IMG/VR virus record: IMGVR_UViG_3300048609_000068 | Location: 1-64,000 of that record | DNA length: 64,000 nucleotides | Source: a virus | Taxonomy: Duplodnaviria; Caudoviricetes | Reading direction: 5' to 3' (one strand) | In this document: positions 1 to 64,000 of the stretch, one piece after another | Layout: each line of letters starts with the position of its first letter | How positions within the stretch are numbered: the stretch's first letter is position 1 | The notes under the pieces: generated by a model | Seen by the model: only the letters and a program-made list of their open reading frames with translations | What the model was told of the DNA's origin: nothing | Databases searched by the model: none | Position numbers and translations under genes: made by a program

Positions 1-107
1 CTCTTTAACTCTTTAAGATCTTTTTAAGATCTCTTTAATAATGTTTAGTTTTCGTTAACATTAAAGTAGATTTTTAAGATCTTGTTAAAGAATTTCCCGA
101 CAAGGTG

Positions 108-153
108 TGATCTTTAGTCATACTCGCTTCGCTCGTACCATGACTAAAGATCA
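108..153 (-). repeat. Hairpin element copy 1 (14-bp stem with GCGAAGC mini-hairpin in the loop)
   Basis: TGATCTTTAGTCAT (108-121) pairs with ATGACTAAAGATCA (140-153). It is nested in an outer stem 82-101/167-185. The minus-strand loop reads GGTACGAGCGAAGCGAGT. Confidence 0.85.
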
Positions 154-412
154 AACATCGTATAGGGTCGGGAAATTCTTAACAAACAATTTTCTGTCAT
201 GAGAATTACAAGGTCTATAGTCCTTCAAGAGTAAGATCTTTTTCTTCTCAGAAAGAATAATGATCACTTCGTGATCTGAAAGAGTAATAGTTAGAACCTT
301 TCTTATAAGAGAGTAGACTCAAGATCCTTACTTCTTCAAGGAACTACAAGAGTAATAGTCCTTTATGAGATCTTTAAAAGAGAAAGAGTCCTACAGGAGA
401 TGAAGCTAAAAT

Positions 413-479
413 ACGCGGAGTGAATGAAAAACGAACGTCACGAAGGTGACGGAAGTTATTTCATGGTTTCACTCCGCGT
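413..479. repeat. Nested inverted repeat / hairpin
   Basis: ACGCGGAGTGAA (413-424) pairs with TTCACTCCGCGT (468-479). Inner hairpin CGTCAC-GAAG-GTGACG at 436-451. Confidence 0.8.
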
Positions 480-854
480 GGATTAGGAGAGACGAATTCC
501 TTAAGGAGGCGACATCAGACATCCCGGAGGGATGGAAGATGTCTACTCCAAGGAATTCGGATCTCCCGGTAAAGTAAGTATAAGAAACAAGATGATAAAC
601 CTGAAGATCTTTCTTGATCCTTCTTCAAGATCATAAACTCTATTAGGATCCTTATTCTTTGTTTACATAATCTTTCAAGAGTATCAAGATCCTTCAAGAC
701 TATCTATGATCCTTTAAAGAATAAGGACTATGATCCTTGAGGTTTTAAGAAGGACTCTACTTAGTCTACGGATCCCTTACACAACGTGTATGTGCAGCTA
801 AACGCTAAAACCAAGTCTTCATCCTTCGGATGAATCCTAACGCTTATTAGCTGC

Positions 855-911
855 CATGTCTCCTTACAGGGTCTACTCGAAGACTCGTAGACAGACCCTG
901 AAGGAGACATG
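855..911. repeat. Long imperfect hairpin
   Basis: CATGTCTCCTT/AAGGAGACATG (855-865/901-911) plus CAGGGTCT/AGACCCTG, with a TC-GAA-GA tip. Confidence 0.8.
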
Positions 912-1012
912 TTAAAACCTCTTAAAACCCCTCTTGAAAAAATATTTATCTTTCAGAAGGAAGATATTAACTGCCGGACTGCTACGGAGTCTTACGGAGT
1001 AGCATGATGCTT

Positions 1013-1059
1013 TGATGTTTAGTCCTGGTTACGAACGAAGTGAGTAGGACTAAACATCA
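1013..1059 (+). repeat. Hairpin element copy 2 (inverted homologue of 108-153)
   Basis: TGATGTTTAGTCCT pairs with AGGACTAAACATCA around loop GGTTACGAACGAAGTGAGT. It is nested in the outer stem ACTGCCGGA/TCCGGCAGT (970-978/1069-1077). Confidence 0.85.
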
Positions 1060-1267
1060 ACACCTTATTCCGGCAGTGGGGGTAAAAAAATTAAAAAGAA
1101 AAATAAGTAAGGAATGATTAAAGACGATTAAAGACTAATACCTTATTAAAGACTCTGGATGGAAGAATACTAACTAGAGAGGGTAGAATAAGTAAGGTGA
1201 TAGAATAACTAAAGATTGGTAGATCTTTTTTGACTCTGTTGATTTAAAGATTAAATTAATTTATTAA

Positions 1268-1500
1268 CGCGCGCATGTGCGCGTGGGCGCGCGAAAGAAA
1301 AATTTTTTCGGAGAAAAAAATTTCGGCTGGCAAGAAAAATTTCGCGGCTGGAATTTTTCCGGGAAAATTTTCCCGGCGCGAAAACCCTCGCCGGGCTCCC
1401 TGCGTTTTGCGGATTGGCTTGGCTGTTCGTTTTTGCTCGGCTGCAGAGCGCGTGCGCGGCTTTCCCGAAAAAATAAAAAAAGCTACATGACACGCCAAAT
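1268..1500. other. CGCG blocks, repeated A/T tracts and an 18-bp perfect palindrome; candidate packaging (pac/cos) or terminus site
   Basis: CCGGGAAAATTTTCCCGG at 1359-1376. GA(n)TTT tracts at ~1297, 1313, 1334 and 1363. GCGCGC blocks at 1269-1293 and ~1448-1458. Confidence 0.4.
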
Positions 1501-1748
1501 ATGTGTCAAGAATTATTTTTTCGTGTCTAAATCCCCTTTGTTTTTGACGGGATACAGCGAGCAAAAATTTTGTCACTGCAGGCAATCAAAAAACGCTTCA
1601 TAACATATCTAAAGGCTTGGATTTCCTGATTAAAATTTTGTGATCCTATTTTCAAACTGACCGGTAATAACATGCCCTTTTCAAATCCTTACTTATTAAA
1701 AAGTGCCCTTTTTGGCAAAAACTAACTAAGAAACTGCTTTTTGAAAGT

Positions 1749-1762
1749 TGACTCGCGTGTCA
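1749..1762. promoter_or_regulatory. TGAC-N6-GTCA palindromic operator-like site
   Basis: tTGACtcgcgtGTCAa. The same motif occurs at 1869 and 4614. Confidence 0.5.
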
Positions 1763-1868
1763 AATGCCAGTTTTGACCGAAAAAAAGTGCATAAATGAAC
1801 AGAATCTGGAAAGTGTTCATTACAACAACCGATAGAAATCCACAATTTTCCTATTAAACCTTATTTTA

Positions 1869-1882
1869 TGACACTTTAGTCA
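1869..1882. promoter_or_regulatory. TGAC-N6-GTCA palindromic operator-like site
   Basis: aTGACactttaGTCAa, 120 bp from the 1749 copy. Confidence 0.45.
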
Positions 1883-2074
1883 ATGATTAAAAAACTAAAC
1901 TTCAAGGAAAATACCTTAGTTTTTTGGCCCAAAAAATAAACTTTTTGGGTGCTTTTATTGACACACCGTGTCAGATGCAGTGATAAAAGAATGATGGCGG
2001 TTTGTTGTATCACTGGGGATCTTTTTCAAAAAGATCAGGATATTCCGTATTTTATACGGGAAAGGAGATTTTTC

Positions 2075-3106
2075 ATGGACCAGACGGAACGGAAGCGGAT
2101 CATCCTGGTAACCCAGGGAGGAGCTGGAGACGTTCTTGCCCATACCCCCATGGTCCGGTACTACCGGAAGAAGTACCCGGAGGACGAACTCATCGTGGCG
2201 TCCACCTACGCGCAACTCTGGGAAAACAATCCAAATGTTGACAAGGTTGTCCCTTTGAACGCTGTAGAAGAGTTCTACCAGGATGAGATTCTGCACAAAG
2301 AAATCCGATTCGTGAAAAAACATTTCGTTTACGATTCAATTTTTGATGAACGCGGAAGAGGATCAAAATGTCTTCCGGAATTCATCTGTAAAATTTACGA
2401 TGCAGAATACGATGGTCAGAAGCTCGATTATTTTGTTGCAGAAAAAGAGAAGAAAATTGCAAAGACATTTCTTAGACAGTATCGAACTACGACAAAATTG
2501 CCGATCGTTCTCTTGCATTGCACAGGATCGATCGCTTCTGATGGAAATTTGAATAAATCAAATTCATTCAAAGATCTTGAGATTCCGAAAGTAGTAGAAC
2601 TGGTGAAACGGCAAAAGGAAAGAATCCTGTTCATTCAGATTGGGCTGAACGGGGAGCCTGTTGTAGAAGGGGCCATAGACGCGCTGGGGATGCCCATGCG
2701 TGAGGCGGTTGCACTGATCCCAGAGGTTGACTCCTTCCTTTTCATTGAGAGCCTCTTTGCCCATTGCAGCAACGCTCTGGGGAAGACCGGGCTTGTTGTC
2801 TTCCAGAATACCGATCCGACGTTCTTTGGCTACTCGAACAATCACAACCTGTCCTTCAGCGGAGGCTGTGCCGACTGGCCATGCAACCGACCCGTGGGAG
2901 CGCTCTTCGATCTGATGGCCGGGTACAGGAACCCCAAGACCCGGCAGAAGCTCCTCTGGGAGTGCAATGACCAACTCTGCAAGAAGATGCCTGTAGAGGA
3001 TGTGGAGAAGGCTTTGCTGGAAAGCCTGGAGAGAAAAGAGACGGGGTTGGAGCTTGCGAGGGGGGTACAACCCGGGCATCGACCGGCGCAGAATGCTATT
3101 TCCTGA
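2075..3106 (+). CDS. Glycosyltransferase family 9-like (heptosyltransferase-type GT-B fold)
   Basis: GGAGDVLAHTPMVR...KYP N-terminal motif and FLFIESLFAH...ALGK.G.VVF C-terminal motif. RBS AAAGGAG before ATG 2075. Confidence 0.8.
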   Translation: MDQTERKRIILVTQGGAGDVLAHTPMVRYYRKKYPEDELIVASTYAQLWENNPNVDKVVPLNAVEEFYQDEILHKEIRFVKKHFVYDSIFDERGRGSKCLPEFICKIYDAEYDGQKLDYFVAEKEKKIAKTFLRQYRTTTKLPIVLLHCTGSIASDGNLNKSNSFKDLEIPKVVELVKRQKERILFIQIGLNGEPVVEGAIDALGMPMREAVALIPEVDSFLFIESLFAHCSNALGKTGLVVFQNTDPTFFGYSNNHNLSFSGGCADWPCNRPVGALFDLMAGYRNPKTRQKLLWECNDQLCKKMPVEDVEKALLESLERKETGLELARGVQPGHRPAQNAIS

Positions 3107-3115
3107 AAGAAAGTA

Positions 3116-3436
3116 ATGTTGATCACCCTTGACTTTTTGGTTATCATTAGTTTTCTTTTTGTGTGCGCCGGAGCTCTTTGCAAGAAATCTGGACGCAAAT
3201 TGATGGGGCTGTTCTTTGTCGTCGGTGCGGCTTTATTTGGGGTTGCATTTTTTGTGAGGCTCACCTTTGCGGAGGCTACCCCAGAATATATCCAAACGGA
3301 TTGCAAGACCGCGTGCCTCAACAGGCACTTCCCGGGGAAAGTATCTACAGAAGATAGCGGGGCTATCAAACAATTTTACTGGTGCTGCAAGGGGTGCGAC
3401 ATCGCATTCTACAAAGCAAAGGGTAAAGTGGAATGA
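3116..3436 (+). CDS. Small membrane protein with Cys-rich C-terminal domain
   Basis: Two hydrophobic helices, then CKTAC...WCCKGC. Overlaps the next gene (ATGA). Confidence 0.55.
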   Translation: MLITLDFLVIISFLFVCAGALCKKSGRKLMGLFFVVGAALFGVAFFVRLTFAEATPEYIQTDCKTACLNRHFPGKVSTEDSGAIKQFYWCCKGCDIAFYKAKGKVE

Positions 3437-3822
3437 CTGCACAAATTATTCAGTCTCCTAGTCTGGAGAAGCAAAATAAGCAATACTCTATTTTCCTTGC
3501 CGGTGGAATTACTGGGTGCCCCGATTGGCAGAGCGTTCTTATTCCGTTGATTAGTGATCTGGACATCACGATCTATAATCCACGTAGAACAAATTTTGAC
3601 GTAAAAGATTTCTCGGTGGCTGAGATACAGATTGCATGGGAGTACGAGCGTCTCCATCATGTGGACGCTGTTTCCTTCTGGTTTGCTAAAGAAACCCTTC
3701 AGCCGATCGTTCTTTTTGAACTGGGTGGTGCGCTGGAACGCCCCATCACTGTTTTTGTGGGTGTTCATGCGGGGTATCCTCGGGAATCGAGAAGTATAGG
3801 TGACGGATCGTCAGGTAAGTAG
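3433..3822 (+). CDS. Nucleoside 2-deoxyribosyltransferase-like protein, apparently C-terminally truncated
   Basis: IFLAGGITGCPDWQ, IYNPRR, QIAWEYERL and IVLFELG motifs. After GVHAGYPR the reading continues into the antisense of the opposite gene. Confidence 0.7.
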   Translation: MTAQIIQSPSLEKQNKQYSIFLAGGITGCPDWQSVLIPLISDLDITIYNPRRTNFDVKDFSVAEIQIAWEYERLHHVDAVSFWFAKETLQPIVLFELGGALERPITVFVGVHAGYPRESRSIGDGSSGK

Positions 3823-4592
3823 ACTGTAGTGATCCGGAACGCAGCGAAGTGGGTGAGCACCCACGCAGCAGCAAGCCCCGTAGCGGCGTAGTCAATTCCT
3901 TGCTCGGAGAGAACATCGCGCACGAATCTAAGAAGTTCATCTCCTGATCGGTAATCAACGTGCCCTTGATAGAAGGTATGCTTCGAGAATTGGTAAGCAT
4001 CCTGCCAAGCGTCAAGTAAAAGTGAAGGGTTCTTGACTTGAATTCCGGAACGTCGGGTGAGATACTCTTCCTCCACCAGACGTGCAACAAGACGACTGAC
4101 TATGCCCTCAGTAAGCCCTGTGGCACGGGCGAGCGCACATTGCGTAACGCGCTCTTCAGAATGCGTAAGAAGCCAGCGAAGGACGCGCGAACTCTTTGGC
4201 GCAAATAGACTACGACCTACAGACTTGAATTTGTTTGGCTTTCCTTCGATGATGATTCGGATCCCCTGCGCGATAATATTGGCATTTCCACTCAGATCCA
4301 ACCACCCAACGCCTGCTTCCTTGCAGACCTTGCGCCCGACATCACTCATGAAAGGAACGGCGACCACGGGAATGCCACCATAAAGACGCCTTCCGCACAG
4401 TACTTTTTTAGCAGCAGACGCAACCAGCGCGGCCCCATTAGATAGGCTGGTCTCAATGACGAAGGTCCACCCTGCATTAACGATAAGAACACTTCCTGTG
4501 TCTTCGACGTTTGTTGGGGCTCCCCCAAAGAAATCGGCCAAAATCGCGGGCACTCTTGCTTTCAAGTACGCATGTTTAGACCGCCATTTCAT
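3765..4592 (-). pseudogene. Type IV TA antitoxin AbiEi-like / wHTH regulator, C-terminally truncated
   Basis: GWLDLSGNA, LFAPKSSRVLRWLL, wHTH TQCALARATGL..G.VSRLV, LLLDAW and YAATGLAAAW motifs. Ends abruptly at LLDSRGYPA. No toxin partner is present. Confidence 0.6.
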
Positions 4593-4599
4593 GTTCCAC

Positions 4600-4628
4600 A
4601 AAATAATTCAGCTTGACTGTTTTGTCAA
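4600..4628 (-). promoter_or_regulatory. Sigma70-type promoter with overlapping palindromic operator, giving a probably leaderless transcript of the AbiEi-like gene
   Basis: Minus strand TTGACA (4628-4623), 17 nt, TATTTT (4605-4600), 7 nt, ATG (4592). CTTGAC-N6-GTCAAG (4612-4629) overlaps the -35 box. Confidence 0.6.
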
Positions 4629-4754
4629 GAGAAAAATAAGATTAGGGAGCAAGAGGAGAAAGTGGGAAGGCACCGGTGACGACCTCTTGGGAATCCGAAG
4701 GTCCACGAGAATCCTCCAGGATCCTGAATTAGAAAAAACCCAAGAAATGCCCAT
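4608..4754 (-). CDS. Possible 48-aa small protein
   Basis: GAGGAGG RBS 6 nt before ATG. Translates as MGISWVFSNSGSWRILVDLRIPKRSSPVPSHFLLLLPNLIFLLTKQSS. Confidence 0.3.
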   Translation of the reverse strand: MGISWVFSNSGSWRILVDLRIPKRSSPVPSHFLLLLPNLIFLLTKQSS

Positions 4755-4912
4755 AGGTTACCTCCTCTTCAACGCTGAATAATGTTTATTGATTTCGGGG
4801 GGTTGAAGATTATTTTTCGTCCGCTGCATTTTTAAATTGACAAAAAAGACGTAGTTATTAAGGATGGTTGCGTCGAAGTTTTGCAGCGTACCCTTATTTT
4901 TGGAGAGCGTGC

Positions 4913-5497
4913 ATGGACCTTACGTTGACACAAACCGTTGTCCAGTACCGTCGTTTAGTGTTCAAAATCGCGAAGAGGTATCGCCGCAAGGGAATTGAGT
5001 TTGAGGATCTGGTGCAAGAGGGCTATGTGGGCCTGATCCACGCCTACGAGACCTACGATCCGACGCAATCGAAATTTATCACATGGGCGCACTGGCACAT
5101 CGTGGATCATCTCCAGCGGTTCTTTCATAAGAATATGGCGCCTGTTATCCTGCCCAGAGAATTTTTTAAAGGAAGCACAGCGTTGCCGGATGCCACCCGT
5201 GATTTTGTGCAAAGCGTGCTGAAGAGCACCCGGATCAATAATTTTGATAATGCCTCGGACGTTGATTGCCTTCCAGCTTCTCAGAAGGACCCTTCGGATC
5301 GGATATTCGCGCGGCTTGTGCTCGCGCGTGTTGATAGACTGCGTTACAAAGAAAAGAAGATCCTGATCGATCACGGTGTCCGTGAAAAGACGCTGGATGA
5401 GATTGGCTCAGAGCTTGACGTGACCCGGGAACGGGTACGACAAGTCTACAACATCGCTGTCCGAAAAGTCCGAAAAACTTTCCAACACTGTGTCTGA
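4913..5497 (+). CDS. Phage sigma-70 family RNA polymerase sigma factor (regions 2 and 4 only)
   Basis: EDLVQEGYVGLIHAYETYDP..KFITWA (region 2) and TLDEIGSELDVTRERVRQV (region 4.2). The start could be the upstream TTG at 4868. Confidence 0.9.
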   Translation: MDLTLTQTVVQYRRLVFKIAKRYRRKGIEFEDLVQEGYVGLIHAYETYDPTQSKFITWAHWHIVDHLQRFFHKNMAPVILPREFFKGSTALPDATRDFVQSVLKSTRINNFDNASDVDCLPASQKDPSDRIFARLVLARVDRLRYKEKKILIDHGVREKTLDEIGSELDVTRERVRQVYNIAVRKVRKTFQHCV

Positions 5498-5556
5498 TTA
5501 ACACAATTTAACATTAGTATTCCGATGCTTGTTACGATGGGTCGTGGAGGAGACCC

Positions 5557-6135
5557 ATGGATAAGATCGCGAAAACTTATGTTGGCTTGTGCGACCAGTG
5601 CCATTCGATTCAGCGGTATAACTATGATACACCGAGTGTCTGCACGATCTGCAAGAACCCGCTTCCTTCCTGGATTGATAAAACTAAGTCTGATAAACCC
5701 GAAAAGCCTGACCTTGTGCAATCCGAGGCTATTGCCTCGTTACAAAGATTTCGGAAGGTATTGTCTCAACTGCAACAAGATCTGCCATTCGAAAAGCCTA
5801 GAAAGTTAGGTCCAGAACGGGACACGAAGGAAGATTACGAAGAGTCTGTGATCGATATTTATGAAGAGCTTGACGCTGCTGGGATCCTTGGTTATGACAA
5901 GATGTTCGATAAGCCCGAAGAGGGTCTGTGGATCGCGGAAGAAATACTAGAGAAACACGGAATTTATTTTGCGGAGGTTCCGCAAATCGTCTCTCCTCAT
6001 CCATGGGATGTCCGGGGGGACGTCCGGATTCCTCTGGAATGGCCAGGAGAAGATGTTTATTACAATCTTACATACTCCTGGATGCGCACCTTGGAAGGAA
6101 ATTTTGCGTTCAGTGTCACGCTTTCTGCTGCGTAG
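5557..6135 (+). CDS. Hypothetical protein with N-terminal CxxC...CxxC zinc finger
   Basis: LCDQC...VCTICK. GGAGGAG RBS. Confidence 0.7.
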   Translation: MDKIAKTYVGLCDQCHSIQRYNYDTPSVCTICKNPLPSWIDKTKSDKPEKPDLVQSEAIASLQRFRKVLSQLQQDLPFEKPRKLGPERDTKEDYEESVIDIYEELDAAGILGYDKMFDKPEEGLWIAEEILEKHGIYFAEVPQIVSPHPWDVRGDVRIPLEWPGEDVYYNLTYSWMRTLEGNFAFSVTLSAA

Positions 6136-6143
6136 GAGATGCC

Positions 6144-6869
6144 ATGGTCATTGAATTCGATAAAGTTGCAGAAGCGGTTCCGGAAAAGGAGTCTCTGGAA
6201 CCTGCGGGACTCGCCGATCTGGATCCTCCGACCGCAAACACGCTTCAATTCGAGTGGATCCGACACGTTGAAAAAAATGGAAAGGATGCTCCATTCTATG
6301 TTTTTGACGACCTGGGAAAGCTCTTCCGGGTGAGCCCAGACAACGTGGGCGCATCGTTGACAGCGCTTCCTTTTGCTCAGCAGTGGGTTCCTGGGGGAAG
6401 ATCGCTGGTTCTGGAAGGTCCCGGTGCATGGGACCAACTCTATGCTTATTTTGGAAATAACTTCTGGCTTCCATCGTCAGCGGAGAAGAGTGCGACGCTT
6501 CGTGTGGAGGCAACGGAGGTTTTAGCCCAGACGTCCGCTCTCATGAGTAATATGGTAGACCTCCTCCTGAACAAATCTTCTTTTACCGCGCAGGATATCT
6601 TGGGATATCTTTCATCGGTGGCGCGCGAGGACAAGGGCAGGGACGCTATCTTGTCTCTTGGCTATAGCGTCGGAAATGACGTGGCGATAGCGATCTTACG
6701 CTCGATGATCAATGACTCGGGACTCCAGAATGAACTTGGTCAGTTGCAGTGGATACAGAAGAATACTCCAGAGGACATCGATCTCATTGATGAGATTCTG
6801 CATTCCAAACGCCCCGTGGATATGGGTAAGCATCACGAGGAGTATACAGCACCTGTCTATTTCGAGTAG
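6144..6869 (+). CDS. Hypothetical acidic protein
   Basis: AGGAG RBS before ATG 6144. Fits operon spacing. Confidence 0.7.
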   Translation: MVIEFDKVAEAVPEKESLEPAGLADLDPPTANTLQFEWIRHVEKNGKDAPFYVFDDLGKLFRVSPDNVGASLTALPFAQQWVPGGRSLVLEGPGAWDQLYAYFGNNFWLPSSAEKSATLRVEATEVLAQTSALMSNMVDLLLNKSSFTAQDILGYLSSVAREDKGRDAILSLGYSVGNDVAIAILRSMINDSGLQNELGQLQWIQKNTPEDIDLIDEILHSKRPVDMGKHHEEYTAPVYFE

Positions 6870-6875
6870 TCTCTC

Positions 6876-7220
6876 ATGACCAAAATCATTCAATGCTTTC
6901 GTTGGATCAAAGTAAACATCAAGATAGTTCTCTTTAGTTTTTGTGTAGGGATTGTGATGATATTCTGTGCCTGGGGAATTTACAAAAATAAAAGAGTGTC
7001 CATCTTGGAACAGAAAGTGGCCCTTCTGGCTGCAAAGCTTGAACTCGAAAAGGTCTTGGTTCAATATAATATATCCATGGATAATTTGCATGCGCTTCGA
7101 GAGAAAGATGCAAAGATTGGGGCGTCCTTGCGGGCTATTGAAGAAAGCCTCCTGGATAGGCTTCCTGCCCATATGACACCCGAAGAAATCGCTGCCAAGT
7201 TCAGGGAGATTGGATTGTGA
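6876..7220 (+). CDS. N-terminally anchored coiled-coil membrane protein (i-spanin-like)
   Basis: Single N-terminal TM helix followed by a heptad-rich region. Overlaps the next gene by 4 nt. Confidence 0.45.
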   Translation: MTKIIQCFRWIKVNIKIVLFSFCVGIVMIFCAWGIYKNKRVSILEQKVALLAAKLELEKVLVQYNISMDNLHALREKDAKIGASLRAIEESLLDRLPAHMTPEEIAAKFREIGL

Positions 7221-7606
7221 ATTTCCTTTTATTTTTTGTTGTACTCTCGAAAGTATTGCTCGTGGACAGCTTGTCCGATGTCACGACCTGCAAGAAAGGA
7301 AACAGGGAATATATTTGCTTCGATGCGGATTCGTCAAAGAGACTCTTGCAACTCCGGATCGATGCGACAAAGATACAGCAACAGATCCAGGAGCTGGAAA
7401 AATTGGTCAGTAATAAAGAGCAAGAGATTTCTTTGCTATTGTCCACAAGCAAAGGTTTATCGGAAGAATTGGAAAAATCAAAAGTAAAAATGGCCGAATT
7501 GTCAAAGTTGGAATGCCCCCATCGGTGGGTTGGCTGGATTGTCTCATTCGTTGTGGGAGCACTTTTAACGGCAGGGGGAGTTCTTTACCTGGAGAAAAAT
7601 AAATGA
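7217..7606 (+). CDS. Membrane protein with N-terminal signal-like segment, coiled coil and C-terminal TM (spanin partner candidate)
   Basis: MNFLLFFVVL..., a coiled coil, then WVGWIVSFVVGALLTAGGVLY. No canonical lipobox. Confidence 0.4.
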   Translation: MNFLLFFVVLSKVLLVDSLSDVTTCKKGNREYICFDADSSKRLLQLRIDATKIQQQIQELEKLVSNKEQEISLLLSTSKGLSEELEKSKVKMAELSKLECPHRWVGWIVSFVVGALLTAGGVLYLEKNK

Positions 7607-8337
7607 CATTGCGTGGCGTCATCCTGGCAGGTGGCACGGGGAGCCGTCTGGGGTCGTTGACCCGTTGTATCAATAAACATCTCTTGCCTGTCGGTCCCAA
7701 GCCGATGATTTTTCATGCCGTGGAGCATATGGTGGGCGCCGGGATCTTGGACATCATGATCGTCACAGGGACGGAACATATGGGTATGATTGTTCAGACG
7801 CTGGGATCAGGGTCTGAATTTGGATGCAACTTCAATTATGCGGTTCAAGAAGGCGCGAAAGGAATCCCTGACGCGATGTATCGTGCGCGGTTATTCTGCG
7901 ATGACAAGAAATTTTGTGTCGTTCTGGGGGATAACGTCTTCTTTGACTCCTTGAGCATCTATGTAAAAGATTTTGAGTCCCAGACCGCTGGATCGCGTAT
8001 TGTACTGAAGAGGTCCCAGGACCTGGAACGCTTTGGGGTTGCTTACGTGGACGCTGAGAAGAAAATAACAAAGATCAGAGAGAAACCGAAGCTGTCTGAA
8101 CATCCGATTCCTCCGGGGGCTTCTGCCTATGCTATTACCGGAATATACTTTTATCATGCAGAGGTCTTTGACGTGATCAAAAATTTGAAGCCCTCTGCGA
8201 GAAATGAGCTGGAAGTGACGGACATTCACAATACTTATTTATCGCGTGGACAGCTTGACTATTCTATCATGGAAGGCCCGTGGACGGACGCGGGAACATT
8301 CTCCAGTCTCTCGCGTGCGAACGCTTTGTTTAGCTAA
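7603..8337 (+). CDS. rmlA: Glucose-1-phosphate thymidylyltransferase (short RmlA/SpsI-type sugar-phosphate nucleotidyltransferase)
   Basis: GVILAGGTGSRL..LT..INKHLLPVG, VLGDN, ERFGVA, EKP, ELEVTD and WTDAGT motifs. Confidence 0.9.
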   Translation: MTLRGVILAGGTGSRLGSLTRCINKHLLPVGPKPMIFHAVEHMVGAGILDIMIVTGTEHMGMIVQTLGSGSEFGCNFNYAVQEGAKGIPDAMYRARLFCDDKKFCVVLGDNVFFDSLSIYVKDFESQTAGSRIVLKRSQDLERFGVAYVDAEKKITKIREKPKLSEHPIPPGASAYAITGIYFYHAEVFDVIKNLKPSARNELEVTDIHNTYLSRGQLDYSIMEGPWTDAGTFSSLSRANALFS

Positions 8338-8348
8338 AGGTTTTTGCA

Positions 8349-8954
8349 ATGGTAGTGCTCCGGCATAGAAAATCGCGGCTGAATAACATGAAATCACGGA
8401 TGACGTCACGGAACGTCCGGCGCGTGAGCAACGAGAGATTATGTCCAAAGTGCCTGGTTTCCTGTGTCGTTCTCAAAATAGATGCGGATACCGCACGTCT
8501 TCGCTGCCCATCCTGCGGTGATGTCATCAAGTTTACCGATGCAATTATTCCGGGATATACTCCGGGATATACAAAGACTAAAGAGATGAAGATTGGGCCG
8601 ATCACAATCCGTGATCGATCGGAACCTGAAAAGAAAAAAGAAGAACCCGATCAGCCGGATCCGAAGGCCCTAGAGGAACTGCAGAAGACATTGGACACGA
8701 TCAGGAACGCCGTTTCAGAAAATAAGATTGTCCGGTTTAGCTATACGGGTCGTGATGGAAAACAGAGTGACCGATCGGTCGAAGTATATAAGATTTCCAG
8801 GGACGGAAGCGGCTGTCCTGTCATCTATGCTTATTGTCTTGAGGCGGAAGGGATACGCCTTTTCAAGTTGAAGAACGTAGCGTCGATACAAATGCTGGAC
8901 ATGACGTACACGAACCGTTGGCCCATCGAGGATGAGCTTGAGCCAAAAAAGTGA
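8349..8954 (+). CDS. Zinc-ribbon + WYL-domain protein
   Basis: CPKC...CPSC, then A.SENKIVRFSY...R.VE.YKI....IYAYCLEAEGIRLFKLKNV. The exact start is uncertain. Confidence 0.8.
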   Translation: MVVLRHRKSRLNNMKSRMTSRNVRRVSNERLCPKCLVSCVVLKIDADTARLRCPSCGDVIKFTDAIIPGYTPGYTKTKEMKIGPITIRDRSEPEKKKEEPDQPDPKALEELQKTLDTIRNAVSENKIVRFSYTGRDGKQSDRSVEVYKISRDGSGCPVIYAYCLEAEGIRLFKLKNVASIQMLDMTYTNRWPIEDELEPKK

Positions 8955-10866
8955 AATCGTCGATCCGTTGATTAGCGATGATGACCCGTTCTCTTCGATT
9001 TCCGAATTGATGTCGGGTCAAGTATCGGTGAAGCCCCGGTCGTATGGACTGGTCCGTCTGGAGCGCGCGCCCAATCAAGTAGAGTTTATCGAGTCTCCGG
9101 AATTTCTGGCAGGGCCTTCTCTATACTATCCGCAGTTTGAAGTGGTCCGTGATTTCTTCGAGTTGCTCTGCCCGCAATGTAACAACATTCAGCGCATCCG
9201 ATCACACAATGATATTCCACGGGAGGAACAGATCCTTTTCCGTTTTGATGTGTGCCCAAAATGTGGAATGAATAAATATTCCATGATCGATGAACTGTAT
9301 TTTTATAATGAAATGGTGGGCGTCGTGGGCATGCGCGGGGGAAAAAGCGTTCTTGTTGCTTGCATGGCGGCATCCATGCTGCATGAACTGCTATGTATTG
9401 ATAACCTTCAAGAGAAGCTGGGGCTCGTCCGGAATCAGGAGATTGACGGAGCGTTCGTGGCGGTCTCCGGAGAGCAGACGAGTGAGACGATCTACGGGCA
9501 TTTTATGGGATTTTATCTGGATTCTCCCTGGTTTCAAAATTATAAGAAAGCATTGATAAACTTGGAACGGCTCGATCCGAATCTCCGGCGGGGAGATCTT
9601 TACTGGGAGACAGACAAGTTTCTTTGGTTCCGGGAAAAAAATATTCGCATCAAGACCTTGAGCTCCAACTCCGGATCGATTGCCGGAAAGACCCGTTTTT
9701 TTGCGGTCATTGATGAGCTGTCCCGGATGGATCAAGGTGGGAGCAAACGATCCGCGAAAGAGATTTACCGTGTGCTCAAGCGCTCGTTGACCACGATCAA
9801 GGCGAAGGTTGGGCGCCTTCGGGAAAGAGGAGTCTACGATATCCCGGATGCCCGGATGTTTAGTATCTCTTCTCCGTTGCACCAGGGCGATGAGGCGATG
9901 AACCTCCTCAAGACCTCGGAGAAGAACTTGAAGATGTTTGCTTTTCATCGTTCGACGTGGGAGTTCAACCCGGATATCTCGAAAGAAGACCTGGCCGATG
10001 AGTACGCGGCAGACCCCGTGGGCGCCGAGCGTGATTATGGCGCGAACCCACCGGGAGCGGAAAGCCCTTTTCTGCGTAACCCCATTGTGGTAGAAGTATG
10101 CATCGATGAGAACCGGTCGAATGGAATTGTTGCCAAAGAATCTTATTTTGAAGAAACCATCCGAGGAATTCGTTTTGCCTATATTAAAATGGAATTCAAG
10201 AGTGTCATACGTACCAATTTGAATGAGTATGTCATCCATTGCGACCCGGGAAGAGTAGGCGATAGCTTTGCCTTTGCCATGGGGCACATGGAAAATGGAT
10301 TGTCCATTATCGATGGTGCGGTGGAAGCCCGCCCCATCCCGCGCATGAACAAGATGGGGCTCGAACCCCGCGAAGTTTATTTTCCTTCCATGGTGGATTT
10401 GATTATTAAAATAGGGACCATGGTCGCATTGCGTTTTGTTTCCTATGACAGGTGGAACTCGACGGACCAGATCCAGCGGCTACGTGCCGAAGGGATCATG
10501 TCCTATAACGCGGACATCAACCGTGAAGATCATATCCGTTTCTTGCAGGCGATGAACGAGAAAACTATCCGATTTCCAAAGAGGGAAGATGAGTATCAAG
10601 ACCCGACCATTGCTCGCAATATGCCATGTTCCAAGGCACTCTTTGAGCTCAAGCGCTTGGAAGATACGGGTACAAAAATTGATCATCCGAAGATGGGAAC
10701 AAATGATGTGATTCAGTGCTATATTGGTGTTCACAAACTCTTGACACATCCCGAGGATGTGATAGAACACTATAGCAATAAACGGAGTGGCAGACACATG
10801 AATTTATCGAACAGGAATTTAGGGAGGGTCATTCATCTGGCACCCAAGGGAATCCCGAGACGGTGA
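8932..10866 (+). CDS. terL: Terminase large subunit
   Basis: Walker A GMRGGKS, Walker B AVIDELS, RNase H-type nuclease residues (HCDPG, SYDRWNS, TNDVIQ). Located upstream of the portal. Confidence 0.9.
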   Translation: MSLSQKSEIVDPLISDDDPFSSISELMSGQVSVKPRSYGLVRLERAPNQVEFIESPEFLAGPSLYYPQFEVVRDFFELLCPQCNNIQRIRSHNDIPREEQILFRFDVCPKCGMNKYSMIDELYFYNEMVGVVGMRGGKSVLVACMAASMLHELLCIDNLQEKLGLVRNQEIDGAFVAVSGEQTSETIYGHFMGFYLDSPWFQNYKKALINLERLDPNLRRGDLYWETDKFLWFREKNIRIKTLSSNSGSIAGKTRFFAVIDELSRMDQGGSKRSAKEIYRVLKRSLTTIKAKVGRLRERGVYDIPDARMFSISSPLHQGDEAMNLLKTSEKNLKMFAFHRSTWEFNPDISKEDLADEYAADPVGAERDYGANPPGAESPFLRNPIVVEVCIDENRSNGIVAKESYFEETIRGIRFAYIKMEFKSVIRTNLNEYVIHCDPGRVGDSFAFAMGHMENGLSIIDGAVEARPIPRMNKMGLEPREVYFPSMVDLIIKIGTMVALRFVSYDRWNSTDQIQRLRAEGIMSYNADINREDHIRFLQAMNEKTIRFPKREDEYQDPTIARNMPCSKALFELKRLEDTGTKIDHPKMGTNDVIQCYIGVHKLLTHPEDVIEHYSNKRSGRHMNLSNRNLGRVIHLAPKGIPRR

Positions 10867-10933
10867 TCAACAATACTTAAAATATAAGATTATTTTGGCG
10901 ATAGCATCAACCGGGAGAGAGGAGAATTCTTTT

Positions 10934-11545
10934 ATGTATAAGATTCAAAATGTCACAGGAAGCAATATTTCTCTGACGTTGGAGCGTGGGGCTATCACTC
11001 TTCGACCGGGGCAATATTTTGATCTTGAACCTCATTGTTCGCGTGCATGGATGGCAAAAAATAGAGACTTGAATGTCTTTCTCAAGTCAAAGAAAATACG
11101 GCTTACTCATGACAGTCAGGCGCCGATTTCGAAGGTGACCGTCAAGGCATTTGTAAATCCTGCCCCAAAGCGACCCGTTGTTGAAGTAAGACCCATTGGA
11201 AAAGTTACGCCTGTTGCTCCAAAAGTGATCGATGTTCCTTCGCCGATGCCGATGCCAGTGACGCCAGTTCCTGTGAAGCCAAACGAGACCATCACATTGG
11301 TTTTGGAACCAAGTAGCCCTTCTCCGGAAGAACCTGTGGATCTTCCGACCGTAGACGAATACGGCAACAACCTGGCAAATACAAAATGGCGGCAGACTGC
11401 AACACCGACACTCCCCGAGGTTGTAAGCTACGATCCCGTGGAGGAACATCTGAAGAAGATTGCGGAAAGCTCCGCAAAAGAGGACGATGAAGAGGAAGAC
11501 GAAGACGAGAAAGCCGACAACGACGAAGATGATGAGGACTACTAA
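10934..11545 (+). CDS. Hypothetical protein: small N-terminal beta domain, Pro/Val-rich linker, acidic tail
   Basis: GAGGAG RBS. Ends EDDEEEDEDEKADNDEDDEDY. Confidence 0.7.
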   Translation: MYKIQNVTGSNISLTLERGAITLRPGQYFDLEPHCSRAWMAKNRDLNVFLKSKKIRLTHDSQAPISKVTVKAFVNPAPKRPVVEVRPIGKVTPVAPKVIDVPSPMPMPVTPVPVKPNETITLVLEPSSPSPEEPVDLPTVDEYGNNLANTKWRQTATPTLPEVVSYDPVEEHLKKIAESSAKEDDEEEDEDEKADNDEDDEDY

Positions 11546-11561
11546 CAATTGCAGGTGACCC

Positions 11562-12593
11562 ATGGACGCGATGGCCAAGGTGATTCAAGATCATTTTCGT
11601 TCGCTTGCAAGGGATCATGGGGCTATTACAGAAACTGACTACTTTCAAGCGTGTGTGGGATTGCCACTGGAGGTAGCAGTTTCGTTAGGAGAATGGCTCG
11701 CGACAAGCGGCTTGAAATTGAAACGTGGGATTGGCCCACAGTACGAGCAGGAGATCAAAGAAAAGATCGAGAATCCAAACATCAATAATGTCAAGGACAC
11801 CAAGTATCACACGAATCCGAATAGGAATAAGAAACAAAAATCGAAAATAAAGTACCCTGCACGTCCGAATGCGCAGACATGGGGACATTATTTTCAGGAT
11901 ATGCAGAGAAGTCTCGTTCAAGAAATTGAACGGTATCATACGGACTCTCCGTATTTTCAGCAATACCTGCAAGCGGCGGGAAGTGCTGAGACCGTATCGA
12001 TGCTGCAAGAAGTGTGGGATGCGATGGCAAAAGGAGAACCTCCTGCTGGCGCATCGGGTGCTCCCGCAGTGACCCGTCCTCCGGAAAAATTCCGTGAATT
12101 TGTGGAAATGCCGGAAGACGACGAGGGCGCGCTAGAGCTTGCCCATTTGAAAGACCCGGTATCCGCGCATGTTCGTCATGCAGCAGAAAATGTCTATCAG
12201 GCTAAACTAAAGCAATGCGTGACCTTTGATAATGGAGCGCGATTTACCGTGGATGTTGCGGATACCCTGGATCAGAAAGCAGCGGGTCTTGAAGTTTTCG
12301 ATTCGTTGGCGCAGGGATATGGTTTGCTTTTTCCCTTTGACCCTCCGGAGTCTGTCACGTTTCATATGGGAAAAGTAAAGTTCCCGATCGATATTGTCTT
12401 CCTGTTGGAAGATCCCTTTGGGAAGAACCTGATTGCATCGAAGATTATTCGTGCGGTAGTGCCTGGATCGCTGGATCACTGGGGGCATGATAAGGTTCGG
12501 TACGTTCTTGAGCTTCCAGGGGGAACGTGCAAGCGCACTGGGATTGATATTAACTCGGTTTGCCATATTGGCAAAACATTCGAGGTTGCATGA
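11562..12593 (+). CDS. Protein with C-terminal DUF192 domain
   Basis: VDVADTLDQKAAGL...GLLFPF.PP..VTFHMGKVKFPIDIVFL...VLELPGG. Confidence 0.75.
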   Translation: MDAMAKVIQDHFRSLARDHGAITETDYFQACVGLPLEVAVSLGEWLATSGLKLKRGIGPQYEQEIKEKIENPNINNVKDTKYHTNPNRNKKQKSKIKYPARPNAQTWGHYFQDMQRSLVQEIERYHTDSPYFQQYLQAAGSAETVSMLQEVWDAMAKGEPPAGASGAPAVTRPPEKFREFVEMPEDDEGALELAHLKDPVSAHVRHAAENVYQAKLKQCVTFDNGARFTVDVADTLDQKAAGLEVFDSLAQGYGLLFPFDPPESVTFHMGKVKFPIDIVFLLEDPFGKNLIASKIIRAVVPGSLDHWGHDKVRYVLELPGGTCKRTGIDINSVCHIGKTFEVA

Positions 12594-13693
12594 TGGGCAT
12601 CCGATTGGATATATGTGCAGAGAGCTATGTGAGCAACCTTGCCGCCGAAGCGAAGGAAAATCAGGAGCAGTCCTTGGGGCTGGAGGGCGACATCGAATCT
12701 CCTTTGGATAATCTGGAACAAGAAGTCTTGGGGCACTGGCTCGGTGGATGGGACTGGGCCACGATTGGATCTCTGATGGAGGACAAGGGATACAAGGGCG
12801 AGGATATCGAAAAGGCGATGCAGGCGGCCTTGCACCATGTAGAGAGTATTGAGAAGGCGGGGCCATTTGGAACTCTCCGTACCGGGCAGCTTGTGCGGTT
12901 GAAAAATGGCATTTTGGGACAGATCCTTGCGAAGTCGGAAAATACCGTGGACATCCATGCTTTCTCCTCGGAGAGCACTGAAGTAATGGAGGTTCCCTTC
13001 TCGCAGATCGATGAAGCTGGAATACCGCATTTGGTTGGGGCGTTCTGTTTACGAAAAGCAGCCGTGTCGGTTCTTCAAGAAGCGAAAGGGCCAGAAGCAA
13101 CGTTTATTAAATGCGCTTGTACACTGGCACCTCCGGATGACTCCGTGACACGAAAAGTGTACAATGCCTACAATGCACTCGTCCAGGAAATGCTTGATTT
13201 TAATGTAAGTAAGGGACTCTTGAAAAGTAAACTTTCGGAAATAGCTTCCGAAGAATCTGTGGGGCACTGTGTTCGTGCTCTCCTGGATAACGAAACGTTA
13301 GGGATGTATTCTATATTTGAATCTTTATCGGATTCAAATAAAGTTCTTGTGCAAGCGCGGGACATCGCGGTCATGACCGAGCAAGACGAGATTGTGCGTC
13401 CTGCCCCGTTGATGGATTTATTTCAATTTGTGAGCAGCAACATCGCTGAAACCATGAAAATTAATACAGCCCTTGGCGTCTTGTTGGATCAGTATAAACA
13501 AGGCAAGAAGACTGGACGAGAGGTGATGCAGTATGTCGGGCACGCCCGGGATACTTTTGAAAAGTTGATGACAGCATGGGGACAGGACCACGCAGGCGTA
13601 CTGGATAAGGTTCTTGGAGAAATATCCAAACGGGCCGCTGCAGTCAAAGAAAATTTATTGAAAAAAGAGCTCGAAAAAGCGCTTGAAAAATAG
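12590..13693 (+). CDS. Hypothetical, possibly head-associated protein
   Basis: ATGA overlap with the previous gene. 367-aa ORF in the terL-portal interval. Confidence 0.7.
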   Translation: MMGIRLDICAESYVSNLAAEAKENQEQSLGLEGDIESPLDNLEQEVLGHWLGGWDWATIGSLMEDKGYKGEDIEKAMQAALHHVESIEKAGPFGTLRTGQLVRLKNGILGQILAKSENTVDIHAFSSESTEVMEVPFSQIDEAGIPHLVGAFCLRKAAVSVLQEAKGPEATFIKCACTLAPPDDSVTRKVYNAYNALVQEMLDFNVSKGLLKSKLSEIASEESVGHCVRALLDNETLGMYSIFESLSDSNKVLVQARDIAVMTEQDEIVRPAPLMDLFQFVSSNIAETMKINTALGVLLDQYKQGKKTGREVMQYVGHARDTFEKLMTAWGQDHAGVLDKVLGEISKRAAAVKENLLKKELEKALEK

Positions 13694-13955
13694 TGAAAAA
13701 AGTATAATGAGGATTGGCATGGAACTTGTTTACGACGGAATTGCGAAGACGTTTACTTTGATAACCGAAGAAGCTATTGAATTTCTAGGTCCGTTGACCT
13801 ATGCTTTTCATGAGTTGCAGCATCGTGGCTTTACAGCTTCGCAAGCCCGAGAGGCGGTGCTGGCTGCTATCTTTGGTAATGGTCTAGAGGTTGACCTTGA
13901 AAGAATTAAAAAAGTCGCAGCAAAGGAGAGCGCCTTCTACCAGGCGTGCGCTTAA
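13683..13955 (+). CDS. Hypothetical protein
   Basis: Fills the operon gap; start uncertain. Confidence 0.55.
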   Translation: MKNSEKSIMRIGMELVYDGIAKTFTLITEEAIEFLGPLTYAFHELQHRGFTASQAREAVLAAIFGNGLEVDLERIKKVAAKESAFYQACA

Positions 13956-14148
13956 ACAAAAGCCTGTCAAGCGAGGGCGCGTGGAGCTCTTTACCCGCCC
14001 TCCTTGTGGTTTTGCTCCGATTGTGTTCTTTGAAGATGGAAAATGCCCGTTCACGCGACATGACTCGTGTGGGAATTGCATCAAAAATGAGTGTGATTAC
14101 TACGACCTGATGTTTCTGGCTGAAGCAACAAAGTTGGGATATGCTTGA
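13891..14148 (+). CDS. Small Cys-rich hypothetical protein
   Basis: C...CPF..HDSCGNC..NEC. Stop overlaps the portal start (TTGA); start uncertain. Confidence 0.45.
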   Translation: MTLKELKKSQQRRAPSTRRALKQKPVKRGRVELFTRPPCGFAPIVFFEDGKCPFTRHDSCGNCIKNECDYYDLMFLAEATKLGYA

Positions 14149-15995
14149 TGATCAAAAAGACCGCGAGATTAATTGTCCCGGGAACTGTGCGGGATAACCC
14201 TCGGGAAGCAGCTTCTTTGCATCCTTACGATCCAGATGCTGTTGAATCTACTCATTATCCAAGACCTTTGATTCGTGGCAGGAACATTGTCGCAACGTCG
14301 AAAGGGACCTTTCGAAAGACGGCTGTGACAATGACCGGTGGAAGCGCCGCGACAGGCGCTTCCGGTACTGGCAGTACTTCCATTGCGCAATCTCCTCTTT
14401 TTTACGATTATCGTTGGTCAAGCCCCGATAAATTTTATTTTCCAAGAAACCGTGTCGTTGCAAATTCTATCTGGCGAGAAATATACAAACGTGACCCGAC
14501 GGTTGCGATCGGTACGGATATGTACTGTGAGCTCCCCTGGTCGGAGTTTGATCTGGTGGGTATTGAAGATGTGGTCGTTCGTCATATCTACGAGGACATG
14601 TTCTCGCGGTTGAATTTGACTCCAAAGCTTCCTGCGTATACCCGGGACTACTTGATCACAGGTGAGTTTATTCCGCATGCTATTTTCAATTCGATAAAAG
14701 GAATATGGCAAAGGATTATTGCGCATAATCCGGATTATATTACAGTTGAAAATGTTGGATTGGTGATGGACCAGCCGCTGTTAAAGCTTCGTCCAACGCC
14801 AGAAATAAAGAAACTCCTCAACACGACGGATCCCAGACTCAAGAAGTTACAGAAACTTCTTCCAAAAGAAATCATTCATTCGTTCCGTGCAAATAAAGAA
14901 GTGCCGTTGGATCCGATCAATACGAGCTATATTGCACGGATGAACCTTTCGAATGATATTCGTGGGACTTCTCTGTATACAAGGTTGTACCGGATTGTGA
15001 TGTATGAGGACTTTATTGTCAATGCGAGTCTTGCGGTTGCACAACGGAATGCAGCGCCTCTTCGGATTTTCAAGCTCGGCGATCCCAATACAGGCTGGAT
15101 CCCGGATGAAAATGAAGAGGCTGCTTTCGCGGACATGCTGTCGCTTGCAGAAGCAGACCCGCTTGCCGCAATCATTATGCACCACAACGTGACAGCGGAG
15201 CTTGTAGGCGTGTCTGACCGGATGATCCTGATTTCGAGAGAATGGGATTTTATTGAGCGTGTGAAACTCCTTGCCATGGGCGTTGCCCGTGCGTTCCTCG
15301 TAGGAGAGACGTCTTTTGCAGCTTCTGTTGCTGGATTGCAGTCTCTGATCCAGCGCCTCGCTTCCATGCGGGATAAGTTCACGAATGAATGGATCAGTCA
15401 TAAGCTTTGCACGCCCATTGCCAAGATCCACGAATTTTATCGACGGCCGGAAGCGGAACTGACGCATCGGATCCGCGTCAAGAATGTGGAAGACCTTCCC
15501 CTGGAGGTCCCGAAGATTCGTTGGAAAAAGGTGCTAGAGCCGAACCAGGATGTTGCGATCTTGAACATCTGGCGGGATCTCAAGGATCGGGGTCTGGTAT
15601 CGGATAGAACGTATTCTGCAGGGTCTGGTGTGGATCTGGACGTCGAACGAAAGAACTTGCTCGAAGAGAAGAAATATAAAGATGCACATCCGGAGCTGTA
15701 CGCGCTCATGCAACAGGCTCCGGGGGGACCTCCATCGGCCATCCGTCCGGGGATGAAGCCGCCTTTACCCGCAGCGGGCGCTCCGGCCCCCAGAGCGGGA
15801 AGTCTGGATAATGATTTTTTGCAGCAAGATCTAGAGGACCATCTGACGTCCTACGCCGATGATAAAAATAAGATCAATGTCAGGGACGCTGCAGAACTGG
15901 TGGTGGACCATATGCTGACCAAATCCTCTCAGGAACAAAAGTTGGATTTGATTTCTAAACTTCTTCCCCCGGCTGGCGATGACGTTTTGATCTGA
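14145..15995 (+). CDS. Portal protein
   Basis: 616 aa between terL and the protease/MCP. Helical core with YRIVMYED...SLAVAQRNAAPLRIFKLGD and a Pro-rich C-terminal tail. Confidence 0.8.
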   Translation: MMIKKTARLIVPGTVRDNPREAASLHPYDPDAVESTHYPRPLIRGRNIVATSKGTFRKTAVTMTGGSAATGASGTGSTSIAQSPLFYDYRWSSPDKFYFPRNRVVANSIWREIYKRDPTVAIGTDMYCELPWSEFDLVGIEDVVVRHIYEDMFSRLNLTPKLPAYTRDYLITGEFIPHAIFNSIKGIWQRIIAHNPDYITVENVGLVMDQPLLKLRPTPEIKKLLNTTDPRLKKLQKLLPKEIIHSFRANKEVPLDPINTSYIARMNLSNDIRGTSLYTRLYRIVMYEDFIVNASLAVAQRNAAPLRIFKLGDPNTGWIPDENEEAAFADMLSLAEADPLAAIIMHHNVTAELVGVSDRMILISREWDFIERVKLLAMGVARAFLVGETSFAASVAGLQSLIQRLASMRDKFTNEWISHKLCTPIAKIHEFYRRPEAELTHRIRVKNVEDLPLEVPKIRWKKVLEPNQDVAILNIWRDLKDRGLVSDRTYSAGSGVDLDVERKNLLEEKKYKDAHPELYALMQQAPGGPPSAIRPGMKPPLPAAGAPAPRAGSLDNDFLQQDLEDHLTSYADDKNKINVRDAAELVVDHMLTKSSQEQKLDLISKLLPPAGDDVLI

Positions 15996-16474
15996 TGCGT
16001 CCCATCAACGAAATCTATATTCATTGTTCTGCTTCGGAGTGGGGATGTGCGGTTGTTGTGGACTTGTGGCATCGGCAACTGGGTTGGAAGCAGATTGGCT
16101 ATCATTATGTTATCTTGAATGGTTTTCCGCATTCCAAGTTGAACTTTATTAAAATATTGGACGGTGTTATCGAACCAGGGACAGATAGCGCCCTCCCAGG
16201 GGTGCATGTCGCGGGACATAATCAAGATTCGATTGGGATTTGCTTGATCGGGGACAAGGCATTCACGGATCTGCAGCTTATTTCTGCCAAGGGGCTGGTG
16301 AGTGACCTTCGTAAAACATGGGGTGTGGACATCGCTAATGTCAAGGGGCATTACGAAGTACCCAATGTAAAGAAGACCTGCCCCAACATCCCGATGGATT
16401 TTTTCAGGAAATTCTTGGACGACAAGATTTCTGTCCAGGACCTCCAGAAACAGATTGCAATCTTCAAACCGTAG
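15995..16474 (+). CDS. N-acetylmuramoyl-L-alanine amidase (T7-lysozyme/Amidase_2 type endolysin)
   Basis: IYIHCSA, WH...GW..IGYHYVI, GVHVAGHN.DSIGICLIG, GHYE...KTCP zinc ligands. Confidence 0.9.
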   Translation: MRPINEIYIHCSASEWGCAVVVDLWHRQLGWKQIGYHYVILNGFPHSKLNFIKILDGVIEPGTDSALPGVHVAGHNQDSIGICLIGDKAFTDLQLISAKGLVSDLRKTWGVDIANVKGHYEVPNVKKTCPNIPMDFFRKFLDDKISVQDLQKQIAIFKP

Positions 16475-16506
16475 TGGTACTTTCTACAGTTTAGGGAGGT
16501 TACTCC

Positions 16507-17169
16507 ATGATCAGCGCACGCGACAAATTTTATTTATTTTTTGAAGAAATCATTATGAAGGATTTTCCGAAGGCAGGGTTGCTTGCGAAAGACAAGAGCA
16601 GGTTCATGAAAATCTTGGGGTCTGTTATCGCTGTGTTCAACAAGGAGTTCATGAAACAGTACGTGACGGTATTGAGAAATACGATTTATTTTCCGAGCAA
16701 GCAATGGCTGGAAGCGGACTACGACCGTGCGTTTGGTATCTTGGCGCATGAATACGTCCATATGGTGGATAGAAAACAGAAGCCACCTTTCATTTTTGAG
16801 CTTCAATATATATTCCCGCAGGTTCTTGGCGTCTTTGGTTTGCTTTCTTTTCTGTTTATTGTTCATCCCCTGTTTGGTTTGTTTAGCTTGTTTTTTCTTG
16901 CCCTATTTCCGCTTCCGTCTCCGTGGCGTTTAAAGTACGAAATAAACGGATACGCCATGAATGCATGGATTAATAGCCGGATCGGTGGGTTTAATTTGGA
17001 AAAATTTTCGATGCACGTTGCAGAATTGCTTTCTGGAAGCGAGTACTATTACACGGCGTATAGTGTGTTTCTTGTGCAAGAACAGTTTGTGAGGGAATAC
17101 GCGCATTTATCCATAGAACATCCCGCATTTCAAAAGGTGAAGCAATGGCTGGATCAGCTGGAAAAGTAA
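16507..17169 (+). CDS. Membrane-embedded HExxH zinc metallopeptidase-like protein
   Basis: ILAHEYVH motif, a hydrophobic hairpin, and a downstream KYEINGY third-ligand candidate. Confidence 0.6.
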   Translation: MISARDKFYLFFEEIIMKDFPKAGLLAKDKSRFMKILGSVIAVFNKEFMKQYVTVLRNTIYFPSKQWLEADYDRAFGILAHEYVHMVDRKQKPPFIFELQYIFPQVLGVFGLLSFLFIVHPLFGLFSLFFLALFPLPSPWRLKYEINGYAMNAWINSRIGGFNLEKFSMHVAELLSGSEYYYTAYSVFLVQEQFVREYAHLSIEHPAFQKVKQWLDQLEK

Positions 17170-17996
17170 TGTTATCTCCAACAAAGGTCGATACCTTTAA
17201 TGGGTGTCAACGTCTATTTTACTACCGGTATGTCTCTCCTCCTTTTGTCCCTCCTGAAGCAAAACCGCTGTATCTTGGAAATGTAGTTCATTCGATTCTT
17301 CAGACGTTCCATGAGCGGGTTCTCAAAGGGCGATTGGATCTTCTTTACCATCGTGTGCAAGTGAACGTGATGAGCACTGCTTTCCGAGAAGCTTACGAAA
17401 AATACAAGATGGAAGAGCGATTGCATAAGGGATTTATTACAAGGCAGGATCTCCTTGAAATAAAAATGATGCTAAAGAACTATCTCCGTTGTTACTTGCC
17501 TTCGTTGCCTTCTTTTCCGTGTGTGCATCAGCTTGAAAAGCTTGCGACCTTTAAAATTGGACCTGTTCCCGTGCGATTGAAAGCAGACCGAATCGACAAA
17601 ATAGGGAATCATTCGTACCGTGTGGTGGATTACAAAACGTCAAAGACTGTCCCGTCGGATAAGGCGCATATGGACTCTGTTCAGATTCAGTCCTATGGGA
17701 TTATGATACGATCGTTGATTGACCCAGAAGCCAGCGTGATGGGAACCTATATCTATCTCAAGCATCTGGGTGGAAAGACAGGTTTGAAAAGCTACAGGAT
17801 AAGCGATGAAATGATGGCTGACACGGTGAAAAAATATGAGAAAATTTATGATATAATAAACAATGGCTGCAAGTATTTCCCTAACCGGAAGTACAAGTAT
17901 TGTGGACCATTCTGTGATTTCCGGTTGGTTTGTATTCGGGACGCTGAGAAGCTTATTAATAAGGAGGAATCCCATGGGTTTTTACAAAACAGGTGA
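17169..17996 (+). CDS. PD-(D/E)XK nuclease, RecB/AddB/Cas4-like
   Basis: LSPTKVDTFNGCQRLFYY, GNVVHSIL, KADRID...VVDYKT, QIQSY, and C-terminal CGPFCDFRLVC. TAATG-coupled start. Confidence 0.85.
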   Translation: MLSPTKVDTFNGCQRLFYYRYVSPPFVPPEAKPLYLGNVVHSILQTFHERVLKGRLDLLYHRVQVNVMSTAFREAYEKYKMEERLHKGFITRQDLLEIKMMLKNYLRCYLPSLPSFPCVHQLEKLATFKIGPVPVRLKADRIDKIGNHSYRVVDYKTSKTVPSDKAHMDSVQIQSYGIMIRSLIDPEASVMGTYIYLKHLGGKTGLKSYRISDEMMADTVKKYEKIYDIINNGCKYFPNRKYKYCGPFCDFRLVCIRDAEKLINKEESHGFLQNR

Positions 17997-18120
17997 AGCT
18001 CCCATTGTGGAGATCTATTGTTCCTGTGGCAAGAAAATTCAGGGAAATGAAAAAAAGTGCGAAGAATGCAAGTCCAAGAAAACTAACAAAGAAAAACCCG
18101 AGCGTTCTACACAAGTTTAA
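17974..18120 (+). CDS. Small zinc-finger protein
   Basis: AAGGAGG RBS. YCSCG...CEEC. Confidence 0.55.
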   Translation: MGFYKTGEAPIVEIYCSCGKKIQGNEKKCEECKSKKTNKEKPERSTQV

Positions 18121-18135
18121 GTACATTATGCAAAC

Positions 18136-18187
18136 TGGGATAACATTTTTCCTGTGGAGATTCACTAACACAGGAGAAATTATCCCA
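18136..18187 (+). promoter_or_regulatory. RNA hairpin sequestering the RBS and start codon of the prohead protease
   Basis: ATTTTTCCTGTG (18145-18156) pairs with CACAGGAGAAAT (18169-18180; one G-U). TGGGATAA pairs with TTATCCCA, reaching the A of ATG 18187. Confidence 0.65.
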
Positions 18188-19074
18188 TGCCTTTCTTCAA
18201 AACTGCAAGCTCTCCCATCCTGGGTGTTTATCAAAGTTCTGGCCGATTCGTAAAATGTGCTGCTCAACTGGCAAAGTTTGCACAAGAAGAAGATGCCCGT
18301 GTGCGACAGGCCATCAATCTTTTTGCCAAAGGACATCTGGGTGCAATCTCCAAGATCTACAGTCTCTCGGAAAATCCGGATGACTATATCTTTCTTGTCG
18401 CCCGTGCGCTGACTGCCGATGTTCCAAACAACAATGGGGATAACTTCCAACATGAGGAGCTGACCCGTTTTTCTCCAGACCATCGTTGTCTTGTTTATGA
18501 AACCTTCCGAAATGATCCGCTCTTTATTGAGCACGCCGCCGACGACCCGAAGACTGCACGGGGCTACCTCCCGGATGCCCATTACGTGACAGGAAACACA
18601 AAGGACAGACATGTTCTCACTGTTGTTGCCGTGGACACGACAAAGGACGAACCCTATTCCAAGTCTTTATTGAACGGGGAAGCCGATGCATTCTCGATGG
18701 GATGCATCTGTGAAGCGGTGGAGTGTTCCTATCCTCCGTGCAAGAAGATTGCTTACTCGGATAAGGAACTCTGTGATCATCAAAGACATTACAAGATGAC
18801 TAGAATTGCGGGTCATCTTATCTATCAGAACTGCCTGGGTGTGGAATACAAGGAGCTCTCCGGTGTTGGAAGCCCAGCGGATCCAACGGCTGTAGCGCAA
18901 CTCTTCCTTCGCTATGCTGCAATGAAATCAAAGAAGGCTGCTACGGAGAGCGAATTCAATCTGATCTCCAGGATTCTTTCGGAGACCGATGCCTTTGAAG
19001 TCAGTCGTTTCTTTCATGCCAATGCCAATAAACTCCCCGATGCGATGCTGAGACTTGCCGATAAACTGTTCTAA
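18187..19074 (+). CDS. Prohead (capsid maturation) protease with Cys/His-rich insertion
   Basis: PNNNGDNF, FIEH, FSMG and ELSGVGSPADPTA match the HK97/herpes-type protease layout. Sits before the scaffold and MCP. Confidence 0.7.
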   Translation: MPFFKTASSPILGVYQSSGRFVKCAAQLAKFAQEEDARVRQAINLFAKGHLGAISKIYSLSENPDDYIFLVARALTADVPNNNGDNFQHEELTRFSPDHRCLVYETFRNDPLFIEHAADDPKTARGYLPDAHYVTGNTKDRHVLTVVAVDTTKDEPYSKSLLNGEADAFSMGCICEAVECSYPPCKKIAYSDKELCDHQRHYKMTRIAGHLIYQNCLGVEYKELSGVGSPADPTAVAQLFLRYAAMKSKKAATESEFNLISRILSETDAFEVSRFFHANANKLPDAMLRLADKLF

Positions 19075-19130
19075 CGTTTGTTAACTTACGTATATCTTCA
19101 ACTTTAGAATCTAAAAAAGGAGTTGTACAC

Positions 19131-20612
19131 ATGGATGGACTTCGATCAGATATTGTCGCCAAAACGTCGAAATTTATAAAGCGTGCTCAGCAGGTGCCTC
19201 CTCCGGCACCTGGCGCTCCTGCTCCTACACCCCCGCCAGGAGGTGCTCCTCCTGGCGGGGCAGTCCCCCCTCCGATGCCAAAACCTCCGATGCCGACTCC
19301 GGGTTTGGCTCCTGGAGCGCCCCTTCCGAAAAGCCGTGAGGAAATGGAAGGGGACGTCCAGAAGAAAATTGAACGGGAGAAGCGCGATGAAGCCAAGCTG
19401 GATACGCTCGGGGATGACGTGAGCGAAGTCAAGGACCAGCTGAAGACGATGACGGAAGCGCTCATTCAAATGAAACGGGTCATCGAGAAGAATCTGACGG
19501 GGGAGAGCGATCTCGAAGAGAAGTTCAAGGTGATGAAGGAAAAGGAATCAGAGGGCGGGATGACAAAAATGAGCCCTGAAGACTTTGGTTTAGATAAAAA
19601 AAATCTCATTGTGAGTACGGAGGATCGCATGATTAACGAGGCTGACAAGTTGAGACTTGCTCGGAAAGAGCGCATCTCGAATCTGGAAGAGAGCATGAAT
19701 CTTCCCAAGGAGAAGGACTACAAGCAGAATGTCGTTCCTCCTTCGGTGGATAAGAAACCAAAGGAAGATACCATTCCTGACATGTTCAAGCTCCTGGCGC
19801 TTGAGCTGAGCGACGATGGAAATCAGTGGTCTCTCTTCAACAAGAAGACCAACGAGGTCTATTACACCATCGATGCGAGCACAAGCGAGGACAAGGAAAC
19901 ATTCAAGACGAAGAAGTTCGCAGAGGGTATTGTCCACGACATCAAAGATCTGGGTCTGGACAAGGCAATGGATAAGTACAAGGGCAAACCCATGGGGAAG
20001 CCCGATGAGAAACACGAAGAGAAGCATGAAGAGAAACCAGGGGACCATGGGGATAAGAAAGTCCTCTTGAAGATGCCGAAGAAAGAAGATGTCAAGGACA
20101 AGATCGAAGATAAGATCGAGGACAAGAAAGATCTTTTCGATCACAAAGGCGCGTTGAGTGATGTCAAGCGGCGTTTCATTCGTGCGTTCAGGCTGGCGCT
20201 CACGGCGCAAAAAAAGAATCTGATTGACAATCCGCTCAAGGCTGCATGGTTCGATTCTTTGAAGAGTCTCGACATTGGGGACCCAACCCATCTCATCGAA
20301 GCCGTGTTCAGCAAGGCATCCGACGATCAGTTCGAGGTGGCGCTTCAGAAGACCGAGGAGCTCCTTGGGATGACGGATGAAGCCTTTGTGGAAGCAGAAT
20401 CGATGATTGGGCAGCTCGATACTTCCTTCCCGAAGGAAGCTCCTGTGACAGCATCCACAAAGACGCAAGCCGAAGAGCTTCGCCGCCGTGCGACAGCGGG
20501 ATCGCTCCCGGTGAACACGCAGACCACGGAGAACGAGAACAAGTTCTCGTACCTCTCGGACATCCTCCCGCGTCCGAGGATGCCGAACCTCCCGGCGCTC
20601 TTCAAATCCTGA
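19131..20612 (+). CDS. Capsid scaffold-like protein
   Basis: Highly charged coiled coil with a Pro-rich N-terminus, between the protease and the capsid genes. Confidence 0.6.
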   Translation: MDGLRSDIVAKTSKFIKRAQQVPPPAPGAPAPTPPPGGAPPGGAVPPPMPKPPMPTPGLAPGAPLPKSREEMEGDVQKKIEREKRDEAKLDTLGDDVSEVKDQLKTMTEALIQMKRVIEKNLTGESDLEEKFKVMKEKESEGGMTKMSPEDFGLDKKNLIVSTEDRMINEADKLRLARKERISNLEESMNLPKEKDYKQNVVPPSVDKKPKEDTIPDMFKLLALELSDDGNQWSLFNKKTNEVYYTIDASTSEDKETFKTKKFAEGIVHDIKDLGLDKAMDKYKGKPMGKPDEKHEEKHEEKPGDHGDKKVLLKMPKKEDVKDKIEDKIEDKKDLFDHKGALSDVKRRFIRAFRLALTAQKKNLIDNPLKAAWFDSLKSLDIGDPTHLIEAVFSKASDDQFEVALQKTEELLGMTDEAFVEAESMIGQLDTSFPKEAPVTASTKTQAEELRRRATAGSLPVNTQTTENENKFSYLSDILPRPRMPNLPALFKS

Positions 20613-20670
20613 AAAACGAAAAGGTTTGTTTTGAACATAAACTAAACTTTTCTTTGTAAGGAGATGCCCA

Positions 20671-21387
20671 ATGTTAGACAAAAAAAGAGGCTATGCGTAT
20701 CACCGTCCGTTCTACACCGTTGACCCCAACGCGACGATCTATGCTGGAATGGTGGCGTTCCTTGTTCATTCCGGTGGCGTGGACATTGCAACCGTGGCAG
20801 CGAGCGGCACGGTGCCTATCGGAACGTTCTGGAAGGACAAGTCCAACGGTTACGTGAAGAGCACGATCGAGACCAGGACCTTTGACGCGACAACGAATCT
20901 TTTGACGTTGACCAAAGGTAACGTCCTCTCGACGGCGAATGTCAAGGTGACGGACAGCACAGGCGCTACGACCTATACCCAGGGCCTTGACTACACGGTC
21001 AACACTGCAAACGGTATCCTGACAAACCTCCTGATTGGGATCGCCGCTGGCGCCACGGTCATCGTGTGGTACAAGTACTCGCTCCTTGCTTCCCAGCTCT
21101 ATCAGGACAATGCCTCAACGAAGTGGTCGTCAGGTGCGAACTACAACAACGGAACCGATGACACCCAGGGATCGAGCAAGATCACGATCGCTGAAGGTGA
21201 CGCAAAGATCTATACCGATCAGTACGACGTGACGCAGGTGTACAACCTGAATGACGCGCTCCGTTCGGATGCGAATAGCCTCTGGACGACCGCTGCTTCC
21301 GCTTACTCGACATGCGGGCGTGTTCTTCGCGTCCCGACGGCGAGTGACCCGTTCTTGGGTGTCCAGCAAGTGACCGTGACTGCTTAG
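20671..21387 (+). CDS. Head decoration / cement protein
   Basis: Thr/Gly-rich beta protein immediately before the MCP, with strong codon bias. Confidence 0.6.
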   Translation: MLDKKRGYAYHRPFYTVDPNATIYAGMVAFLVHSGGVDIATVAASGTVPIGTFWKDKSNGYVKSTIETRTFDATTNLLTLTKGNVLSTANVKVTDSTGATTYTQGLDYTVNTANGILTNLLIGIAAGATVIVWYKYSLLASQLYQDNASTKWSSGANYNNGTDDTQGSSKITIAEGDAKIYTDQYDVTQVYNLNDALRSDANSLWTTAASAYSTCGRVLRVPTASDPFLGVQQVTVTA

Positions 21388-21423
21388 TCCTCGAATAAAT
21401 AAACCCTATCAAGGAGGAATCTG

Positions 21424-22554
21424 ATGAATTTGAACCCCTATCTCAAAAGTGCCAACAAGAAGTATGTTGACCGGAAAACGGGGGAGCCCTTTAACCCGTT
21501 CGCTACCGGGCGGAAGTTGAAGAGTGGCGGGATCGAGACGTCTGCAAGCCAGCGCATGTTCAATAGCGATGGCGTCCTGAACGCGGATAGCAAAGAGGAC
21601 GCGCTCGGGAAGATCCAGACGATCCTCGATGGGATGGCTACCGGGTCCTACGACATCGAGCGTGTGGCCTCCTACGAGAACTCGTACAGCCCGGATGAGA
21701 AGGAAGCCCTCCTCCGCGAAGCGTTTGCCGACCCGGGTTCGGAGGGCTTCCGCCAGGTCGGACAGAACCTCCTGAACCCCGTCAAGGAAGTCCTCGACTA
21801 CGAGGGGCTCTCACGGAAGTTCTTGATGCAGCGCACCATCAAACAGGGCGAGACCTTCCGCGTTGACAAGGATGTCTACGTGGTGGGCTGGACCATCGCC
21901 GAGGATGGACAGACACCGCAGAGCGTGGTGCCGGGCGCCTACTTCTTCCCTCCCGAGTTCGAGGTTACTGCTTACCCGAGTATAGAGCTGAAGGACAAGT
22001 ACCGGGCGCAGTATGACATCTTGGGCCGCGCTCAGGACCGCGCCCGGATGGCTATCGAGTACCAAGAGGACCTCGCGTTTGTGAACCTTGCCCAGGTCTC
22101 CTCGGGGCAGGTGAACACGGCGACCGCGTTTGCGACCTTGAACCTGGCAGCGCTGGAGTCGATGCGCTACCAGATCGAGCGGCACCGTCTCCTCTGTCAG
22201 CTCTTCCTGATCCACAGGCAGGAAGTGTCGGACCTCGTGAACACCGTCTCGACGCAGGTGGATCCCGTGACCCAGCGTGAAGCTATCATGGCTGGGTTCA
22301 TCGCGAGCATCCTCAATGCGTACATCGTGACCACGGCGGGCACGAACACGTTCGAGATCCTGCAGCCGGGTGAAGCGTATGCGCTGACGGACCCCGAGCA
22401 TCTCGGCGTGATGGGGACCCGTGTGGAGCTCTTCAGCGAGCCGGTCAATGAGTACATGTTAGGGAACCCTCGGCAGGGCTGGTTCTGGTATGAGTTGATC
22501 AGCCAGAGCATTCACAACCCGGCTGGCGTTGCCTACGGCCAGAAAACCTCCTAA
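21424..22554 (+). CDS. Major capsid protein (HK97-type fold)
   Basis: NPVKEVLDYEGLSRKFL, PPEFEVTAYPSI, DILGRAQD...YQED, GWFWYE...NPAGVA. GC3-rich codons and a strong RBS. Confidence 0.85.
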   Translation: MNLNPYLKSANKKYVDRKTGEPFNPFATGRKLKSGGIETSASQRMFNSDGVLNADSKEDALGKIQTILDGMATGSYDIERVASYENSYSPDEKEALLREAFADPGSEGFRQVGQNLLNPVKEVLDYEGLSRKFLMQRTIKQGETFRVDKDVYVVGWTIAEDGQTPQSVVPGAYFFPPEFEVTAYPSIELKDKYRAQYDILGRAQDRARMAIEYQEDLAFVNLAQVSSGQVNTATAFATLNLAALESMRYQIERHRLLCQLFLIHRQEVSDLVNTVSTQVDPVTQREAIMAGFIASILNAYIVTTAGTNTFEILQPGEAYALTDPEHLGVMGTRVELFSEPVNEYMLGNPRQGWFWYELISQSIHNPAGVAYGQKTS

Positions 22555-22581
22555 CAATTTCTAGCAAAAAAGGAGGTCGTT

Positions 22582-23004
22582 ATGAGCGTGGATAAAAAGG
22601 CAGTTCAAAAAGAGCTGGATCTTGCCGCTGACGAAATGGAGCGGCTTGGATACATGGATCTGGCAGGCCATGTGGATAAGTACAATAACCGCATGGTGGA
22701 AGCGAAATCGGGAGAGGTTGCTACCATCTACAGAGCGCTTCAAAATATTTGTGTTGAAGCGGAACGTCGTGTCAAGAACACAAATTTTGAGAAGCCTCTG
22801 ATCGATTCCGATGCTGTTCGTGCCAGAATCGCCATGATCCGAAGGAAGGCGTTTGCGAAGAAACTTGCTGAGAAAAAGACAGCACAGGAAACTCCTCCGC
22901 CGGAGAAGCAGGAAACGGAAGAAAAAAAGGAAGAGCTTCCTCCTGATGCCGCTGCAATCAAAGCAAGACTCGATCGGATCCGCCGTCTGAAGACTTCCAA
23001 GTAG
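22582..23004 (+). CDS. Small charged protein, possible internal head protein
   Basis: ELDLAADEMERLGY.DLAGHVD helix motif. Directly after the MCP. Confidence 0.6.
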   Translation: MSVDKKAVQKELDLAADEMERLGYMDLAGHVDKYNNRMVEAKSGEVATIYRALQNICVEAERRVKNTNFEKPLIDSDAVRARIAMIRRKAFAKKLAEKKTAQETPPPEKQETEEKKEELPPDAAAIKARLDRIRRLKTSK

Positions 23005-23043
23005 CTCTCCTAAACTTCGCATAAAAACAATAATTAATTCCAA

Positions 23044-23072
23044 TTGCTATTCGATTGCTATAATCCTATACT
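23044..23072 (+). promoter_or_regulatory. Sigma70-type promoter(s)
   Basis: TTGCTA-17-TATACT (23044-23072), overlapping an extended -10 TGcTATAAT (23056-23064). Confidence 0.55.
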
Positions 23073-23107
23073 GGCAGTTGAACGACAACGAAAACGAGGA
23101 GAAAGAA

Positions 23108-23776
23108 ATGAAAACAGTCATCAAAAAAAAGAAACATCATGAATTTGACACCTCCGATCTTTTGTCTTCCCGCTTGACCCTCAAACGTTTATTCGATAAA
23201 AATGAGGAGATCTGGGTCAAGAACATGTCGCATAAACTTATGCATGGAGGCAAGTCTGCCAATGTGACCTTGCAGGTTGGGACACCACCCCTGATCGAGC
23301 CGGTTGTGATTCCTCCGGGAGAGGACCCTGTGTGTTTGACGGATCAGGCGGATATGCCGTCTCTCAAGACGTGCCGCGATCTGATCAAGCACGTCAGGAG
23401 TGGATGCTTGGAGCTCCTGGATCCCAAGAATGCACATGTTTACTATCAGCAAAATAAGGACAGAAAGAAGGTCGTTCAGCGTAAGATCGAAGATTTTCTT
23501 CTGAGGCGTGCTCCTCTTGACACAAAACCGGGTGTGCCAAGAAAAGTGGAAGGTGGGCCAATCCAGGTGAATGCCAGAATCGGGGACATCTGTCAGAAGT
23601 CCCGGCATGGTATCATCGGAGAACGGGACGCGATCCAGACGTTAATGGAGACAGAGGCGACAATCACCGTGGACGATTGCAACTACCTTCTCAAGAACGG
23701 TGTGTTCAAAGAAGTAAAGCGTTGGGCGTCGAGACGACTCGACCAACTCTTGGATCAGGCGACACCGAGAGCATAA
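23108..23776 (+). CDS. Hypothetical protein
   Basis: GAGGAG RBS. The central domain resembles the N-terminus of 10934..11545. Confidence 0.7.
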   Translation: MKTVIKKKKHHEFDTSDLLSSRLTLKRLFDKNEEIWVKNMSHKLMHGGKSANVTLQVGTPPLIEPVVIPPGEDPVCLTDQADMPSLKTCRDLIKHVRSGCLELLDPKNAHVYYQQNKDRKKVVQRKIEDFLLRRAPLDTKPGVPRKVEGGPIQVNARIGDICQKSRHGIIGERDAIQTLMETEATITVDDCNYLLKNGVFKEVKRWASRRLDQLLDQATPRA

Positions 23777-23785
23777 AAGATCAAT

Positions 23786-23807
23786 GGGGGGTGGCTATCC
23801 ACCCCCC
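23786..23807 (+). terminator. GC-rich stem-loop (terminator-like or mRNA-stabilising)
   Basis: GGGGGGTGG-CTAT-CCACCCCCC, a 9-bp stem. There is only a short T tail, followed directly by the next RBS. Confidence 0.45.
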
Positions 23808-23820
23808 TTAAGGAGCAATC

Positions 23821-24261
23821 ATGGCGGGTCCAACTTTAGGGATTCAGGCAGTATGCACATTGACGGTCGGAGCGAGTGGTGGCTCGGACTCCCAGAGTGT
23901 TCTTCCCGTCCGTTCGAACGCTCCTTTCAAGAACCTTTCTCTTTCGATTGTTCCTTGTGGGGACCCCTCTCCTTATCAAGTCTCTGTCTATCATGACGGA
24001 GAGATCGTGGAGCAGCATAGTTTTCCGGACGCGAACGGACGTGTCGTGTGCCACATGTCTTTTCCCAATGTGATTTTCCCTGCGAATACAGGAACGGACA
24101 CCATCCCAGCTTACTACAACACGAGCAGACATTATTTTCCTGGGATTCCTGTCCGGGTGACGATCGATAACTATGATTCCAGACCGAAGTCTTTTTATGT
24201 ATATGCTTGCTTCGAGGCGTTTGAACCTTGCGCATTCCAAAAGCTTTCTCCAGAGGTGTGA
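23821..24261 (+). CDS. Hypothetical beta-sandwich protein
   Basis: AAGGAG RBS; beta-rich composition. Confidence 0.7.
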   Translation: MAGPTLGIQAVCTLTVGASGGSDSQSVLPVRSNAPFKNLSLSIVPCGDPSPYQVSVYHDGEIVEQHSFPDANGRVVCHMSFPNVIFPANTGTDTIPAYYNTSRHYFPGIPVRVTIDNYDSRPKSFYVYACFEAFEPCAFQKLSPEV

Positions 24262-24263
24262 CC

Positions 24264-24998
24264 ATGCCTGTATTCCTGACCGCGCAAAAATATAAAAGCT
24301 TGGTGAACGAGCTTTACGGAAACTATATTTTCCCGGAGGAGCACAGGAAGGGTTGGATGGCTTTCTGGGAAGCGAACAATGGGGACATCGAGAAGATCCT
24401 CAAGTTTGCAAAGTCTGCGGATATTGTGCATCCAGAAGAATGGGCGGATAGTCTCTATGTCTTTCTTTTTGGAACCTTCTGGGGAAATCCCAAGCTTCTG
24501 ATTCAGGCATCCTCTAAAGGGTTTGATTCCTTTCTTGTGCAGGTTGCGAAGAACCATGAGAACACACCAAAGACCAAAGCTTGGTATCATCAGCATGGCG
24601 TGACCCAGGCTCAGTTCATTACCGCAATCCAGGCTGCTTCGGAAATTGCTGATCTCAATCAGTCGATTTCTTATGTGAACGCAAGGATCCCGAGCCTTGG
24701 ATTTTATCTTTATTCAGAGTTTCTTCTTGCAAAAACAAAACAAAAGGACGAGATCAAGAGCGTTGCTTCCAATATGAACGAGGAAGCGTTCCAGATGGAA
24801 TGCGACGCGATTGAAGAATATCCAGAAGCGCTCTTTACGAAAGGGGCAAAAGTAACGCACGCTTTCTATCCGGACACGTTTACAGTGGAGAAGTTTGACC
24901 CGACATCCCAGGTCGTGGAAGCGAAAAGAGAAGACGGATCCACGGTCTATTTTACCGATGGCTGGAATCTGTCTCGGTCATGCATGTTCCTGTTTTAG
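24264..24998 (+). CDS. Hypothetical protein
   Basis: GAGGTG RBS before ATG 24264. Confidence 0.7.
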   Translation: MPVFLTAQKYKSLVNELYGNYIFPEEHRKGWMAFWEANNGDIEKILKFAKSADIVHPEEWADSLYVFLFGTFWGNPKLLIQASSKGFDSFLVQVAKNHENTPKTKAWYHQHGVTQAQFITAIQAASEIADLNQSISYVNARIPSLGFYLYSEFLLAKTKQKDEIKSVASNMNEEAFQMECDAIEEYPEALFTKGAKVTHAFYPDTFTVEKFDPTSQVVEAKREDGSTVYFTDGWNLSRSCMFLF

Positions 24999-25231
24999 TA
25001 CAGCAGCAGTTCGATTGTAATGACCTAAGCTTTACGGCTTATCTCATGACAATGGGCGCAACCCTCCTTCAGGCAAAAAAGCTTGGAGGACTTTATGTTT
25101 TTTCCCTTGAATTGAATGGACTCAATGTTACCACACTCAAGGTGCAGTTTGCAAATTCGGAAATAGCGAAATTTGATCAGGCGGTCAAGAATTTGAAGAA
25201 GATTATTTATTCGGGTAGAACGCGACACTAG
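24980..25231 (+). CDS. DUF5659-like small phage protein
   Basis: NDLSFTAYLMTMG..L...YVF....FDQAVKNLKKII pattern. Confidence 0.55.
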   Translation: MHVPVLVQQQFDCNDLSFTAYLMTMGATLLQAKKLGGLYVFSLELNGLNVTTLKVQFANSEIAKFDQAVKNLKKIIYSGRTRH

Positions 25232-25241
25232 AGGTTCTCCG

Positions 25242-25610
25242 ATGTACGATCCAAAAACAGTGGACATTGCCTCCGATGAGTTCTTGAAAGCGGATTATAT
25301 TGTCCTTGCGAATATTACCCATCCGAAGTTTACAACGACCCTTGAAGTCTATATGTGGAATCAGGCAAAAAATCACGCAACGGAAGGGATAGTGGACGAG
25401 ATCTTTGGCTGTGTTTATCTGATGTTGTTTGACAGGGACATCAAATTATTGGACAGGCAGGAGGACCTTCTCAACATTATCAAGGCTGCAGTCGTTACGG
25501 AATCACCCGATAAGGACGTTCACATCGAGACATTCGATAATCAGCAGGATGCGAAAGATCTTTATGAGAAGTTAGACGATAAGTATTTGAAGTATCTTCA
25601 GGAGGAATAA
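25242..25610 (+). CDS. Hypothetical protein
   Basis: GAGG RBS; fits operon spacing. Confidence 0.65.
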   Translation: MYDPKTVDIASDEFLKADYIVLANITHPKFTTTLEVYMWNQAKNHATEGIVDEIFGCVYLMLFDRDIKLLDRQEDLLNIIKAAVVTESPDKDVHIETFDNQQDAKDLYEKLDDKYLKYLQEE

Positions 25611-25913
25611 ATGGCTTGTATGCGGGTGGATGCAGAAGAGGTATTGCTAAGGGCAGGACGGCCTTTGCGCTACTGGTATATGAATATCGCACAGGTTATT
25701 GAAAAGATGCAAGATAGAGATCTTGGGATGTCCCCAGAAAGTAGCCATTTACAGATTATACAGCATTATGCAGAACAGCTAGATAAAGCTATTGATGCTT
25801 TTAATGAATTGATTTCTCCTTATAATCTCGATGGTACAATTGCTCCTGCTGCAGATGAGGAGGAGTGTAAATTAGCCTTTGATATGGTTGTCTATCAAAT
25901 AAAGCGTTGGTGA
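25611..25913 (+). CDS. Hypothetical protein
   Basis: GGAGG RBS; abuts the previous stop. Confidence 0.6.
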   Translation: MACMRVDAEEVLLRAGRPLRYWYMNIAQVIEKMQDRDLGMSPESSHLQIIQHYAEQLDKAIDAFNELISPYNLDGTIAPAADEEECKLAFDMVVYQIKRW

Positions 25914-25916
25914 AAC

Positions 25917-26135
25917 ATGGTCTTTCGTAGCGCTTCTTTGATTCCGGGACGTGGATGGGTAGCTAATGTTGCCCTTGATGAAACGGAAAACTATAATATT
26001 GGAGACGAAATTAGTATCGGTAAAATCCGCTGGAAAATACTGGGTGTGGAAGTGAATTGCCCGTTTGGTAAAGTAGACAGACAACATGTCGGTTTGGTTC
26101 TGAATCCGATAGAACTAGAGATACCCTCCAAGTAA
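25917..26135 (+). CDS. Hypothetical protein
   Basis: Small ORF filling the operon gap. Confidence 0.5.
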   Translation: MVFRSASLIPGRGWVANVALDETENYNIGDEISIGKIRWKILGVEVNCPFGKVDRQHVGLVLNPIELEIPSK

Positions 26136-26193
26136 CCTTTTCTCAACATTACTAAAAAATTTGGATGTAAAATAAGAGGGTGGAGGTGCTACC

Positions 26194-27063
26194 ATGCCTA
26201 GCAAGAGTTTTACCGACTTCGAGATGTTGCGTAAAGGCCAGACGGAATACATCACGATTTTTTGTAGAGATCCTGCGACGGAGGATTTGACCGACGTTGT
26301 GGGTACATCTACTTTCTCCTTAGTAAATTTGAGCGATGATTCTACTATTTTGAGCGAAAGTTTTACTGCAGGAGGAAGTACCCACGTTGAGCATCCTGCA
26401 GTTGGAACTTATCAATACGTGATGAATACGACTACCTACCCTGATGAGTATGTGGCTTTCTTCCGGTGTGTTCTTTCTGGAGAGGTTGTGAATAATAATA
26501 TCTATACAAAAGCGGTTTCTGCTAAATACTTTGCGTATGCAGCACAACTACGATCCATTGTGGATAAAGCGAGAAAGAACATCACCGATCAAATTGAGAA
26601 TATGGACAGGTTGTCGTCCGAGCCTAAAATTGATTTTTATTATGGCGTGTCCGATCCGCATTTGATGTCGTACCTGGAAAGGGGGATCTCGATGCTAAAC
26701 ATTATCCCTCCTTACACAAATTTGACGGTGGATACTTTTCCGTTTACTTCTTATAGCTCAGTACTCCTGGACGCTGCGACTTTGGCGTATGCGGTGAGCC
26801 AAGGGATTTTTGCAATCGATACTGATTTCAATTATTCGCTGGGTGGGAATAGCTTTGTGATCGATCACTTTACAAAGTTGAATGCGTTTTGGTCTGCCTT
26901 CATTGCTAATTTTACAAAGAGTGCTACCTCGTTCAAAGCTCAATATAGAAGCAAGGGCACAGTTCTTTATTGCTGGATGCCCGGCGGAGTCCGGAGCGCG
27001 CGCCTATTGACGGCCCTTCCATCAACTTTTTTTTCCCGTCTCTACTCTGCTGCAATGGTTTGA
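26194..27063 (+). CDS. Head-tail adaptor (neck) protein with N-terminal Ig-like domain
   Basis: Beta domain followed by helical YLERGISMLNIIPP...DFNYSLGGNSFVIDH. GGAGG RBS. Confidence 0.55.
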   Translation: MPSKSFTDFEMLRKGQTEYITIFCRDPATEDLTDVVGTSTFSLVNLSDDSTILSESFTAGGSTHVEHPAVGTYQYVMNTTTYPDEYVAFFRCVLSGEVVNNNIYTKAVSAKYFAYAAQLRSIVDKARKNITDQIENMDRLSSEPKIDFYYGVSDPHLMSYLERGISMLNIIPPYTNLTVDTFPFTSYSSVLLDAATLAYAVSQGIFAIDTDFNYSLGGNSFVIDHFTKLNAFWSAFIANFTKSATSFKAQYRSKGTVLYCWMPGGVRSARLLTALPSTFFSRLYSAAMV

Positions 27064-27119
27064 TTTTCAAAGACAATTTGACTTCCAAGTTTATCCTCAA
27101 CATTAGCGCAAGATTATTC

Positions 27120-27148
27120 TTGACACCAAAAACTGTTCCTGCTACAGT
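27120..27148 (+). promoter_or_regulatory. Near-consensus sigma70 promoter for the homing endonuclease gene
   Basis: TTGACA (27120-27125), 17 nt, TACAGT (27143-27148) preceded by TGn. Confidence 0.7.
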
Positions 27149-27201
27149 GATATTACAAGGAGGAAGATTTCCTCTATGTAACTGTTTTGAAAGGAGATAC
27201 G

Positions 27202-28593
27202 ATGCTTTGTGAAACTTGTGGCAGGGAACTGACGGATCAACAAATCAGGTGGGCAATCCGAAATAAGAGTAAGCACTTTTATTGTTCAACGACTTGTTGG
27301 GGAAAACGCCAAAGAAAGCATAACTACGATGACAAATTTTTGGACACTGATTCTGACTTATCGGCTTATTTTACAGGATGGTTCGTTGCTGACGGACATT
27401 TTTCTAGGTCCGACAAATGCATCCATATGACTTGTGTAGACAAGCAGCTTGTTGACGATTTTTGTAAAATGATTGATTACGAGAATGTTATTCATGAACG
27501 TTACAAACCTATTACTGAAAAAACAAAAAAATTATCTGTTGAGTACAGCTTTCTATTGGGTGGAAATGTACGAAAACGAATTGAAGAAATGGGGTACTCT
27601 CCTGGAGTAAAGACCGGGAAAGAGTTTTTTCCATCCAGATTTTATAATAAAGAATGGTTCTTTCCATTTTTGCGAGGTTTTATTGATGGTGACGGTACAA
27701 TCCGTGTGGGTCAAAGAGGGGATTTGTTGCTGTCAGTTGTTAATGCGTCATTTGAGTTATTAGCAGATATACATTTATATCTACTGGATAACGAAGTTGT
27801 CAAAGGAGGAAGTTTAAGTAAAGTAAAAATTACTAAAAAGAATAAGAGAAAGACTACTATTTATAGCCTAGGTTTTGGGCATAAGGATTCTATTAGTATT
27901 TGCGACCGTATGTATGAAGACCCTACGATTATGCTGGAGAGAAAGTGCGGTATGTATTTAGCTGGAAAAGAGTTTATCCTTTCTGTTGTTCCTTATGAAG
28001 AGTATACTCCTTGTCAAGCGTTCGGATGCGAAAAAGAAGCTAAGATTCGTGGCTATTGTAAACAGCATTATGATGAAAAATACCGTCGGTGGTATAACGC
28101 TAGTCATAGGAACGAACTAAATGAAAAAAATAAGAAATGGCAATTAATTAATCGTGACTTCTATTTAGCTCGTAGACGCCGTTGGTATCTAAAAAATGCT
28201 GAAAAAGAAAGACAACGTTCAAAAGCATGGAAAGATGCCAATCCTGAAAAAGTGAAGTTAATGAAAGATAATTATCGGGAGAATAACCGTGACAAAGTAA
28301 ACGAATACAAGCGTTCGTATAGAGAGGAGCATAGCGAAAAAATTAGAGAGCAGGAAAAGGCTTCTTATCTGCGAAATAAACAACAAAAGAACCGGCACAG
28401 TCGAGAATACTACCAAAAAAACCGTGAGAAGGTGTTGGCTCAAGCCAAGGAGTACCGAGACCGCCCAGAAGTAAAAGAACGCAAAGTGCAATACTGTAAG
28501 GACTACGAAAATAAGAACAAGGAAAAGCAGCAGGAATACCGCCGCCAATATTACTACCGCAAAAAAGCCGAACGCGAATCTCTCCAAGACTAA
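27202..28593 (+). mobile_element. Free-standing double-motif LAGLIDADG homing endonuclease with zinc fingers and a long charged helical tail
   Basis: AYFTGWFVADGHF and PFLRGFIDGDGTI. N-terminal CETC..CSTTC, second finger C..FGC...GYCKQHY, and C-terminal Y.E.N.EK repeats. AT-richer than its neighbours. Confidence 0.8.
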
Positions 28594-28680
28594 ATTCTGA
28601 TAAAAACGTAACTTAATCAATCCCACCCTCTTTCTCTTACAATCAGATCTTGATGTAATCCTTCCAAAAAGGATACTAAA

Positions 28681-29070
28681 ATGGAGCAAGATGGGTTTGT
28701 CGCGCTTGTCGATGGGATCCGTCAAATTTTTTCAGACTACAGGAGCGCCTGGTATCTGGGGTGTACGACCCTGTGTTATTTATTTATTCAGGTCCTCCGT
28801 GGCAAAGCTGGATTCAGTATCCCCTGGCTCACCAAAAAAATAGAGTCGATGCCGAAAGAATTCAAGACCTATGCAATCGTTGGCATCTTCGGTCTGACCG
28901 GTTTTCTCGGGACCTTTGCCGGTTCCCCCGTCAGTGTGGGAGCGCTGCTGGATGGATTTTTGAAGGGACTCGCGGTTGGGATAGGGACAATTGGCACGCG
29001 GAATGTGTTGAAACAAGGGATTGAGGGAGTGAAGTCTTTGAAAGAACCTAAAGTGGAGGAACCTAAATAA
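28681..29070 (+). CDS. Small multi-pass membrane protein (holin-like)
   Basis: Three hydrophobic segments and a charged C-terminus in 129 aa. Confidence 0.45.
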   Translation: MEQDGFVALVDGIRQIFSDYRSAWYLGCTTLCYLFIQVLRGKAGFSIPWLTKKIESMPKEFKTYAIVGIFGLTGFLGTFAGSPVSVGALLDGFLKGLAVGIGTIGTRNVLKQGIEGVKSLKEPKVEEPK

Positions 29071-29417
29071 TGTCTACGATGTACTTCGAGTGGGGTAACT
29101 TGATGGGGGGCATGACCCCCAGTGGCGCTCCGGTGATTCCTGCGGCTGCTCCTTATGGACCACCTGAAGAATTCTCAGGGACGCTGGGTGCGGGTGTGAC
29201 GACGATCACATTCACGCAGAGAACCAAGCGTGTCACCATCCGAAATACCCATGACACACAGATTCTGAACTACTCTCTTGACGGAGGCGCGACATGGTTC
29301 GTCTCTGGTCCGTATCAAGTGGTTCAGGAATGGGTCAATATCACTAATCTTCAACTGCGACCTGCTGTTGCAGGTGAGACCCCAACGTATGAAATAACGG
29401 CAGTTCTTGTTGCGTAA
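29070..29417 (+). CDS. Small beta protein, possible spike base / decoration protein
   Basis: TITFTQRTKRVTIRNTHDTQILNYSLDGG; TAATG coupling. Confidence 0.5.
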   Translation: MSTMYFEWGNLMGGMTPSGAPVIPAAAPYGPPEEFSGTLGAGVTTITFTQRTKRVTIRNTHDTQILNYSLDGGATWFVSGPYQVVQEWVNITNLQLRPAVAGETPTYEITAVLVA

Positions 29418-29430
29418 AAAGGGACCAGAC

Positions 29431-31005
29431 ATGAGAAAGCTATTTTGGACACTTGTAGCCCTTTGCGTTTGTAGCGTTGCTTACGGGCAAGCCACGCAGC
29501 AAGTTTATTCGCGAATCCGGGATGCAACCAACACGGTTGCAGTGTCTGCTGTTGGACAGCTCACGCTCACGATGCCAGTCACGACGTATGCACTGGCTGT
29601 AGCTTCTGGAGTTTATTATTATGACGGAGTCAATCTCAGGCGTTGGTCTGGATCGACCCTGGGATCGGATAATGTTGTCGCTACCACGTATGCACCTTAC
29701 TCCATGGCGTTTGGTTATTCTTATGATGGGGCTGCGTGGGATCGGATCACGTCAACAACGGCAGCGGATAATTTATCGTCTACGCAGCAGGGGCTGAACA
29801 CCCTGAGTTATAATTTATTTTACAATGGAACGAATTACCAGCGTTGGACAGGTGTTGCAACACATGCCGATGCTGTTCCAAAGACGACGCCTTCTCCGTG
29901 GGTAGGGAACTTCAACTACGTCCTTCATGGCGTAACGTGGGATATGCAGACGGCTTCGACATCGGCGGACAACCTGTCTGCAACGCCACAGGGGATTGAC
30001 AGTATTAGTTATACGCATTTCTTCTCATCGGATGGAGTTCCAGCGTTCAGAAGATGGACGGGATTGGTGACGCAGGTTGATGCCCTCACGAATGCGACGG
30101 CTGCACCTTTCGTTGCGAACTTGTCTTACGTCTTGCATGGAAGCACATGGGACAGGATGACCGCCATTACGTCTGCGGATAACATCTCCGCGACGCCACA
30201 GGGACTTGAAGTGATTGATTACATGCATTACTTCAACGGGACGAATCATCAAAGATGGACTGGAGAGACATGGGATTCTGGTTTGGCGATTACGAATGCG
30301 CCACCTGTGATTGCTCTTTCTTCATTTTATAATGGATCCAACGGGCAGTATCTTCAAGGATCGAAACTCGATGGTGAAACTGTAGCCAACTCCACTTACG
30401 CTCCGCATGGAAAGAACTTCTTATATGGATATGACGCTACGGCAGCTACTTGGCGCTGGATAAACGCGGCAGATTCTCAGGCTGATGGTAAGGCTACAAC
30501 ATTAAATGCACTGGATACTACCTCGTTTCTCTATGCATATAATGCTGGCTCTGCTGCATTTAATATGCTTAGGTTGGGTGCATACAATGAATTGTACGTT
30601 ACAGATGTTGCTGTGAGGCCAGGGGAGGATCCGGCCAATGATTTTGTCAAGGTAAAAATCGATGCGGTTGGGACTACTGCGCCCGACGCTACTGTAGGGA
30701 CTGCCGTTACTGGTGGCGCCGGTCTTACGATTGTTCTTGCCAGCCGTGATGTTTCTCAAGATATCAATTGGTGCATTTACCTTAAGAACACAGACGGGGT
30801 TGATCCGTTTACTAATGCGGAAGTAGAAACTTCACCGGATAATGCGGTTTTTTCGAGCTTGGGTTGGTTTAGCTGTGATACATTGGCTGCTGGCGCTGTG
30901 TGCAATTTTTGCACTTCAGGATCGGCCTATAAATATGTTCGTGCAAGAGTTGCCAGTGCAAACGATGTTACGGTAACCTCTTATTTCTTTGGTAATCGTA
31001 ATTAG
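29431..31005 (+). CDS. Fibre-like protein with Sec signal peptide, internal repeats and C-terminal beta domain
   Basis: MRKLFWTLVALCVCSVAYG|Q. About 10 [YF]x[YF][DN]G..W.R sub-repeats. The C-terminal domain is paralogous to 31554..32144. Confidence 0.7.
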   Translation: MRKLFWTLVALCVCSVAYGQATQQVYSRIRDATNTVAVSAVGQLTLTMPVTTYALAVASGVYYYDGVNLRRWSGSTLGSDNVVATTYAPYSMAFGYSYDGAAWDRITSTTAADNLSSTQQGLNTLSYNLFYNGTNYQRWTGVATHADAVPKTTPSPWVGNFNYVLHGVTWDMQTASTSADNLSATPQGIDSISYTHFFSSDGVPAFRRWTGLVTQVDALTNATAAPFVANLSYVLHGSTWDRMTAITSADNISATPQGLEVIDYMHYFNGTNHQRWTGETWDSGLAITNAPPVIALSSFYNGSNGQYLQGSKLDGETVANSTYAPHGKNFLYGYDATAATWRWINAADSQADGKATTLNALDTTSFLYAYNAGSAAFNMLRLGAYNELYVTDVAVRPGEDPANDFVKVKIDAVGTTAPDATVGTAVTGGAGLTIVLASRDVSQDINWCIYLKNTDGVDPFTNAEVETSPDNAVFSSLGWFSCDTLAAGAVCNFCTSGSAYKYVRARVASANDVTVTSYFFGNRN

Positions 31006-31125
31006 CTAAATATTTTCAAGTTACGATGTATCATCGAAAGCAATACAAAAAATTTGAAACTGATTCACAAAAATAATTGTATATAGGATTAGACCAGTAG
31101 ATGATCAAAAATAGAGAGGTGACAA

Positions 31126-31542
31126 ATGCCTTTTCCTGTGGATAACTTTTCTTATATTAACTCCATCTGGCTCCCGCGTGTCCGTTACCTCCAAAGTGTT
31201 CGGACAGACTTTTCAGACGCCGGTGCTGTGACGCTTGCGACTGTGACGGGATCGGTTGAAATCGAACGCATTATTATCAAGTCAACCGCAGTGACGACGG
31301 TCAATCTGACGAGTGTTGCTTGCACGGGTGGATCGGCAGATGTGGTGACATTCATCGATGCGATTAGCGGTGCCAGAGCAAATATAGCAGCAGCAGATCA
31401 ACAGGTGGTGTGGCAAGGAAGCGTTGAGCTTGGAAATGCTGCATTGATCCGTTTGACATTTGTCGGTGGTGGGCACACGGCGGTTGCATTGTTGGCAACG
31501 ATCCGCTACCGCGCAATTACTTCTGGCGCTGGTTTGGCGTAA
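31126..31542 (+). CDS. Small beta-sandwich structural protein (paralogue of 34889..35311)
   Basis: Shares LATV...IE.IIVK.T.VTT..L.SVA...GA..N...AD.QV.W.GS.ELG.A...GLA with 34889. Confidence 0.7.
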   Translation: MPFPVDNFSYINSIWLPRVRYLQSVRTDFSDAGAVTLATVTGSVEIERIIIKSTAVTTVNLTSVACTGGSADVVTFIDAISGARANIAAADQQVVWQGSVELGNAALIRLTFVGGGHTAVALLATIRYRAITSGAGLA

Positions 31543-31553
31543 GGAGATAAATT

Positions 31554-32144
31554 ATGGGTTCACAGCAAGATGGACGGACGCTAGTCAATATTTCCATTGA
31601 CGACTTGGTGTCTCTTGCGCTGGTCGCTATCAAAGGAGTTGATGGCGTAGCGTCAGGGACTGGGTTGGCCCGTATCGGTGGCACGGACGGCACCTTAGAT
31701 CAAATTCTGAGCATGGATTCTTCTGGTCATCCTGTCACGAACAGAAACTGGACGATTGCAGGGGAGGATATCGTCAACAGTTGGACCACCACGCGGATTG
31801 GCGCCCATGTGGTGTTGACTGGAACTGCTGCGGTGGCGGTCAACGGGGCAGCGGTAGAAGTGATGCCGTCCGTGGACGTGAGTTATTACGAAGAAGTCAG
31901 CATCAATATTTACAATATTGGGAATCCTTTAACAAACTGCATCGTATCTGGATCGAACGACAACACCCGTTGGGTGTCTTTGATTCCGATCTATGGAGTG
32001 CTGGAGACCGCGTGCATTACATTAGCAAGTGGTCTTGCTGGGTGTGCGTGGTTGAGCACTGGATTTCCGTTCAAATATGTCAAGCTTCAATGTTCTTCTG
32101 GTGCTGCAACGTCGGTGACTTATTATTTTTACGCCAGGACGTGA
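31554..32144 (+). CDS. Structural protein with C-terminal domain paralogous to that of 29431..31005
   Basis: DVS.....I...N....TN..V..S.DN....SL...C.TLA.G...C....FKYV pattern shared. Confidence 0.65.
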   Translation: MGSQQDGRTLVNISIDDLVSLALVAIKGVDGVASGTGLARIGGTDGTLDQILSMDSSGHPVTNRNWTIAGEDIVNSWTTTRIGAHVVLTGTAAVAVNGAAVEVMPSVDVSYYEEVSINIYNIGNPLTNCIVSGSNDNTRWVSLIPIYGVLETACITLASGLAGCAWLSTGFPFKYVKLQCSSGAATSVTYYFYART

Positions 32145-32153
32145 GAGGAAGCC

Positions 32154-34808
32154 ATGGCATTAGAAAATGTGCTTCATGCGCCTTTGATTGGAGTGCGGAC
32201 TTCTTTTGTAGGTCTATGGACCGTCTGTGAATATTCCAATATTACAAATGCTGCGGGCGACCTTATTGACACAAGTGGTTCTTTCACTTGGCCCAATGGA
32301 ACAGTGAAGGCTCAGCATAATCTAACGGCAGCAGGAGCACCAGGGCAGGTAAACACTTCCATTATGAAGAACGACGGGAACCTGGCACAAGCAAGGTCGT
32401 TTAACGGGTCTACACAAATATATGATAAGGCGTATCATTCTAACTTTGCTATACTAGCTGGCAATGTTACAGCAACAGTGGTTTTTTCTCACGCACATTC
32501 CGATGCTACTATTAGGCCAGTTTGGGGTAATAACTCTGGAAACACCGGTTTATACGGAAGAGTAAATACTGGAGGATATTCTGTAGTTGTTGGTGTTGGA
32601 ACTGGTCAGGTAGCAGTAGGTTGGACATCTGGAACTACAGGTGATTCAAAATATCACGTAGGTCAGTTTGTCAAGATTGGTAATGTAGGATATGTTATAG
32701 TTGATGGTGTAAAATCTGTTGGAGTAAACCTTACAGGAGCTACAAGTAGCGCAGTTGGTTTTGCTCTTGGTGCACTTAGACAAGGTTCTTCTAATACCTT
32801 TGCTGGCAATGTTCCTTACTTCCGTCTCGACGCAGAAGCACTCTCTGATGAGGTGTTAGAATTCCAATGGATGTGCCTTTTAGGTGCTGCTACCTATAGT
32901 CCTTCTTATGCACCAGTTTTATATACTCGCGCGGCTAATTCAAATGCATTATCATCTTACAAACAAATCTTAGGTAAGTTATATCAAGTCGCGGCAAATA
33001 ATCCAAGAGTAGGTACTGATAGTCTGTTGATAGAAGAGACAAGAACTAACTATTGGACGTATTCGCAGGCATATACAGGTTGGGGTTTGGCAAATCTAAC
33101 GATGCCGAGTGTGAATAATCCAAGCCCAGACCCAAATTCAAATACTGCTGCAATATTACACGAATCTGGTGCTGGAGACGTAGCTCACCAATTCGCCCCA
33201 GGTAGTTCACTACCATGGATTGCTAATGAAAAGAATACAGGTTCATTATATATAAAATCTATCAACCGTAGTTGGGTATATATCAGAATCTATTCCGCAA
33301 CCCTGGGTTTCAGTTATACTTGGTTCAACATAACAATCGGAAAAGTTGGAACAAAAGCGGCAAGTCATGCTGCAAGAATAACACCATTGGCAGATGGTTG
33401 GTTCCGAATTGAGGTAACTCTATCTACTGGTGTAAATGAAAATGTTGGGTTTTCTTTCTTTGTAGCCTCGGCGGATAATACACTAACATTTGATGCAGGA
33501 GCAGGGCAAGATTCTATCTATGTTTGGCAACCACAACACGAAGTAGGAGCACACGCAACAAGTCCAATCCTTACAACAACAGCCGTCGCAAGTCGTTCTG
33601 CCGATGACTACACACTTAGGCCCTGGGAACTAAACACTGCTCTTCTGTTAGGTTCTGAAACTTGGTATACAACTTTTGAACAAGACGTGGCAAGTTTAGG
33701 TACTGTATCATTAGGTGGCAAAACTTTTACTCAAGCGGGCGACGTAAAACACGTTAGAATGCCTGACTTGAAACACTATTACGACTTTGACGGAACAGGG
33801 GATTATCTAAGTATAGCAGACAATTCTTTCAACCCTGCGGGAAGTTTTAGTGTAGTTATGGCTATTACTCCTTCTGTTTTGACTGCAGCAACTACTTACT
33901 ATACTGCTTCCAAACTCGGTGCTGTTGGTAACCGAGGATGGTCGTTATGGGCATATGGGACATCTGTTTATATTGATATTTCAAAGGATGGAACTACTCA
34001 GAATAACATATCCAAAGCATCTGCATTGACTGTTGGTAAAACAAGTCTTATAACTGCTACCTATACATATAGTGGACATCCTGATTTGACAGATAGCAGG
34101 TTGGATATTTATGTTGATGATTTAGTGGTTGCTTCTAAGACAGATTGTGTTGGCCCAGTATTTTCGTCAACTGCATCTTTTCAGATAGCAACTGTCGGTG
34201 GCTCAAATTCCCTAAACGGCAAACTCCACTTCCTCTCCTTCCACAACGGAACTGTGTTGACCCAAGCACAGCACAACGAACTCTATGCCAGGATGAAGAC
34301 TGGAGGTATATTACCACTCACAATATCTTCCGCGAGTTATTATAAAAAACTGTTGATAGAATTTGAGGCTAAGGCGTTATATTCAAGTTCTGCTGATATA
34401 GGAATGACAAGATCTCTTTTGTCTATTGCAGGAATGACAGGTATTGTTGATGGTGAACACTCTGCGGAAATAGATAGAAATGTTATCCATGTCCTAATAA
34501 ATAGTCAGGGAAAGACATATGTATTCACTTATGATAAGGATACAACAAGTAGATATCTTGCCTCTGCCGCAAATTATGTATCTTGGTCTTCTTGGCATAA
34601 GTATCAGGTATATCTTGATACTGCTAATTTGGCCAACTCGTATCTGAAAATAGATGGTGTCAATATTACAACTGAAACGTCGGCAAACTGGACGGGTGCT
34701 ACAACATTCTATTTAGAGAATACTAAAATTCGGCTTGGACAGAATTACGCAGGAGTAGTAAGTAGTAATGCTAATCTTAGAAACATAAGGATCGCCTGTG
34801 ATACATAA
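32154..34808 (+). CDS. Head-spike/fibre-like protein with LamG (concanavalin A-like) domains, paralogue 1, no signal peptide
   Basis: LLIEETRTNY motif, YDFDGTGDYL LamG core, homology to 35822 and 39763. Confidence 0.75.
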   Translation: MALENVLHAPLIGVRTSFVGLWTVCEYSNITNAAGDLIDTSGSFTWPNGTVKAQHNLTAAGAPGQVNTSIMKNDGNLAQARSFNGSTQIYDKAYHSNFAILAGNVTATVVFSHAHSDATIRPVWGNNSGNTGLYGRVNTGGYSVVVGVGTGQVAVGWTSGTTGDSKYHVGQFVKIGNVGYVIVDGVKSVGVNLTGATSSAVGFALGALRQGSSNTFAGNVPYFRLDAEALSDEVLEFQWMCLLGAATYSPSYAPVLYTRAANSNALSSYKQILGKLYQVAANNPRVGTDSLLIEETRTNYWTYSQAYTGWGLANLTMPSVNNPSPDPNSNTAAILHESGAGDVAHQFAPGSSLPWIANEKNTGSLYIKSINRSWVYIRIYSATLGFSYTWFNITIGKVGTKAASHAARITPLADGWFRIEVTLSTGVNENVGFSFFVASADNTLTFDAGAGQDSIYVWQPQHEVGAHATSPILTTTAVASRSADDYTLRPWELNTALLLGSETWYTTFEQDVASLGTVSLGGKTFTQAGDVKHVRMPDLKHYYDFDGTGDYLSIADNSFNPAGSFSVVMAITPSVLTAATTYYTASKLGAVGNRGWSLWAYGTSVYIDISKDGTTQNNISKASALTVGKTSLITATYTYSGHPDLTDSRLDIYVDDLVVASKTDCVGPVFSSTASFQIATVGGSNSLNGKLHFLSFHNGTVLTQAQHNELYARMKTGGILPLTISSASYYKKLLIEFEAKALYSSSADIGMTRSLLSIAGMTGIVDGEHSAEIDRNVIHVLINSQGKTYVFTYDKDTTSRYLASAANYVSWSSWHKYQVYLDTANLANSYLKIDGVNITTETSANWTGATTFYLENTKIRLGQNYAGVVSSNANLRNIRIACDT

Positions 34809-34888
34809 AGGTTTGCTCAGAACGCAGCAGGAACCGTTACCTTAGACGGGAACTTAGCGAACGAATTTGTCACGAATAGGAGAATGTC

Positions 34889-35311
34889 ATGTCGATTCAA
34901 ATAAACGGAATTGAAAAATCTGAGTCGAACCAGCTCACCCGCGCTCGTTTTCTTCAGGTTCCAGTCACCGCCGCTGCCAATGCTGCCAATGTTCTGCTGG
35001 CAACTGTCGGTGCAGGAACGGTTGTCCGCATTGAAGGTGTGATTGTTAAAACCACCGGCGTTACGACGATGGACCTTTCGAGTGTGGCTATCCGTGCAGG
35101 CGCGGCAAAGGTTTTTGTGTTTATTGACAATACCGTGGGTGCAAAAGTCAACCTTGACGTTGCAGACGAGCAAGTAGCATGGATTGGATCTGCAGAACTT
35201 GGCGCTGCATCCACAATTTATATGGACTTGACTGGAGGTGACGCCACACCTGTAGCAATGCTCGTAACGATATTTTATAGAGTGGTATCAGGCGTGAACG
35301 GTTTGGCGTAA
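34889..35311 (+). CDS. Small beta-sandwich structural protein (paralogue of 31126..31542)
   Basis: Recognisable end-to-end similarity to 31126; AGGAG RBS. Confidence 0.7.
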   Translation: MSIQINGIEKSESNQLTRARFLQVPVTAAANAANVLLATVGAGTVVRIEGVIVKTTGVTTMDLSSVAIRAGAAKVFVFIDNTVGAKVNLDVADEQVAWIGSAELGAASTIYMDLTGGDATPVAMLVTIFYRVVSGVNGLA

Positions 35312-35330
35312 TCCCTGGAGGAGAGCTACC

Positions 35331-35750
35331 ATGGACTATTTATGTGGCCGGAACGTTGTCGAGAAGAACCTCAGTTCTGCTACCTACGTTGCCCCTGACT
35401 TGTTAGACGGTATTGCGATTGCCGCTGTGGATGATGTGAGCGCATGGAGTCTGGGGGCTCCTGCTACCATTACAGGAGTTCCAGCGGCTGGTTCCGGTGC
35501 GTATAACATTTGCGGAATTTTCATCTACGCTATCAATATGATTGGTGATTACCAAATAAAGATCTATGATGATGCCGTATTCGTTGCGTCCAAGGTATTC
35601 TACAAGAAATCTGTGACATCGGACGACTACACGGAGTTGATTGTAACAACACCAATCATTGCATCGGGTAGCGTGATCACGGCATGTTTGGCTGCGTCGG
35701 ATAACAATGGATGCACTGCCAAGATCAAAGTTTATTATCGATATCTATAA
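35331..35750 (+). CDS. Small beta-rich hypothetical protein
   Basis: GGAGGAG RBS; fits operon spacing. Confidence 0.65.
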   Translation: MDYLCGRNVVEKNLSSATYVAPDLLDGIAIAAVDDVSAWSLGAPATITGVPAAGSGAYNICGIFIYAINMIGDYQIKIYDDAVFVASKVFYKKSVTSDDYTELIVTTPIIASGSVITACLAASDNNGCTAKIKVYYRYL

Positions 35751-35821
35751 GGGATCCGCATGGCAAAATACTATATTTTGTGTTGCGCTTTGCCGATGCC
35801 TATCGTACACGAGGGTATGGT

Positions 35822-38800
35822 ATGTCGAAAATATTTTTCCTTCTGACATTGCTGTTTAGTTTATTTTTGAACGCTGCAGAAAATAGCGTCATCAAAGCTC
35901 CGTTCTCGGGGTCTGATTATAAACATCTGACTAAAAATTCTAGTATCTTGGAGATCTGGGGAGACGTTGACGCTTCGGGGAGTTTGATCGATCATTCTGG
36001 AGAGAACCTGTTTGCCTATTCAGAAGACTTTACGCAGGCAGGAACGTGGGCCACATCGAATGCAACGTTGACTGGGAATGCTTACCAGAATCCCTTCAAT
36101 GGATTGTTGACGGCTGATGCACTGAATGAAGGGGCTGCTGCAGCAACGACACACTATATTTCCCAAAGTGTGTCCGTGACGAGCGGTAGGATCTACACGC
36201 TGAGTTTATATGTAACGTCCATCCAGCAGACGGATCCAGCGAAGACGCGAGGGTGGATTGCACTGGGTCCAAACGCTGGGGCGTCCATGGCTTATTTCAA
36301 CCTGGACACATGCACGGTTGGAACGACGTCTACCGTGATCAGCACTTCCGCGAAAGCTGTTTATCCTGATTGGTGTAAGGTCGCAGTCCGGTTTGCAGCT
36401 ACGTCCACAGCATCCGTAGCGCAGCGGATCTACGTTGCGGAGACTGATAATGACGTTACGTTCGATGGCGGAACACAAGTTGCTTATGGGATCTTCGGCG
36501 CTCAATTTGTGGACAACACGGACAATGTGATTGCGGACATGGGGAGATACGTTGCTACGGGTGCCGCGTCAAAACCTCGGTTGGACCTTTCGCCGACGAA
36601 CGCTCCTACGTTGCATACGTCCAGGTTGCAAACATCGGATAATCGGTTTTGGCAAGGACGGACGTTCAATGGAACGACGCAATACTATTCAAAACTACAT
36701 CACGATGCGATGAATATATTCGATGGAGATTTTACTATAACGGTAGTGCTCAAACAGCCAACAACGGCAGCAGCTACAGATCATGTTTTTTCACATGGTT
36801 CTGCAGGTGTAAATGGATGCACTCTTTACAATGCAGTAACATATTCTGCTTTGCAACTTGATAATAGTGGCTTATCTCCGGCGTCAAGAACTGCAGCAGT
36901 ATCAGCAACTTGGAACGATGACAAATACCACGTTCTTCAGGGGGTAAGAAGAGGTAATATTTCTTTTGTTTCTGCAGATGGAAATAGAAGTTCTGGTAAG
37001 GATGTTACAAATTATGGAGTAGATGGATCAAACATAGTCTACCTAAGCGGCTCGTCTCCTCTTGAAGGTTCCATTCTTTATTTTCGGTTAGATGCTTCTG
37101 CGCTTACGGATACAGAATTAGAAACAGACCGACAGCTTTTGATGGGCTATGGGATGGGGCAGCCCAAACAGACAAATGTAGGGTTCTCCAGAGCATCAGC
37201 TGGCTATGTGACGCTGTTCGACAACACGCTGGCACAGCGCATGGCGGGTCTTCCTCGGGTTGGTCGGGATGGACTGCTCATTGAAGGGACGGCGACTAAC
37301 TTACAAAGATATAGCCAAGCGTTCAATAGTTGGGCAGTTCTTTCTGATCTGACTGTTCCTACTACAAATGCAGCAAGTCCTGATCCTAACTCAAATACTG
37401 CTTGTGTTCTACACGAAAGCGGTGTTGGTAGCATCGCACATTTTATTCAAGATACTAATAGTAGTGGACTAACTGCTGGTGCAGTACATACATACTCAGT
37501 TAGACTCAAACCAATAAATAGAAATTGGGTACTGTTGCGTGCGAAAGACCCAGCTTCTCCTACTCGCACTTGCTATTTTAATATTTCAACTGGAAAAGTT
37601 GGAACTGCATTAAATTGTACTGGACGTATAGAACCGAAAGCAGATGGGTACTATAAGTGTTCAATTACGTTTACTCAAACAGTAGGGCAAACCACTTCTG
37701 AACAGTTTATTTATATTGCAGAAGCAGACGGTGATATTACATTTGATGCTGGTGCTGGCCAAGACAGTCTCTATGTCTGGGGATCTCAATTAGAGTTAGG
37801 TTCCCATCCAACGACTTATATTCCCACGACCACTGGAAGCGCCACTCGCTTGGCGGATAATCTTACGATGCGTCCTTGGAAGTTGACTCCGAATGTAAGA
37901 ACCGGAACAGAGACGTGGTGGACGACCTTTGATCAAGACGTGGCGTCCACAGGAACCGTGGTGCTTGGAGGAAAGACCTTTACACAAGCGGGGGATACGA
38001 AACACGTTCAGACTTCGGACTTGTCGAATTATTACGACTTTGATGGGACAGGGGATTACCTTAGTATAGCAGATAATACCTTTGATCAGACAGGATCTTT
38101 TAGTTTAGTATTTGCAGTTACACCTAGTAACCTTACTGGGAATCATTATATATGTTCCAAAGGAACTACGCCAGGAGAAAAAAGATGGTATATATATTTA
38201 TCTTCAGACTCTGTAATTTTATCGCTTTCATCCGATGGAACAACAGTCGTTTCTTTGACTAAAGCAACGGCTTGTTCCATTGGTAAAACTTCAATAGTTA
38301 CTACAGCCTATGATAATATTACTCATACAGGTAGTATCTGGGTTGATGACTTGGCTGTTGCAAGCCGAAGTGATTTTACGGGAGTAATAGCAGATCCTGC
38401 TAAAAATTTCTCCATAGGTTCAGGGGATGGTGGCGGAAGTCCATTTGCAGGTAAGTTTCATTTCTTGGGAATCCATACAGGTACTGCCCTAACTCAAACT
38501 CAACACGATACTGCCTTCAACAACATGAAAGAATCCGCGATTACCCCTCTCGTCCTTTCTAATATAGCTCCAGCGACCTATACGTCCATCGAATTCGACG
38601 CCAAGTGTGAGTGGAACTCCAGCACCGACATTGGCGTTGCGAGAACCTTCTTGGAGCTCTCTGGAAACACCGGTCTTGCTGGTTCAGCTAAACTTGCAGC
38701 GACCAACAGGAACAGACTCATCTTATCTACAAACGCCAGCGCCACGCTCACGACATCTTTAGCTGACAGCACGGCGACTGCACATTCGATTGGATCAGCG

Positions 38801-39049
38801 ATTTCCAATTCGACAACTTATGGTTCTTGGCATCATTATAAGATCTACTGGTCATGCGCGGATCTCTCTGGAACGTATCTTGAAGTGGACGGTCTCACGA
38901 CGGGTTACACGACAGCAACGGCCATGACTGGAACCTGCACGCTAAACAACCACAACACGACGCTCCGTCTTGGATCGATCTTTGATGACACCTTATTAAA
39001 TTCTCCTGACTGCTCTTTCAAAAATTTCAGAATAAGGTATGGGCAATAA
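35822..39049 (+). CDS. Head-spike/fibre-like LamG protein, paralogue 2, with Sec signal peptide and an extra carbohydrate-binding-like domain
   Basis: GAGGG RBS then MSKIFFLLTLLFSLFLNA|AE. Motifs GLLIEGTATNL and YDFDGTGDYL. Confidence 0.75.
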   Translation: MSKIFFLLTLLFSLFLNAAENSVIKAPFSGSDYKHLTKNSSILEIWGDVDASGSLIDHSGENLFAYSEDFTQAGTWATSNATLTGNAYQNPFNGLLTADALNEGAAAATTHYISQSVSVTSGRIYTLSLYVTSIQQTDPAKTRGWIALGPNAGASMAYFNLDTCTVGTTSTVISTSAKAVYPDWCKVAVRFAATSTASVAQRIYVAETDNDVTFDGGTQVAYGIFGAQFVDNTDNVIADMGRYVATGAASKPRLDLSPTNAPTLHTSRLQTSDNRFWQGRTFNGTTQYYSKLHHDAMNIFDGDFTITVVLKQPTTAAATDHVFSHGSAGVNGCTLYNAVTYSALQLDNSGLSPASRTAAVSATWNDDKYHVLQGVRRGNISFVSADGNRSSGKDVTNYGVDGSNIVYLSGSSPLEGSILYFRLDASALTDTELETDRQLLMGYGMGQPKQTNVGFSRASAGYVTLFDNTLAQRMAGLPRVGRDGLLIEGTATNLQRYSQAFNSWAVLSDLTVPTTNAASPDPNSNTACVLHESGVGSIAHFIQDTNSSGLTAGAVHTYSVRLKPINRNWVLLRAKDPASPTRTCYFNISTGKVGTALNCTGRIEPKADGYYKCSITFTQTVGQTTSEQFIYIAEADGDITFDAGAGQDSLYVWGSQLELGSHPTTYIPTTTGSATRLADNLTMRPWKLTPNVRTGTETWWTTFDQDVASTGTVVLGGKTFTQAGDTKHVQTSDLSNYYDFDGTGDYLSIADNTFDQTGSFSLVFAVTPSNLTGNHYICSKGTTPGEKRWYIYLSSDSVILSLSSDGTTVVSLTKATACSIGKTSIVTTAYDNITHTGSIWVDDLAVASRSDFTGVIADPAKNFSIGSGDGGGSPFAGKFHFLGIHTGTALTQTQHDTAFNNMKESAITPLVLSNIAPATYTSIEFDAKCEWNSSTDIGVARTFLELSGNTGLAGSAKLAATNRNRLILSTNASATLTTSLADSTATAHSIGSAISNSTTYGSWHHYKIYWSCADLSGTYLEVDGLTTGYTTATAMTGTCTLNNHNTTLRLGSIFDDTLLNSPDCSFKNFRIRYGQ

Positions 39050-39766
39050 ATGGATAGAACTAAACTGATCCTGATTGGAGCCCTCGTCCTCGGCGGGGGC
39101 GTTGGAGTTTATGAGCTATTGGGTGGAGAAGAGAAGATCCCGATCTATGAGTATCAAGTTGTCCCGAAAGCATACCTCCACGCTACCAAGGGAAAGTATG
39201 TCCGCATTGTTTCAAATACGCAAGACATAAGCAAGGCGCCGATGAACACGGATGTTGGCAGGGTCACGCTCTTGACTGGAAGTGTCCCTGCTGACGCGCT
39301 CTGCGAGGTTGTCTTCGCGGCTCCTTCCATCAAAGACAAGAACACGAACATGGATATGACGGACGTGCCTGAGCTTGCTCCTTATTGGCAGAAGGCTGGG
39401 ATGTCCAATCCGCAAATGGTGGCTCCTGGCAAAGTGGATTTGAATCCGATCTGGTGGACGGTCCTGCAAGGGGAGGGTTGTATTCGTGCGGTTGACTACA
39501 TTGGTTATTTTGGTTCTTCCATCAAGGAGTTCTTATCCCTTGGTGAAGAGACTAAAGGGAGATTCCTGAAGACGTACAATGCGAATAAGGAGATTGTTCC
39601 CTATGGGGATAAAGATGCGGATCCGACTGCCGAAGTATTTGCTCCATTCGGTGTGTTTGGAAGAGAGAGGGATCTTGATTTTGAGACGGTGAAGGAAGGG
39701 AACGTGATTCCTAAGTATCAGATTCCTGAAGGTGGGTTTGCAGAATTGGAAGAGGTGGAGCCGTGA
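39050..39766 (+). CDS. N-terminally membrane-anchored hypothetical protein
   Basis: MDRTKLILIGALVLGGGVGVYELLGG signal anchor followed by a soluble domain. Confidence 0.65.
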   Translation: MDRTKLILIGALVLGGGVGVYELLGGEEKIPIYEYQVVPKAYLHATKGKYVRIVSNTQDISKAPMNTDVGRVTLLTGSVPADALCEVVFAAPSIKDKNTNMDMTDVPELAPYWQKAGMSNPQMVAPGKVDLNPIWWTVLQGEGCIRAVDYIGYFGSSIKEFLSLGEETKGRFLKTYNANKEIVPYGDKDADPTAEVFAPFGVFGRERDLDFETVKEGNVIPKYQIPEGGFAELEEVEP

Positions 39767-42447
39767 ATAAACTTTTGTTTATCTTTAGTTTTCTGTTTTC
39801 TTTGTTTGTTCAGGCTGCTGGACATAAGGTTTACGATGCGACTTTTGGTGGATCTCGAATTAGTGGGTATATACATAACTGGACAATAGCTGAGTATTCA
39901 GGAGAAATAGACCCGAGTACGGGATACTTGATCGACAAGAGTGGTGTTCGCACGCTTCCAAATGGTCAACCGAAACCACAGCATGATCTTGCCCCAACAG
40001 GTGCGCCAACTACGGCGATTTCTACATTGAGAAAACAGGATGGGAATTATTGGAGAGGAAGAAGTTTTGACGGCGCTACGCAGTATTACTCAAGGACACA
40101 TCATGTAAATTTTAATATTTTTGATGGGGATTTTACTATAACTGTTGTATTTTTATCGCCTACTACCGCTGCTGGTACTGATTCAATTATTCAACATTCA
40201 TCTGTTCTTCATGATGGAGCAACATTATACGTCGGACAGTCAGGTGACTTCGCATTAGAAATTGATAATGATAGTTTAGTCCCAGTATATAAAACTATTT
40301 CCACTCCTGCTATATATCACGATGGAAAATATCACGTCGGACAAGTAGTGAGGAAAAGTAATAAATGTTTTGTTAGCGTAGATGGAACCAGAACTGCTTC
40401 TGTTGATGTTACTGGATATGGTAAAGACGGAACGAGAGTTGTATACTTAGGCGGTCTTGGAACCTATACTGGCAACATTGCCTACTTCCGCCTCGACGCC
40501 GAAGCCCTTCCTGATGAAGTCTTAGAATTTGAGCGTCAAGCCCTGATGGGGTATGCATCTTCCACGTCGATGAAAGTTCCTCCTGCATTCGTTCGAGCTT
40601 CTGCTGGTTACACGAATGTTCAAGGGAATCTCCATTCCAGAATGAACAACGCTCCCAGGATTCAAACAGATGGTTCTATCCTGATCGAAGAAGGAAGAAC
40701 CAACTATATGACGTATTCAAATGCGCTCAACCAGTGGACAAAACTAAACGCTGGTGATTCTTTCTCGACCACGAACACGACTCCGGAAACAACCGCAGAC
40801 GGTTATGGCATCATTGGTGCTGCTGCAAATGTGGACCATGGAATCACCCGAGCAACGGCTGCGCTCACTGCTGTTAACCATACGCTTTCTTTTTATGCAA
40901 AACAAGGAACGCATCCTTGGGTTTATTTTGCGGATACAACAGTTGCAACTGCGACTGGATATTTCGATCTGAGCCGTGGAAAATTTGGTACATTAGGCGC
41001 GGGATGGGTTATCACCCCGACTTTTGACACCAATGCAAATGGATGGTACAGGATCAAGGCCCCATTCCTTGGAACGGTAGCAACGCACACGATCCAGTTG
41101 AGTCCAGCAGATGCAGATCTGGACAAGACAACCACGGGTGACGGCGCGAGCACCATGACTGCAATGTGGAACGTCCAGGTTGAAGCTGGATCGCATGCGA
41201 CATCTCCGATCACAACGGCCGCTGTGACAGCAGCGAGAGCTGCTGATGACTATACAGCAATTCCTTGGGAGCTGAACGTCAATGCAATTCGGACAGGGAC
41301 GGAGACTTGGTGGACAGATTTCTCATCGGACGTTGCAACTACAGGTACGGTTTCTTTAGGCGGAAAGACATTTACACAAGTTGGAGACACGAAGCATGTC
41401 TATGGTCCAGATTTGGGGCATAGGTATGACTTTGATGGAACTGGGGATTATCTAACAATAGCAGACAATTCTTTCAATCCTGCGGGAAGTTTTAGTGTGG
41501 CGTTGGTGCTTACTCCTTCTGTTTTGACTGCTGTAACTACTTATATGATGGCAGTCAAAGCAGGAAATGTTGGAGATGTCGGATGGTATATATATGCGTA
41601 TGGAGATGGTATCTATTTTGAATTTTCAAAGACAGGAACTGGAACGAACTACACTTCAAAAGCCACGTCTCTTACGGTTGGAAAAACAAGTCTTATAACT
41701 TTTACATATACCTACAGCGGTCATCCTGACTTATCAGATAGTAGATTGGATATCTACGTTGACGGTTTAGTAGTTGCTTCAAAAACGGATTGTTATGGTC
41801 CAGTATATGCTTCAAGTGCTGCATTTTCTATTGGGGCGAAAGCAACAGGACTAAATGCTTATAACGGCAAACTCCACTTCTTATCTTTCCACAATGGAAC
41901 AGTGTTGACCCAAGCACAGCACAATACCGCCTACGCGAATTTCAAAAAAGGTGGGATTCTTCCGTTGACTATTAGCAGCACGAGCGCAAGGAAAAAGCTG
42001 TATGTGGAATTTGAGGCTAGGGCGGAATGGAGTGGCTCTACTAATATAGGTGTAACGAGAAGTCTGTTAGAAATAGGTGGCCTTACTGGAGTATCCGCTG
42101 CGACACGAAATAGATTATTGTTATATTTTAGTACTGCTACAAGTAAGTTTTATGCAACAGTTTATTCCAATGGAACAATTGAACATTCACTTGTGAGTAA
42201 TGCTGCAGACCCAATAGATTTTTCCAAGTGGCATAGGTATCAATACTATTTTGATGCTACGAATTTGGCCAACTCGTATCTGAAAGTAGATGGTTCAACA
42301 ACTGGATTTACTGCTACCGTCGGTACTATGACTGGCGCAACGACATTATACTTACAAGATACTAAAATTCGTCTTGGCCAAGGTTACGCCAGTAACATTA
42401 ATGGCAATTCTGAAATCAAAAACGTAAGAATCCTCACATACGAATAA
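39763..42447 (+). CDS. Head-spike/fibre-like LamG protein, paralogue 3, with Sec signal peptide
   Basis: GTG start overlapping the previous TGA. MNKLLFIFSFLFSLFVQA|AG, ILIEEGRTNY, YDFDGTGDYL. Confidence 0.75.
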   Translation: MNKLLFIFSFLFSLFVQAAGHKVYDATFGGSRISGYIHNWTIAEYSGEIDPSTGYLIDKSGVRTLPNGQPKPQHDLAPTGAPTTAISTLRKQDGNYWRGRSFDGATQYYSRTHHVNFNIFDGDFTITVVFLSPTTAAGTDSIIQHSSVLHDGATLYVGQSGDFALEIDNDSLVPVYKTISTPAIYHDGKYHVGQVVRKSNKCFVSVDGTRTASVDVTGYGKDGTRVVYLGGLGTYTGNIAYFRLDAEALPDEVLEFERQALMGYASSTSMKVPPAFVRASAGYTNVQGNLHSRMNNAPRIQTDGSILIEEGRTNYMTYSNALNQWTKLNAGDSFSTTNTTPETTADGYGIIGAAANVDHGITRATAALTAVNHTLSFYAKQGTHPWVYFADTTVATATGYFDLSRGKFGTLGAGWVITPTFDTNANGWYRIKAPFLGTVATHTIQLSPADADLDKTTTGDGASTMTAMWNVQVEAGSHATSPITTAAVTAARAADDYTAIPWELNVNAIRTGTETWWTDFSSDVATTGTVSLGGKTFTQVGDTKHVYGPDLGHRYDFDGTGDYLTIADNSFNPAGSFSVALVLTPSVLTAVTTYMMAVKAGNVGDVGWYIYAYGDGIYFEFSKTGTGTNYTSKATSLTVGKTSLITFTYTYSGHPDLSDSRLDIYVDGLVVASKTDCYGPVYASSAAFSIGAKATGLNAYNGKLHFLSFHNGTVLTQAQHNTAYANFKKGGILPLTISSTSARKKLYVEFEARAEWSGSTNIGVTRSLLEIGGLTGVSAATRNRLLLYFSTATSKFYATVYSNGTIEHSLVSNAADPIDFSKWHRYQYYFDATNLANSYLKVDGSTTGFTATVGTMTGATTLYLQDTKIRLGQGYASNINGNSEIKNVRILTYE

Positions 42448-42456
42448 GGAATCCCA

Positions 42457-42684
42457 ATGCTTACATTCAAACTAAAATGGACCGACGAAACCAAAACCAT
42501 TGAAGACGAGTTCACCTACGATAATGCATTGGACCTTTTCTATAACTCATATGGTTTCCTCGTTGCAAGGGAAGATCTGAAGAAGGTACTCAATACAAAG
42601 ATGACTCCAGCAGAAAAGGCTGCTGTAACGAATCCCGTGATGGTAGCAATTACAGGAGAAGCCGTGCAAATGACAGAGGAGTAG
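42457..42684 (+). CDS. Small hypothetical protein
   Basis: AAGGA RBS. Confidence 0.6.
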   Translation: MLTFKLKWTDETKTIEDEFTYDNALDLFYNSYGFLVAREDLKKVLNTKMTPAEKAAVTNPVMVAITGEAVQMTEE

Positions 42685-42687
42685 CAG

Positions 42688-43593
42688 ATGCCATTCTGGA
42701 AAGAACCATACAGGGTACGACGTTCTACAAGGGTACTCTCTTATGCTGTGAATCAAATCCATCAAATGCTCAGCTATGGTGGAGAGACCACTTACCTGCT
42801 CAAGCGGCTTGCACGTTCCAATTCTCCTTTCCAGATGGCAGACCGTAGGGTCTCCACGATCACTCAAGTAGCAAGTTCTTACTCAACGGATCCAGATACA
42901 GGATCCATTCGATTCAAAATCTGGGGAGCAAACACAGACGATCCAACAGTGTTTCCAGACCTCGGCACGCTGACCGCGACAGTCCAGGCTTCCGGTGGAG
43001 CAACGATCTGGGAGAACGCCTACGATAAATATTCTTTCATCACAGACCGCACAGAATATGCTTTCGATCTTTATCAAGACAGACTGGATTCTACAGGGAC
43101 GGATATTGAAGATTCGGTTTACATCGTGTTCAACACCCCTCCATTTAGTTTTTCAAGTTTAGCTGTTCTTAGTTATGGGACGATCAACCCTCTGACCAAT
43201 TTCCAAGGGATGCAACCGTATCGGGACAATCAACCTTCTTACCAATATTCTTTATTTGGATTTGAACAGTGGTTGGATCCAACAGTTCATATCCGAAGGA
43301 GGGTAACTCCGCACGCAATGCTTCTAGCTTTTCCCGGTGTCTTGGCAGATTTCAAGGTCACCGAAAGTGGTCTGTTAAGAGAGCAGCGTGGGGCCTTTTT
43401 CACAAGTCCTCCTCCTTATTCGCCTTCGGTCCAGGAATTCGACGTGATTGTACGAAAATCGACAAGTGAACGTTACCAAGTGATCGATCGCACACAAATA
43501 TTCTTGGAGGACATTCTCGTTCAGCAGCAATTTAATATGCACGCACTGGATCCAAGGTCGAGTATTTACAGTATTCCGATCGTGACAAGTTAG
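42688..43593 (+). CDS. Head-closure / neck protein candidate
   Basis: Position before the terminator and sheath. C-terminal VQEFDVIVR...RYQV...QQFNM beta-barrel pattern. Confidence 0.5.
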   Translation: MPFWKEPYRVRRSTRVLSYAVNQIHQMLSYGGETTYLLKRLARSNSPFQMADRRVSTITQVASSYSTDPDTGSIRFKIWGANTDDPTVFPDLGTLTATVQASGGATIWENAYDKYSFITDRTEYAFDLYQDRLDSTGTDIEDSVYIVFNTPPFSFSSLAVLSYGTINPLTNFQGMQPYRDNQPSYQYSLFGFEQWLDPTVHIRRRVTPHAMLLAFPGVLADFKVTESGLLREQRGAFFTSPPPYSPSVQEFDVIVRKSTSERYQVIDRTQIFLEDILVQQQFNMHALDPRSSIYSIPIVTS

Positions 43594-43602
43594 GGAGATT
43601 CC

Positions 43603-44214
43603 ATGCCCATCGAAACTTACTATCGTGGAGTAAACTTCATCAAGCAATATATGGTTCATTACCTGAATTCTATATTTCTTGCATCCGCAAAAGGACAAAT
43701 ATTATTTACGAATGGGTTCAAGAAGATAAAGTTCTCCGCAACGCCACAAGTGATTCGGCGGGCAAGTTGGGATTTTAGAAATCTTCCTTCTGTTTTAATT
43801 GGTTCGGTTCGCGGGTCTTACAAGTACATGAGCACATCTAAAGATTATTTGAGTGAGAATACCGCTGATGATGCATCGCAGTATCGATTTTTTGGTGGTG
43901 ACTTACGATCGACGCTTGACATGGAAGTTCGAGCAACCACGTTAGATGAAAAAGAAAATTTGACGGATATTGTCTGTGTTTATTTAGCCCATCCTGATGC
44001 CAAAGACTTTTTTGACAGGCACGCAATCGTCATAGAACATCCTCCAGTCATTGGAGCAGAACGGGACATCCATGAACCGAATATCGATCATCCAATTTAT
44101 GGGACAGCTATCTCCATTGATTTGATCTCTCCTTGGCAGATTAAAGAGCCTTTGGAACCAAGATTGATCGATATTGTTTCCGAGCTTACTTTGGAAGTTT
44201 CACTGGATCTCTAA
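43603..44214 (+). CDS. Tail terminator / completion protein candidate
   Basis: LPSVLI...LDMEVRATTLDEKENLTDIV pattern, directly before the sheath. Confidence 0.55.
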   Translation: MPIETYYRGVNFIKQYMVHYLNSIFLASAKGQILFTNGFKKIKFSATPQVIRRASWDFRNLPSVLIGSVRGSYKYMSTSKDYLSENTADDASQYRFFGGDLRSTLDMEVRATTLDEKENLTDIVCVYLAHPDAKDFFDRHAIVIEHPPVIGAERDIHEPNIDHPIYGTAISIDLISPWQIKEPLEPRLIDIVSELTLEVSLDL

Positions 44215-44299
44215 GATTCTTTCGTTTGTTAAACTATTTCCTCGTTAAAATAATAACATTATCCATAGTCTTGATGCAGATTTTGAGGAGAACTTCCAT

Positions 44300-45673
44300 A
44301 TGGCCATTCGCATTCCTGGCGTCATAGTCCGGATTGTCAACGATACTGGAATTGTTGCCCCTCCTCTTTATCAGCGTTACCCTGTCATTATTGGTTTAGG
44401 TGACGCCTACCGGCAGGTGTCCGACCAGGAAGTGGTCCGAAGTTTAGGAAGTGTTGATACGATTCCGGCCAGTAGCCCGATCAATAGCATTGTGTCCGTT
44501 GGCGACCTTCCTGGGATTGCAAGTTATACCTCCGGAACGGATTATTCCCTCTACGGAACAAGCTATATTTCTTGGACGCCAGGTGGATCGGCCCCAACGA
44601 CGGGTGATTCTTTCTTCGTTACTTATACTGAAAACCGTCCAGCGTCTGCTTATACCCCCACTCTTTACTTAGACGAGAATTTGATCTACGCGGATCATGG
44701 GAATGCGTCCATGACCAATGGCGTGATCAATGACGTCTCCGTGGGTGGATCGCTTGCTCTGAACGCTGGAGCTTTCGGTGTGATCATTGCTCAACTGGAC
44801 CTCAGGGCAGCCGTGGACCCGGATGCGCCGACTCTTTCCGAGCTGGAGACCGCGTTCATTGCGATGAGGACGGAGCTCGAAAAGATCACTGACTACAAGC
44901 TGCTCCTTGTTCCGATGTCTTCAGGGACCTTGAACACGACAACGGCAGCGGACATCTTCTTCAATCAAGCCGTCATCCTGTCTCAGCCCGAGTACAAGCA
45001 AGAGAGGACGGTCATAGCGGCTCTTGGGAAGGGCACGGGTTACCAGGCAGCTGCGACCTATGCCCAGAACTACGCGCACGAGCGTATGGTGGTTCCTGTC
45101 GTTCCAGACGCCACTGTGACGGTGACTGGTCAGGGAACGACGACCTACGATATGCGTTTCTACAACGCTGCGCTGGCTGGGAAGCTTTGTTCTGTTCCGA
45201 TTGGAAGGACCATTTCCGACGAAATTATCCCGAACATTTCTTTCGAGGACAATTTCACTCGAAAGCAAGGTGATTATCTTGTTCAGCGGGGTGTGTCTCC
45301 TGGAAAGATTTCTGGGAGCGTCGTCCGGAATATTTTGGCAATCACGACGGACACGACTTCTGCACTGACAGAGGATTTGGGAGTGCAGGACACCGCGGAT
45401 TACATTAAAAAATCATGGAGAGAAGGTCTCTGGAGAGTTTATAAAAACTCCCCAGTCAATACTGAATTATTACGTTCTGTTCTCCAAACGTCAAAAAAGT
45501 TGCTTAGCTACCATATTACCGAGGAAGGGATCATTTCTGACTTTCGTCGGGTGGCAATTCGTCAGGATACGGTAGAATCCCGCAGACTTTATGCGTCTGC
45601 TCAAGTAATGCCTGCATTTTGTATGCAGTGGATGGATATCACGTTTACGTTTGTTCTTAGTTTTTCTTCGTAG
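44300..45673 (+). CDS. Contractile tail sheath protein
   Basis: IRIPGVIV N-terminus; C-terminal TDTT...LGVQDTADYI...LYASAQVMPAF..WMDITF. Confidence 0.85.
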   Translation: MAIRIPGVIVRIVNDTGIVAPPLYQRYPVIIGLGDAYRQVSDQEVVRSLGSVDTIPASSPINSIVSVGDLPGIASYTSGTDYSLYGTSYISWTPGGSAPTTGDSFFVTYTENRPASAYTPTLYLDENLIYADHGNASMTNGVINDVSVGGSLALNAGAFGVIIAQLDLRAAVDPDAPTLSELETAFIAMRTELEKITDYKLLLVPMSSGTLNTTTAADIFFNQAVILSQPEYKQERTVIAALGKGTGYQAAATYAQNYAHERMVVPVVPDATVTVTGQGTTTYDMRFYNAALAGKLCSVPIGRTISDEIIPNISFEDNFTRKQGDYLVQRGVSPGKISGSVVRNILAITTDTTSALTEDLGVQDTADYIKKSWREGLWRVYKNSPVNTELLRSVLQTSKKLLSYHITEEGIISDFRRVAIRQDTVESRRLYASAQVMPAFCMQWMDITFTFVLSFSS

Positions 45674-45706
45674 CGTACAGACAGCTATTTGGTGGAGGAT
45701 TGAATT

Positions 45707-46186
45707 ATGTCATTAGATGCCCCTCCCGTTGCGCTTCCGGCTACGAAACACTCTGTATTTTATTCTTACGCTTTCTTAGTCGGTGGAAAGCCGATTGGGT
45801 CTGCAGAATCAATAAATATCCGAGGAAGTCGTTTGGCGATTGAGCGCATTCGTGAAGTTTACTATTCGCATGGCCCGATTACGAGAGAGATTGTTTGGGG
45901 AGGAGTTGACATCTCGATCGATGTTCGCCGCGTGGAGTTGTACGCTACGTCTTTGTATGCAGCGCTGGGTTTTGATGTTACCTCTCTTGAACAGATCAAT
46001 GGAGCAATCGATCTTCTTGAAGTGCGTTACCAAAGAACTGCTGATGGAACGGAAACAACTCGTGAAGTGTCGTATTATGACTGTGTTCCGTCAACATGGG
46101 GTCGTGACCTTGATATTGGAACTGCTCGGGTTATTGAAACAGTGACTTTGGAATGCACAACGATGATGGTGCATGGAAGTAGCTAA
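45707..46186 (+). CDS. Tail tube protein
   Basis: 159 aa after the sheath; VGGKPIG...IERIRE...ISIDVRRVELY...ETVTLEC. Confidence 0.75.
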   Translation: MSLDAPPVALPATKHSVFYSYAFLVGGKPIGSAESINIRGSRLAIERIREVYYSHGPITREIVWGGVDISIDVRRVELYATSLYAALGFDVTSLEQINGAIDLLEVRYQRTADGTETTREVSYYDCVPSTWGRDLDIGTARVIETVTLECTTMMVHGSS

Positions 46187-46725
46187 TGACTGCAGATCCT
46201 GAAATCAATCCAGCGGTATTTACGGTAGCTACCCAAAAAGAGGATGGAACAGTATCCGCGATTTTGGAGGATATGTTTTCTCTTGGGTACGCAAAGTCTG
46301 GCGAAGTTGTTGTGTACGAGGGTGAACAGGCTGGAAAAACGCTAAAGATTACCGCAGAATTCCGTACAGTGCTGCCAGCTGAAATTCGTGACATATTTGA
46401 GGAAGTTCAAAAGTATCCGAGCTTTCTTGGTGGTTTTGTGACGGAGCAAATCGAGACTTTGGCAAGAGCGCTGATAAAAATAAATGGAATGCGTTTAGCC
46501 TTAGATCAGAATGACCGCACTGATATGTTAAAAGAACTTGATACTACAAGTATTACACCATTGAATGAAGCCAGATATATTCTGATCAAGAAGATAAAGT
46601 CTGTGCATATGCTGGATGCTTTGTACGAGTCGTATAAGAAGTTTATTGATACCGTGCGTCAGAAATTTGAGGAGAGTAAAAAAAAATTAAATTCTCCCCC
46701 CTCTTCCAACTTGACCTCCGAGTAA
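46186..46725 (+). CDS. Tail assembly chaperone (gpG-like)
   Basis: Between tube and tape measure; contains a 9-A slippery run near its 3' end. Confidence 0.7.
   Translation: MTADPEINPAVFTVATQKEDGTVSAILEDMFSLGYAKSGEVVVYEGEQAGKTLKITAEFRTVLPAEIRDIFEEVQKYPSFLGGFVTEQIETLARALIKINGMRLALDQNDRTDMLKELDTTSITPLNEARYILIKKIKSVHMLDALYESYKKFIDTVRQKFEESKKKLNSPPSSNLTSE
46680..46686 (+). other. Programmed -1 frameshift heptamer A AAA AAA
   Basis: The -1 frame is open from 46680 (bounded by TAA at 46677) straight into ORF 46725..47105. Confidence 0.7.
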
Positions 46726-47105
46726 TGCGCTATTTCAAGGTCCTTCCGACAGAGAATCGTTTTAAAAATCTTACCATCTATCAAAAATTGATTCTGTCTT
46801 CTTCAATAAAAGAAGAACAAGAAGATTACGCTGGTCTTATTGACCGTTCTCTTGACGTTTTGACACTGTACATTAATCCGAAATTATTTTCAGATACGCA
46901 TAAGGATAAAGACGATTATTCTAGAAAGAACTCGCAATTTGATATTCAGAGCAGAGTTGGGAAAGAGACAGGTAAGATGTATGTTCCGCAATCCTTAGCA
47001 GCCGCGATTAGGAAATCCGCTGAAGCAAAGAAGAAAATTCTTGAATCTGGATCGTTTAGACCTACTCCTCGGGGTAGCAAAGGTGGAACTCCAATACTGG
47101 GGTAA
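46725..47105 (+). CDS. Second tail chaperone segment (gpT-like), probably expressed as a frameshift fusion
   Basis: In the -1 frame relative to 46186; no clear RBS; immediately before the tape measure gene. Confidence 0.65.
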   Translation: MRYFKVLPTENRFKNLTIYQKLILSSSIKEEQEDYAGLIDRSLDVLTLYINPKLFSDTHKDKDDYSRKNSQFDIQSRVGKETGKMYVPQSLAAAIRKSAEAKKKILESGSFRPTPRGSKGGTPILG

Positions 47106-47108
47106 GCA

Positions 47109-49331
47109 ATGGCTGATGACTTTAAATTGACTCCAGATATTGAAGGTTTTTCTTCGGCTTTGTCACAGATGGACAAGAGCACACTGGAGGCCAATAGAAA
47201 TTTTATTCAGTTTAATGCAAGTATGCAAGACTTTTCTGGAACACTTGGTGCGGTCAAACTTGCTCTTGCGGATTACGCTGATATAACTGCAAAAATGGGT
47301 AACGCTGAAATCGTTTCAAATCAAGATTTAGCGAATATGTCTCAACTGAAGGATTTGTTAATGTCGGTTGGAGTTTCCCATAAAACTATAAATAAGGCAG
47401 TAGAACAAGCCGTCAAACTCCATGATAAAGAAATTGTTCAATACGAGAAACTAACATACAGGCAACGACAATTCGTTGAAGCAAAGAAAAAAGAACTTGA
47501 AGCTGCCAAAAAAGTGATGGAAATAAATGGAAAATTCTATGAGATGAACATCAAAGGAAACGCTTTTCAACAAAGTGCGACCTATGCAGTTGGTAAACGT
47601 GCATGGGGTGGAGCAAAAAGTGTTGCCTCCGCTGCTGGAATTCCGACAAGTATTCTTGGAATGCTTTCTTTTCTTGCTGATAAGGCTTTTTTTAGTCGTA
47701 TGCGTGGTGCAATGGGAATGCAACTTTCCCAACAATGGCTTCCTGGTACTAAATCAGGTGTTGGTGCTTCTAATGTCTACTATAGTCAGTACGCATTCAA
47801 GAAAGGGATCCAAGGAGCTGGTCAATATCAGATGCAGCTTGACAAAGCTGGGTTAGGTAAGATTGTTGGGGAACAAGGAAAAAATAGATTAGGCGCTGCC
47901 CAAGGAATGCGACGAGGAATTGAGGCGCAAGATATCCTTTATGGATATGGTGGTGCATCGCATGTTTCTGACATGCTTGGTCTCATTAATGAAAGTACAG
48001 ATCTTTTGATTCAGAAGGAAGAAAAAAAAGGAGACTTGGCAAATCAATATTTAAAGGATATGACAGACCTATCAAAATTGATACCGAATATGACTATGGA
48101 TGAAGTTCGGGATCAATTTGTTGAGCTTGGGACATCTGTCAAATCTTTTAATACGTCCTTGATGCACACAAAAATGTTGATGTTGGTTATGGATCGACAG
48201 GACTTGGCAAAGGATATTTTTGGAGTAGAAGCTCCTCTTTCCGTGAGAAAGGGACTGGCGTCGGAGATAGCACGGCAACCAGAAAGTATGCAGGTTGCTG
48301 TCCAAGCAGAAATAGCAAAGAAAATTATTGCAACAAGAATGAAAGGAAGGCCGCCTGGGGAAATAAGCGCAGCTTTGAATAAGATGAATATTTCAGATCT
48401 TGCGTATTTTTTTAGAGGAGAAACGGAATTTCAGGGTAAAAAGGCAAATCCTTTTGAACGATTTCAAGGGGGATTGCAGTTTGCAGCTGAGAGATTTGGA
48501 GATGACCGTCTTAGACTTTCTATGGGTTTGCAGCAAGTTTTAGGTTATTCCCAACCAACTTCTGAATATTTAGCAAAGTCATTAAGTGATCCAGCTACCC
48601 GTAAAAAGGCGCTTAGTGGCAATCTTCCGGCAAGTGTTGCAGGAGGTATGGAACAGTTAGAAGCAGAAGCCAAGAAGAAACAAATATCAATAGATCGTGC
48701 GGAGGAACTAAGAAAAGCAAAGATGATCGCAGATCAGCTACAGCCTTTTGAAACATGGCTAAAGAACAGAATAGAAAAGTTTTTTGATGATCTTATGGCT
48801 ACTGTTACGCAAAAATGGCAAGAATTTATGGATATGCTTCCTACTTTTGGTGCTTCTGATTCTAGAAAGGATATAAAGAAATCCTTGGTTCTTAGTGGGA
48901 TGCCACCAGCAGCCGCAGAAAATGCGTCTAGAGTTCTTAATGCAACTTCTGAAATCGGAGACCCAGCGTATGCTGCATTTAAAAAGCAGCTTGAGAGAGA
49001 AGGTTTCGCTTATGGGCTAGGTTCCATGGTTACTCCCCCTGGTCCTCCTGGACTCATGGGAAAATTGCTTCCGTCTCCTTCCCCTTATTTTCAACCTGCC
49101 CCTCGCTTTAGGGAAGCAATGGGAACTTTGTCGGAAGCAGAATTTAGTGACATACAGGGAAAAATGCTAAGTCCTGATGCACAAGTAAGAAGAGAAGTTT
49201 TTGAGGTACTTAAGTCCGTTCTAGGTAAAACAAACCGTAAATATAGGATAAAGCAGGCTGTTGATCATCAAACGGAAGAATCTACTGCATATGAAATAAC
49301 ACCTCGTTCATTAGTACCGGGGAAGAACTAG
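47109..49331 (+). CDS. Tape measure protein
   Basis: 740-aa Ala/Gly/Lys-rich helical protein after the chaperones. Confidence 0.7.
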   Translation: MADDFKLTPDIEGFSSALSQMDKSTLEANRNFIQFNASMQDFSGTLGAVKLALADYADITAKMGNAEIVSNQDLANMSQLKDLLMSVGVSHKTINKAVEQAVKLHDKEIVQYEKLTYRQRQFVEAKKKELEAAKKVMEINGKFYEMNIKGNAFQQSATYAVGKRAWGGAKSVASAAGIPTSILGMLSFLADKAFFSRMRGAMGMQLSQQWLPGTKSGVGASNVYYSQYAFKKGIQGAGQYQMQLDKAGLGKIVGEQGKNRLGAAQGMRRGIEAQDILYGYGGASHVSDMLGLINESTDLLIQKEEKKGDLANQYLKDMTDLSKLIPNMTMDEVRDQFVELGTSVKSFNTSLMHTKMLMLVMDRQDLAKDIFGVEAPLSVRKGLASEIARQPESMQVAVQAEIAKKIIATRMKGRPPGEISAALNKMNISDLAYFFRGETEFQGKKANPFERFQGGLQFAAERFGDDRLRLSMGLQQVLGYSQPTSEYLAKSLSDPATRKKALSGNLPASVAGGMEQLEAEAKKKQISIDRAEELRKAKMIADQLQPFETWLKNRIEKFFDDLMATVTQKWQEFMDMLPTFGASDSRKDIKKSLVLSGMPPAAAENASRVLNATSEIGDPAYAAFKKQLEREGFAYGLGSMVTPPGPPGLMGKLLPSPSPYFQPAPRFREAMGTLSEAEFSDIQGKMLSPDAQVRREVFEVLKSVLGKTNRKYRIKQAVDHQTEESTAYEITPRSLVPGKN

Positions 49332-50048
49332 ATGTCTAAAACTCCAAAGTTTGTAACGAACTCACTGAAGGCTCTTTTTGTTCCAACTTCTAATGTGGAT
49401 CGGCTTACCTTTACAACCTACGTTGGGAGCGACATTGCTGCTTCTTCTGGATCTCAGGATGTTCGACCGAAGAATAAAGTTGTCCTACAGATTAATCCGC
49501 AAGAGCTTCAGTATGAAAAAAATAAAATTGCGCAGAAAATTCAAACGAGCACTCCTGGAAGGTTCGTTGTCTACGATTGGGGAACAGACATATTGATGCT
49601 TTCTATTCGTGGAAGCACAGGAAATCTTATTCCAGAATCCATCCGTCGGGGTGAGGCAGCTTTGACGGATTTTACTGACTCCATTGGTAAGGAAATTGGT
49701 GGAGAGCTTGGTGGTGCTTTGAAAAAAGCGGATAATTTTGTTAGAGATAACATTATTGGATCTACGTCTTACTCTGATCTTATTGCGATGTCTCCAAGAT
49801 TTCATGCGTTTATGGAGCTGCATACTCTTTATGAAAATTTTGACGCTGATCAAGACATTCTAATTTTGGAACTTTCTGACCATGCCTACCGTGGTTTTTT
49901 CCAGAATTTTAGTTTTACGCATTCTGCGGAGAGCCCATGGAATTGGAAATATGAAATCGTTTTTGCAAGTTTGTATGACTTTGGAAATTATAAGTCTCGT
50001 GGTGATCCGCAGATTCCAAACAAGCCGAACGTTGATAAGACGCAGTAG
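49332..50048 (+). CDS. Tail-tube initiator / baseplate protein
   Basis: LQINPQELQY...WGTD...SIRGSTG...YRGFFQNFSFTHSAESPWNWKYEIVF. Confidence 0.65.
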   Translation: MSKTPKFVTNSLKALFVPTSNVDRLTFTTYVGSDIAASSGSQDVRPKNKVVLQINPQELQYEKNKIAQKIQTSTPGRFVVYDWGTDILMLSIRGSTGNLIPESIRRGEAALTDFTDSIGKEIGGELGGALKKADNFVRDNIIGSTSYSDLIAMSPRFHAFMELHTLYENFDADQDILILELSDHAYRGFFQNFSFTHSAESPWNWKYEIVFASLYDFGNYKSRGDPQIPNKPNVDKTQ

Positions 50049-50056
50049 GGACTATC

Positions 50057-52258
50057 ATGGATGTTCTTGTACAGAAGCTTCGGCAAAAATACTATGATCA
50101 ATATATTGCTTGTGGTCAGAGCAAGCAATATAAAGGTTATTTTAATTCGGTAAAGGCAATCCCAGTAAATAATGCCAAGATTTATTACGCTGTACCCGAT
50201 GCTTGTTTTCGTCCAGAAATATACGTAACAATCGACTTTACGTATAAGTTCGTTTTGGATATGACGACTTCAACTTCTTCGGCGGCATCTGCTTATACAC
50301 CTCTTGTTGATCCAGTGATTCTTAATTACTTCTATGTTCAAATTCGTGATTTTGCTTCTTACTATTTTAAGTACTATGCGGCGATAAGATCGCAGGAAGA
50401 AAATAAACAGATTCCAGCGTATGATATTAGGAAAGCTGAAGTTGAAACCACTGCTGATAAAAGTTTGTTTATCAATAGTTTTCTGAACTACTTTTTTACC
50501 GATGTGTCCGTTACTCGAAGCAGAAAAAATATTGGAGAGGCTACTATTACTATTCGGGATACTACTTTGAAGTATCCTTCTCTTCAATACAGGCGGTTTA
50601 CATTATTTACAAGCACGTTGCAATCTACATTTAACCAACTATTCATGCCGATGCTTCCAGTCATGATTTGGGCACGCGGAAGGTACTATAAGGACTTCTA
50701 TTTTCCTATTTTTACTGGTTATATTGTTAGGACTGTAGCGCAAAATACAGAAGGATTCTTTTCTGTTGTTATAAGCTGTAATGATATCCTTGAACTTGCT
50801 AGTGGAACATACACAATTGTCAATCCTTCGATCGATCAAGAACAGTATTTTGAAAAAACAAATAATTTGAATGTATATTCTCAACCATTTTATGGGATGG
50901 AACATCTGGATATGTTTGATCGTTTGATTCATGGGGGGCACCTGCGTTACAATCCTGATGGTAGCATAGCGACCGTAGAAGATCCTGGCGTTGTTGACGG
51001 ATCGAGCGAGGATAGCAAATCGAGTCAGCCATTTTATAATGCTCTTGTTGACTTTTCTCGTTCTCGGGAGGGTTCGTTTTATTCTCCTAATACGATTTAT
51101 GAGGAACGAGGTATACATAAAGATTCCTTCAATTTGGCTGCCGCTCTAAATTGGACATCTTCTGCTCGTAGACGCTTTACCGTTGCTTGGGGTTATCGTA
51201 TGAACCCCTATCGTGTTTTTGGTTCTAAGACTCCTAATCAGTTTACGGCAGATATAAATTCTCGCTATGAAATTCTTAGGAATACCGCAGACATTGTTTT
51301 TTTTGAGCTTTATGTTGATGCATGGGGAAATATACAATACCATCCCATGCGTCTTTCAAATAAATTTCTGGAATTTGACATGGTATCTGATGTATCCAAG
51401 CCGGAAAGTTTTCATCAGCATACGTTTCCTTGGGTACAAGTAATCGGTCCAGAAGAATTGATTAGTAGCTCTAAAACTTTTGATATTCAATCGGTAGCAA
51501 CGATCATGACATTTAATGGATCGTTAGGGTATGACGGCGCCCCAAGTGAAATTGACCCTGGAAAATATCAAGATCCTGTACTGAGAAGGAAATTTGGGAA
51601 TCGGTATGTAGCTTATAAAAATCCTTTATTCGCGCAGAATCCAAATATTGGGGAACGTAAATTATTTGATGCTGTGGCAGAAGCTTATTTACGTTTTTAC
51701 AATGCTAAATTGTATACAGCCGAATTTAGCATTATCTTCCGGCCAGAGATAGAAATGGCACTTCCAGTATATTTATATCCAGATGGAGAAATATTCTACG
51801 TTGATGCAATCACGCATAGTATTTCTATTGGGTCAAATGCGACGACGCTTATTTCTGGAAGTTTCGGGCGTCAAGATAATGAGCCTGTTCCGGAATTTCT
51901 TAGCTATCTTATCGATTCTGGAAAGGCAACCCAAGTAAGTGGGTATTCCTACGAGCAAGTTGGAACAGAAGAAGCACCTGGAACTGTTGGACCCGCTATT
52001 CGAAGAGATGACTTGACTCAATCTTTAGATGAAGTTCTTGGCATAGAGGTTAGCAAGGAAATCGATGCTGCTAGAGAGAAAGTAATACTAAGAGACAAAG
52101 AAATAAGTCAAGCTATCATAGATGGTCACGCCGCTACGGATAACAGAGCTTTTTCTAGATTGAACGTGGGTCCAGGAAACACCGTAAACCGAGAAGAGGC
52201 TGCAAAAGCGGAAGCAATATACCGGTTGTCATTAAAAGCTATTCCACCAGAGGATTAA
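50057..52258 (+). CDS. Baseplate hub protein (gp27/VgrG-like)
   Basis: IFTGYI...ISC.D, FFELYVDAWGNIQY, IFRPEIEMALPVY...FYVDAITHSI. Confidence 0.7.
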   Translation: MDVLVQKLRQKYYDQYIACGQSKQYKGYFNSVKAIPVNNAKIYYAVPDACFRPEIYVTIDFTYKFVLDMTTSTSSAASAYTPLVDPVILNYFYVQIRDFASYYFKYYAAIRSQEENKQIPAYDIRKAEVETTADKSLFINSFLNYFFTDVSVTRSRKNIGEATITIRDTTLKYPSLQYRRFTLFTSTLQSTFNQLFMPMLPVMIWARGRYYKDFYFPIFTGYIVRTVAQNTEGFFSVVISCNDILELASGTYTIVNPSIDQEQYFEKTNNLNVYSQPFYGMEHLDMFDRLIHGGHLRYNPDGSIATVEDPGVVDGSSEDSKSSQPFYNALVDFSRSREGSFYSPNTIYEERGIHKDSFNLAAALNWTSSARRRFTVAWGYRMNPYRVFGSKTPNQFTADINSRYEILRNTADIVFFELYVDAWGNIQYHPMRLSNKFLEFDMVSDVSKPESFHQHTFPWVQVIGPEELISSSKTFDIQSVATIMTFNGSLGYDGAPSEIDPGKYQDPVLRRKFGNRYVAYKNPLFAQNPNIGERKLFDAVAEAYLRFYNAKLYTAEFSIIFRPEIEMALPVYLYPDGEIFYVDAITHSISIGSNATTLISGSFGRQDNEPVPEFLSYLIDSGKATQVSGYSYEQVGTEEAPGTVGPAIRRDDLTQSLDEVLGIEVSKEIDAAREKVILRDKEISQAIIDGHAATDNRAFSRLNVGPGNTVNREEAAKAEAIYRLSLKAIPPED

Positions 52259-52265
52259 TATTTTA

Positions 52266-53255
52266 ATGCTTTCTACTGCAAAAAATAAAGAAATATCGAT
52301 TGGCCCCGCTAAGGTGATGGCAGCATATCCGGATGAGAGAATTGTATCTATTAAATGGCTAAATAGACCTACGGATAGACACAACGTGATGGTAGTTACT
52401 GACCCTAATAGCTATTCATTTCCTCAAGTTGGCGATTGTGGCCTTGTAATTAGTGTAGATAATTATGACTATTTTATTGGTAAATTGGAATATCGGTATG
52501 CAGATAAGATAAATGGTACTAGCGAAGGTCGTACTAAAGATGCTTCTGGACAAGATATTTATGCTAAAAAAGTGCAACCTGGTGATGTTTTCTTAGCTCC
52601 ACTTCTTCGGGCGACAAGTTTATTTTTATCAAAGACTGGGGGGATGAGTCTTTCGGCGAAGAGTGGTGATGGCCTAGTTTATTACGCTTACAATCGTCTT
52701 GCAAAATTAAAGGCAAAAGCAACGATTATTCTTGGTCAGGGCGTCACGGCGGCATTTGGGAAAGTGATGCGGGATCTTGGAGCAGGATTGCAAGTAATTC
52801 CTAATGTTGATTTACCTACGACTCCATCCGTGGAAAGCTTGATTGATGTAACTATTAATACTTTTCGTATGGCACGTTTACATTTAGGGCATGTTTTGAA
52901 TTCCGTTGGAGTTCCCGAACTTGGATCTATTATTCCAACAGCGAGACTTCGTGCTATCTTGGAGGTATGTACAGCCAGTGTACCGATCGCTGTTTTGAAG
53001 ATGGATGAACTGGGACATATTGAGCTATCTTCCACGATTGGTAAGATTATGATTGATTCGACCGCGCCTGTACCGTTGGATAGTATTCTTCTTGGTGGGT
53101 CTCTATTAACATTGACACAGCATGCTGTATGGGGAGAATTACTTATAGATTGGTTGAATAATCATACGCACCCTACAAGTATGGGTCCGACATCCACGCC
53201 AACTATCCCCGCTCTTCCAGCTACTTTATTGAGTAAGAAAGTTCTTGTCGGTTGA
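52266..53255 (+). CDS. Baseplate central spike protein
   Basis: N-terminal OB-like FPQVGD.GLV motif; C-terminal WLNNHTHPT..GPT metal-binding tip. Confidence 0.7.
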   Translation: MLSTAKNKEISIGPAKVMAAYPDERIVSIKWLNRPTDRHNVMVVTDPNSYSFPQVGDCGLVISVDNYDYFIGKLEYRYADKINGTSEGRTKDASGQDIYAKKVQPGDVFLAPLLRATSLFLSKTGGMSLSAKSGDGLVYYAYNRLAKLKAKATIILGQGVTAAFGKVMRDLGAGLQVIPNVDLPTTPSVESLIDVTINTFRMARLHLGHVLNSVGVPELGSIIPTARLRAILEVCTASVPIAVLKMDELGHIELSSTIGKIMIDSTAPVPLDSILLGGSLLTLTQHAVWGELLIDWLNNHTHPTSMGPTSTPTIPALPATLLSKKVLVG

Positions 53256-53256
53256 C

Positions 53257-53829
53257 ATGGCACTCTCCCAAGCAATTTTGAAAGCGGAATTTCTGAAGTT
53301 GTTTGACCCAGCGGTTGCTGTTTACCCAGCAACGGTTGTAGACGCGATAACGAACTGGTCGAACGCATATAATACCTATGCGTTGAATGCAGTTGACGTT
53401 AGCGGTGATCCGGTTGTCACTGTAAACTTGGCTGGTTTTACAGCGGCATTGACTGCAAGTATTCTACCTTGCCCTCCTGGAACGGATATAACAACATGCG
53501 CAAATGCATTTGATTCCGCTTTTGTTGCGTACTGGACGTTAGCGGCATTTTCTATCGGAAGTCTCCCACCTGGAATATACCCATGTCTTAATGTTGGGGG
53601 AACATTAACATTTGGTATCGAGACCACAAGTATTGTTTCTGTAGTTACTCCCGGTGTTTTGTCGGCATTGCTATTGACGGAATTTGCTAATTTGAGTTCA
53701 GACTACGACGCAAAAGCAGACGATTTAGCTCAAGCGTTCCACGACGCTACCACTTCTGCTGTTCTTGTGACAATTGTTGGTGAAGATACAATTGGAGGTC
53801 CAATTACGAATACTTGCACGATTTTCTAA
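53257..53829 (+). CDS. Hypothetical baseplate-region protein
   Basis: Follows the spike; helical, Ala-rich. Confidence 0.6.
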   Translation: MALSQAILKAEFLKLFDPAVAVYPATVVDAITNWSNAYNTYALNAVDVSGDPVVTVNLAGFTAALTASILPCPPGTDITTCANAFDSAFVAYWTLAAFSIGSLPPGIYPCLNVGGTLTFGIETTSIVSVVTPGVLSALLLTEFANLSSDYDAKADDLAQAFHDATTSAVLVTIVGEDTIGGPITNTCTIF

Positions 53830-54746
53830 TAATTTATTTTATTTAGAATCATAATGATTTTACTTTGTGTTTGTTCTTTGATAGGAATTTGAAATCCAGC
53901 GGCATCTTTTTTCCAACCTCCTCCACCATTGACAGCTTGAGCAATTGTTCTGACGTCCGTTCCATTCTTTCGTGATCGGAGAGAACATCGATTGTGCTGT
54001 GGATTGACAACAACAATATAATCAATGTCACCATATTCTGGATCGTCTAATATTTTTTTTGCTACTTCCGATGCATACTCCTTTACGAATACGACTCTGA
54101 ACTTATTATTTAGTCCATCGACATAGACGTCGCATTCTTGTTTATGTTCTTTGAACACTTCGTCTACGTAAATATTTTTTCTTTGCTCGATGTACTTTAT
54201 AAGAGTGGCGAATGGTTCTACCGAATCCGCATCTTGTTTTTCTGAAAAGGTTGCAATGAATTCTTCTCTTCCAATAAAGCTTAACAAAGAATTGATTCTT
54301 TCGGCACGTTTTCTATGCACGGATTCTGTGATCCATAGATCCCAGCTATTGATGGTCTGAGCGAACTGTTCCGTGCTGCTCGTAAAGTGCTTGCAGTCTT
54401 TTAGAGTTTCATAAAGAAGCATTGTAGCGCATTTATCATTCTCGTTTTTGGTCCATGGGTATTTTGTTGCGTAGTTCCTATTTTGATGATGATCCAAAAG
54501 AAGGATTTCAATGTCCTTATTGTACGAATTGATTTCTGCACAGGCAGTATCGGAAGGAGTAATGTCTGTTATGAGTAGTAAATCCTGTTGAGAATATTCT
54601 TTTTCTTTGATGAAACGGAGGACGGCATCATCGATGGTAGCGTATTCATGGTATTCTACTTTATTCAAAAGCAGCTTTGCAGCTTTGGCGAGTACCACGG
54701 TTCCAATCGAATCGAGACCATGATGCGTAAACAGATAGACGGACAT
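53826..54746 (-). CDS. DHH/DHHA1 family phosphoesterase-like protein, antisense to the baseplate operon
   Basis: TH..LD, LITDITP, LLDHH, WDLW, SLRS and GGG..AAG motifs. GGAGG RBS before ATG 54746; TATAAT at 54782-54777. Confidence 0.85.
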   Translation of the reverse strand: MSVYLFTHHGLDSIGTVVLAKAAKLLLNKVEYHEYATIDDAVLRFIKEKEYSQQDLLLITDITPSDTACAEINSYNKDIEILLLDHHQNRNYATKYPWTKNENDKCATMLLYETLKDCKHFTSSTEQFAQTINSWDLWITESVHRKRAERINSLLSFIGREEFIATFSEKQDADSVEPFATLIKYIEQRKNIYVDEVFKEHKQECDVYVDGLNNKFRVVFVKEYASEVAKKILDDPEYGDIDYIVVVNPQHNRCSLRSRKNGTDVRTIAQAVNGGGGWKKDAAGFQIPIKEQTQSKIIMILNKINY

Positions 54747-54837
54747 AGACCCTCCGAGTTTAGGTGTACTTGGTGTATTATACTGTCTTGGCATCACCAC
54801 TTAATTTTATTTTTTCTTCGTGTGTAGAATATTACAT

Positions 54838-55326
54838 ATGGGAAGTAAGATAGTAAGTAAAGAATGTTTATGCGCTATCTTGACGATTGCACAAGGTGTT
54901 TCTGGAACAAAATTCAAAGATCTGTTTATGCCTTTTCTGGATGGGATTATCGGGATATTGCAGATCATTCGATCTACGTATATATTAGAGTACCCAGAAA
55001 TTATTGCTGATAGGATTGAGGTTATGGTTCTTCAGGCTTCACTGGATTATATGAAGAGTATTACAGACCCGGTAAAATCTTATCTTTCTAACTTGGAACG
55101 ATTTTTTGCGTCGAATTCGGATTGTCCACCAATGGCAACAGTTTCAGTTGGAACAAAATGGGTGACGGATCATTCTTTAGGTTTTACAGATCAACTTGAA
55201 GACGAGATTCAACAGGCAATATTATTTATGGATGAAGCAGATGTGAATACAGCGTATATCGATCGAATGATCTCTGTCTTTGAGGAAGTAAAGAAAACAG
55301 TACAGGAAGTCTGCGGAGGGATTTAA
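54838..55326 (+). CDS. Hypothetical helical protein
   Basis: Resumes the + strand operon; TAATG-coupled to the next gene. Confidence 0.6.
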   Translation: MGSKIVSKECLCAILTIAQGVSGTKFKDLFMPFLDGIIGILQIIRSTYILEYPEIIADRIEVMVLQASLDYMKSITDPVKSYLSNLERFFASNSDCPPMATVSVGTKWVTDHSLGFTDQLEDEIQQAILFMDEADVNTAYIDRMISVFEEVKKTVQEVCGGI

Positions 55327-56045
55327 TGGCAGTTGTTTACAATAATGATTTTAAGATCAAAGTAATTCAGAATGGGAGTACAAAGGCTACACTTGCGCTC
55401 AATGTCAATGGTGATTTGCAGCTTGTTACTGGCCAGGATAAACTTCATGGGGAGATCATTAGAAGTGTAATAAATGACAATGCGAAATTTATGAATGTGA
55501 GTACCACATCAGATAGAGAAGTACGCGCTCTTTTATTTACGATTCTTAAACGTTTTAAGAATTCTCAAATAGATGAAATAAACAGCGTAAACGAAACTAT
55601 TATTGGATATCATATTTATAGAAAACTGTCGGGTACTACTGACAACTATGTTAAAATTACGACAGTTCCTATCATCTGGTCCTATACAGACTCTTCTGTT
55701 ACTAACGGGATAAGTTATGAATACCAGACAAAGCAAGTATCTTCTGGAAATTTGGAATACGATTTTTCAGAGCATTTCATTGTGACTCCGACTTCAAATA
55801 TAGAAAATAAGAAATATGCTATTGGAACGAACGCTGTTGTATATAATGGCTCTAACAGCGTTAACTTCTATTTTGAATCAGTAAAAAATTTTAAAGGCTC
55901 TGAATTAATAGACAATATCACTGATATTTTTGCTTCTCCAAATGAAACAGATCCTAGAAGGTACGTTGTTCAAATAATTCTTGTTGATGGCGTTGGTAAT
56001 GAAGTTAGTGTGGCAACCCAGGGGTTTGGCTTGAACATTGGTTAG
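55326..56045 (+). CDS. Baseplate wedge gp25/GpW-like protein with inserted fibronectin-III-like segment
   Basis: LQLVTGQDKL...DPRRYVVQI core; insert GYHIYRK...YTDSSVTNGISYEY. Confidence 0.6.
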   Translation: MAVVYNNDFKIKVIQNGSTKATLALNVNGDLQLVTGQDKLHGEIIRSVINDNAKFMNVSTTSDREVRALLFTILKRFKNSQIDEINSVNETIIGYHIYRKLSGTTDNYVKITTVPIIWSYTDSSVTNGISYEYQTKQVSSGNLEYDFSEHFIVTPTSNIENKKYAIGTNAVVYNGSNSVNFYFESVKNFKGSELIDNITDIFASPNETDPRRYVVQIILVDGVGNEVSVATQGFGLNIG

Positions 56046-56056
56046 GAGTTTTTACG

Positions 56057-57472
56057 ATGGTAAGCACTAAAGGTTTAGAAACTATTCTTATTGAACTTAG
56101 GACATTCTTGAGAGCTTATAACAGGAGTCTTTCTACAGGAGATAACAGTTTCATAAAAGATCTTCTTCTTACTCCGTATTCTGTTGGAGCTCAAGCTATT
56201 CTCGATCAAGTGTCTATCGCAAAAGATCTCCATTTGCTTTCTCAAGTGGTTGGTTCTGACCTAGATAATGAAGGAACAAACTACAAGAAAGAAAGATTGG
56301 CTGGGAAGTATGCGTATACTACATTATATTTTTATACAAGTGTCGCGCCTGTGGCTGACGTTGTAATTCCTATTAGCACACAGGCAAAAACATCAGAGAC
56401 CCCAATGATCTCTCCTGTCAGTTTCTCAACGATTGCAAACGCGACGTTTGCTTTTTCAAGCGCGGCAAGCTACTTTTCTTATGATCGGAATCGGTATGAA
56501 TTTCCTGTTTTAGCCATATGCGACTTGATTGGTACGCAAGGAAACATTGGAAACGGATATATTAATAAGATTGTTAGTTCTGTTCCTGGGGTCCAAGGCG
56601 TCACTAACTTGTATGCAGCAACTGGGGGTCAAGATGAAGAAAGCGATGATGACTTCCGTGAACGAATCCGTCTTGCGACAACTGGCAGAGATCTCAACGT
56701 CATTAACGGTCTTCGTGGCTACATTCGCGGTTACAACTTTACAGATGCCTACCCTGTCCGTGTAGAAGATTCAGACGCTGAACGCTATGATGGGATTGAC
56801 GTGTTTGTTATCTCTCCTCAGTATACGTCTGTCACGGAGACATTTACTTATTATGCGGCAACGCCACATTACAATCTTGCAAACCGTCCGGTGAATGCCG
56901 TGACTTCTGTGGTTGGAAGCACCATGGGAGTTACTTCCGAATACGATGCTTATATTGATAACACGAATCAGTACCGAAGAAGCATCTATGCAGATGATTA
57001 CCTTGAAATCCGTGCAGCAGCTCTCTGGCCTGAAGGAGAGACTTTTACGGTTACGTATAGTTATTCTGAAAGCATCGTCAACATGCAATCTGAAATCGAT
57101 CAGGATGACAACAAAATCCTGACCGCGAATGTTGTTGTCAAACGTGCTTATCCGTTGAGTCTCATGATGACGGCAACGCTTACATTGATGGCAAACGCAG
57201 ACGGTCCTGCAACAAGAAGTAAAGTAAGGAATGCGCTTGCACAATTCCTTTCTGAATACAGAATGGGACTAAACATTCAAAAGAGCGATCTCATTGTGGT
57301 GATGCAAACTGGCTATGGAGATTATCCAGTAAACACTGTAGATGCTGTCATTCTAAATAGTGCGGACTATTGGCTTGTTGACGAATTTGGAACAACGTAT
57401 CTACCTGTCAGTGAGACCATCGAAGTATCCAACAAGCAGTATGTTGTGTACGGAACCATCAACATTCTCTAG
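56057..57472 (+). CDS. Baseplate J/gp47-like wedge protein
   Basis: DLDNEG...R..G..A, GTQGNIG..I, VTN..AATGGQDEESDDDFRERI. Confidence 0.85.
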   Translation: MVSTKGLETILIELRTFLRAYNRSLSTGDNSFIKDLLLTPYSVGAQAILDQVSIAKDLHLLSQVVGSDLDNEGTNYKKERLAGKYAYTTLYFYTSVAPVADVVIPISTQAKTSETPMISPVSFSTIANATFAFSSAASYFSYDRNRYEFPVLAICDLIGTQGNIGNGYINKIVSSVPGVQGVTNLYAATGGQDEESDDDFRERIRLATTGRDLNVINGLRGYIRGYNFTDAYPVRVEDSDAERYDGIDVFVISPQYTSVTETFTYYAATPHYNLANRPVNAVTSVVGSTMGVTSEYDAYIDNTNQYRRSIYADDYLEIRAAALWPEGETFTVTYSYSESIVNMQSEIDQDDNKILTANVVVKRAYPLSLMMTATLTLMANADGPATRSKVRNALAQFLSEYRMGLNIQKSDLIVVMQTGYGDYPVNTVDAVILNSADYWLVDEFGTTYLPVSETIEVSNKQYVVYGTINIL

Positions 57473-57483
57473 GAGACCCTCCT

Positions 57484-60400
57484 GTGCGTGTTCTTTGGGT
57501 ATCTCCTGTTGGAAATGACTCCACGGCTACTGGGTCTAGAGAGCTTCCATTCCTGACAATTGAAGCTGCAATGGCTGTCTTTGTGTCTGGAGACCAGATC
57601 CGACTGGAAACAGGGACATACACTCCTGCTGATTCTCTGATATTTTCTTCTTTAGATGGATCGATTGTATCGGACACCCCTGGAAGCGCTACGATTCAAC
57701 CCGTGCAGACTACGAATGCAGCTACCATTCTTATTTCTGATTGCGAGAGATTTACTGTCAGAGGCTTGTGCATTGTTCAGGCATCGACGCCATCGAATAA
57801 CTCTATGGGGATCCAAGCTATCTCCGTGGATCACTTTATTTGTGACTCCTGCATCATCCGAGATTTCTTGGTTACGAACACCGATTCCTATGGAATATAC
57901 GTGTCGGACAGTTATGGAATAGTGATTAGATGCCACGTAGAAAACATTACGAACACCTACGGAAATATTTATGGTGTAGTAGCGTATACGCTAGACATTG
58001 TTGATTGCCATACCTATGATCTTAACGGAACTCTTGCCGTGGTTGGGATCTATGCTGGGAAATTGTGGTATCTGCAAGATCTAATCGCATACTACAAATT
58101 TGAATTGAATGCGAATGATTCTTCAGATAATGATTACCATGGCACACTAGAGAGCTCCAACATTCCTTGGGATTATAATGATGATACACACTCAACGGGG
58201 TATGCTGTATGGGACAGTAACAGAAATGTTGTTTTGATGCTCAATGTTAATGAAACGCTGGAATGGGACGGTGTAAACTGGAAGGATCGATCGCATCCGT
58301 CACAATCGATTCTTCCTTTAGGTGTATCCTGGTCCCGATGGACTGGTTTTGGACTGGCATTTGATCGTTCGAGAAACGTTGCAGTGACCTTTGGTGGCAT
58401 TATAAGCGATCCTGGATTTGCGTATTTAGATTCTACGTTTGAGTGGAGTAGCGCTAACAGAGCGTGGGTAGAGGTATTTCCCGCGCATAAACCTTCCGCG
58501 AGAAGATCGCATGCCCTTGGTTACGATGAGACGCGCCATGAGATTGTCCTGTTTGGCGGATATACAGGGGCTCCTAACGATGAAACCTGGGTATGGGATG
58601 GCGTTGATTGGACTCAAAGATTCCCTGCAAGCAAGCCAAGTGCTCGGGGAAAGGCTTCGTTTGCATGGGATAGCGATCGTGAAAAGTTGTTTCTCTTTGG
58701 GGGTTGGAACGAAGTAACCAGATACCAAGACTGCTGGGAGTGGGATGGAACGAACTGGACTGACGTTACGCCAGGTGGATTAAAACCAGAAATAAGACAT
58801 TCTGGAGAGATGGTGTATGACCGAGTAAATAATTGTATGATCTTGTTTGGTGGGTATGCTATAGTTGGTGTTTCACTTATACATATGTGCGATACTTGGA
58901 AGTGGGAATGGACCGGCGGTGTTCCTTCTTGGACTGAGCTTACCCCTACTTCCACTCCTGGAAATGATGTTGGTGGAATAGCCTATGATGAAGTACGGCA
59001 CCAGATAGTTCTTTGCAGAACTTGGCTCTGGAATGGAACAAACTGGAAAGGTGACTGCCCACTAAATATAACCTATCCTGCAGCTGCTTATGATTCACGA
59101 AGGAAAATAGTTGTTCAATTTGGAGGAGGGATTTTATTCGGAGTTGTCAAGGTTACCAGTCAAAACACATTTGAATGGGACGGATGCAAGTGGTCAGATA
59201 AAACTTTGGATTCTGGGAATCCTCCGGCAAGGTATTATTCCAAGATGTGCTATGACGTTCTTAGGAATAGAACAGTTTTGTTTGGTGGCTTTGACGGAGA
59301 TGTTACTAATTTTCAAGATACATGGGAATGGAATGGAATTACCTGGACGGAACGGTTTCCTATGGATAAACCGTCTGTCCGTAGAGATTTTGCAATGGCT
59401 TATGACAGTGTGAGGAACCGTACCGTCTTATTCGGTGGGTGGAACGGCGTACTAAATTATCAGGACACGTGGGAATGGGATGGAACTAACTGGACGGAAA
59501 TATTGCCTGTTGCTAAACCTTCTGCACGGTACGGGTGTACCGCAACGTTTGATAGCGTCCGGAATCGTGTTGTTCTCTTTGGAGGATACGACGTTGATTA
59601 TTTACAGGACACTTGGGAATGGAATGGAGTTAACTGGGTGGATGTAACGCCTGGTGGATTGAAACCAGATGCACGGTTCGGTGCTAATTTCGCCTATGAT
59701 TCGTATAGAAATAAAATTATTATGTCTTATGGAGAAAATGCTGTTTGGGGATCATTTGCCGATACTTGGGAATGGGACGGTGGTACAGCGACTTGGACTC
59801 AAAGAATTCCAATGGGTATCAGCGAGCCAAGTTCCTCTAAAACGGTTGGACATATGGTTTATGATTCCGAGCATCGTTGCATGGTTGTTTACTCGTGGCC
59901 TGACGTTGCTCCAACAGCATCTTTTGGTCTATACTCTAGCGGCAAAATTGGAAGAGGGCTTGTATGTGACGGCTACTATGATAATGTTCCGAATGCCATT
60001 GGGTATCGTCAAGCAGTTATTTTACCGGATGATATTAATAATGATATTTTAGCTTACAAGGCGTTATCCATTTCCTGTTTTGTAAAAATTCGTTTATATG
60101 ATTCTCCACCTACAGAAAAACAAATGTTTGTTTCGCGATTACTCGACATCGGTGGAGTTTATACGGGATCTTTTGGGTTTGGAACGTTTACTGACCATGA
60201 GAAATTGGAAGCCAAGGTTATTTTTAGCGGTGGGATAGCAACGGCGAAATCGTCGTTTCGATTGGTGTCTGACACATGGTATCATGTTGGAATGACTGTT
60301 TCTGAAAGCGACAGCATCATAAGGTTATATATCAATGGAAAACTCGACACAGTTGGTGTTGCATCGAGTGGGACTTTTATTGATACTGAAGCAGGAGCAA

Positions 60401-60552
60401 AAATGTTGATTGGTGCAAATCAGTGTACTTTGCTTTCCCAGCGGGGGGATTGGCTGGACGGAGTGATCGACAATGTTATTATGTATGGGCGTGTTCTTAC
60501 TGCTGCGGAGATGGCGTTACTTTGTAAAGACGGTTTAGGATTTTCTTGGTAG
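57484..60552 (+). CDS. Tail fibre/spike: beta-helix anchor, ~12 kelch-like repeats and a split LamG domain
   Basis: WVSP.GND...G..E.PF.TI N-terminus; repeated YDS.R.R.VLFGG...DTWEWDG..W; C-terminal WYHV...LYINGKL...IDNV..Y.RVLT. Confidence 0.8.
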   Translation: MRVLWVSPVGNDSTATGSRELPFLTIEAAMAVFVSGDQIRLETGTYTPADSLIFSSLDGSIVSDTPGSATIQPVQTTNAATILISDCERFTVRGLCIVQASTPSNNSMGIQAISVDHFICDSCIIRDFLVTNTDSYGIYVSDSYGIVIRCHVENITNTYGNIYGVVAYTLDIVDCHTYDLNGTLAVVGIYAGKLWYLQDLIAYYKFELNANDSSDNDYHGTLESSNIPWDYNDDTHSTGYAVWDSNRNVVLMLNVNETLEWDGVNWKDRSHPSQSILPLGVSWSRWTGFGLAFDRSRNVAVTFGGIISDPGFAYLDSTFEWSSANRAWVEVFPAHKPSARRSHALGYDETRHEIVLFGGYTGAPNDETWVWDGVDWTQRFPASKPSARGKASFAWDSDREKLFLFGGWNEVTRYQDCWEWDGTNWTDVTPGGLKPEIRHSGEMVYDRVNNCMILFGGYAIVGVSLIHMCDTWKWEWTGGVPSWTELTPTSTPGNDVGGIAYDEVRHQIVLCRTWLWNGTNWKGDCPLNITYPAAAYDSRRKIVVQFGGGILFGVVKVTSQNTFEWDGCKWSDKTLDSGNPPARYYSKMCYDVLRNRTVLFGGFDGDVTNFQDTWEWNGITWTERFPMDKPSVRRDFAMAYDSVRNRTVLFGGWNGVLNYQDTWEWDGTNWTEILPVAKPSARYGCTATFDSVRNRVVLFGGYDVDYLQDTWEWNGVNWVDVTPGGLKPDARFGANFAYDSYRNKIIMSYGENAVWGSFADTWEWDGGTATWTQRIPMGISEPSSSKTVGHMVYDSEHRCMVVYSWPDVAPTASFGLYSSGKIGRGLVCDGYYDNVPNAIGYRQAVILPDDINNDILAYKALSISCFVKIRLYDSPPTEKQMFVSRLLDIGGVYTGSFGFGTFTDHEKLEAKVIFSGGIATAKSSFRLVSDTWYHVGMTVSESDSIIRLYINGKLDTVGVASSGTFIDTEAGAKMLIGANQCTLLSQRGDWLDGVIDNVIMYGRVLTAAEMALLCKDGLGFSW

Positions 60553-60562
60553 GAGTTGCAAA

Positions 60563-63133
60563 GTGAACATCATTTGGGTTTCTCCTTTTGGAAGTGACAC
60601 GACCGGTGACGGATCGGAACAATCTCCTTATCTTACGATAGAAAAAGCACTTACTATTTTTGTTCCTGAAGATCAGATCAGGTTGAAGGACGGGACATAT
60701 ACCCCTGTAGATAGCCTTGTATTTTCTGGTTCTGGGTCTCTTGTAGCGGACAATCCATGGGAAGTTACAATCCAGCCATCCGCTGTATCTGCAACAAGCG
60801 CTGTAATTTCGATTGCTAATGCGTATAGGTTTACGATACGTGGAATCATTATAAAACAGGCCGTAGATCCAACGGGAAATTTTGTTGGGATTGCAGCAGA
60901 CACCGTTACTTATTTTGTATGTGAATCGTGTTCCGTAGAAGACTTTACTGCGAATTCGGCATCTTTACGTGGGATTTCAGTAAATGATTGTGGTGGGGTA
61001 ATAAAAGATTGCTCCGTCGATAATTTTTACAATGCCGGAGCAAATATTTATGGTGTTTATGCACAAGATCTGGAAGTGGTTAATTGCGTGATAGGGTCAC
61101 TCATAGGTGCTGCTGGAACTACGGTTGTTGGGGTAGATACCGATGGGGGAATTTTTTGGCCAAGAGTTGTTAGCGCCGCATTTGTAGATCTTTTTACCGT
61201 CGATGTTGTATTTGATAAGGTAATGAACGCAGATTTTGAATTAACAAATCCTGCTAACTATACATTTACGGGAGGTGTAGTAACTGCTTTAGGTGTTACT
61301 ATTCTAAGTACCACTTCGGTTAGAATCTCAACAAATGAAATGCCACCTGCAACTTATACGATTGTTGTCGCACGTGATGTTACAGATTCTGGTGGTCATC
61401 CTATTGACCCCGCGCATAATTCTGCATTATTTACTGCGCTCGCGGTTGCTCCGCGAGTTCAATCTGCGTCCGGTTCGTGGAGATTTGTTACGGTTACATT
61501 TGATATGGATATGTTAAACGATGCAGCATTAAATACTCCAGGTAATTATGTACTTGATTCTGGTGCTGTTGTTACTTCGGTGACTGTGGATTCTACTACG
61601 CAGGTTACGCTGCATACGGACATTCGCCAAACTGCTGGAACGTACTCAGTTACTGTATCAAATGTAAGAAGTTTGTCCTATGGAGTTCTGATCGATCCCG
61701 CGCATAATTCTGGTCCTTATACAATATCTTTACTTGCAAATAGATTGCTCATAGGGTTTGGCCCTGCTTATGTAGTTCCTGGTTATGGAACTTATTATCC
61801 GCCATGCGCGCGAGTATATGACCCTAATTCACAGACGGTTACCCCCAATGATACGATTTCACCACTAATAAGATGGCATCATGGTTGTGCCAGAGGTTCC
61901 CCTGCTGGAGCACTTGTAGGGTACGGAAGTGTTAGTAACAATATAAAAAATGCATGGGCAAATTACACAGTTGGTGTCGGATGGACTTTAGCTGGTTACA
62001 ATATTGCCAACTATGCACCCGGTGAGCCACTTACTAATGACATAACAATGGATGCCAGTTCTCTTGTTGTACTCGGGTGGTTTGGCCTGAATCCTAACAC
62101 GCGCTCTACTACTGGAACTAAACTGTTATTACCTGTACCTGGCCCATTCACTTGGTTTCCGCCTGCGACGGTTACAACTTTTGGATATAGTGGTGCTAAG
62201 TTTAGAACACCTACTTCTACGCAATGGATCGGTTCTGCGAAGATTGCAGGGGTATTTCAGGCGTGCATAGCAACAAATCAGGCTACGGTTCCGCCTATCA
62301 TTGAATACGTATCGAATTGGCCAGTGTCTAAAACATTAGGGCATTGCTTTCTTGATGCACATCAAGGTCCTGGTGGTGAGTTCATCGTAGGAAATTGTGA
62401 TGGGCGATATCTTCATGATATGGTGGAATGTCAAATGCCTGTATGGGGTCAAGTTGTAACTGCTTCCTCCGTTCATAAATCTAGTTTTATATGGCCTATC
62501 ACATGGAACAATTTGGTGTATAATGACTACATAACGTTTAATTTTAATCCTGCTACGAACATGTTGAAAGTGTACATTGGCGCTACTGGAACTCCTGTTA
62601 CATATGGTGCAGAAGTTGACATTTCTGTAGATGGTCTTCATACCATTTATAATAGTGGCGCGACGAAATCAGTGGTTGTTCGAACGCAAATTGCTAACAA
62701 ACCGGGGGTAACTACAACTTACGATCAGGGACGTGCTAGATATCTTATGTGTGAATCTGTGTATAATTTGGACAGTACAAATACTTTTTTCATGTGTATA
62801 AATCCTACTGTATATAACTCTATCCATATTATTCATTATGATGGGATTACTTATAAAGATATTACTCCTTATGTAGCCCATTTTCAGTTTTTTGGAAAAA
62901 TAAGTGGCTGGGGTTCTTGGACTCCTCAGTATCTGGACGTTGGGCGTCGTTTATGTGTGATTGCTGCAGACATTAACAATGTTTATGCAGTATTTTGTCA
63001 AATGAATGTAAATATGTATAATGGTAATTCGTGGGGGGCCGGGGTTCATATAGACGCAGAGGATCCAGTATTTGGCACAGTTTTCATTTCGCATTCTCCT
63101 GGTAGTACAAGTAACATGAACTTTATTTTTTAG
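60563..63133 (+). CDS. Tail fibre/spike: same beta-helix anchor, two Ig-like domains and an AT-rich C-terminal receptor-binding region
   Basis: N-terminal ~190 aa paralogous to 57484; two PRV.SA...V.V.FD..M...L..P.NY repeats. Confidence 0.75.
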   Translation: MNIIWVSPFGSDTTGDGSEQSPYLTIEKALTIFVPEDQIRLKDGTYTPVDSLVFSGSGSLVADNPWEVTIQPSAVSATSAVISIANAYRFTIRGIIIKQAVDPTGNFVGIAADTVTYFVCESCSVEDFTANSASLRGISVNDCGGVIKDCSVDNFYNAGANIYGVYAQDLEVVNCVIGSLIGAAGTTVVGVDTDGGIFWPRVVSAAFVDLFTVDVVFDKVMNADFELTNPANYTFTGGVVTALGVTILSTTSVRISTNEMPPATYTIVVARDVTDSGGHPIDPAHNSALFTALAVAPRVQSASGSWRFVTVTFDMDMLNDAALNTPGNYVLDSGAVVTSVTVDSTTQVTLHTDIRQTAGTYSVTVSNVRSLSYGVLIDPAHNSGPYTISLLANRLLIGFGPAYVVPGYGTYYPPCARVYDPNSQTVTPNDTISPLIRWHHGCARGSPAGALVGYGSVSNNIKNAWANYTVGVGWTLAGYNIANYAPGEPLTNDITMDASSLVVLGWFGLNPNTRSTTGTKLLLPVPGPFTWFPPATVTTFGYSGAKFRTPTSTQWIGSAKIAGVFQACIATNQATVPPIIEYVSNWPVSKTLGHCFLDAHQGPGGEFIVGNCDGRYLHDMVECQMPVWGQVVTASSVHKSSFIWPITWNNLVYNDYITFNFNPATNMLKVYIGATGTPVTYGAEVDISVDGLHTIYNSGATKSVVVRTQIANKPGVTTTYDQGRARYLMCESVYNLDSTNTFFMCINPTVYNSIHIIHYDGITYKDITPYVAHFQFFGKISGWGSWTPQYLDVGRRLCVIAADINNVYAVFCQMNVNMYNGNSWGAGVHIDAEDPVFGTVFISHSPGSTSNMNFIF

Positions 63134-63182
63134 CAGAATACAGAAATTAATTTAAGTTTATGGTTAGGGCTAAAATAAAAAA

Positions 63183-64000
63183 ATGACCGTTCCAGGCTAC
63201 ATCGACAATTCAACGATCAGCAGAAGCAACACGATCCAGATCCGTGGAAACACGGTCTCTGATCTCCAAGGTGGAACTGTCGTTGCGTTCAATATTGCCC
63301 ACGTAGATAATGTTCTTGTCAAAAATAATAAAGCTCTCAGAATCAGGTCAACGACAGGATCTGCTGTTGGATTCAAAGTTGACTACGCGCTCCATGCAAT
63401 TTTTCTTTATAATGTAGCGAGCAGAACAAACTATGGTTTTTATCTGACGAACGTTGCAACGCTTGATGTTTACAATGCAACTGCCCATAATTGCACCCGT
63501 GGGTTTTATGTCGATGGCGCTGACGGGACCTTCAAAAATATTTCGATTTCTGCCTATCCAGATTCTTCTTTATACCGCGTAGCGGTTGGTATTTACTCCG
63601 GTGCTGGATTTACCCAGGATGTTGATTACACATACCATGCAGGATTAGCTGCCCTTGTTGAATCGGGCACGGTCACACAAGGGACGATAGTAGAAGAAAA
63701 GCGGATTCTTTATCTTGATGAACCAAACGATGATCTGACACCGGACTACATCTCAGAGCTCGTGAACACAGGGACATCCAATCCCATCTATGACGCTCCA
63801 GACATTGGTGGAGTCGAGACAACCATCACAGACGAGGTAACCACAAAACTAAATTATTTCTATGATCTGATCGACAATACTTTCTGGGATATCGACAACG
63901 AAAAAGCCGCTGAAGTGAGCCTGATCAAAGCTTTCCAGAGCCGTGTCCTTGCTGCTTCTGAAGTGGATGAACGGAACATGGAGAGAGATCTTTATTTGAA
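63183..64000 (+). CDS. Baseplate/fibre-associated protein starting with beta-helix rungs (runs off the window)
   Basis: Hand translation from ATG 63183 is open to the window end (MTVPGYIDNSTISRSNTIQIRGNTVSDLQGG...). It is not in the supplied ORF track because it has no stop in the window. Confidence 0.75.
   Translation, partial: MTVPGYIDNSTISRSNTIQIRGNTVSDLQGGTVVAFNIAHVDNVLVKNNKALRIRSTTGSAVGFKVDYALHAIFLYNVASRTNYGFYLTNVATLDVYNATAHNCTRGFYVDGADGTFKNISISAYPDSSLYRVAVGIYSGAGFTQDVDYTYHAGLAALVESGTVTQGTIVEEKRILYLDEPNDDLTPDYISELVNTGTSNPIYDAPDIGGVETTITDEVTTKLNYFYDLIDNTFWDIDNEKAAEVSLIKAFQSRVLAASEVDERNMERDLYL

Follow-up and report, generated by a model that had tools for sequence, protein, structure and literature searches.

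A mirror-image pair of compensated hairpins in a gene-free block of a large uncultured phage carries a mini-hairpin tip motif that recurs in many viruses

The cis-acting DNA signals of large uncultured phages, origins included, are almost unknown, and gene homology cannot locate them. The IncQ plasmid RSF1010 has in its oriV two near-identical hairpin signals of about 40 nt, ssiA and ssiB, one on each of the complementary strands, next to iterons and an AT-rich stretch and with conserved single-stranded flanks 5' and 3' of the stem; ssiA contains a C-GAA-G mini-hairpin (PMC8567376, PMC13037366). The mini-hairpins d(GCGAAGC) and d(GCGNNAGC), described by Hirao and colleagues, are found in the complementary-strand origins of G4, St-1 and alpha3 (PMC13037366). 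With its sheared G.A pair, d(GCGAAGC) is nuclease-resistant, binds SSB poorly and melts at 76.5 C, compared with 39 C for r(GCGAAAGC) (PMC13037366). Promoter P1 of phage N4 is a hairpin with a 5-bp stem and a GAA loop, which has the same 7-nt core as one of the hairpins described here (copy A; PMC13434306, PMC13037366). Intergenic stem-loops of another kind, the PeSL of T4-type phages, have GGGG..CCCC stems fused to sigma-70 promoters and are RNA terminators (PMC2839356, PMC4122927).

The locus described here is at the head of IMG/VR record IMGVR_UViG_3300048609_000068 (75,411 nt, classed linear; CheckV completeness 41%), the first 64 kb of which constitute the stretch analysed, called the window below. 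Nearly all genes are on the plus strand, from 2075 to ~67 kb, and their products include a glycosyltransferase-9-like protein, a sigma factor, a sugar nucleotidyltransferase, a WYL protein, the large terminase, and portal, tail and fibre proteins. An NAD-dependent ligase gene lies close to the right end of the record, and a LAGLIDADG-domain protein, probably a homing endonuclease, is encoded at 27187-28593, within the virion gene block. The best match to the large terminase among deposited phages is only 31.6% identical and comes from Virus Rctr197k (197 kb). IMG/VR holds a complete relative of 183,765 nt, and the window's phage is therefore represented by a fragment of a ~180-kb genome. In the complete relative (G004, the IMG/VR record of L179) a 127-nt end overlap gives a circular map, almost all genes are on one strand, no non-coding gap exceeds 581 nt, and the sigma-to-terminase distance is 41 kb as against 4 kb in the window's phage.

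The first base of the record falls within an AT-rich non-coding block (Table 1). No open frame longer than ~60 aa is present in 1-1260 under code 11 or with any single stop reassigned. The 385-aa frame listed at 1949-3106, whose product is glycosyltransferase-9 (heptosyltransferase)-like, is overlong, its start lying at ~2075 behind a GGAGA ribosome-binding site. Homologues of this first gene align only from about residue 43, and a 97% identical protein begins at window 2069-2075, which leaves no coding sequence in the first 2,074 nt. In the window no Rfam family reached its gathering score or E < 0.05, a scan of 1-2000 returning just weak microRNA-like chance matches. A tRNA scan found nothing, and the 2-kb region had no blastn match in the phage collection.

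The G+C-richer second part of the gene-free region contains an A-tract/T-tract block (~1290-1380), TGACAC..GTGTCA palindromes and promoter-like sites. Composition shifts sharply from AT-rich to G+C-rich at 1268-1470, a stretch with five A-tract/T-tract units clamped by CGG/CCG and a perfect 18-bp palindrome (~1360-1377), which is 99% conserved in the window's sole close relative, a contig starting exactly at window 1270. The A-tract/T-tract array may be bent DNA or a protein-binding array. Three TGACAC..GTGTCA-type palindromes precede the first gene (1487-1512, 1748-1763 and 1958-1975, the last overlapping a promoter-like TTGACA site) and resemble operators at which one of the HTH regulators of the phage would bind.

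A first-pass annotation of the sequence had described an inverted homologous pair, 108-153 and 1013-1059, in the AT-rich block. The quoted sequences proved correct, and the homology extends further than claimed: when 1-1270 was compared with itself by blastn, 102-159 aligned with the reverse complement 1066-1006 (85% over 61 nt, E 1.2e-12), taking in the 5' flank and a conserved 3' flank ending CACCTT. There is no additional copy of this 61-nt pair element in the 75,411-nt contig. The cores of copies A and B (46 and 47 nt) are six substitutions apart, plus one extra T in a bulge. All six substitutions belong to three pairs in which Watson-Crick pairing is preserved (C-G to G-C, A-T to C-G and, in the mini-stem, G-C to A-T), and 18 of 18 pairs are intact in each copy, bearing out the annotated compensation in the stem and covariation in the loop mini-hairpin. 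Six random substitutions spared every pair with a frequency of 2.4e-4 in 2 million simulations. The tandem G.A positions, the GAA loop and the 3' flank are identical in the two copies.

A larger outer stem also surrounds each copy, as had been proposed (14 bp at copy A and 9 bp at copy B; Table 1). The two outer stems show no homology to each other and, since they are unrelated in sequence, it is the conserved flanks that are held in the internal loop between two helices. Folded as single-stranded DNA, the pair gave z values of -7.0 to -8.7 relative to shuffles on both strands. The tip of copy A contains the exact 7-nt core GCGAAGC on the minus strand of 122-139, and copy B has the A-T variant. 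No T-runs follow copies A and B.

Other explanations for an inverted pair of this kind were rejected. A lox- or gix-like recombination-site pair is unlikely, as the central spacers are 18-19 nt and unlike between the copies. Nor is a transposon with inverted ends likely, there being no target duplication at the outer ends of the pair and no transposase. Palindrome-templated correction without selection would erase G.A mismatches, yet these are kept here and in ~95 other loci.

RSF1010, cited as a precedent in the first-pass annotation, proves an apt one. Like ssiA and ssiB, the window pair comprises two highly similar signals, one per strand, near iterons and an AT-rich stretch, and its hairpins are base-paired and capped by a C-GAA-G mini-hairpin, a match of shape. 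Unlike the RSF1010 sites, the homology extends over 61 rather than 40 nt, the stems are longer and contain tandem G.A pairs and a bulge, the copies are 860 nt apart with five hairpins between them, and the replicon is a large phage. RSF1010 encodes a RepB'-type (AEP) primase, a RepA helicase and a RepC initiator of its own; in the 75-kb record, which is rated 41% complete, Prim-Pol and Toprim_2 gave no match, and no RepA or RepC was noticed. Compared with the DNA mini-hairpin GCGNAGC, copy A has the exact 7-nt core and a G-N-A loop with sheared G.A; copy B, in contrast, is closed by A-T, and the core is lengthened to 17 nt by a tandem G.A step and TAC/GTA.

The first-pass annotation called the sequence between the two copies an AT-rich spacer. 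It is AT-rich, but it also houses five further hairpins and a direct-repeat array, bringing the hairpins of the AT-rich block to seven (Table 1). The five inner hairpins have the architecture of the pair: a long stem topped, beyond a symmetric purine-rich internal loop (GA/GA, GAA/GAA or AGA/GAA), by a short stem that ends in a G-N-A loop. H1, 262-276 and H5 have the purine version on the minus strand, and H3, H4, H6 and H7 on the plus strand. This order across the block (-, -, +, +, -, +, +) has no single clean switch, which counts against reading it as an origin. Of the contig's perfect stems of at least 11 bp, the first 1.5 kb has six, as many as all of the remaining 74 kb, and four of the contig's seven GNA-triloop hairpins with a stem of at least 5 bp lie within the first 1,320 nt. 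The first 1300 nt contain 12 GATCYTT repeats in one orientation, compared with 0.25 per kb elsewhere (~37-fold enrichment). Their spacing is suggestive of helical phasing at ~10.35 bp (P 0.03-0.09) and is not significant overall. TTAAAGA-type repeats are enriched across the AT-rich block.

Table 1. Hairpins, repeats and non-coding parts in the first 2,074 nt of the window
Feature	Position	Strand	Details
AT-rich non-coding block	1..1267	.	~37% G+C vs 45-49% in genes; houses all hairpins and repeats
Composite hairpin H1 (copy A)	88..180	-	Purine (G.A/GAA) version on minus strand
H1 parts			Outer stem 88-101/167-180 (14 bp), inner stem 108-121/140-153, tip 122-139
Copy A stretch homologous to 1006-1066	102..159	-	85% over 61 nt
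Small hairpin	262..276	-	6-bp stem, GAA triloop on minus strand
Hairpin H3	406..486	+	Perfect 12-bp arms 413-424/468-479
H3 inner hairpin	436-451	+	GAAG loop, GAA/GAA purine internal loop alongside
Hairpin H4	486..566	+	Arms 486-502/550-566; AGA/GAA purine internal loop; tip 520-534, GGA triloop
Hairpin H5	794..854	-	Inner hairpin 818-834, minus-strand GAA triloop, tandem GA/GA alongside
Hairpin H6	855..911	+	Perfect 11-bp arms; tip TC-GAA-GA on plus strand
Composite hairpin H7 (copy B)	970..1077	+	Purine version on plus strand
H7 parts			Outer stem 970-978/1069-1077 (9 bp), inner stem 1012-1026/1046-1060, tip 1027-1045
Eleven GATCYTT repeats	17..738	+	Starts 17, 109, 235, 323, 369, 606, 616, 647, 688, 708, 732
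Twelfth GATCYTT repeat	1222	+	
GATCYTT near-variants	28, 78, 771		
Three ATTAAAGAC repeats	1117..1152	+	
Second non-coding part, G+C-richer	1268..2074	+	Ends at true glycosyltransferase gene start, 2075

The tip motif, TAC-GA-RC-GAA-GY-GA-GTA (17 nt, with tandem G.A pairs and a GAA triloop), was searched for in IMG/VR with its two variable positions (R and Y) left free, and occurs at no fewer than 118 loci. Among the 125 matches listed, the free pair is G..C in 53 and A..T in 42 (95/125), while G..T and T..G occur once each; 12 C..A cases represent one conserved coding sequence. An all-Watson-Crick control motif, in which both G.A steps were replaced, gave 26 loci (18 distinct) in the whole IMG/VR collection, which is chance level, and its free positions were scattered (G..C 0, A..T 3). 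As the tip motif is far above this control, the G.A mismatches are selected, not just palindromy. Tandem sheared G.A pairs are favoured in a Y-GA-R context, and the rule of a 5' purine and a 3' pyrimidine at the free pair keeps that context on both strands.

Pairing extends beyond the motif. Four or more extra Watson-Crick pairs abut it in 24 of the 64 dereplicated matches listed (38%, compared with 0.4% expected), and the first four flanking positions are paired in 73%, 59%, 56% and 52% of the matches listed, as against ~16-33% in a mismatched-partner control. The motif is between predicted genes in 53 of 65 dereplicated matches listed, most others being in doubtful short frames, and its strand bears no relation to that of the flanking genes (++ 13, -- 13, -+ 11, +- 8 among the matches listed). 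Unrelated phages and giant-virus contigs are included in the matches listed, sometimes with tandem arrays. The motif is absent from T4, T5, N4 and RB49, and three matches in Virus Rctr197k are probably due to chance. Selection on a fold-back structure, which the first-pass annotation deduced from covariation, is well supported because the changes in the pair are compensated and the tip motif recurs widely with R-Y covariation. The loop type and its use as a single-strand signal are already known; the extended 17-nt unit appears to be new, as neither it nor its 13-nt core (both variants) was found in the present sense in the full-text literature searched.

Inverted pairs around AT-rich cores recur in other phages (RB43, L034/L040/L110, L122 and L101). 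Coliphage RB43 (NC_007023), which can be cultured, has three unannotated copies of a composite repeat of ~170 nt, at 32.5, 103.7 and 138.4 kb (loci L135, L134 and L127), in the rnh/gene 55, gene 3/ORF200 and gene 24/uvsY gaps, including upstream of uvsY and gene 55. Each comprises two plus-strand mini-hairpins, an AT-rich core and two minus-strand mini-hairpins. An AT-rich core of ~55 nt hardly varies from copy to copy or in the related record L070, whose orthologous hairpins differ from those of RB43 by compensated changes. The RB43 repeat resembles the window in its mini-hairpin units, its G-C/A-T covariation and its mirrored arrangement around an AT-rich core in long gaps; unlike in the window, the units are bare hairpins of 13-17 nt, two per side, with purine strands first plus and then minus, and the core between them, which is highly conserved, measures only ~95-125 nt. 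T4 has a replication origin at uvsY, and the parallel with the RB43 uvsY copy may be taken as a lead, by analogy.

In L034, L040 and L110 (148-156 kb) and in L122, the pairs are 125-284 nt apart and ordered minus then plus, as in the window. A stretch rich in G+C and apparently structured comes after the plus-strand hairpin of L034 (2950-3100; also in L040 and L110), downstream of a promoter close to consensus. Neither Rfam nor tRNA scans matched it, and it might be a small RNA of a new type. Among the matches listed, the closest in design to the window is L101 9436-10114, a 680-nt divergent gap adjoining a glycosyltransferase gene in a fragment of a very large phage (CheckV 16% complete). This gap has six tandem-G.A hairpins (GAA, GCA, GTCA and GCTA loops), five tandem 11-bp GATC-bearing iterons and many more GATC sites. 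Both pair orientations occur in other phages (+- 6, -+ 4 among the matches listed), and this too counts against an origin.

Closer to the window's phage, a search with the junction returned a single relative, the 2,143-nt contig that begins at window 1270. Neither strict nor looser DNA patterns for the pair hairpins gave anything convincing in viral, metagenome or genome collections; three further pattern matches are roughly what chance would give, although the one in L008 has a proper stem. Relatives found by way of the glycosyltransferase and terminase are 41-67% identical in the neighbouring gene and differ in gene order. In these, the complete 183,765-nt genome included, gaps of 0.35-1 kb have neither the hairpins nor the motif, which argues against an origin. 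The same holds for the 75-kb fragment, in which no replication initiator, helicase or primase gene was seen, although the record is rated only 41% complete.

The first-pass annotation left the choice between a structured DNA and a structured RNA element open. A structured element it is, and the evidence leans to DNA: motif orientation is random with respect to genes, G.T pairs are nearly absent (2/125 matches listed) and d(GCGAAGC) is particularly stable, so that a DNA-level rather than an RNA-level fold is favoured. The presence of purine hairpins on both strands of one gene-free block points the same way. Documented uses of this loop type are as single-strand initiation signals (G4-type origins, ssiA and N4), and the block is read as origin-like on that ground. 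We estimate the probability at about 40% that the elements in the window are cis-acting DNA signals working as single-strand fold-backs in an origin-like control region. The annotation's suggestion of a bidirectional phage origin with strand-specific priming would be in keeping with this, and it is possible, if tentative, that the pair provides entry or start sites specific to each strand and helps to hold the opened state.

The structure, the covariation and the DNA-type signature of the motif family are observations; opening, priming and origin function are what we infer, as follows. Each element would consist of a long stem and a tip made up of tandem sheared G.A pairs, an R-Y pair, a C-G pair and a GAA triloop, its unpaired conserved flanks being kept in the internal loop formed by the outer stem. 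Together, the pair, the five similar hairpins and the one-way GATCYTT array would form a control region heading the rightward gene block. Binding and opening of the AT-rich repeat region would let the purine strand on either side snap into a hairpin (minus strand to the left, plus strand to the right), and these folding strands would be the lagging-strand templates of forks leaving the centre. The folded hairpin, free of SSB, might be a landing or start site for primase, primosome or RNA polymerase, while the pyrimidine complement would fold poorly and remain open. Synthesis begun on the folded strands would head inwards across the repeat array.

An unlikely alternative to DNA signals of this kind is that the elements work as RNA, in the form of transcribed hairpins that are processing sites, 5'/3' end protectors, terminators or parts of a non-coding RNA. 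With two stems and an internal loop they are reminiscent of RNase III sites, tandem G.A pairs are common in RNA too, and 1-1100 folds strongly as RNA on both strands. In L122 a near-consensus sigma-70-like promoter stops a few bases before the plus-strand hairpin, so that the transcript would begin with the hairpin, and in L034 a similar promoter is ~150 nt upstream; some members of the motif family may therefore act in transcripts, and the pairs that bracket sigma-70-like promoters elsewhere are compatible with RNA or insulation readings as well. However, within the window the purine version is on both strands of one gene-free block, and across the family (65 loci among the matches listed) its strand shows no link to the direction of the genes. 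Where covariation is seen, G.U-type pairs hardly occur; the elements match no Rfam family at gathering score or E < 0.05 and are not followed by T-runs, and the mini-hairpin is far less stable as RNA (PMC13037366). It is very unlikely that the hairpins are N4-type promoters, to be read on the template strand by a phage RNA polymerase, even though the N4 P1 GAA-loop hairpin is built on the 7-nt core of copy A (PMC13434306, PMC13037366). N4-type hairpin promoters have a stem of 5-7 bp and a 3-nt purine loop. N4 P1-P3, the early promoters used by the virion RNA polymerase, are, like the window hairpins, small GAA- or GGA-triloop DNA hairpins, extruded from double-stranded DNA and read as single strands near the genome end; they have one orientation and are ahead of genes, whereas the window pair is inverted and, from the folded strand, both elements point into a gene-free spacer with no frame longer than 60 aa. 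That the phage has a gene for a sigma factor implies reliance on the host RNA polymerase; no phage RNA polymerase was noticed in the fragment, and N4 itself lacks the motif.

Palindromes of a selfish or recombination-prone kind (REP/REPIN, MITE or PeSL-like), which spread or persist between genes, promote rearrangement and have no dedicated role here, would account for the same tip being present in unrelated phages and giant-virus contigs, some with tandem arrays, and for the three copies of the ~170-nt element in RB43. Two assemblies break in the block, and gene order around the glycosyltransferase gene differs from that in relatives, so the site would be a rearrangement point. Such an origin for the elements is nevertheless unlikely: the 75-kb record has one pair and no dispersed copies of the REP/REPIN/MITE kind, there is no target duplication, and among 63 related genomes 62 have the RB43 uvsY copy in its place, as a fixed cis element would be. 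PeSL are also intergenic stem-loops of large phages, and are tied to genome shuffling, but their stems are GGGG..CCCC and promoter-fused, whereas those of the window are AT-rich with no adjoining consensus promoter (PMC2839356). A packaging, terminus or injection-control region near a genome end or pac site would fit a contig that ends inside the block and a terminase gene 8-9 kb downstream on the same strand. Hexamer repeats that contain GATC serve as the pac site of P1, and in T5 the inner edge of the terminal repeat is occupied by a non-coding injection-stop region of ~1 kb that is rich in repeats. Yet no terminal repeat was found for the record, the T5 region has direct repeats but none of the window's hairpins, and the motif is absent from T5. 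The complete relative, whose map is circular, has no comparable block, and in RB43 the motif family is at internal intergenic sites; a role in packaging or injection is improbable.

For the family as a whole, a wider proposal may be made as one joint claim, which is doubtful: that large phages widely use the 17-nt tandem-G.A/GAA mini-hairpin as a single-stranded-DNA signal not described so far, and that mirror pairs of it mark replication origins, locking opened strands and offering SSB-free start sites around AT-rich, repeat-bearing cores. The mini-hairpin may also be present in some giant viruses. The motif matches the chemistry of the most stable DNA hairpin known. If mirror pairs do mark origins, the window, with its seven hairpins and twelve iterons, would be an unusually elaborate example. 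If the motif turns out to be mobile or to act as RNA, its wide spread over unrelated viruses must still be accounted for. A short, searchable motif would give a handle for finding such sites in thousands of genomes.

Follow-up and report, generated by a model that had tools for sequence, protein, structure and literature searches.

Tailed phages are assumed to assemble their particles entirely in the cytoplasm. Why, then, would large fibre-like proteins of such a phage begin with apparent Sec signal peptides? The question is raised by a block of genes at positions 29431-42447 of a 64,000-nucleotide stretch (the window) of IMG/VR record IMGVR_UViG_3300048609_000068, an uncultured virus of the Caudoviricetes. 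The block is ~13 kb of late, densely packed structural-operon DNA, located upstream of a sheath-like gene and the baseplate J gene. All genes described below are on the + strand. In the literature we found no paper describing such signal-bearing phage fibre cassettes.

An earlier note, made by inspection of the sequence, had assigned classic signal peptides to three large genes of the block and a signal anchor to a fourth. All four N-terminal hydrophobic segments (genes 29431, 35822, 39050 and 39763) are indeed present, provided that the second fibre is read from 35822 and not from 35711, and the third from a GTG codon. Three of them have the form of canonical Sec-type signal peptides: residues 1-19 (29431-29487; predicted cleavage between AYG and Q) of the 524-aa product of gene 29431 (29431..31005), residues 1-18 (35822-35875; between LNA and A) of the 1075-aa product of gene 35822 (35822..39049), and residues 1-18 (39763-39816; between VQA and A) of the 894-aa product of gene 39763 (39763..42447). 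In each, Lys or Arg is found among the first three residues, the core of the 18-19-residue signal is too short for a stable membrane anchor, and a -3/-1 site with small residues precedes the mature protein. The AF2 model of the 39763 product has a lone helix at residues 2-19 and is all-beta thereafter. No lipobox was found in these signal proteins (524-1075 aa), and the cysteines within the 29431 signal do not have a lipobox context. The fourth segment, in the 238-aa product of gene 39050 (39050..39766), is an N-terminal membrane anchor; in the predicted periplasmic part that follows, two cysteines are invariant.

Such signals might be mimicked by misassigned start codons or by hydrophobic stretches that arose by chance, and the ORF of the second fibre does run 37 codons upstream of its signal. 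Yet its first ATG (35711) lacks a ribosome-binding site such as the GAGGG upstream of ATG 35822, and homologues begin at the 35822 position. The GTG start at 39763 overlaps the 39050 stop codon (GTGA), is preceded by GAGGTGGAG, and translationally couples the third fibre gene to gene 39050. Strong Shine-Dalgarno sites are found at the window genes, unlike in Bacteroidota. The scan of N-termini used crude, heuristic scoring of hydropathy, charge and the -3/-1 site and covered all 69 non-nested window ORFs on the + strand with 60 aa or more; because it read the second fibre from 35711, the assessment of gene 35822 was made at its own start. Within 14-64 kb the scan was positive for 29431, 39050 and 39763, the sole other flag (54820) being a doubtful GTG first start, and the firm signal-like N-termini of this region cluster in one block. 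Moreover, conservation of the signals extends over proteins with 27-50% identity, found in many samples. The chosen starts have good ribosome-binding sites and coincide with those of homologues. The artefact explanation is therefore close to refuted, and we give it hardly any credence. Judging by these sequence features, export and cleavage of the signal-bearing proteins are very probably real.

The remaining large fibre, gene 32154 (32154..34808; 884 aa), lacks a signal peptide. An upstream in-frame start is impossible, and its Met aligns with the point at which cleavage is predicted in its paralogues, just as the earlier note had read its N-terminus as equivalent to their mature ones. A survey of homologues revealed the same relationship throughout the family. 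Of 68 cluster representatives sharing the N-terminal motif, ~48 are signal-bearing, and in ~14 the protein's own Met stands at the motif. Without exception the signal ends immediately ahead of the motif, and signal-less forms begin exactly at the mature N-terminus. In the 45 signal-bearing representatives analyzed, the n-region is invariably net positive (at least +1; 45/45), the median length of the uncharged run is 16 residues, and the -3/-1 site is present in 41. Otherwise the signal sequences drift freely, as signal peptides do. Mapped on the tree, signal presence and absence require at least nine changes by parsimony, at least six being forced by supported branches; none of 500 shuffles gave a number as low as the observed one. 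Gene 32154 nests among signal-bearing relatives. These patterns support the view, already put forward in the earlier note, that the signal is a module gained or lost, and its hydrophobic part is dispensable.

The three large proteins are, according to fold matches and models, strings of LamG/ConA-like lectin domains, in line with the LamG architecture initially recognized by eye. The 39763 product matches Pfam Laminin_G_3 above the cut-off (E 1.3e-16), and the top Foldseek matches of its model are neurexin LNS1-6 (E 7e-16) and laminin LG4-5. The 35822 product, which has an extra N-terminal sugar-binding-like insert, matches PHROG 5939 (E 1e-34); residues 268-494 of the 32154 product match PHROG 5939 and 1419 ('tail protein'). 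Proteins 32154 and 39763 are 49% identical, and 67-83% identical in the third LamG domain. No coiled-coil or beta-helical (trimeric) shaft is present in the AF2 model, and we propose that the fibres are monomeric. We also considered and rejected a canonical trimeric phage tail fibre, as the genes do not follow the baseplate genes and the model has no trimeric shaft. The canonical fibres are those encoded after baseplate J (57484 and 60563), and they lack signal peptides.

In the central domain, the suspected resemblance to GTA head spikes proved to be homology to Rcc01080, the head-spike fibre of RcGTA (profile A1 413-640 against 6tb9_F3 43-274, E 4.3e-42), a match that the single sequence of 39763 does not reach without the profile. 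Because this domain occurs also in baseplate and tail-fibre proteins, it does not establish a 'head spike' identity. In RcGTA, Rcc01080 (GhsB) is a monomeric, flexible fibre, one per spike, whose base is a pentamer of the jelly-roll protein Rcc01079 (PDB 6TB9; Bardy et al. 2020, PMC7296036); its residues 2-10, an Ile/Leu-Gly repeat, plug into this pentamer on the finished capsid (PMC7296036). The present locus shares with it the homologous central domain, a non-trimeric fibre model, small beta-rich proteins encoded nearby and a (here presumed) N-terminal docking element. However, Rcc01080 has 325 aa and no signal, whereas each fibre here (884-1075 aa) carries three or four additional LamG-type domains, and in two of them a cleavable-looking Sec signal stands before a different, conserved motif. 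Their N-termini, signal-like or, in 32154, with that different motif, do not contain the Ile/Leu-Gly repeat. For 29070, 31126 and 31554, the small neighbours, a PDB sequence search yielded no match and no Rcc01079 homologue.

Considering that the short hydrophobic N-terminus of Rcc01080 docks (PMC7296036), the hydrophobic N-termini here could themselves be docking peptides, inserted into a multimeric capsid base during a wholly cytoplasmic assembly, with the small beta-rich proteins adjoining the fibres as possible bases. Such a peptide needs neither the ubiquitous basic n-region nor the nearly ubiquitous small-residue -3/-1 site, and it would hardly be expected to drift freely or to be lost at least six times while the motif downstream is kept. 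Furthermore, the same kind of N-terminus is present on unrelated partners (the gp29431 family, beta-helix proteins and a protease), cysteines covary with it in the gp29431 family, and no small neighbour matches Rcc01079. We consider this explanation improbable.

The partner protein gp29431 consists, after its signal, of variable, poorly modelled W-x-G repeats and a C-terminal, DUF6385-like jelly roll with four conserved cysteines; the AF2 model is confident only at residues 419-524. In the alignment, C448 and C494 are invariant, and Q20, C482 and C491 nearly so. A search with the C-terminal 134 residues of gp29431 itself gave no match to DUF6385 (PF19912), but the protein is clearly homologous to relatives that score 26.3 and 27.2 against the cut-off of 26.8. 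Twelve of the 14 homologues have an intact N-terminus, and all of these are signal-bearing, with the signal mostly ending in A directly before Q; the remaining two seem to be truncated. The C-terminal domain has a generic jelly-roll fold, and one of its top matches is PBSX XepA (PDB 6I56), a protein titled as exported (Z 10.1, rmsd 2.6, 103 residues). This jelly roll is nevertheless very common, unrelated GOLD and protease C-terminal domains score equally, and there is no sequence similarity to XepA.

Could a need for disulfides explain export? In the gp29431 family the four-Cys pattern is present in 24 of 31 signal-bearing and in none of 5 signal-less members, a covariation that, like the synteny below, is based on few and phylogenetically related cases. 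In LamG fibres no conserved cysteines were found, and cysteine content shows no difference between signal-bearing and signal-less members; for the fibres, therefore, there is no evident folding need for export. Thus, the proposed Cys-pair rationale survives for the gp29431 family and the anchor protein and is lost for the LamG fibres.

Signal-bearing phage proteins have been noted elsewhere. Porphyromonas gingivalis phages encode signal-peptide proteins that obey the 'Bacteroidetes Q rule' (Matrishin et al. 2023, PMC10367356; Bochtler et al. 2018, PMC5837995); their function is unknown and they are read as envelope modifiers (PMC10367356). They resemble the proteins studied here in having Sec signals, and gp29431 and its aligned homologues have a nearly invariant Gln at +1; on the other hand, they are not fibre-like, and the LamG fibres lack Gln at +1. 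A precedent for signal-bearing virion proteins comes from Cellulophaga phage phi18:3 (NC_021794), in which gp085-gp087 are likewise large late proteins with classic signal peptides, and they are recorded as virion/tail proteins with the annotation 'experimental MS/MS proteomics'. Phi18:3 differs in being a short-tailed Bacteroidota phage, a tblastn search with 39763 and 29431 against a phage collection including NC_021794 gave no match, and the Cellulophaga virion MS/MS signal could come from co-purifying envelope material.

Between the large genes lie two pairs of small ones, all without a signal: 31126 (31126..31542; protein A, 138 aa) with 31554 (31554..32144; protein B, 196 aa), and 34889 (34889..35311; A', 140 aa) with 35331 (35331..35750; B', 139 aa). 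Proteins A and A' are paralogues (43% identity). By eye, the C-terminal strands of 31554 resemble the gene 29431 jelly roll; the protein was matched by nothing in Pfam or the PDB. Upstream of 31126 lies an AT-rich gap of 120 nt containing a promoter-like TTGAAA...TGTATATA. Compared with shuffles, the cassette has no promoter or terminator signals of its own above expectation. At least nine other uncultured phage contigs also contain the cassette. Its members are jointly signal-bearing in L005, L006, L011, L014, L015 and L018-L021 and jointly signal-less in L012, L013 and those L008 genes that have a visible start. Homologues of 39050 directly precede signal-bearing fibres in L005, L006, L011, L019 and L020. 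In relatives the cassette additionally encodes signal-bearing beta-helix (pectate-lyase-like) proteins and a trypsin-like protease. We read the block as a whole as a conserved set of accessory sugar-binding proteins, the majority of which are probably genuine Sec substrates.

Judging from their N-termini, the signal-bearing fibre-like proteins most likely mature in the host periplasm and not in the cytoplasm. During late expression, gp29431, gp35822 and gp39763 would be threaded through the inner membrane and cut by signal peptidase I just before the conserved N-terminal motif. They would then fold in the periplasm, with disulfides forming in gp29431 and in membrane-anchored gp39050, which may serve as a tether or chaperone. 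The mature fibres would share their N-terminus with signal-less relatives, including the in-genome paralogue gp32154, which would stay cytoplasmic. Once holin action and lysis merge the compartments, the periplasmic fibres may dock on completed particles and act as reversible polysaccharide adhesins. Among the fates suggested in the earlier note (attachment to virions at lysis, display on the infected cell, or soluble decoys), we favour docking because the RcGTA fibre is an N-terminally plugged external decoration on a finished capsid; given real export, virion attachment has slightly less than an even chance, and this explanation as a whole has somewhat less than that. More tentative is the complete scheme of two-compartment virion assembly, in which Sec-exported head-spike-like lectin fibres and their partners mature in the periplasm, some partners with disulfides, and join particles at lysis, with lineages repeatedly switching between routes. 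A point against a virion adhesin is that a periplasmic protein has no access to surface polysaccharide before lysis and that fibres are diluted at lysis.

The same signal evidence would be expected if export occurs but does not lead to incorporation into the particle, the cassette acting instead on the envelope of the infected cell. Periplasmic lectins, together with the beta-helix enzymes of relatives, would bind to, or cleave, receptors or nascent surface polysaccharide, either excluding superinfecting phages or keeping progeny from sticking to debris, as in the logic of T5 Llp. Llp, like Cor of phi80 and N15, is a small superinfection-exclusion lipoprotein with a lipobox, encoded beside receptor-binding genes; the likeness is that envelope-targeted phage proteins adjoin host-recognition genes. 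The beta-helix proteins and protease of relatives' cassettes fit this explanation, as do the membrane anchor protein (39050) and a probable small membrane protein belonging to the block. Signal-less baseplate fibres 57484 and 60563 could supply all virion receptor binding, and the high identity of 32154 and 39763 in the third LamG domain is what one would expect if an exported copy mimics a virion copy. However, L005 and L014 have signal-bearing copies only and thus no virion twin to mimic, while wholly signal-less cassettes (L012 and L013) exclude a pre-lysis envelope role there. A free and conserved motif at the N-terminus points to docking on a partner, and nothing in the 13 kb of late structural-operon DNA indicates a transcription unit of its own. 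Known exclusion factors are small proteins, whereas those encoded here have 500-1100 aa, multiple lectin domains and no lipobox. On balance, an exclusively envelope-directed role seems rather unlikely.

Working export signals in a widespread family of fibre-like, receptor-binding-type proteins would leave two possibilities: some of the host-recognition apparatus completes its maturation in a different compartment and is joined to particles at lysis, or the export of copies that act on the cell envelope is routine among phages. Both outcomes would change the metagenomic annotation of 'tail fibres', the reading of virion proteomes and the expression of fibres for engineering (periplasmic, with the native N-terminus). 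The locus provides a natural control, as a signal-less paralogue lies beside two signal-bearing ones and cysteines track the signal in the partner family.

The labels 'neck adaptor' and 'head-closure', previously given to the flanking genes, found no confirmation in Pfam, PHROGs and PDB sequence searches. Gene 28681 (28681..29070; 129 aa), which gave no match in the Pfam and PHROG searches, has two or three hydrophobic helices by sequence and hydropathy and probably encodes a small membrane protein. Gene 29070 (29070..29417; 115 aa), at the head of the cassette, encodes a beta-rich protein without a signal and with no match in the family search, a candidate cytoplasmic or virion-side partner. 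The position of 28681 just upstream of the cassette is conserved, and look-alike N-termini were noticed by eye, without alignment, in L005 (133 aa) and Virus Rctr197k (107 aa). Look-alikes of 29070, also recognized by eye, occupy the same position in L005 (119 aa), L019 and L020.

Export-like N-termini were sought with a simple scan of the 69 non-nested plus-strand ORFs of at least 60 aa. Within 14-64 kb, the scan flagged 29431, 39050 and 39763 (genes are named by their start coordinates), all located in the block 29431-42447, hereafter the cassette. The sole other hit was 54820, read from a doubtful GTG as its first start. The second LamG fibre, 35822, was judged from its own start; the scan had taken its ORF to begin at 35711. 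In the same scan, neither of the canonical fibres behind baseplate J showed an export-like N-terminus. Signal peptides were judged by sequence rules, and all the N-termini quoted in the earlier note were found in the window sequence. Gene 29431 begins with an ATG 14 nt past the preceding stop, with AAGGGA upstream. The true start of the second fibre is the ATG at 35822, preceded by GAGGG, and the third fibre starts with the GTG at 39763, which overlaps the 39050 stop and has GAGGTGGAG upstream. The ATG at 35711 is the first one in the second-fibre ORF, but it was rejected as a start: no ribosome-binding site precedes it, and with this start the hydrophobic segment would be buried. Judging by sequence, the signal-bearing proteins of the cassette are very probably exported by the Sec pathway and cleaved.

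The window covers the initial 64 kb of an IMG/VR record of 75.4 kb (41% complete according to CheckV), and nearly all of its genes lie on the plus strand. The portal (14145-15995) and the HK97-type major head protein (21424-22554) are encoded upstream of the cassette. The tail module follows downstream, with a DUF4815-like protein (44300), a tube initiator (49332) and baseplate J (56057), behind which are two large plus-strand fibres (57484-60552 and 60563-63133). Both of these have a DUF1565-like (beta-helix) N-terminus, and the former also carries Kelch and Laminin_G_3 domains; in the related phage contig L005, a 1550-aa Kelch and Peptidase_M14 protein occupies a similar place. DNA searches revealed no similarity between the window and deposited phages, and tblastn with the cassette fibre and gp29431 (the product of gene 29431) gave zero matches among them. 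Viral contigs searched with a single fibre sequence gave no match either, and the genome-contig search for the gp29431 family was empty. In the portal, the metagenomic Virus Rctr197k comes closest (36% identity), ahead of Bacillus phage G; Rctr197k is the nearest deposited record by portal only.

The three LamG fibres (32154, 35822 and 39763) are paralogues, the other two being 49% and 43% identical to 39763. They are domain-wise mosaics: the third LamG domain is 67-83% identical between 39763 and 32154, while other domains pair differently. The fibre 32154 was described earlier as signal-less, with an N-terminus corresponding to the mature end of its paralogues. This holds precisely: when 11 family members are aligned, its Met coincides with the point at which the others are predicted to be cleaved, and an upstream in-frame start is absent.

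The closest metagenomic homologues of the fibres (27-44% identity) mostly start with signal peptides, whose sequences are mutually unrelated. A family profile search against 1.84 billion representatives retrieved 47,750 proteins, mostly via the central domain. The conserved N-terminal motif is present in 68 of the best 150 of these. This answers the call in the earlier note for a survey of homologues: about 48 of the 68 motif-bearing members carry a signal peptide whose end abuts the motif, about 14 have their own Met at the motif and about five seem to be truncated gene calls. All 45 signal-bearing members (45/45) have an n-region with a net positive charge, and 41/45 have a -3/-1 site. In a FastTree tree made without the signal region, signal state changes at least nine times, and well-supported branches force at least six of these changes. 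Of 500 shuffles, none needed as few changes (mean 13.4), which shows only that signal state clusters on the tree. Since 32154 is nested among signal-bearing relatives, signal loss is the simpler reading for it. Mosaic recombination weakens any tree of the fibres. Together with signal-less forms that begin with Met at the motif, the forced switches bear out the view of the signal as a modular gain or loss. The predicted signals characterise the family and are not peculiar to this locus.

Pfam assigns Laminin_G_3 to 39763, and PHROGs 5939 and 1419 ('tail protein') cover the central domain of the fibres. The AlphaFold2 model of 39763 (mean pLDDT 68.6) starts with a single isolated helix (residues 2-19), continues with a disordered linker and otherwise contains beta domains only. 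The best Foldseek matches of the model are strings of LamG/LNS domains, in neurexin 1-alpha (E 7e-16) and laminin LG4-5; none of the matches was a trimeric fibre. The resemblance to a gene transfer agent (GTA) head-spike fibre, suggested in the earlier note, proved to be real homology over one domain, the central one, where the fibre family profile matches Rcc01080, the head-spike fibre of the Rhodobacter capsulatus GTA (RcGTA), with E 4.3e-42. Further matches of this profile are a baseplate wedge protein (9b45), the structural protein gp45 (8env) and the tail fibre gp17 (9occ), so this homology alone does not put the fibre on the head. Each RcGTA spike has a single monomeric flexible fibre; its hydrophobic residues 2-10 insert into a small jelly-roll base protein, which forms a pentamer on the finished capsid (PMC7296036). 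By analogy, the hydrophobic N-termini of the cassette proteins could be docking peptides. We regard this as improbable, because it fits poorly with their basic n-regions, cleavage sites, free sequence drift and repeated loss.

The product gp29431 is distinct from the LamG fibres and combines a signal, variable W-x-G repeats and a C-terminal jelly roll. Only the jelly roll was modelled confidently by AlphaFold, and the repeats were not modelled. The fold search returned only generic jelly rolls, XepA, an exported protein of PBSX, being one of the top matches (Z 10.1); relatives of gp29431 touch Pfam DUF6385. Signals are present in 12 of the 14 homologues found first, that is, in all those with an intact N-terminus (the other two look truncated), and mostly end in ...A|Q. 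In the alignment, Gln at +1 is nearly invariant and the C-terminal domain keeps four cysteines. The Gln resembles the 'Bacteroidetes Q rule'; unlike there, the genome has strong Shine-Dalgarno sites, with such a motif ahead of 41 of 55 window genes, and a Bacteroidota host is therefore unlikely. The family set was widened by a second search seeded with a signal-less relative. The four-cysteine pattern occurs in 24/31 signal-bearing and in 0/5 clearly signal-less members (Fisher p 0.002), the latter forming one or two clades and thus representing few independent events. Of the independent evidence for a true switch of compartment, that from the gp29431 family is the strongest. Cysteine pairs had been proposed as a reason for periplasmic folding. 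For this family the argument stands, as the pattern tracks the signal. For the LamG fibres it does not: they have no invariant cysteine, and cysteine density and parity are alike with and without a signal (Mann-Whitney p 0.30), so we rejected a folding need for disulfides in them.

Cassettes of like make-up were found in contigs L005, L006, L011, L014, L015 and L018-L021. They comprise a DUF6385-type protein, one or two LamG fibres, the anchor protein and often a beta-helix protein; each of these bears a signal or an anchor. Fibres lack signals in L012 and L013, as does the DUF6385 protein of L013; L008 has a signal-less fibre with two signal-less small neighbours, and the start of its DUF6385-type gene is off the contig. 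The signal state is mixed in the window and L010. The anchor protein of the window, encoded by 39050, has a membrane anchor at its N-terminus as well as two invariant cysteines; in this small sample, with kinship ignored, its gene occurred only immediately ahead of signal-bearing fibres. An ESM Atlas search with the anchor protein brought no usable result. Look-alikes of the 115-aa gene of the window precede the cassette in L005, L018/L019 and L020, and those of the 289-aa gene do likewise, except in L020. The 'neck adaptor' and 'head closure' labels previously given to flanking genes were not confirmed, as 28681, 29070, 42688 and 43603 matched no head-tail connector family, and the 28681 product looks like a small membrane protein.

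As to destination, we tentatively favour maturation of the fibres in the periplasm, after which they would dock onto finished particles at lysis. We do so because their mature N-terminus is the same as in cytoplasmic relatives, because the fibre body is homologous to a fibre decorating finished capsids, because the genes lie within the late structural operon without detectable transcription signals of their own (a promoter and terminator scan stayed at shuffle level), and because MS/MS-annotated virion proteins of the cultured Cellulophaga phage phi18:3 begin with leader peptides according to its database record. The main rival, that these are exported lectins and enzymes that act on the envelope and do not belong to the virion, appears somewhat unlikely.

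We found no paper on Sec signals of tail-fibre-like or head-spike-like phage proteins. The sole printed precedent found concerns Porphyromonas phages, in which proteins of unknown function carry signals (Matrishin et al. 2023, PMC10367356). The present locus adds another phage type (large, with a baseplate), a host using Shine-Dalgarno sites, an in-genome signal-less control (32154), repeated signal switching, cysteine covariation in a partner family and a tested homology with the head-spike fibre of a GTA.

Several further features were observed. An AT-rich 120-nt gap (31006-31125), the sole sizeable one in the block, precedes small protein A (31126) and contains a promoter-like TTGAAA followed after ~18 nt by TGTATATA; it may mark an inserted unit of small proteins A and B (31554) and 32154. 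Rfam had no match in 26-45 kb. An alignment of small protein A with the C-terminal knobs of the beta-helix proteins of relatives was unconvincing. Signal-bearing beta-helix proteins of related cassettes (L005:7990-9258, L014:628-1884, L015:2899-4149, L006:7678-9278 and L019:13758-15026) have a conserved short stretch, G-A/V-S-(T)-Q/E-N-G, in common directly behind the hydrophobic segment, and this stretch could be a processing or sorting motif; the window has no such protein. A LAGLIDADG-type homing endonuclease gene (27187-28593, plus strand; Pfam LAGLIDADG_3 E 3e-9, PHROG 4645) lies within the structural operon immediately ahead of the cassette. Endonuclease genes occur inside the cassettes of L011, L015 and L020, being HNH-like by eye or, in L015, Endonuclease_7. 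In Virus Rctr197k (KX853510.1), four consecutive ORFs at 9125-12954 (198, 690, 158 and 107 aa) have signal-like or membrane N-termini. They lie between the head genes and a gene of 286 aa, which on visual inspection corresponds to the 289-aa gene of the window. Right behind the window portal, a 159-aa ORF (15995-16474, plus strand) has an N-terminus that by eye recalls T7-lysozyme-type amidases. Three small plus-strand ORFs of the early region (3116-3436, 6876-7220 and 7217-7606), unrelated to the cassette, have hydrophobic N-terminal segments and are candidates for membrane or exported proteins.
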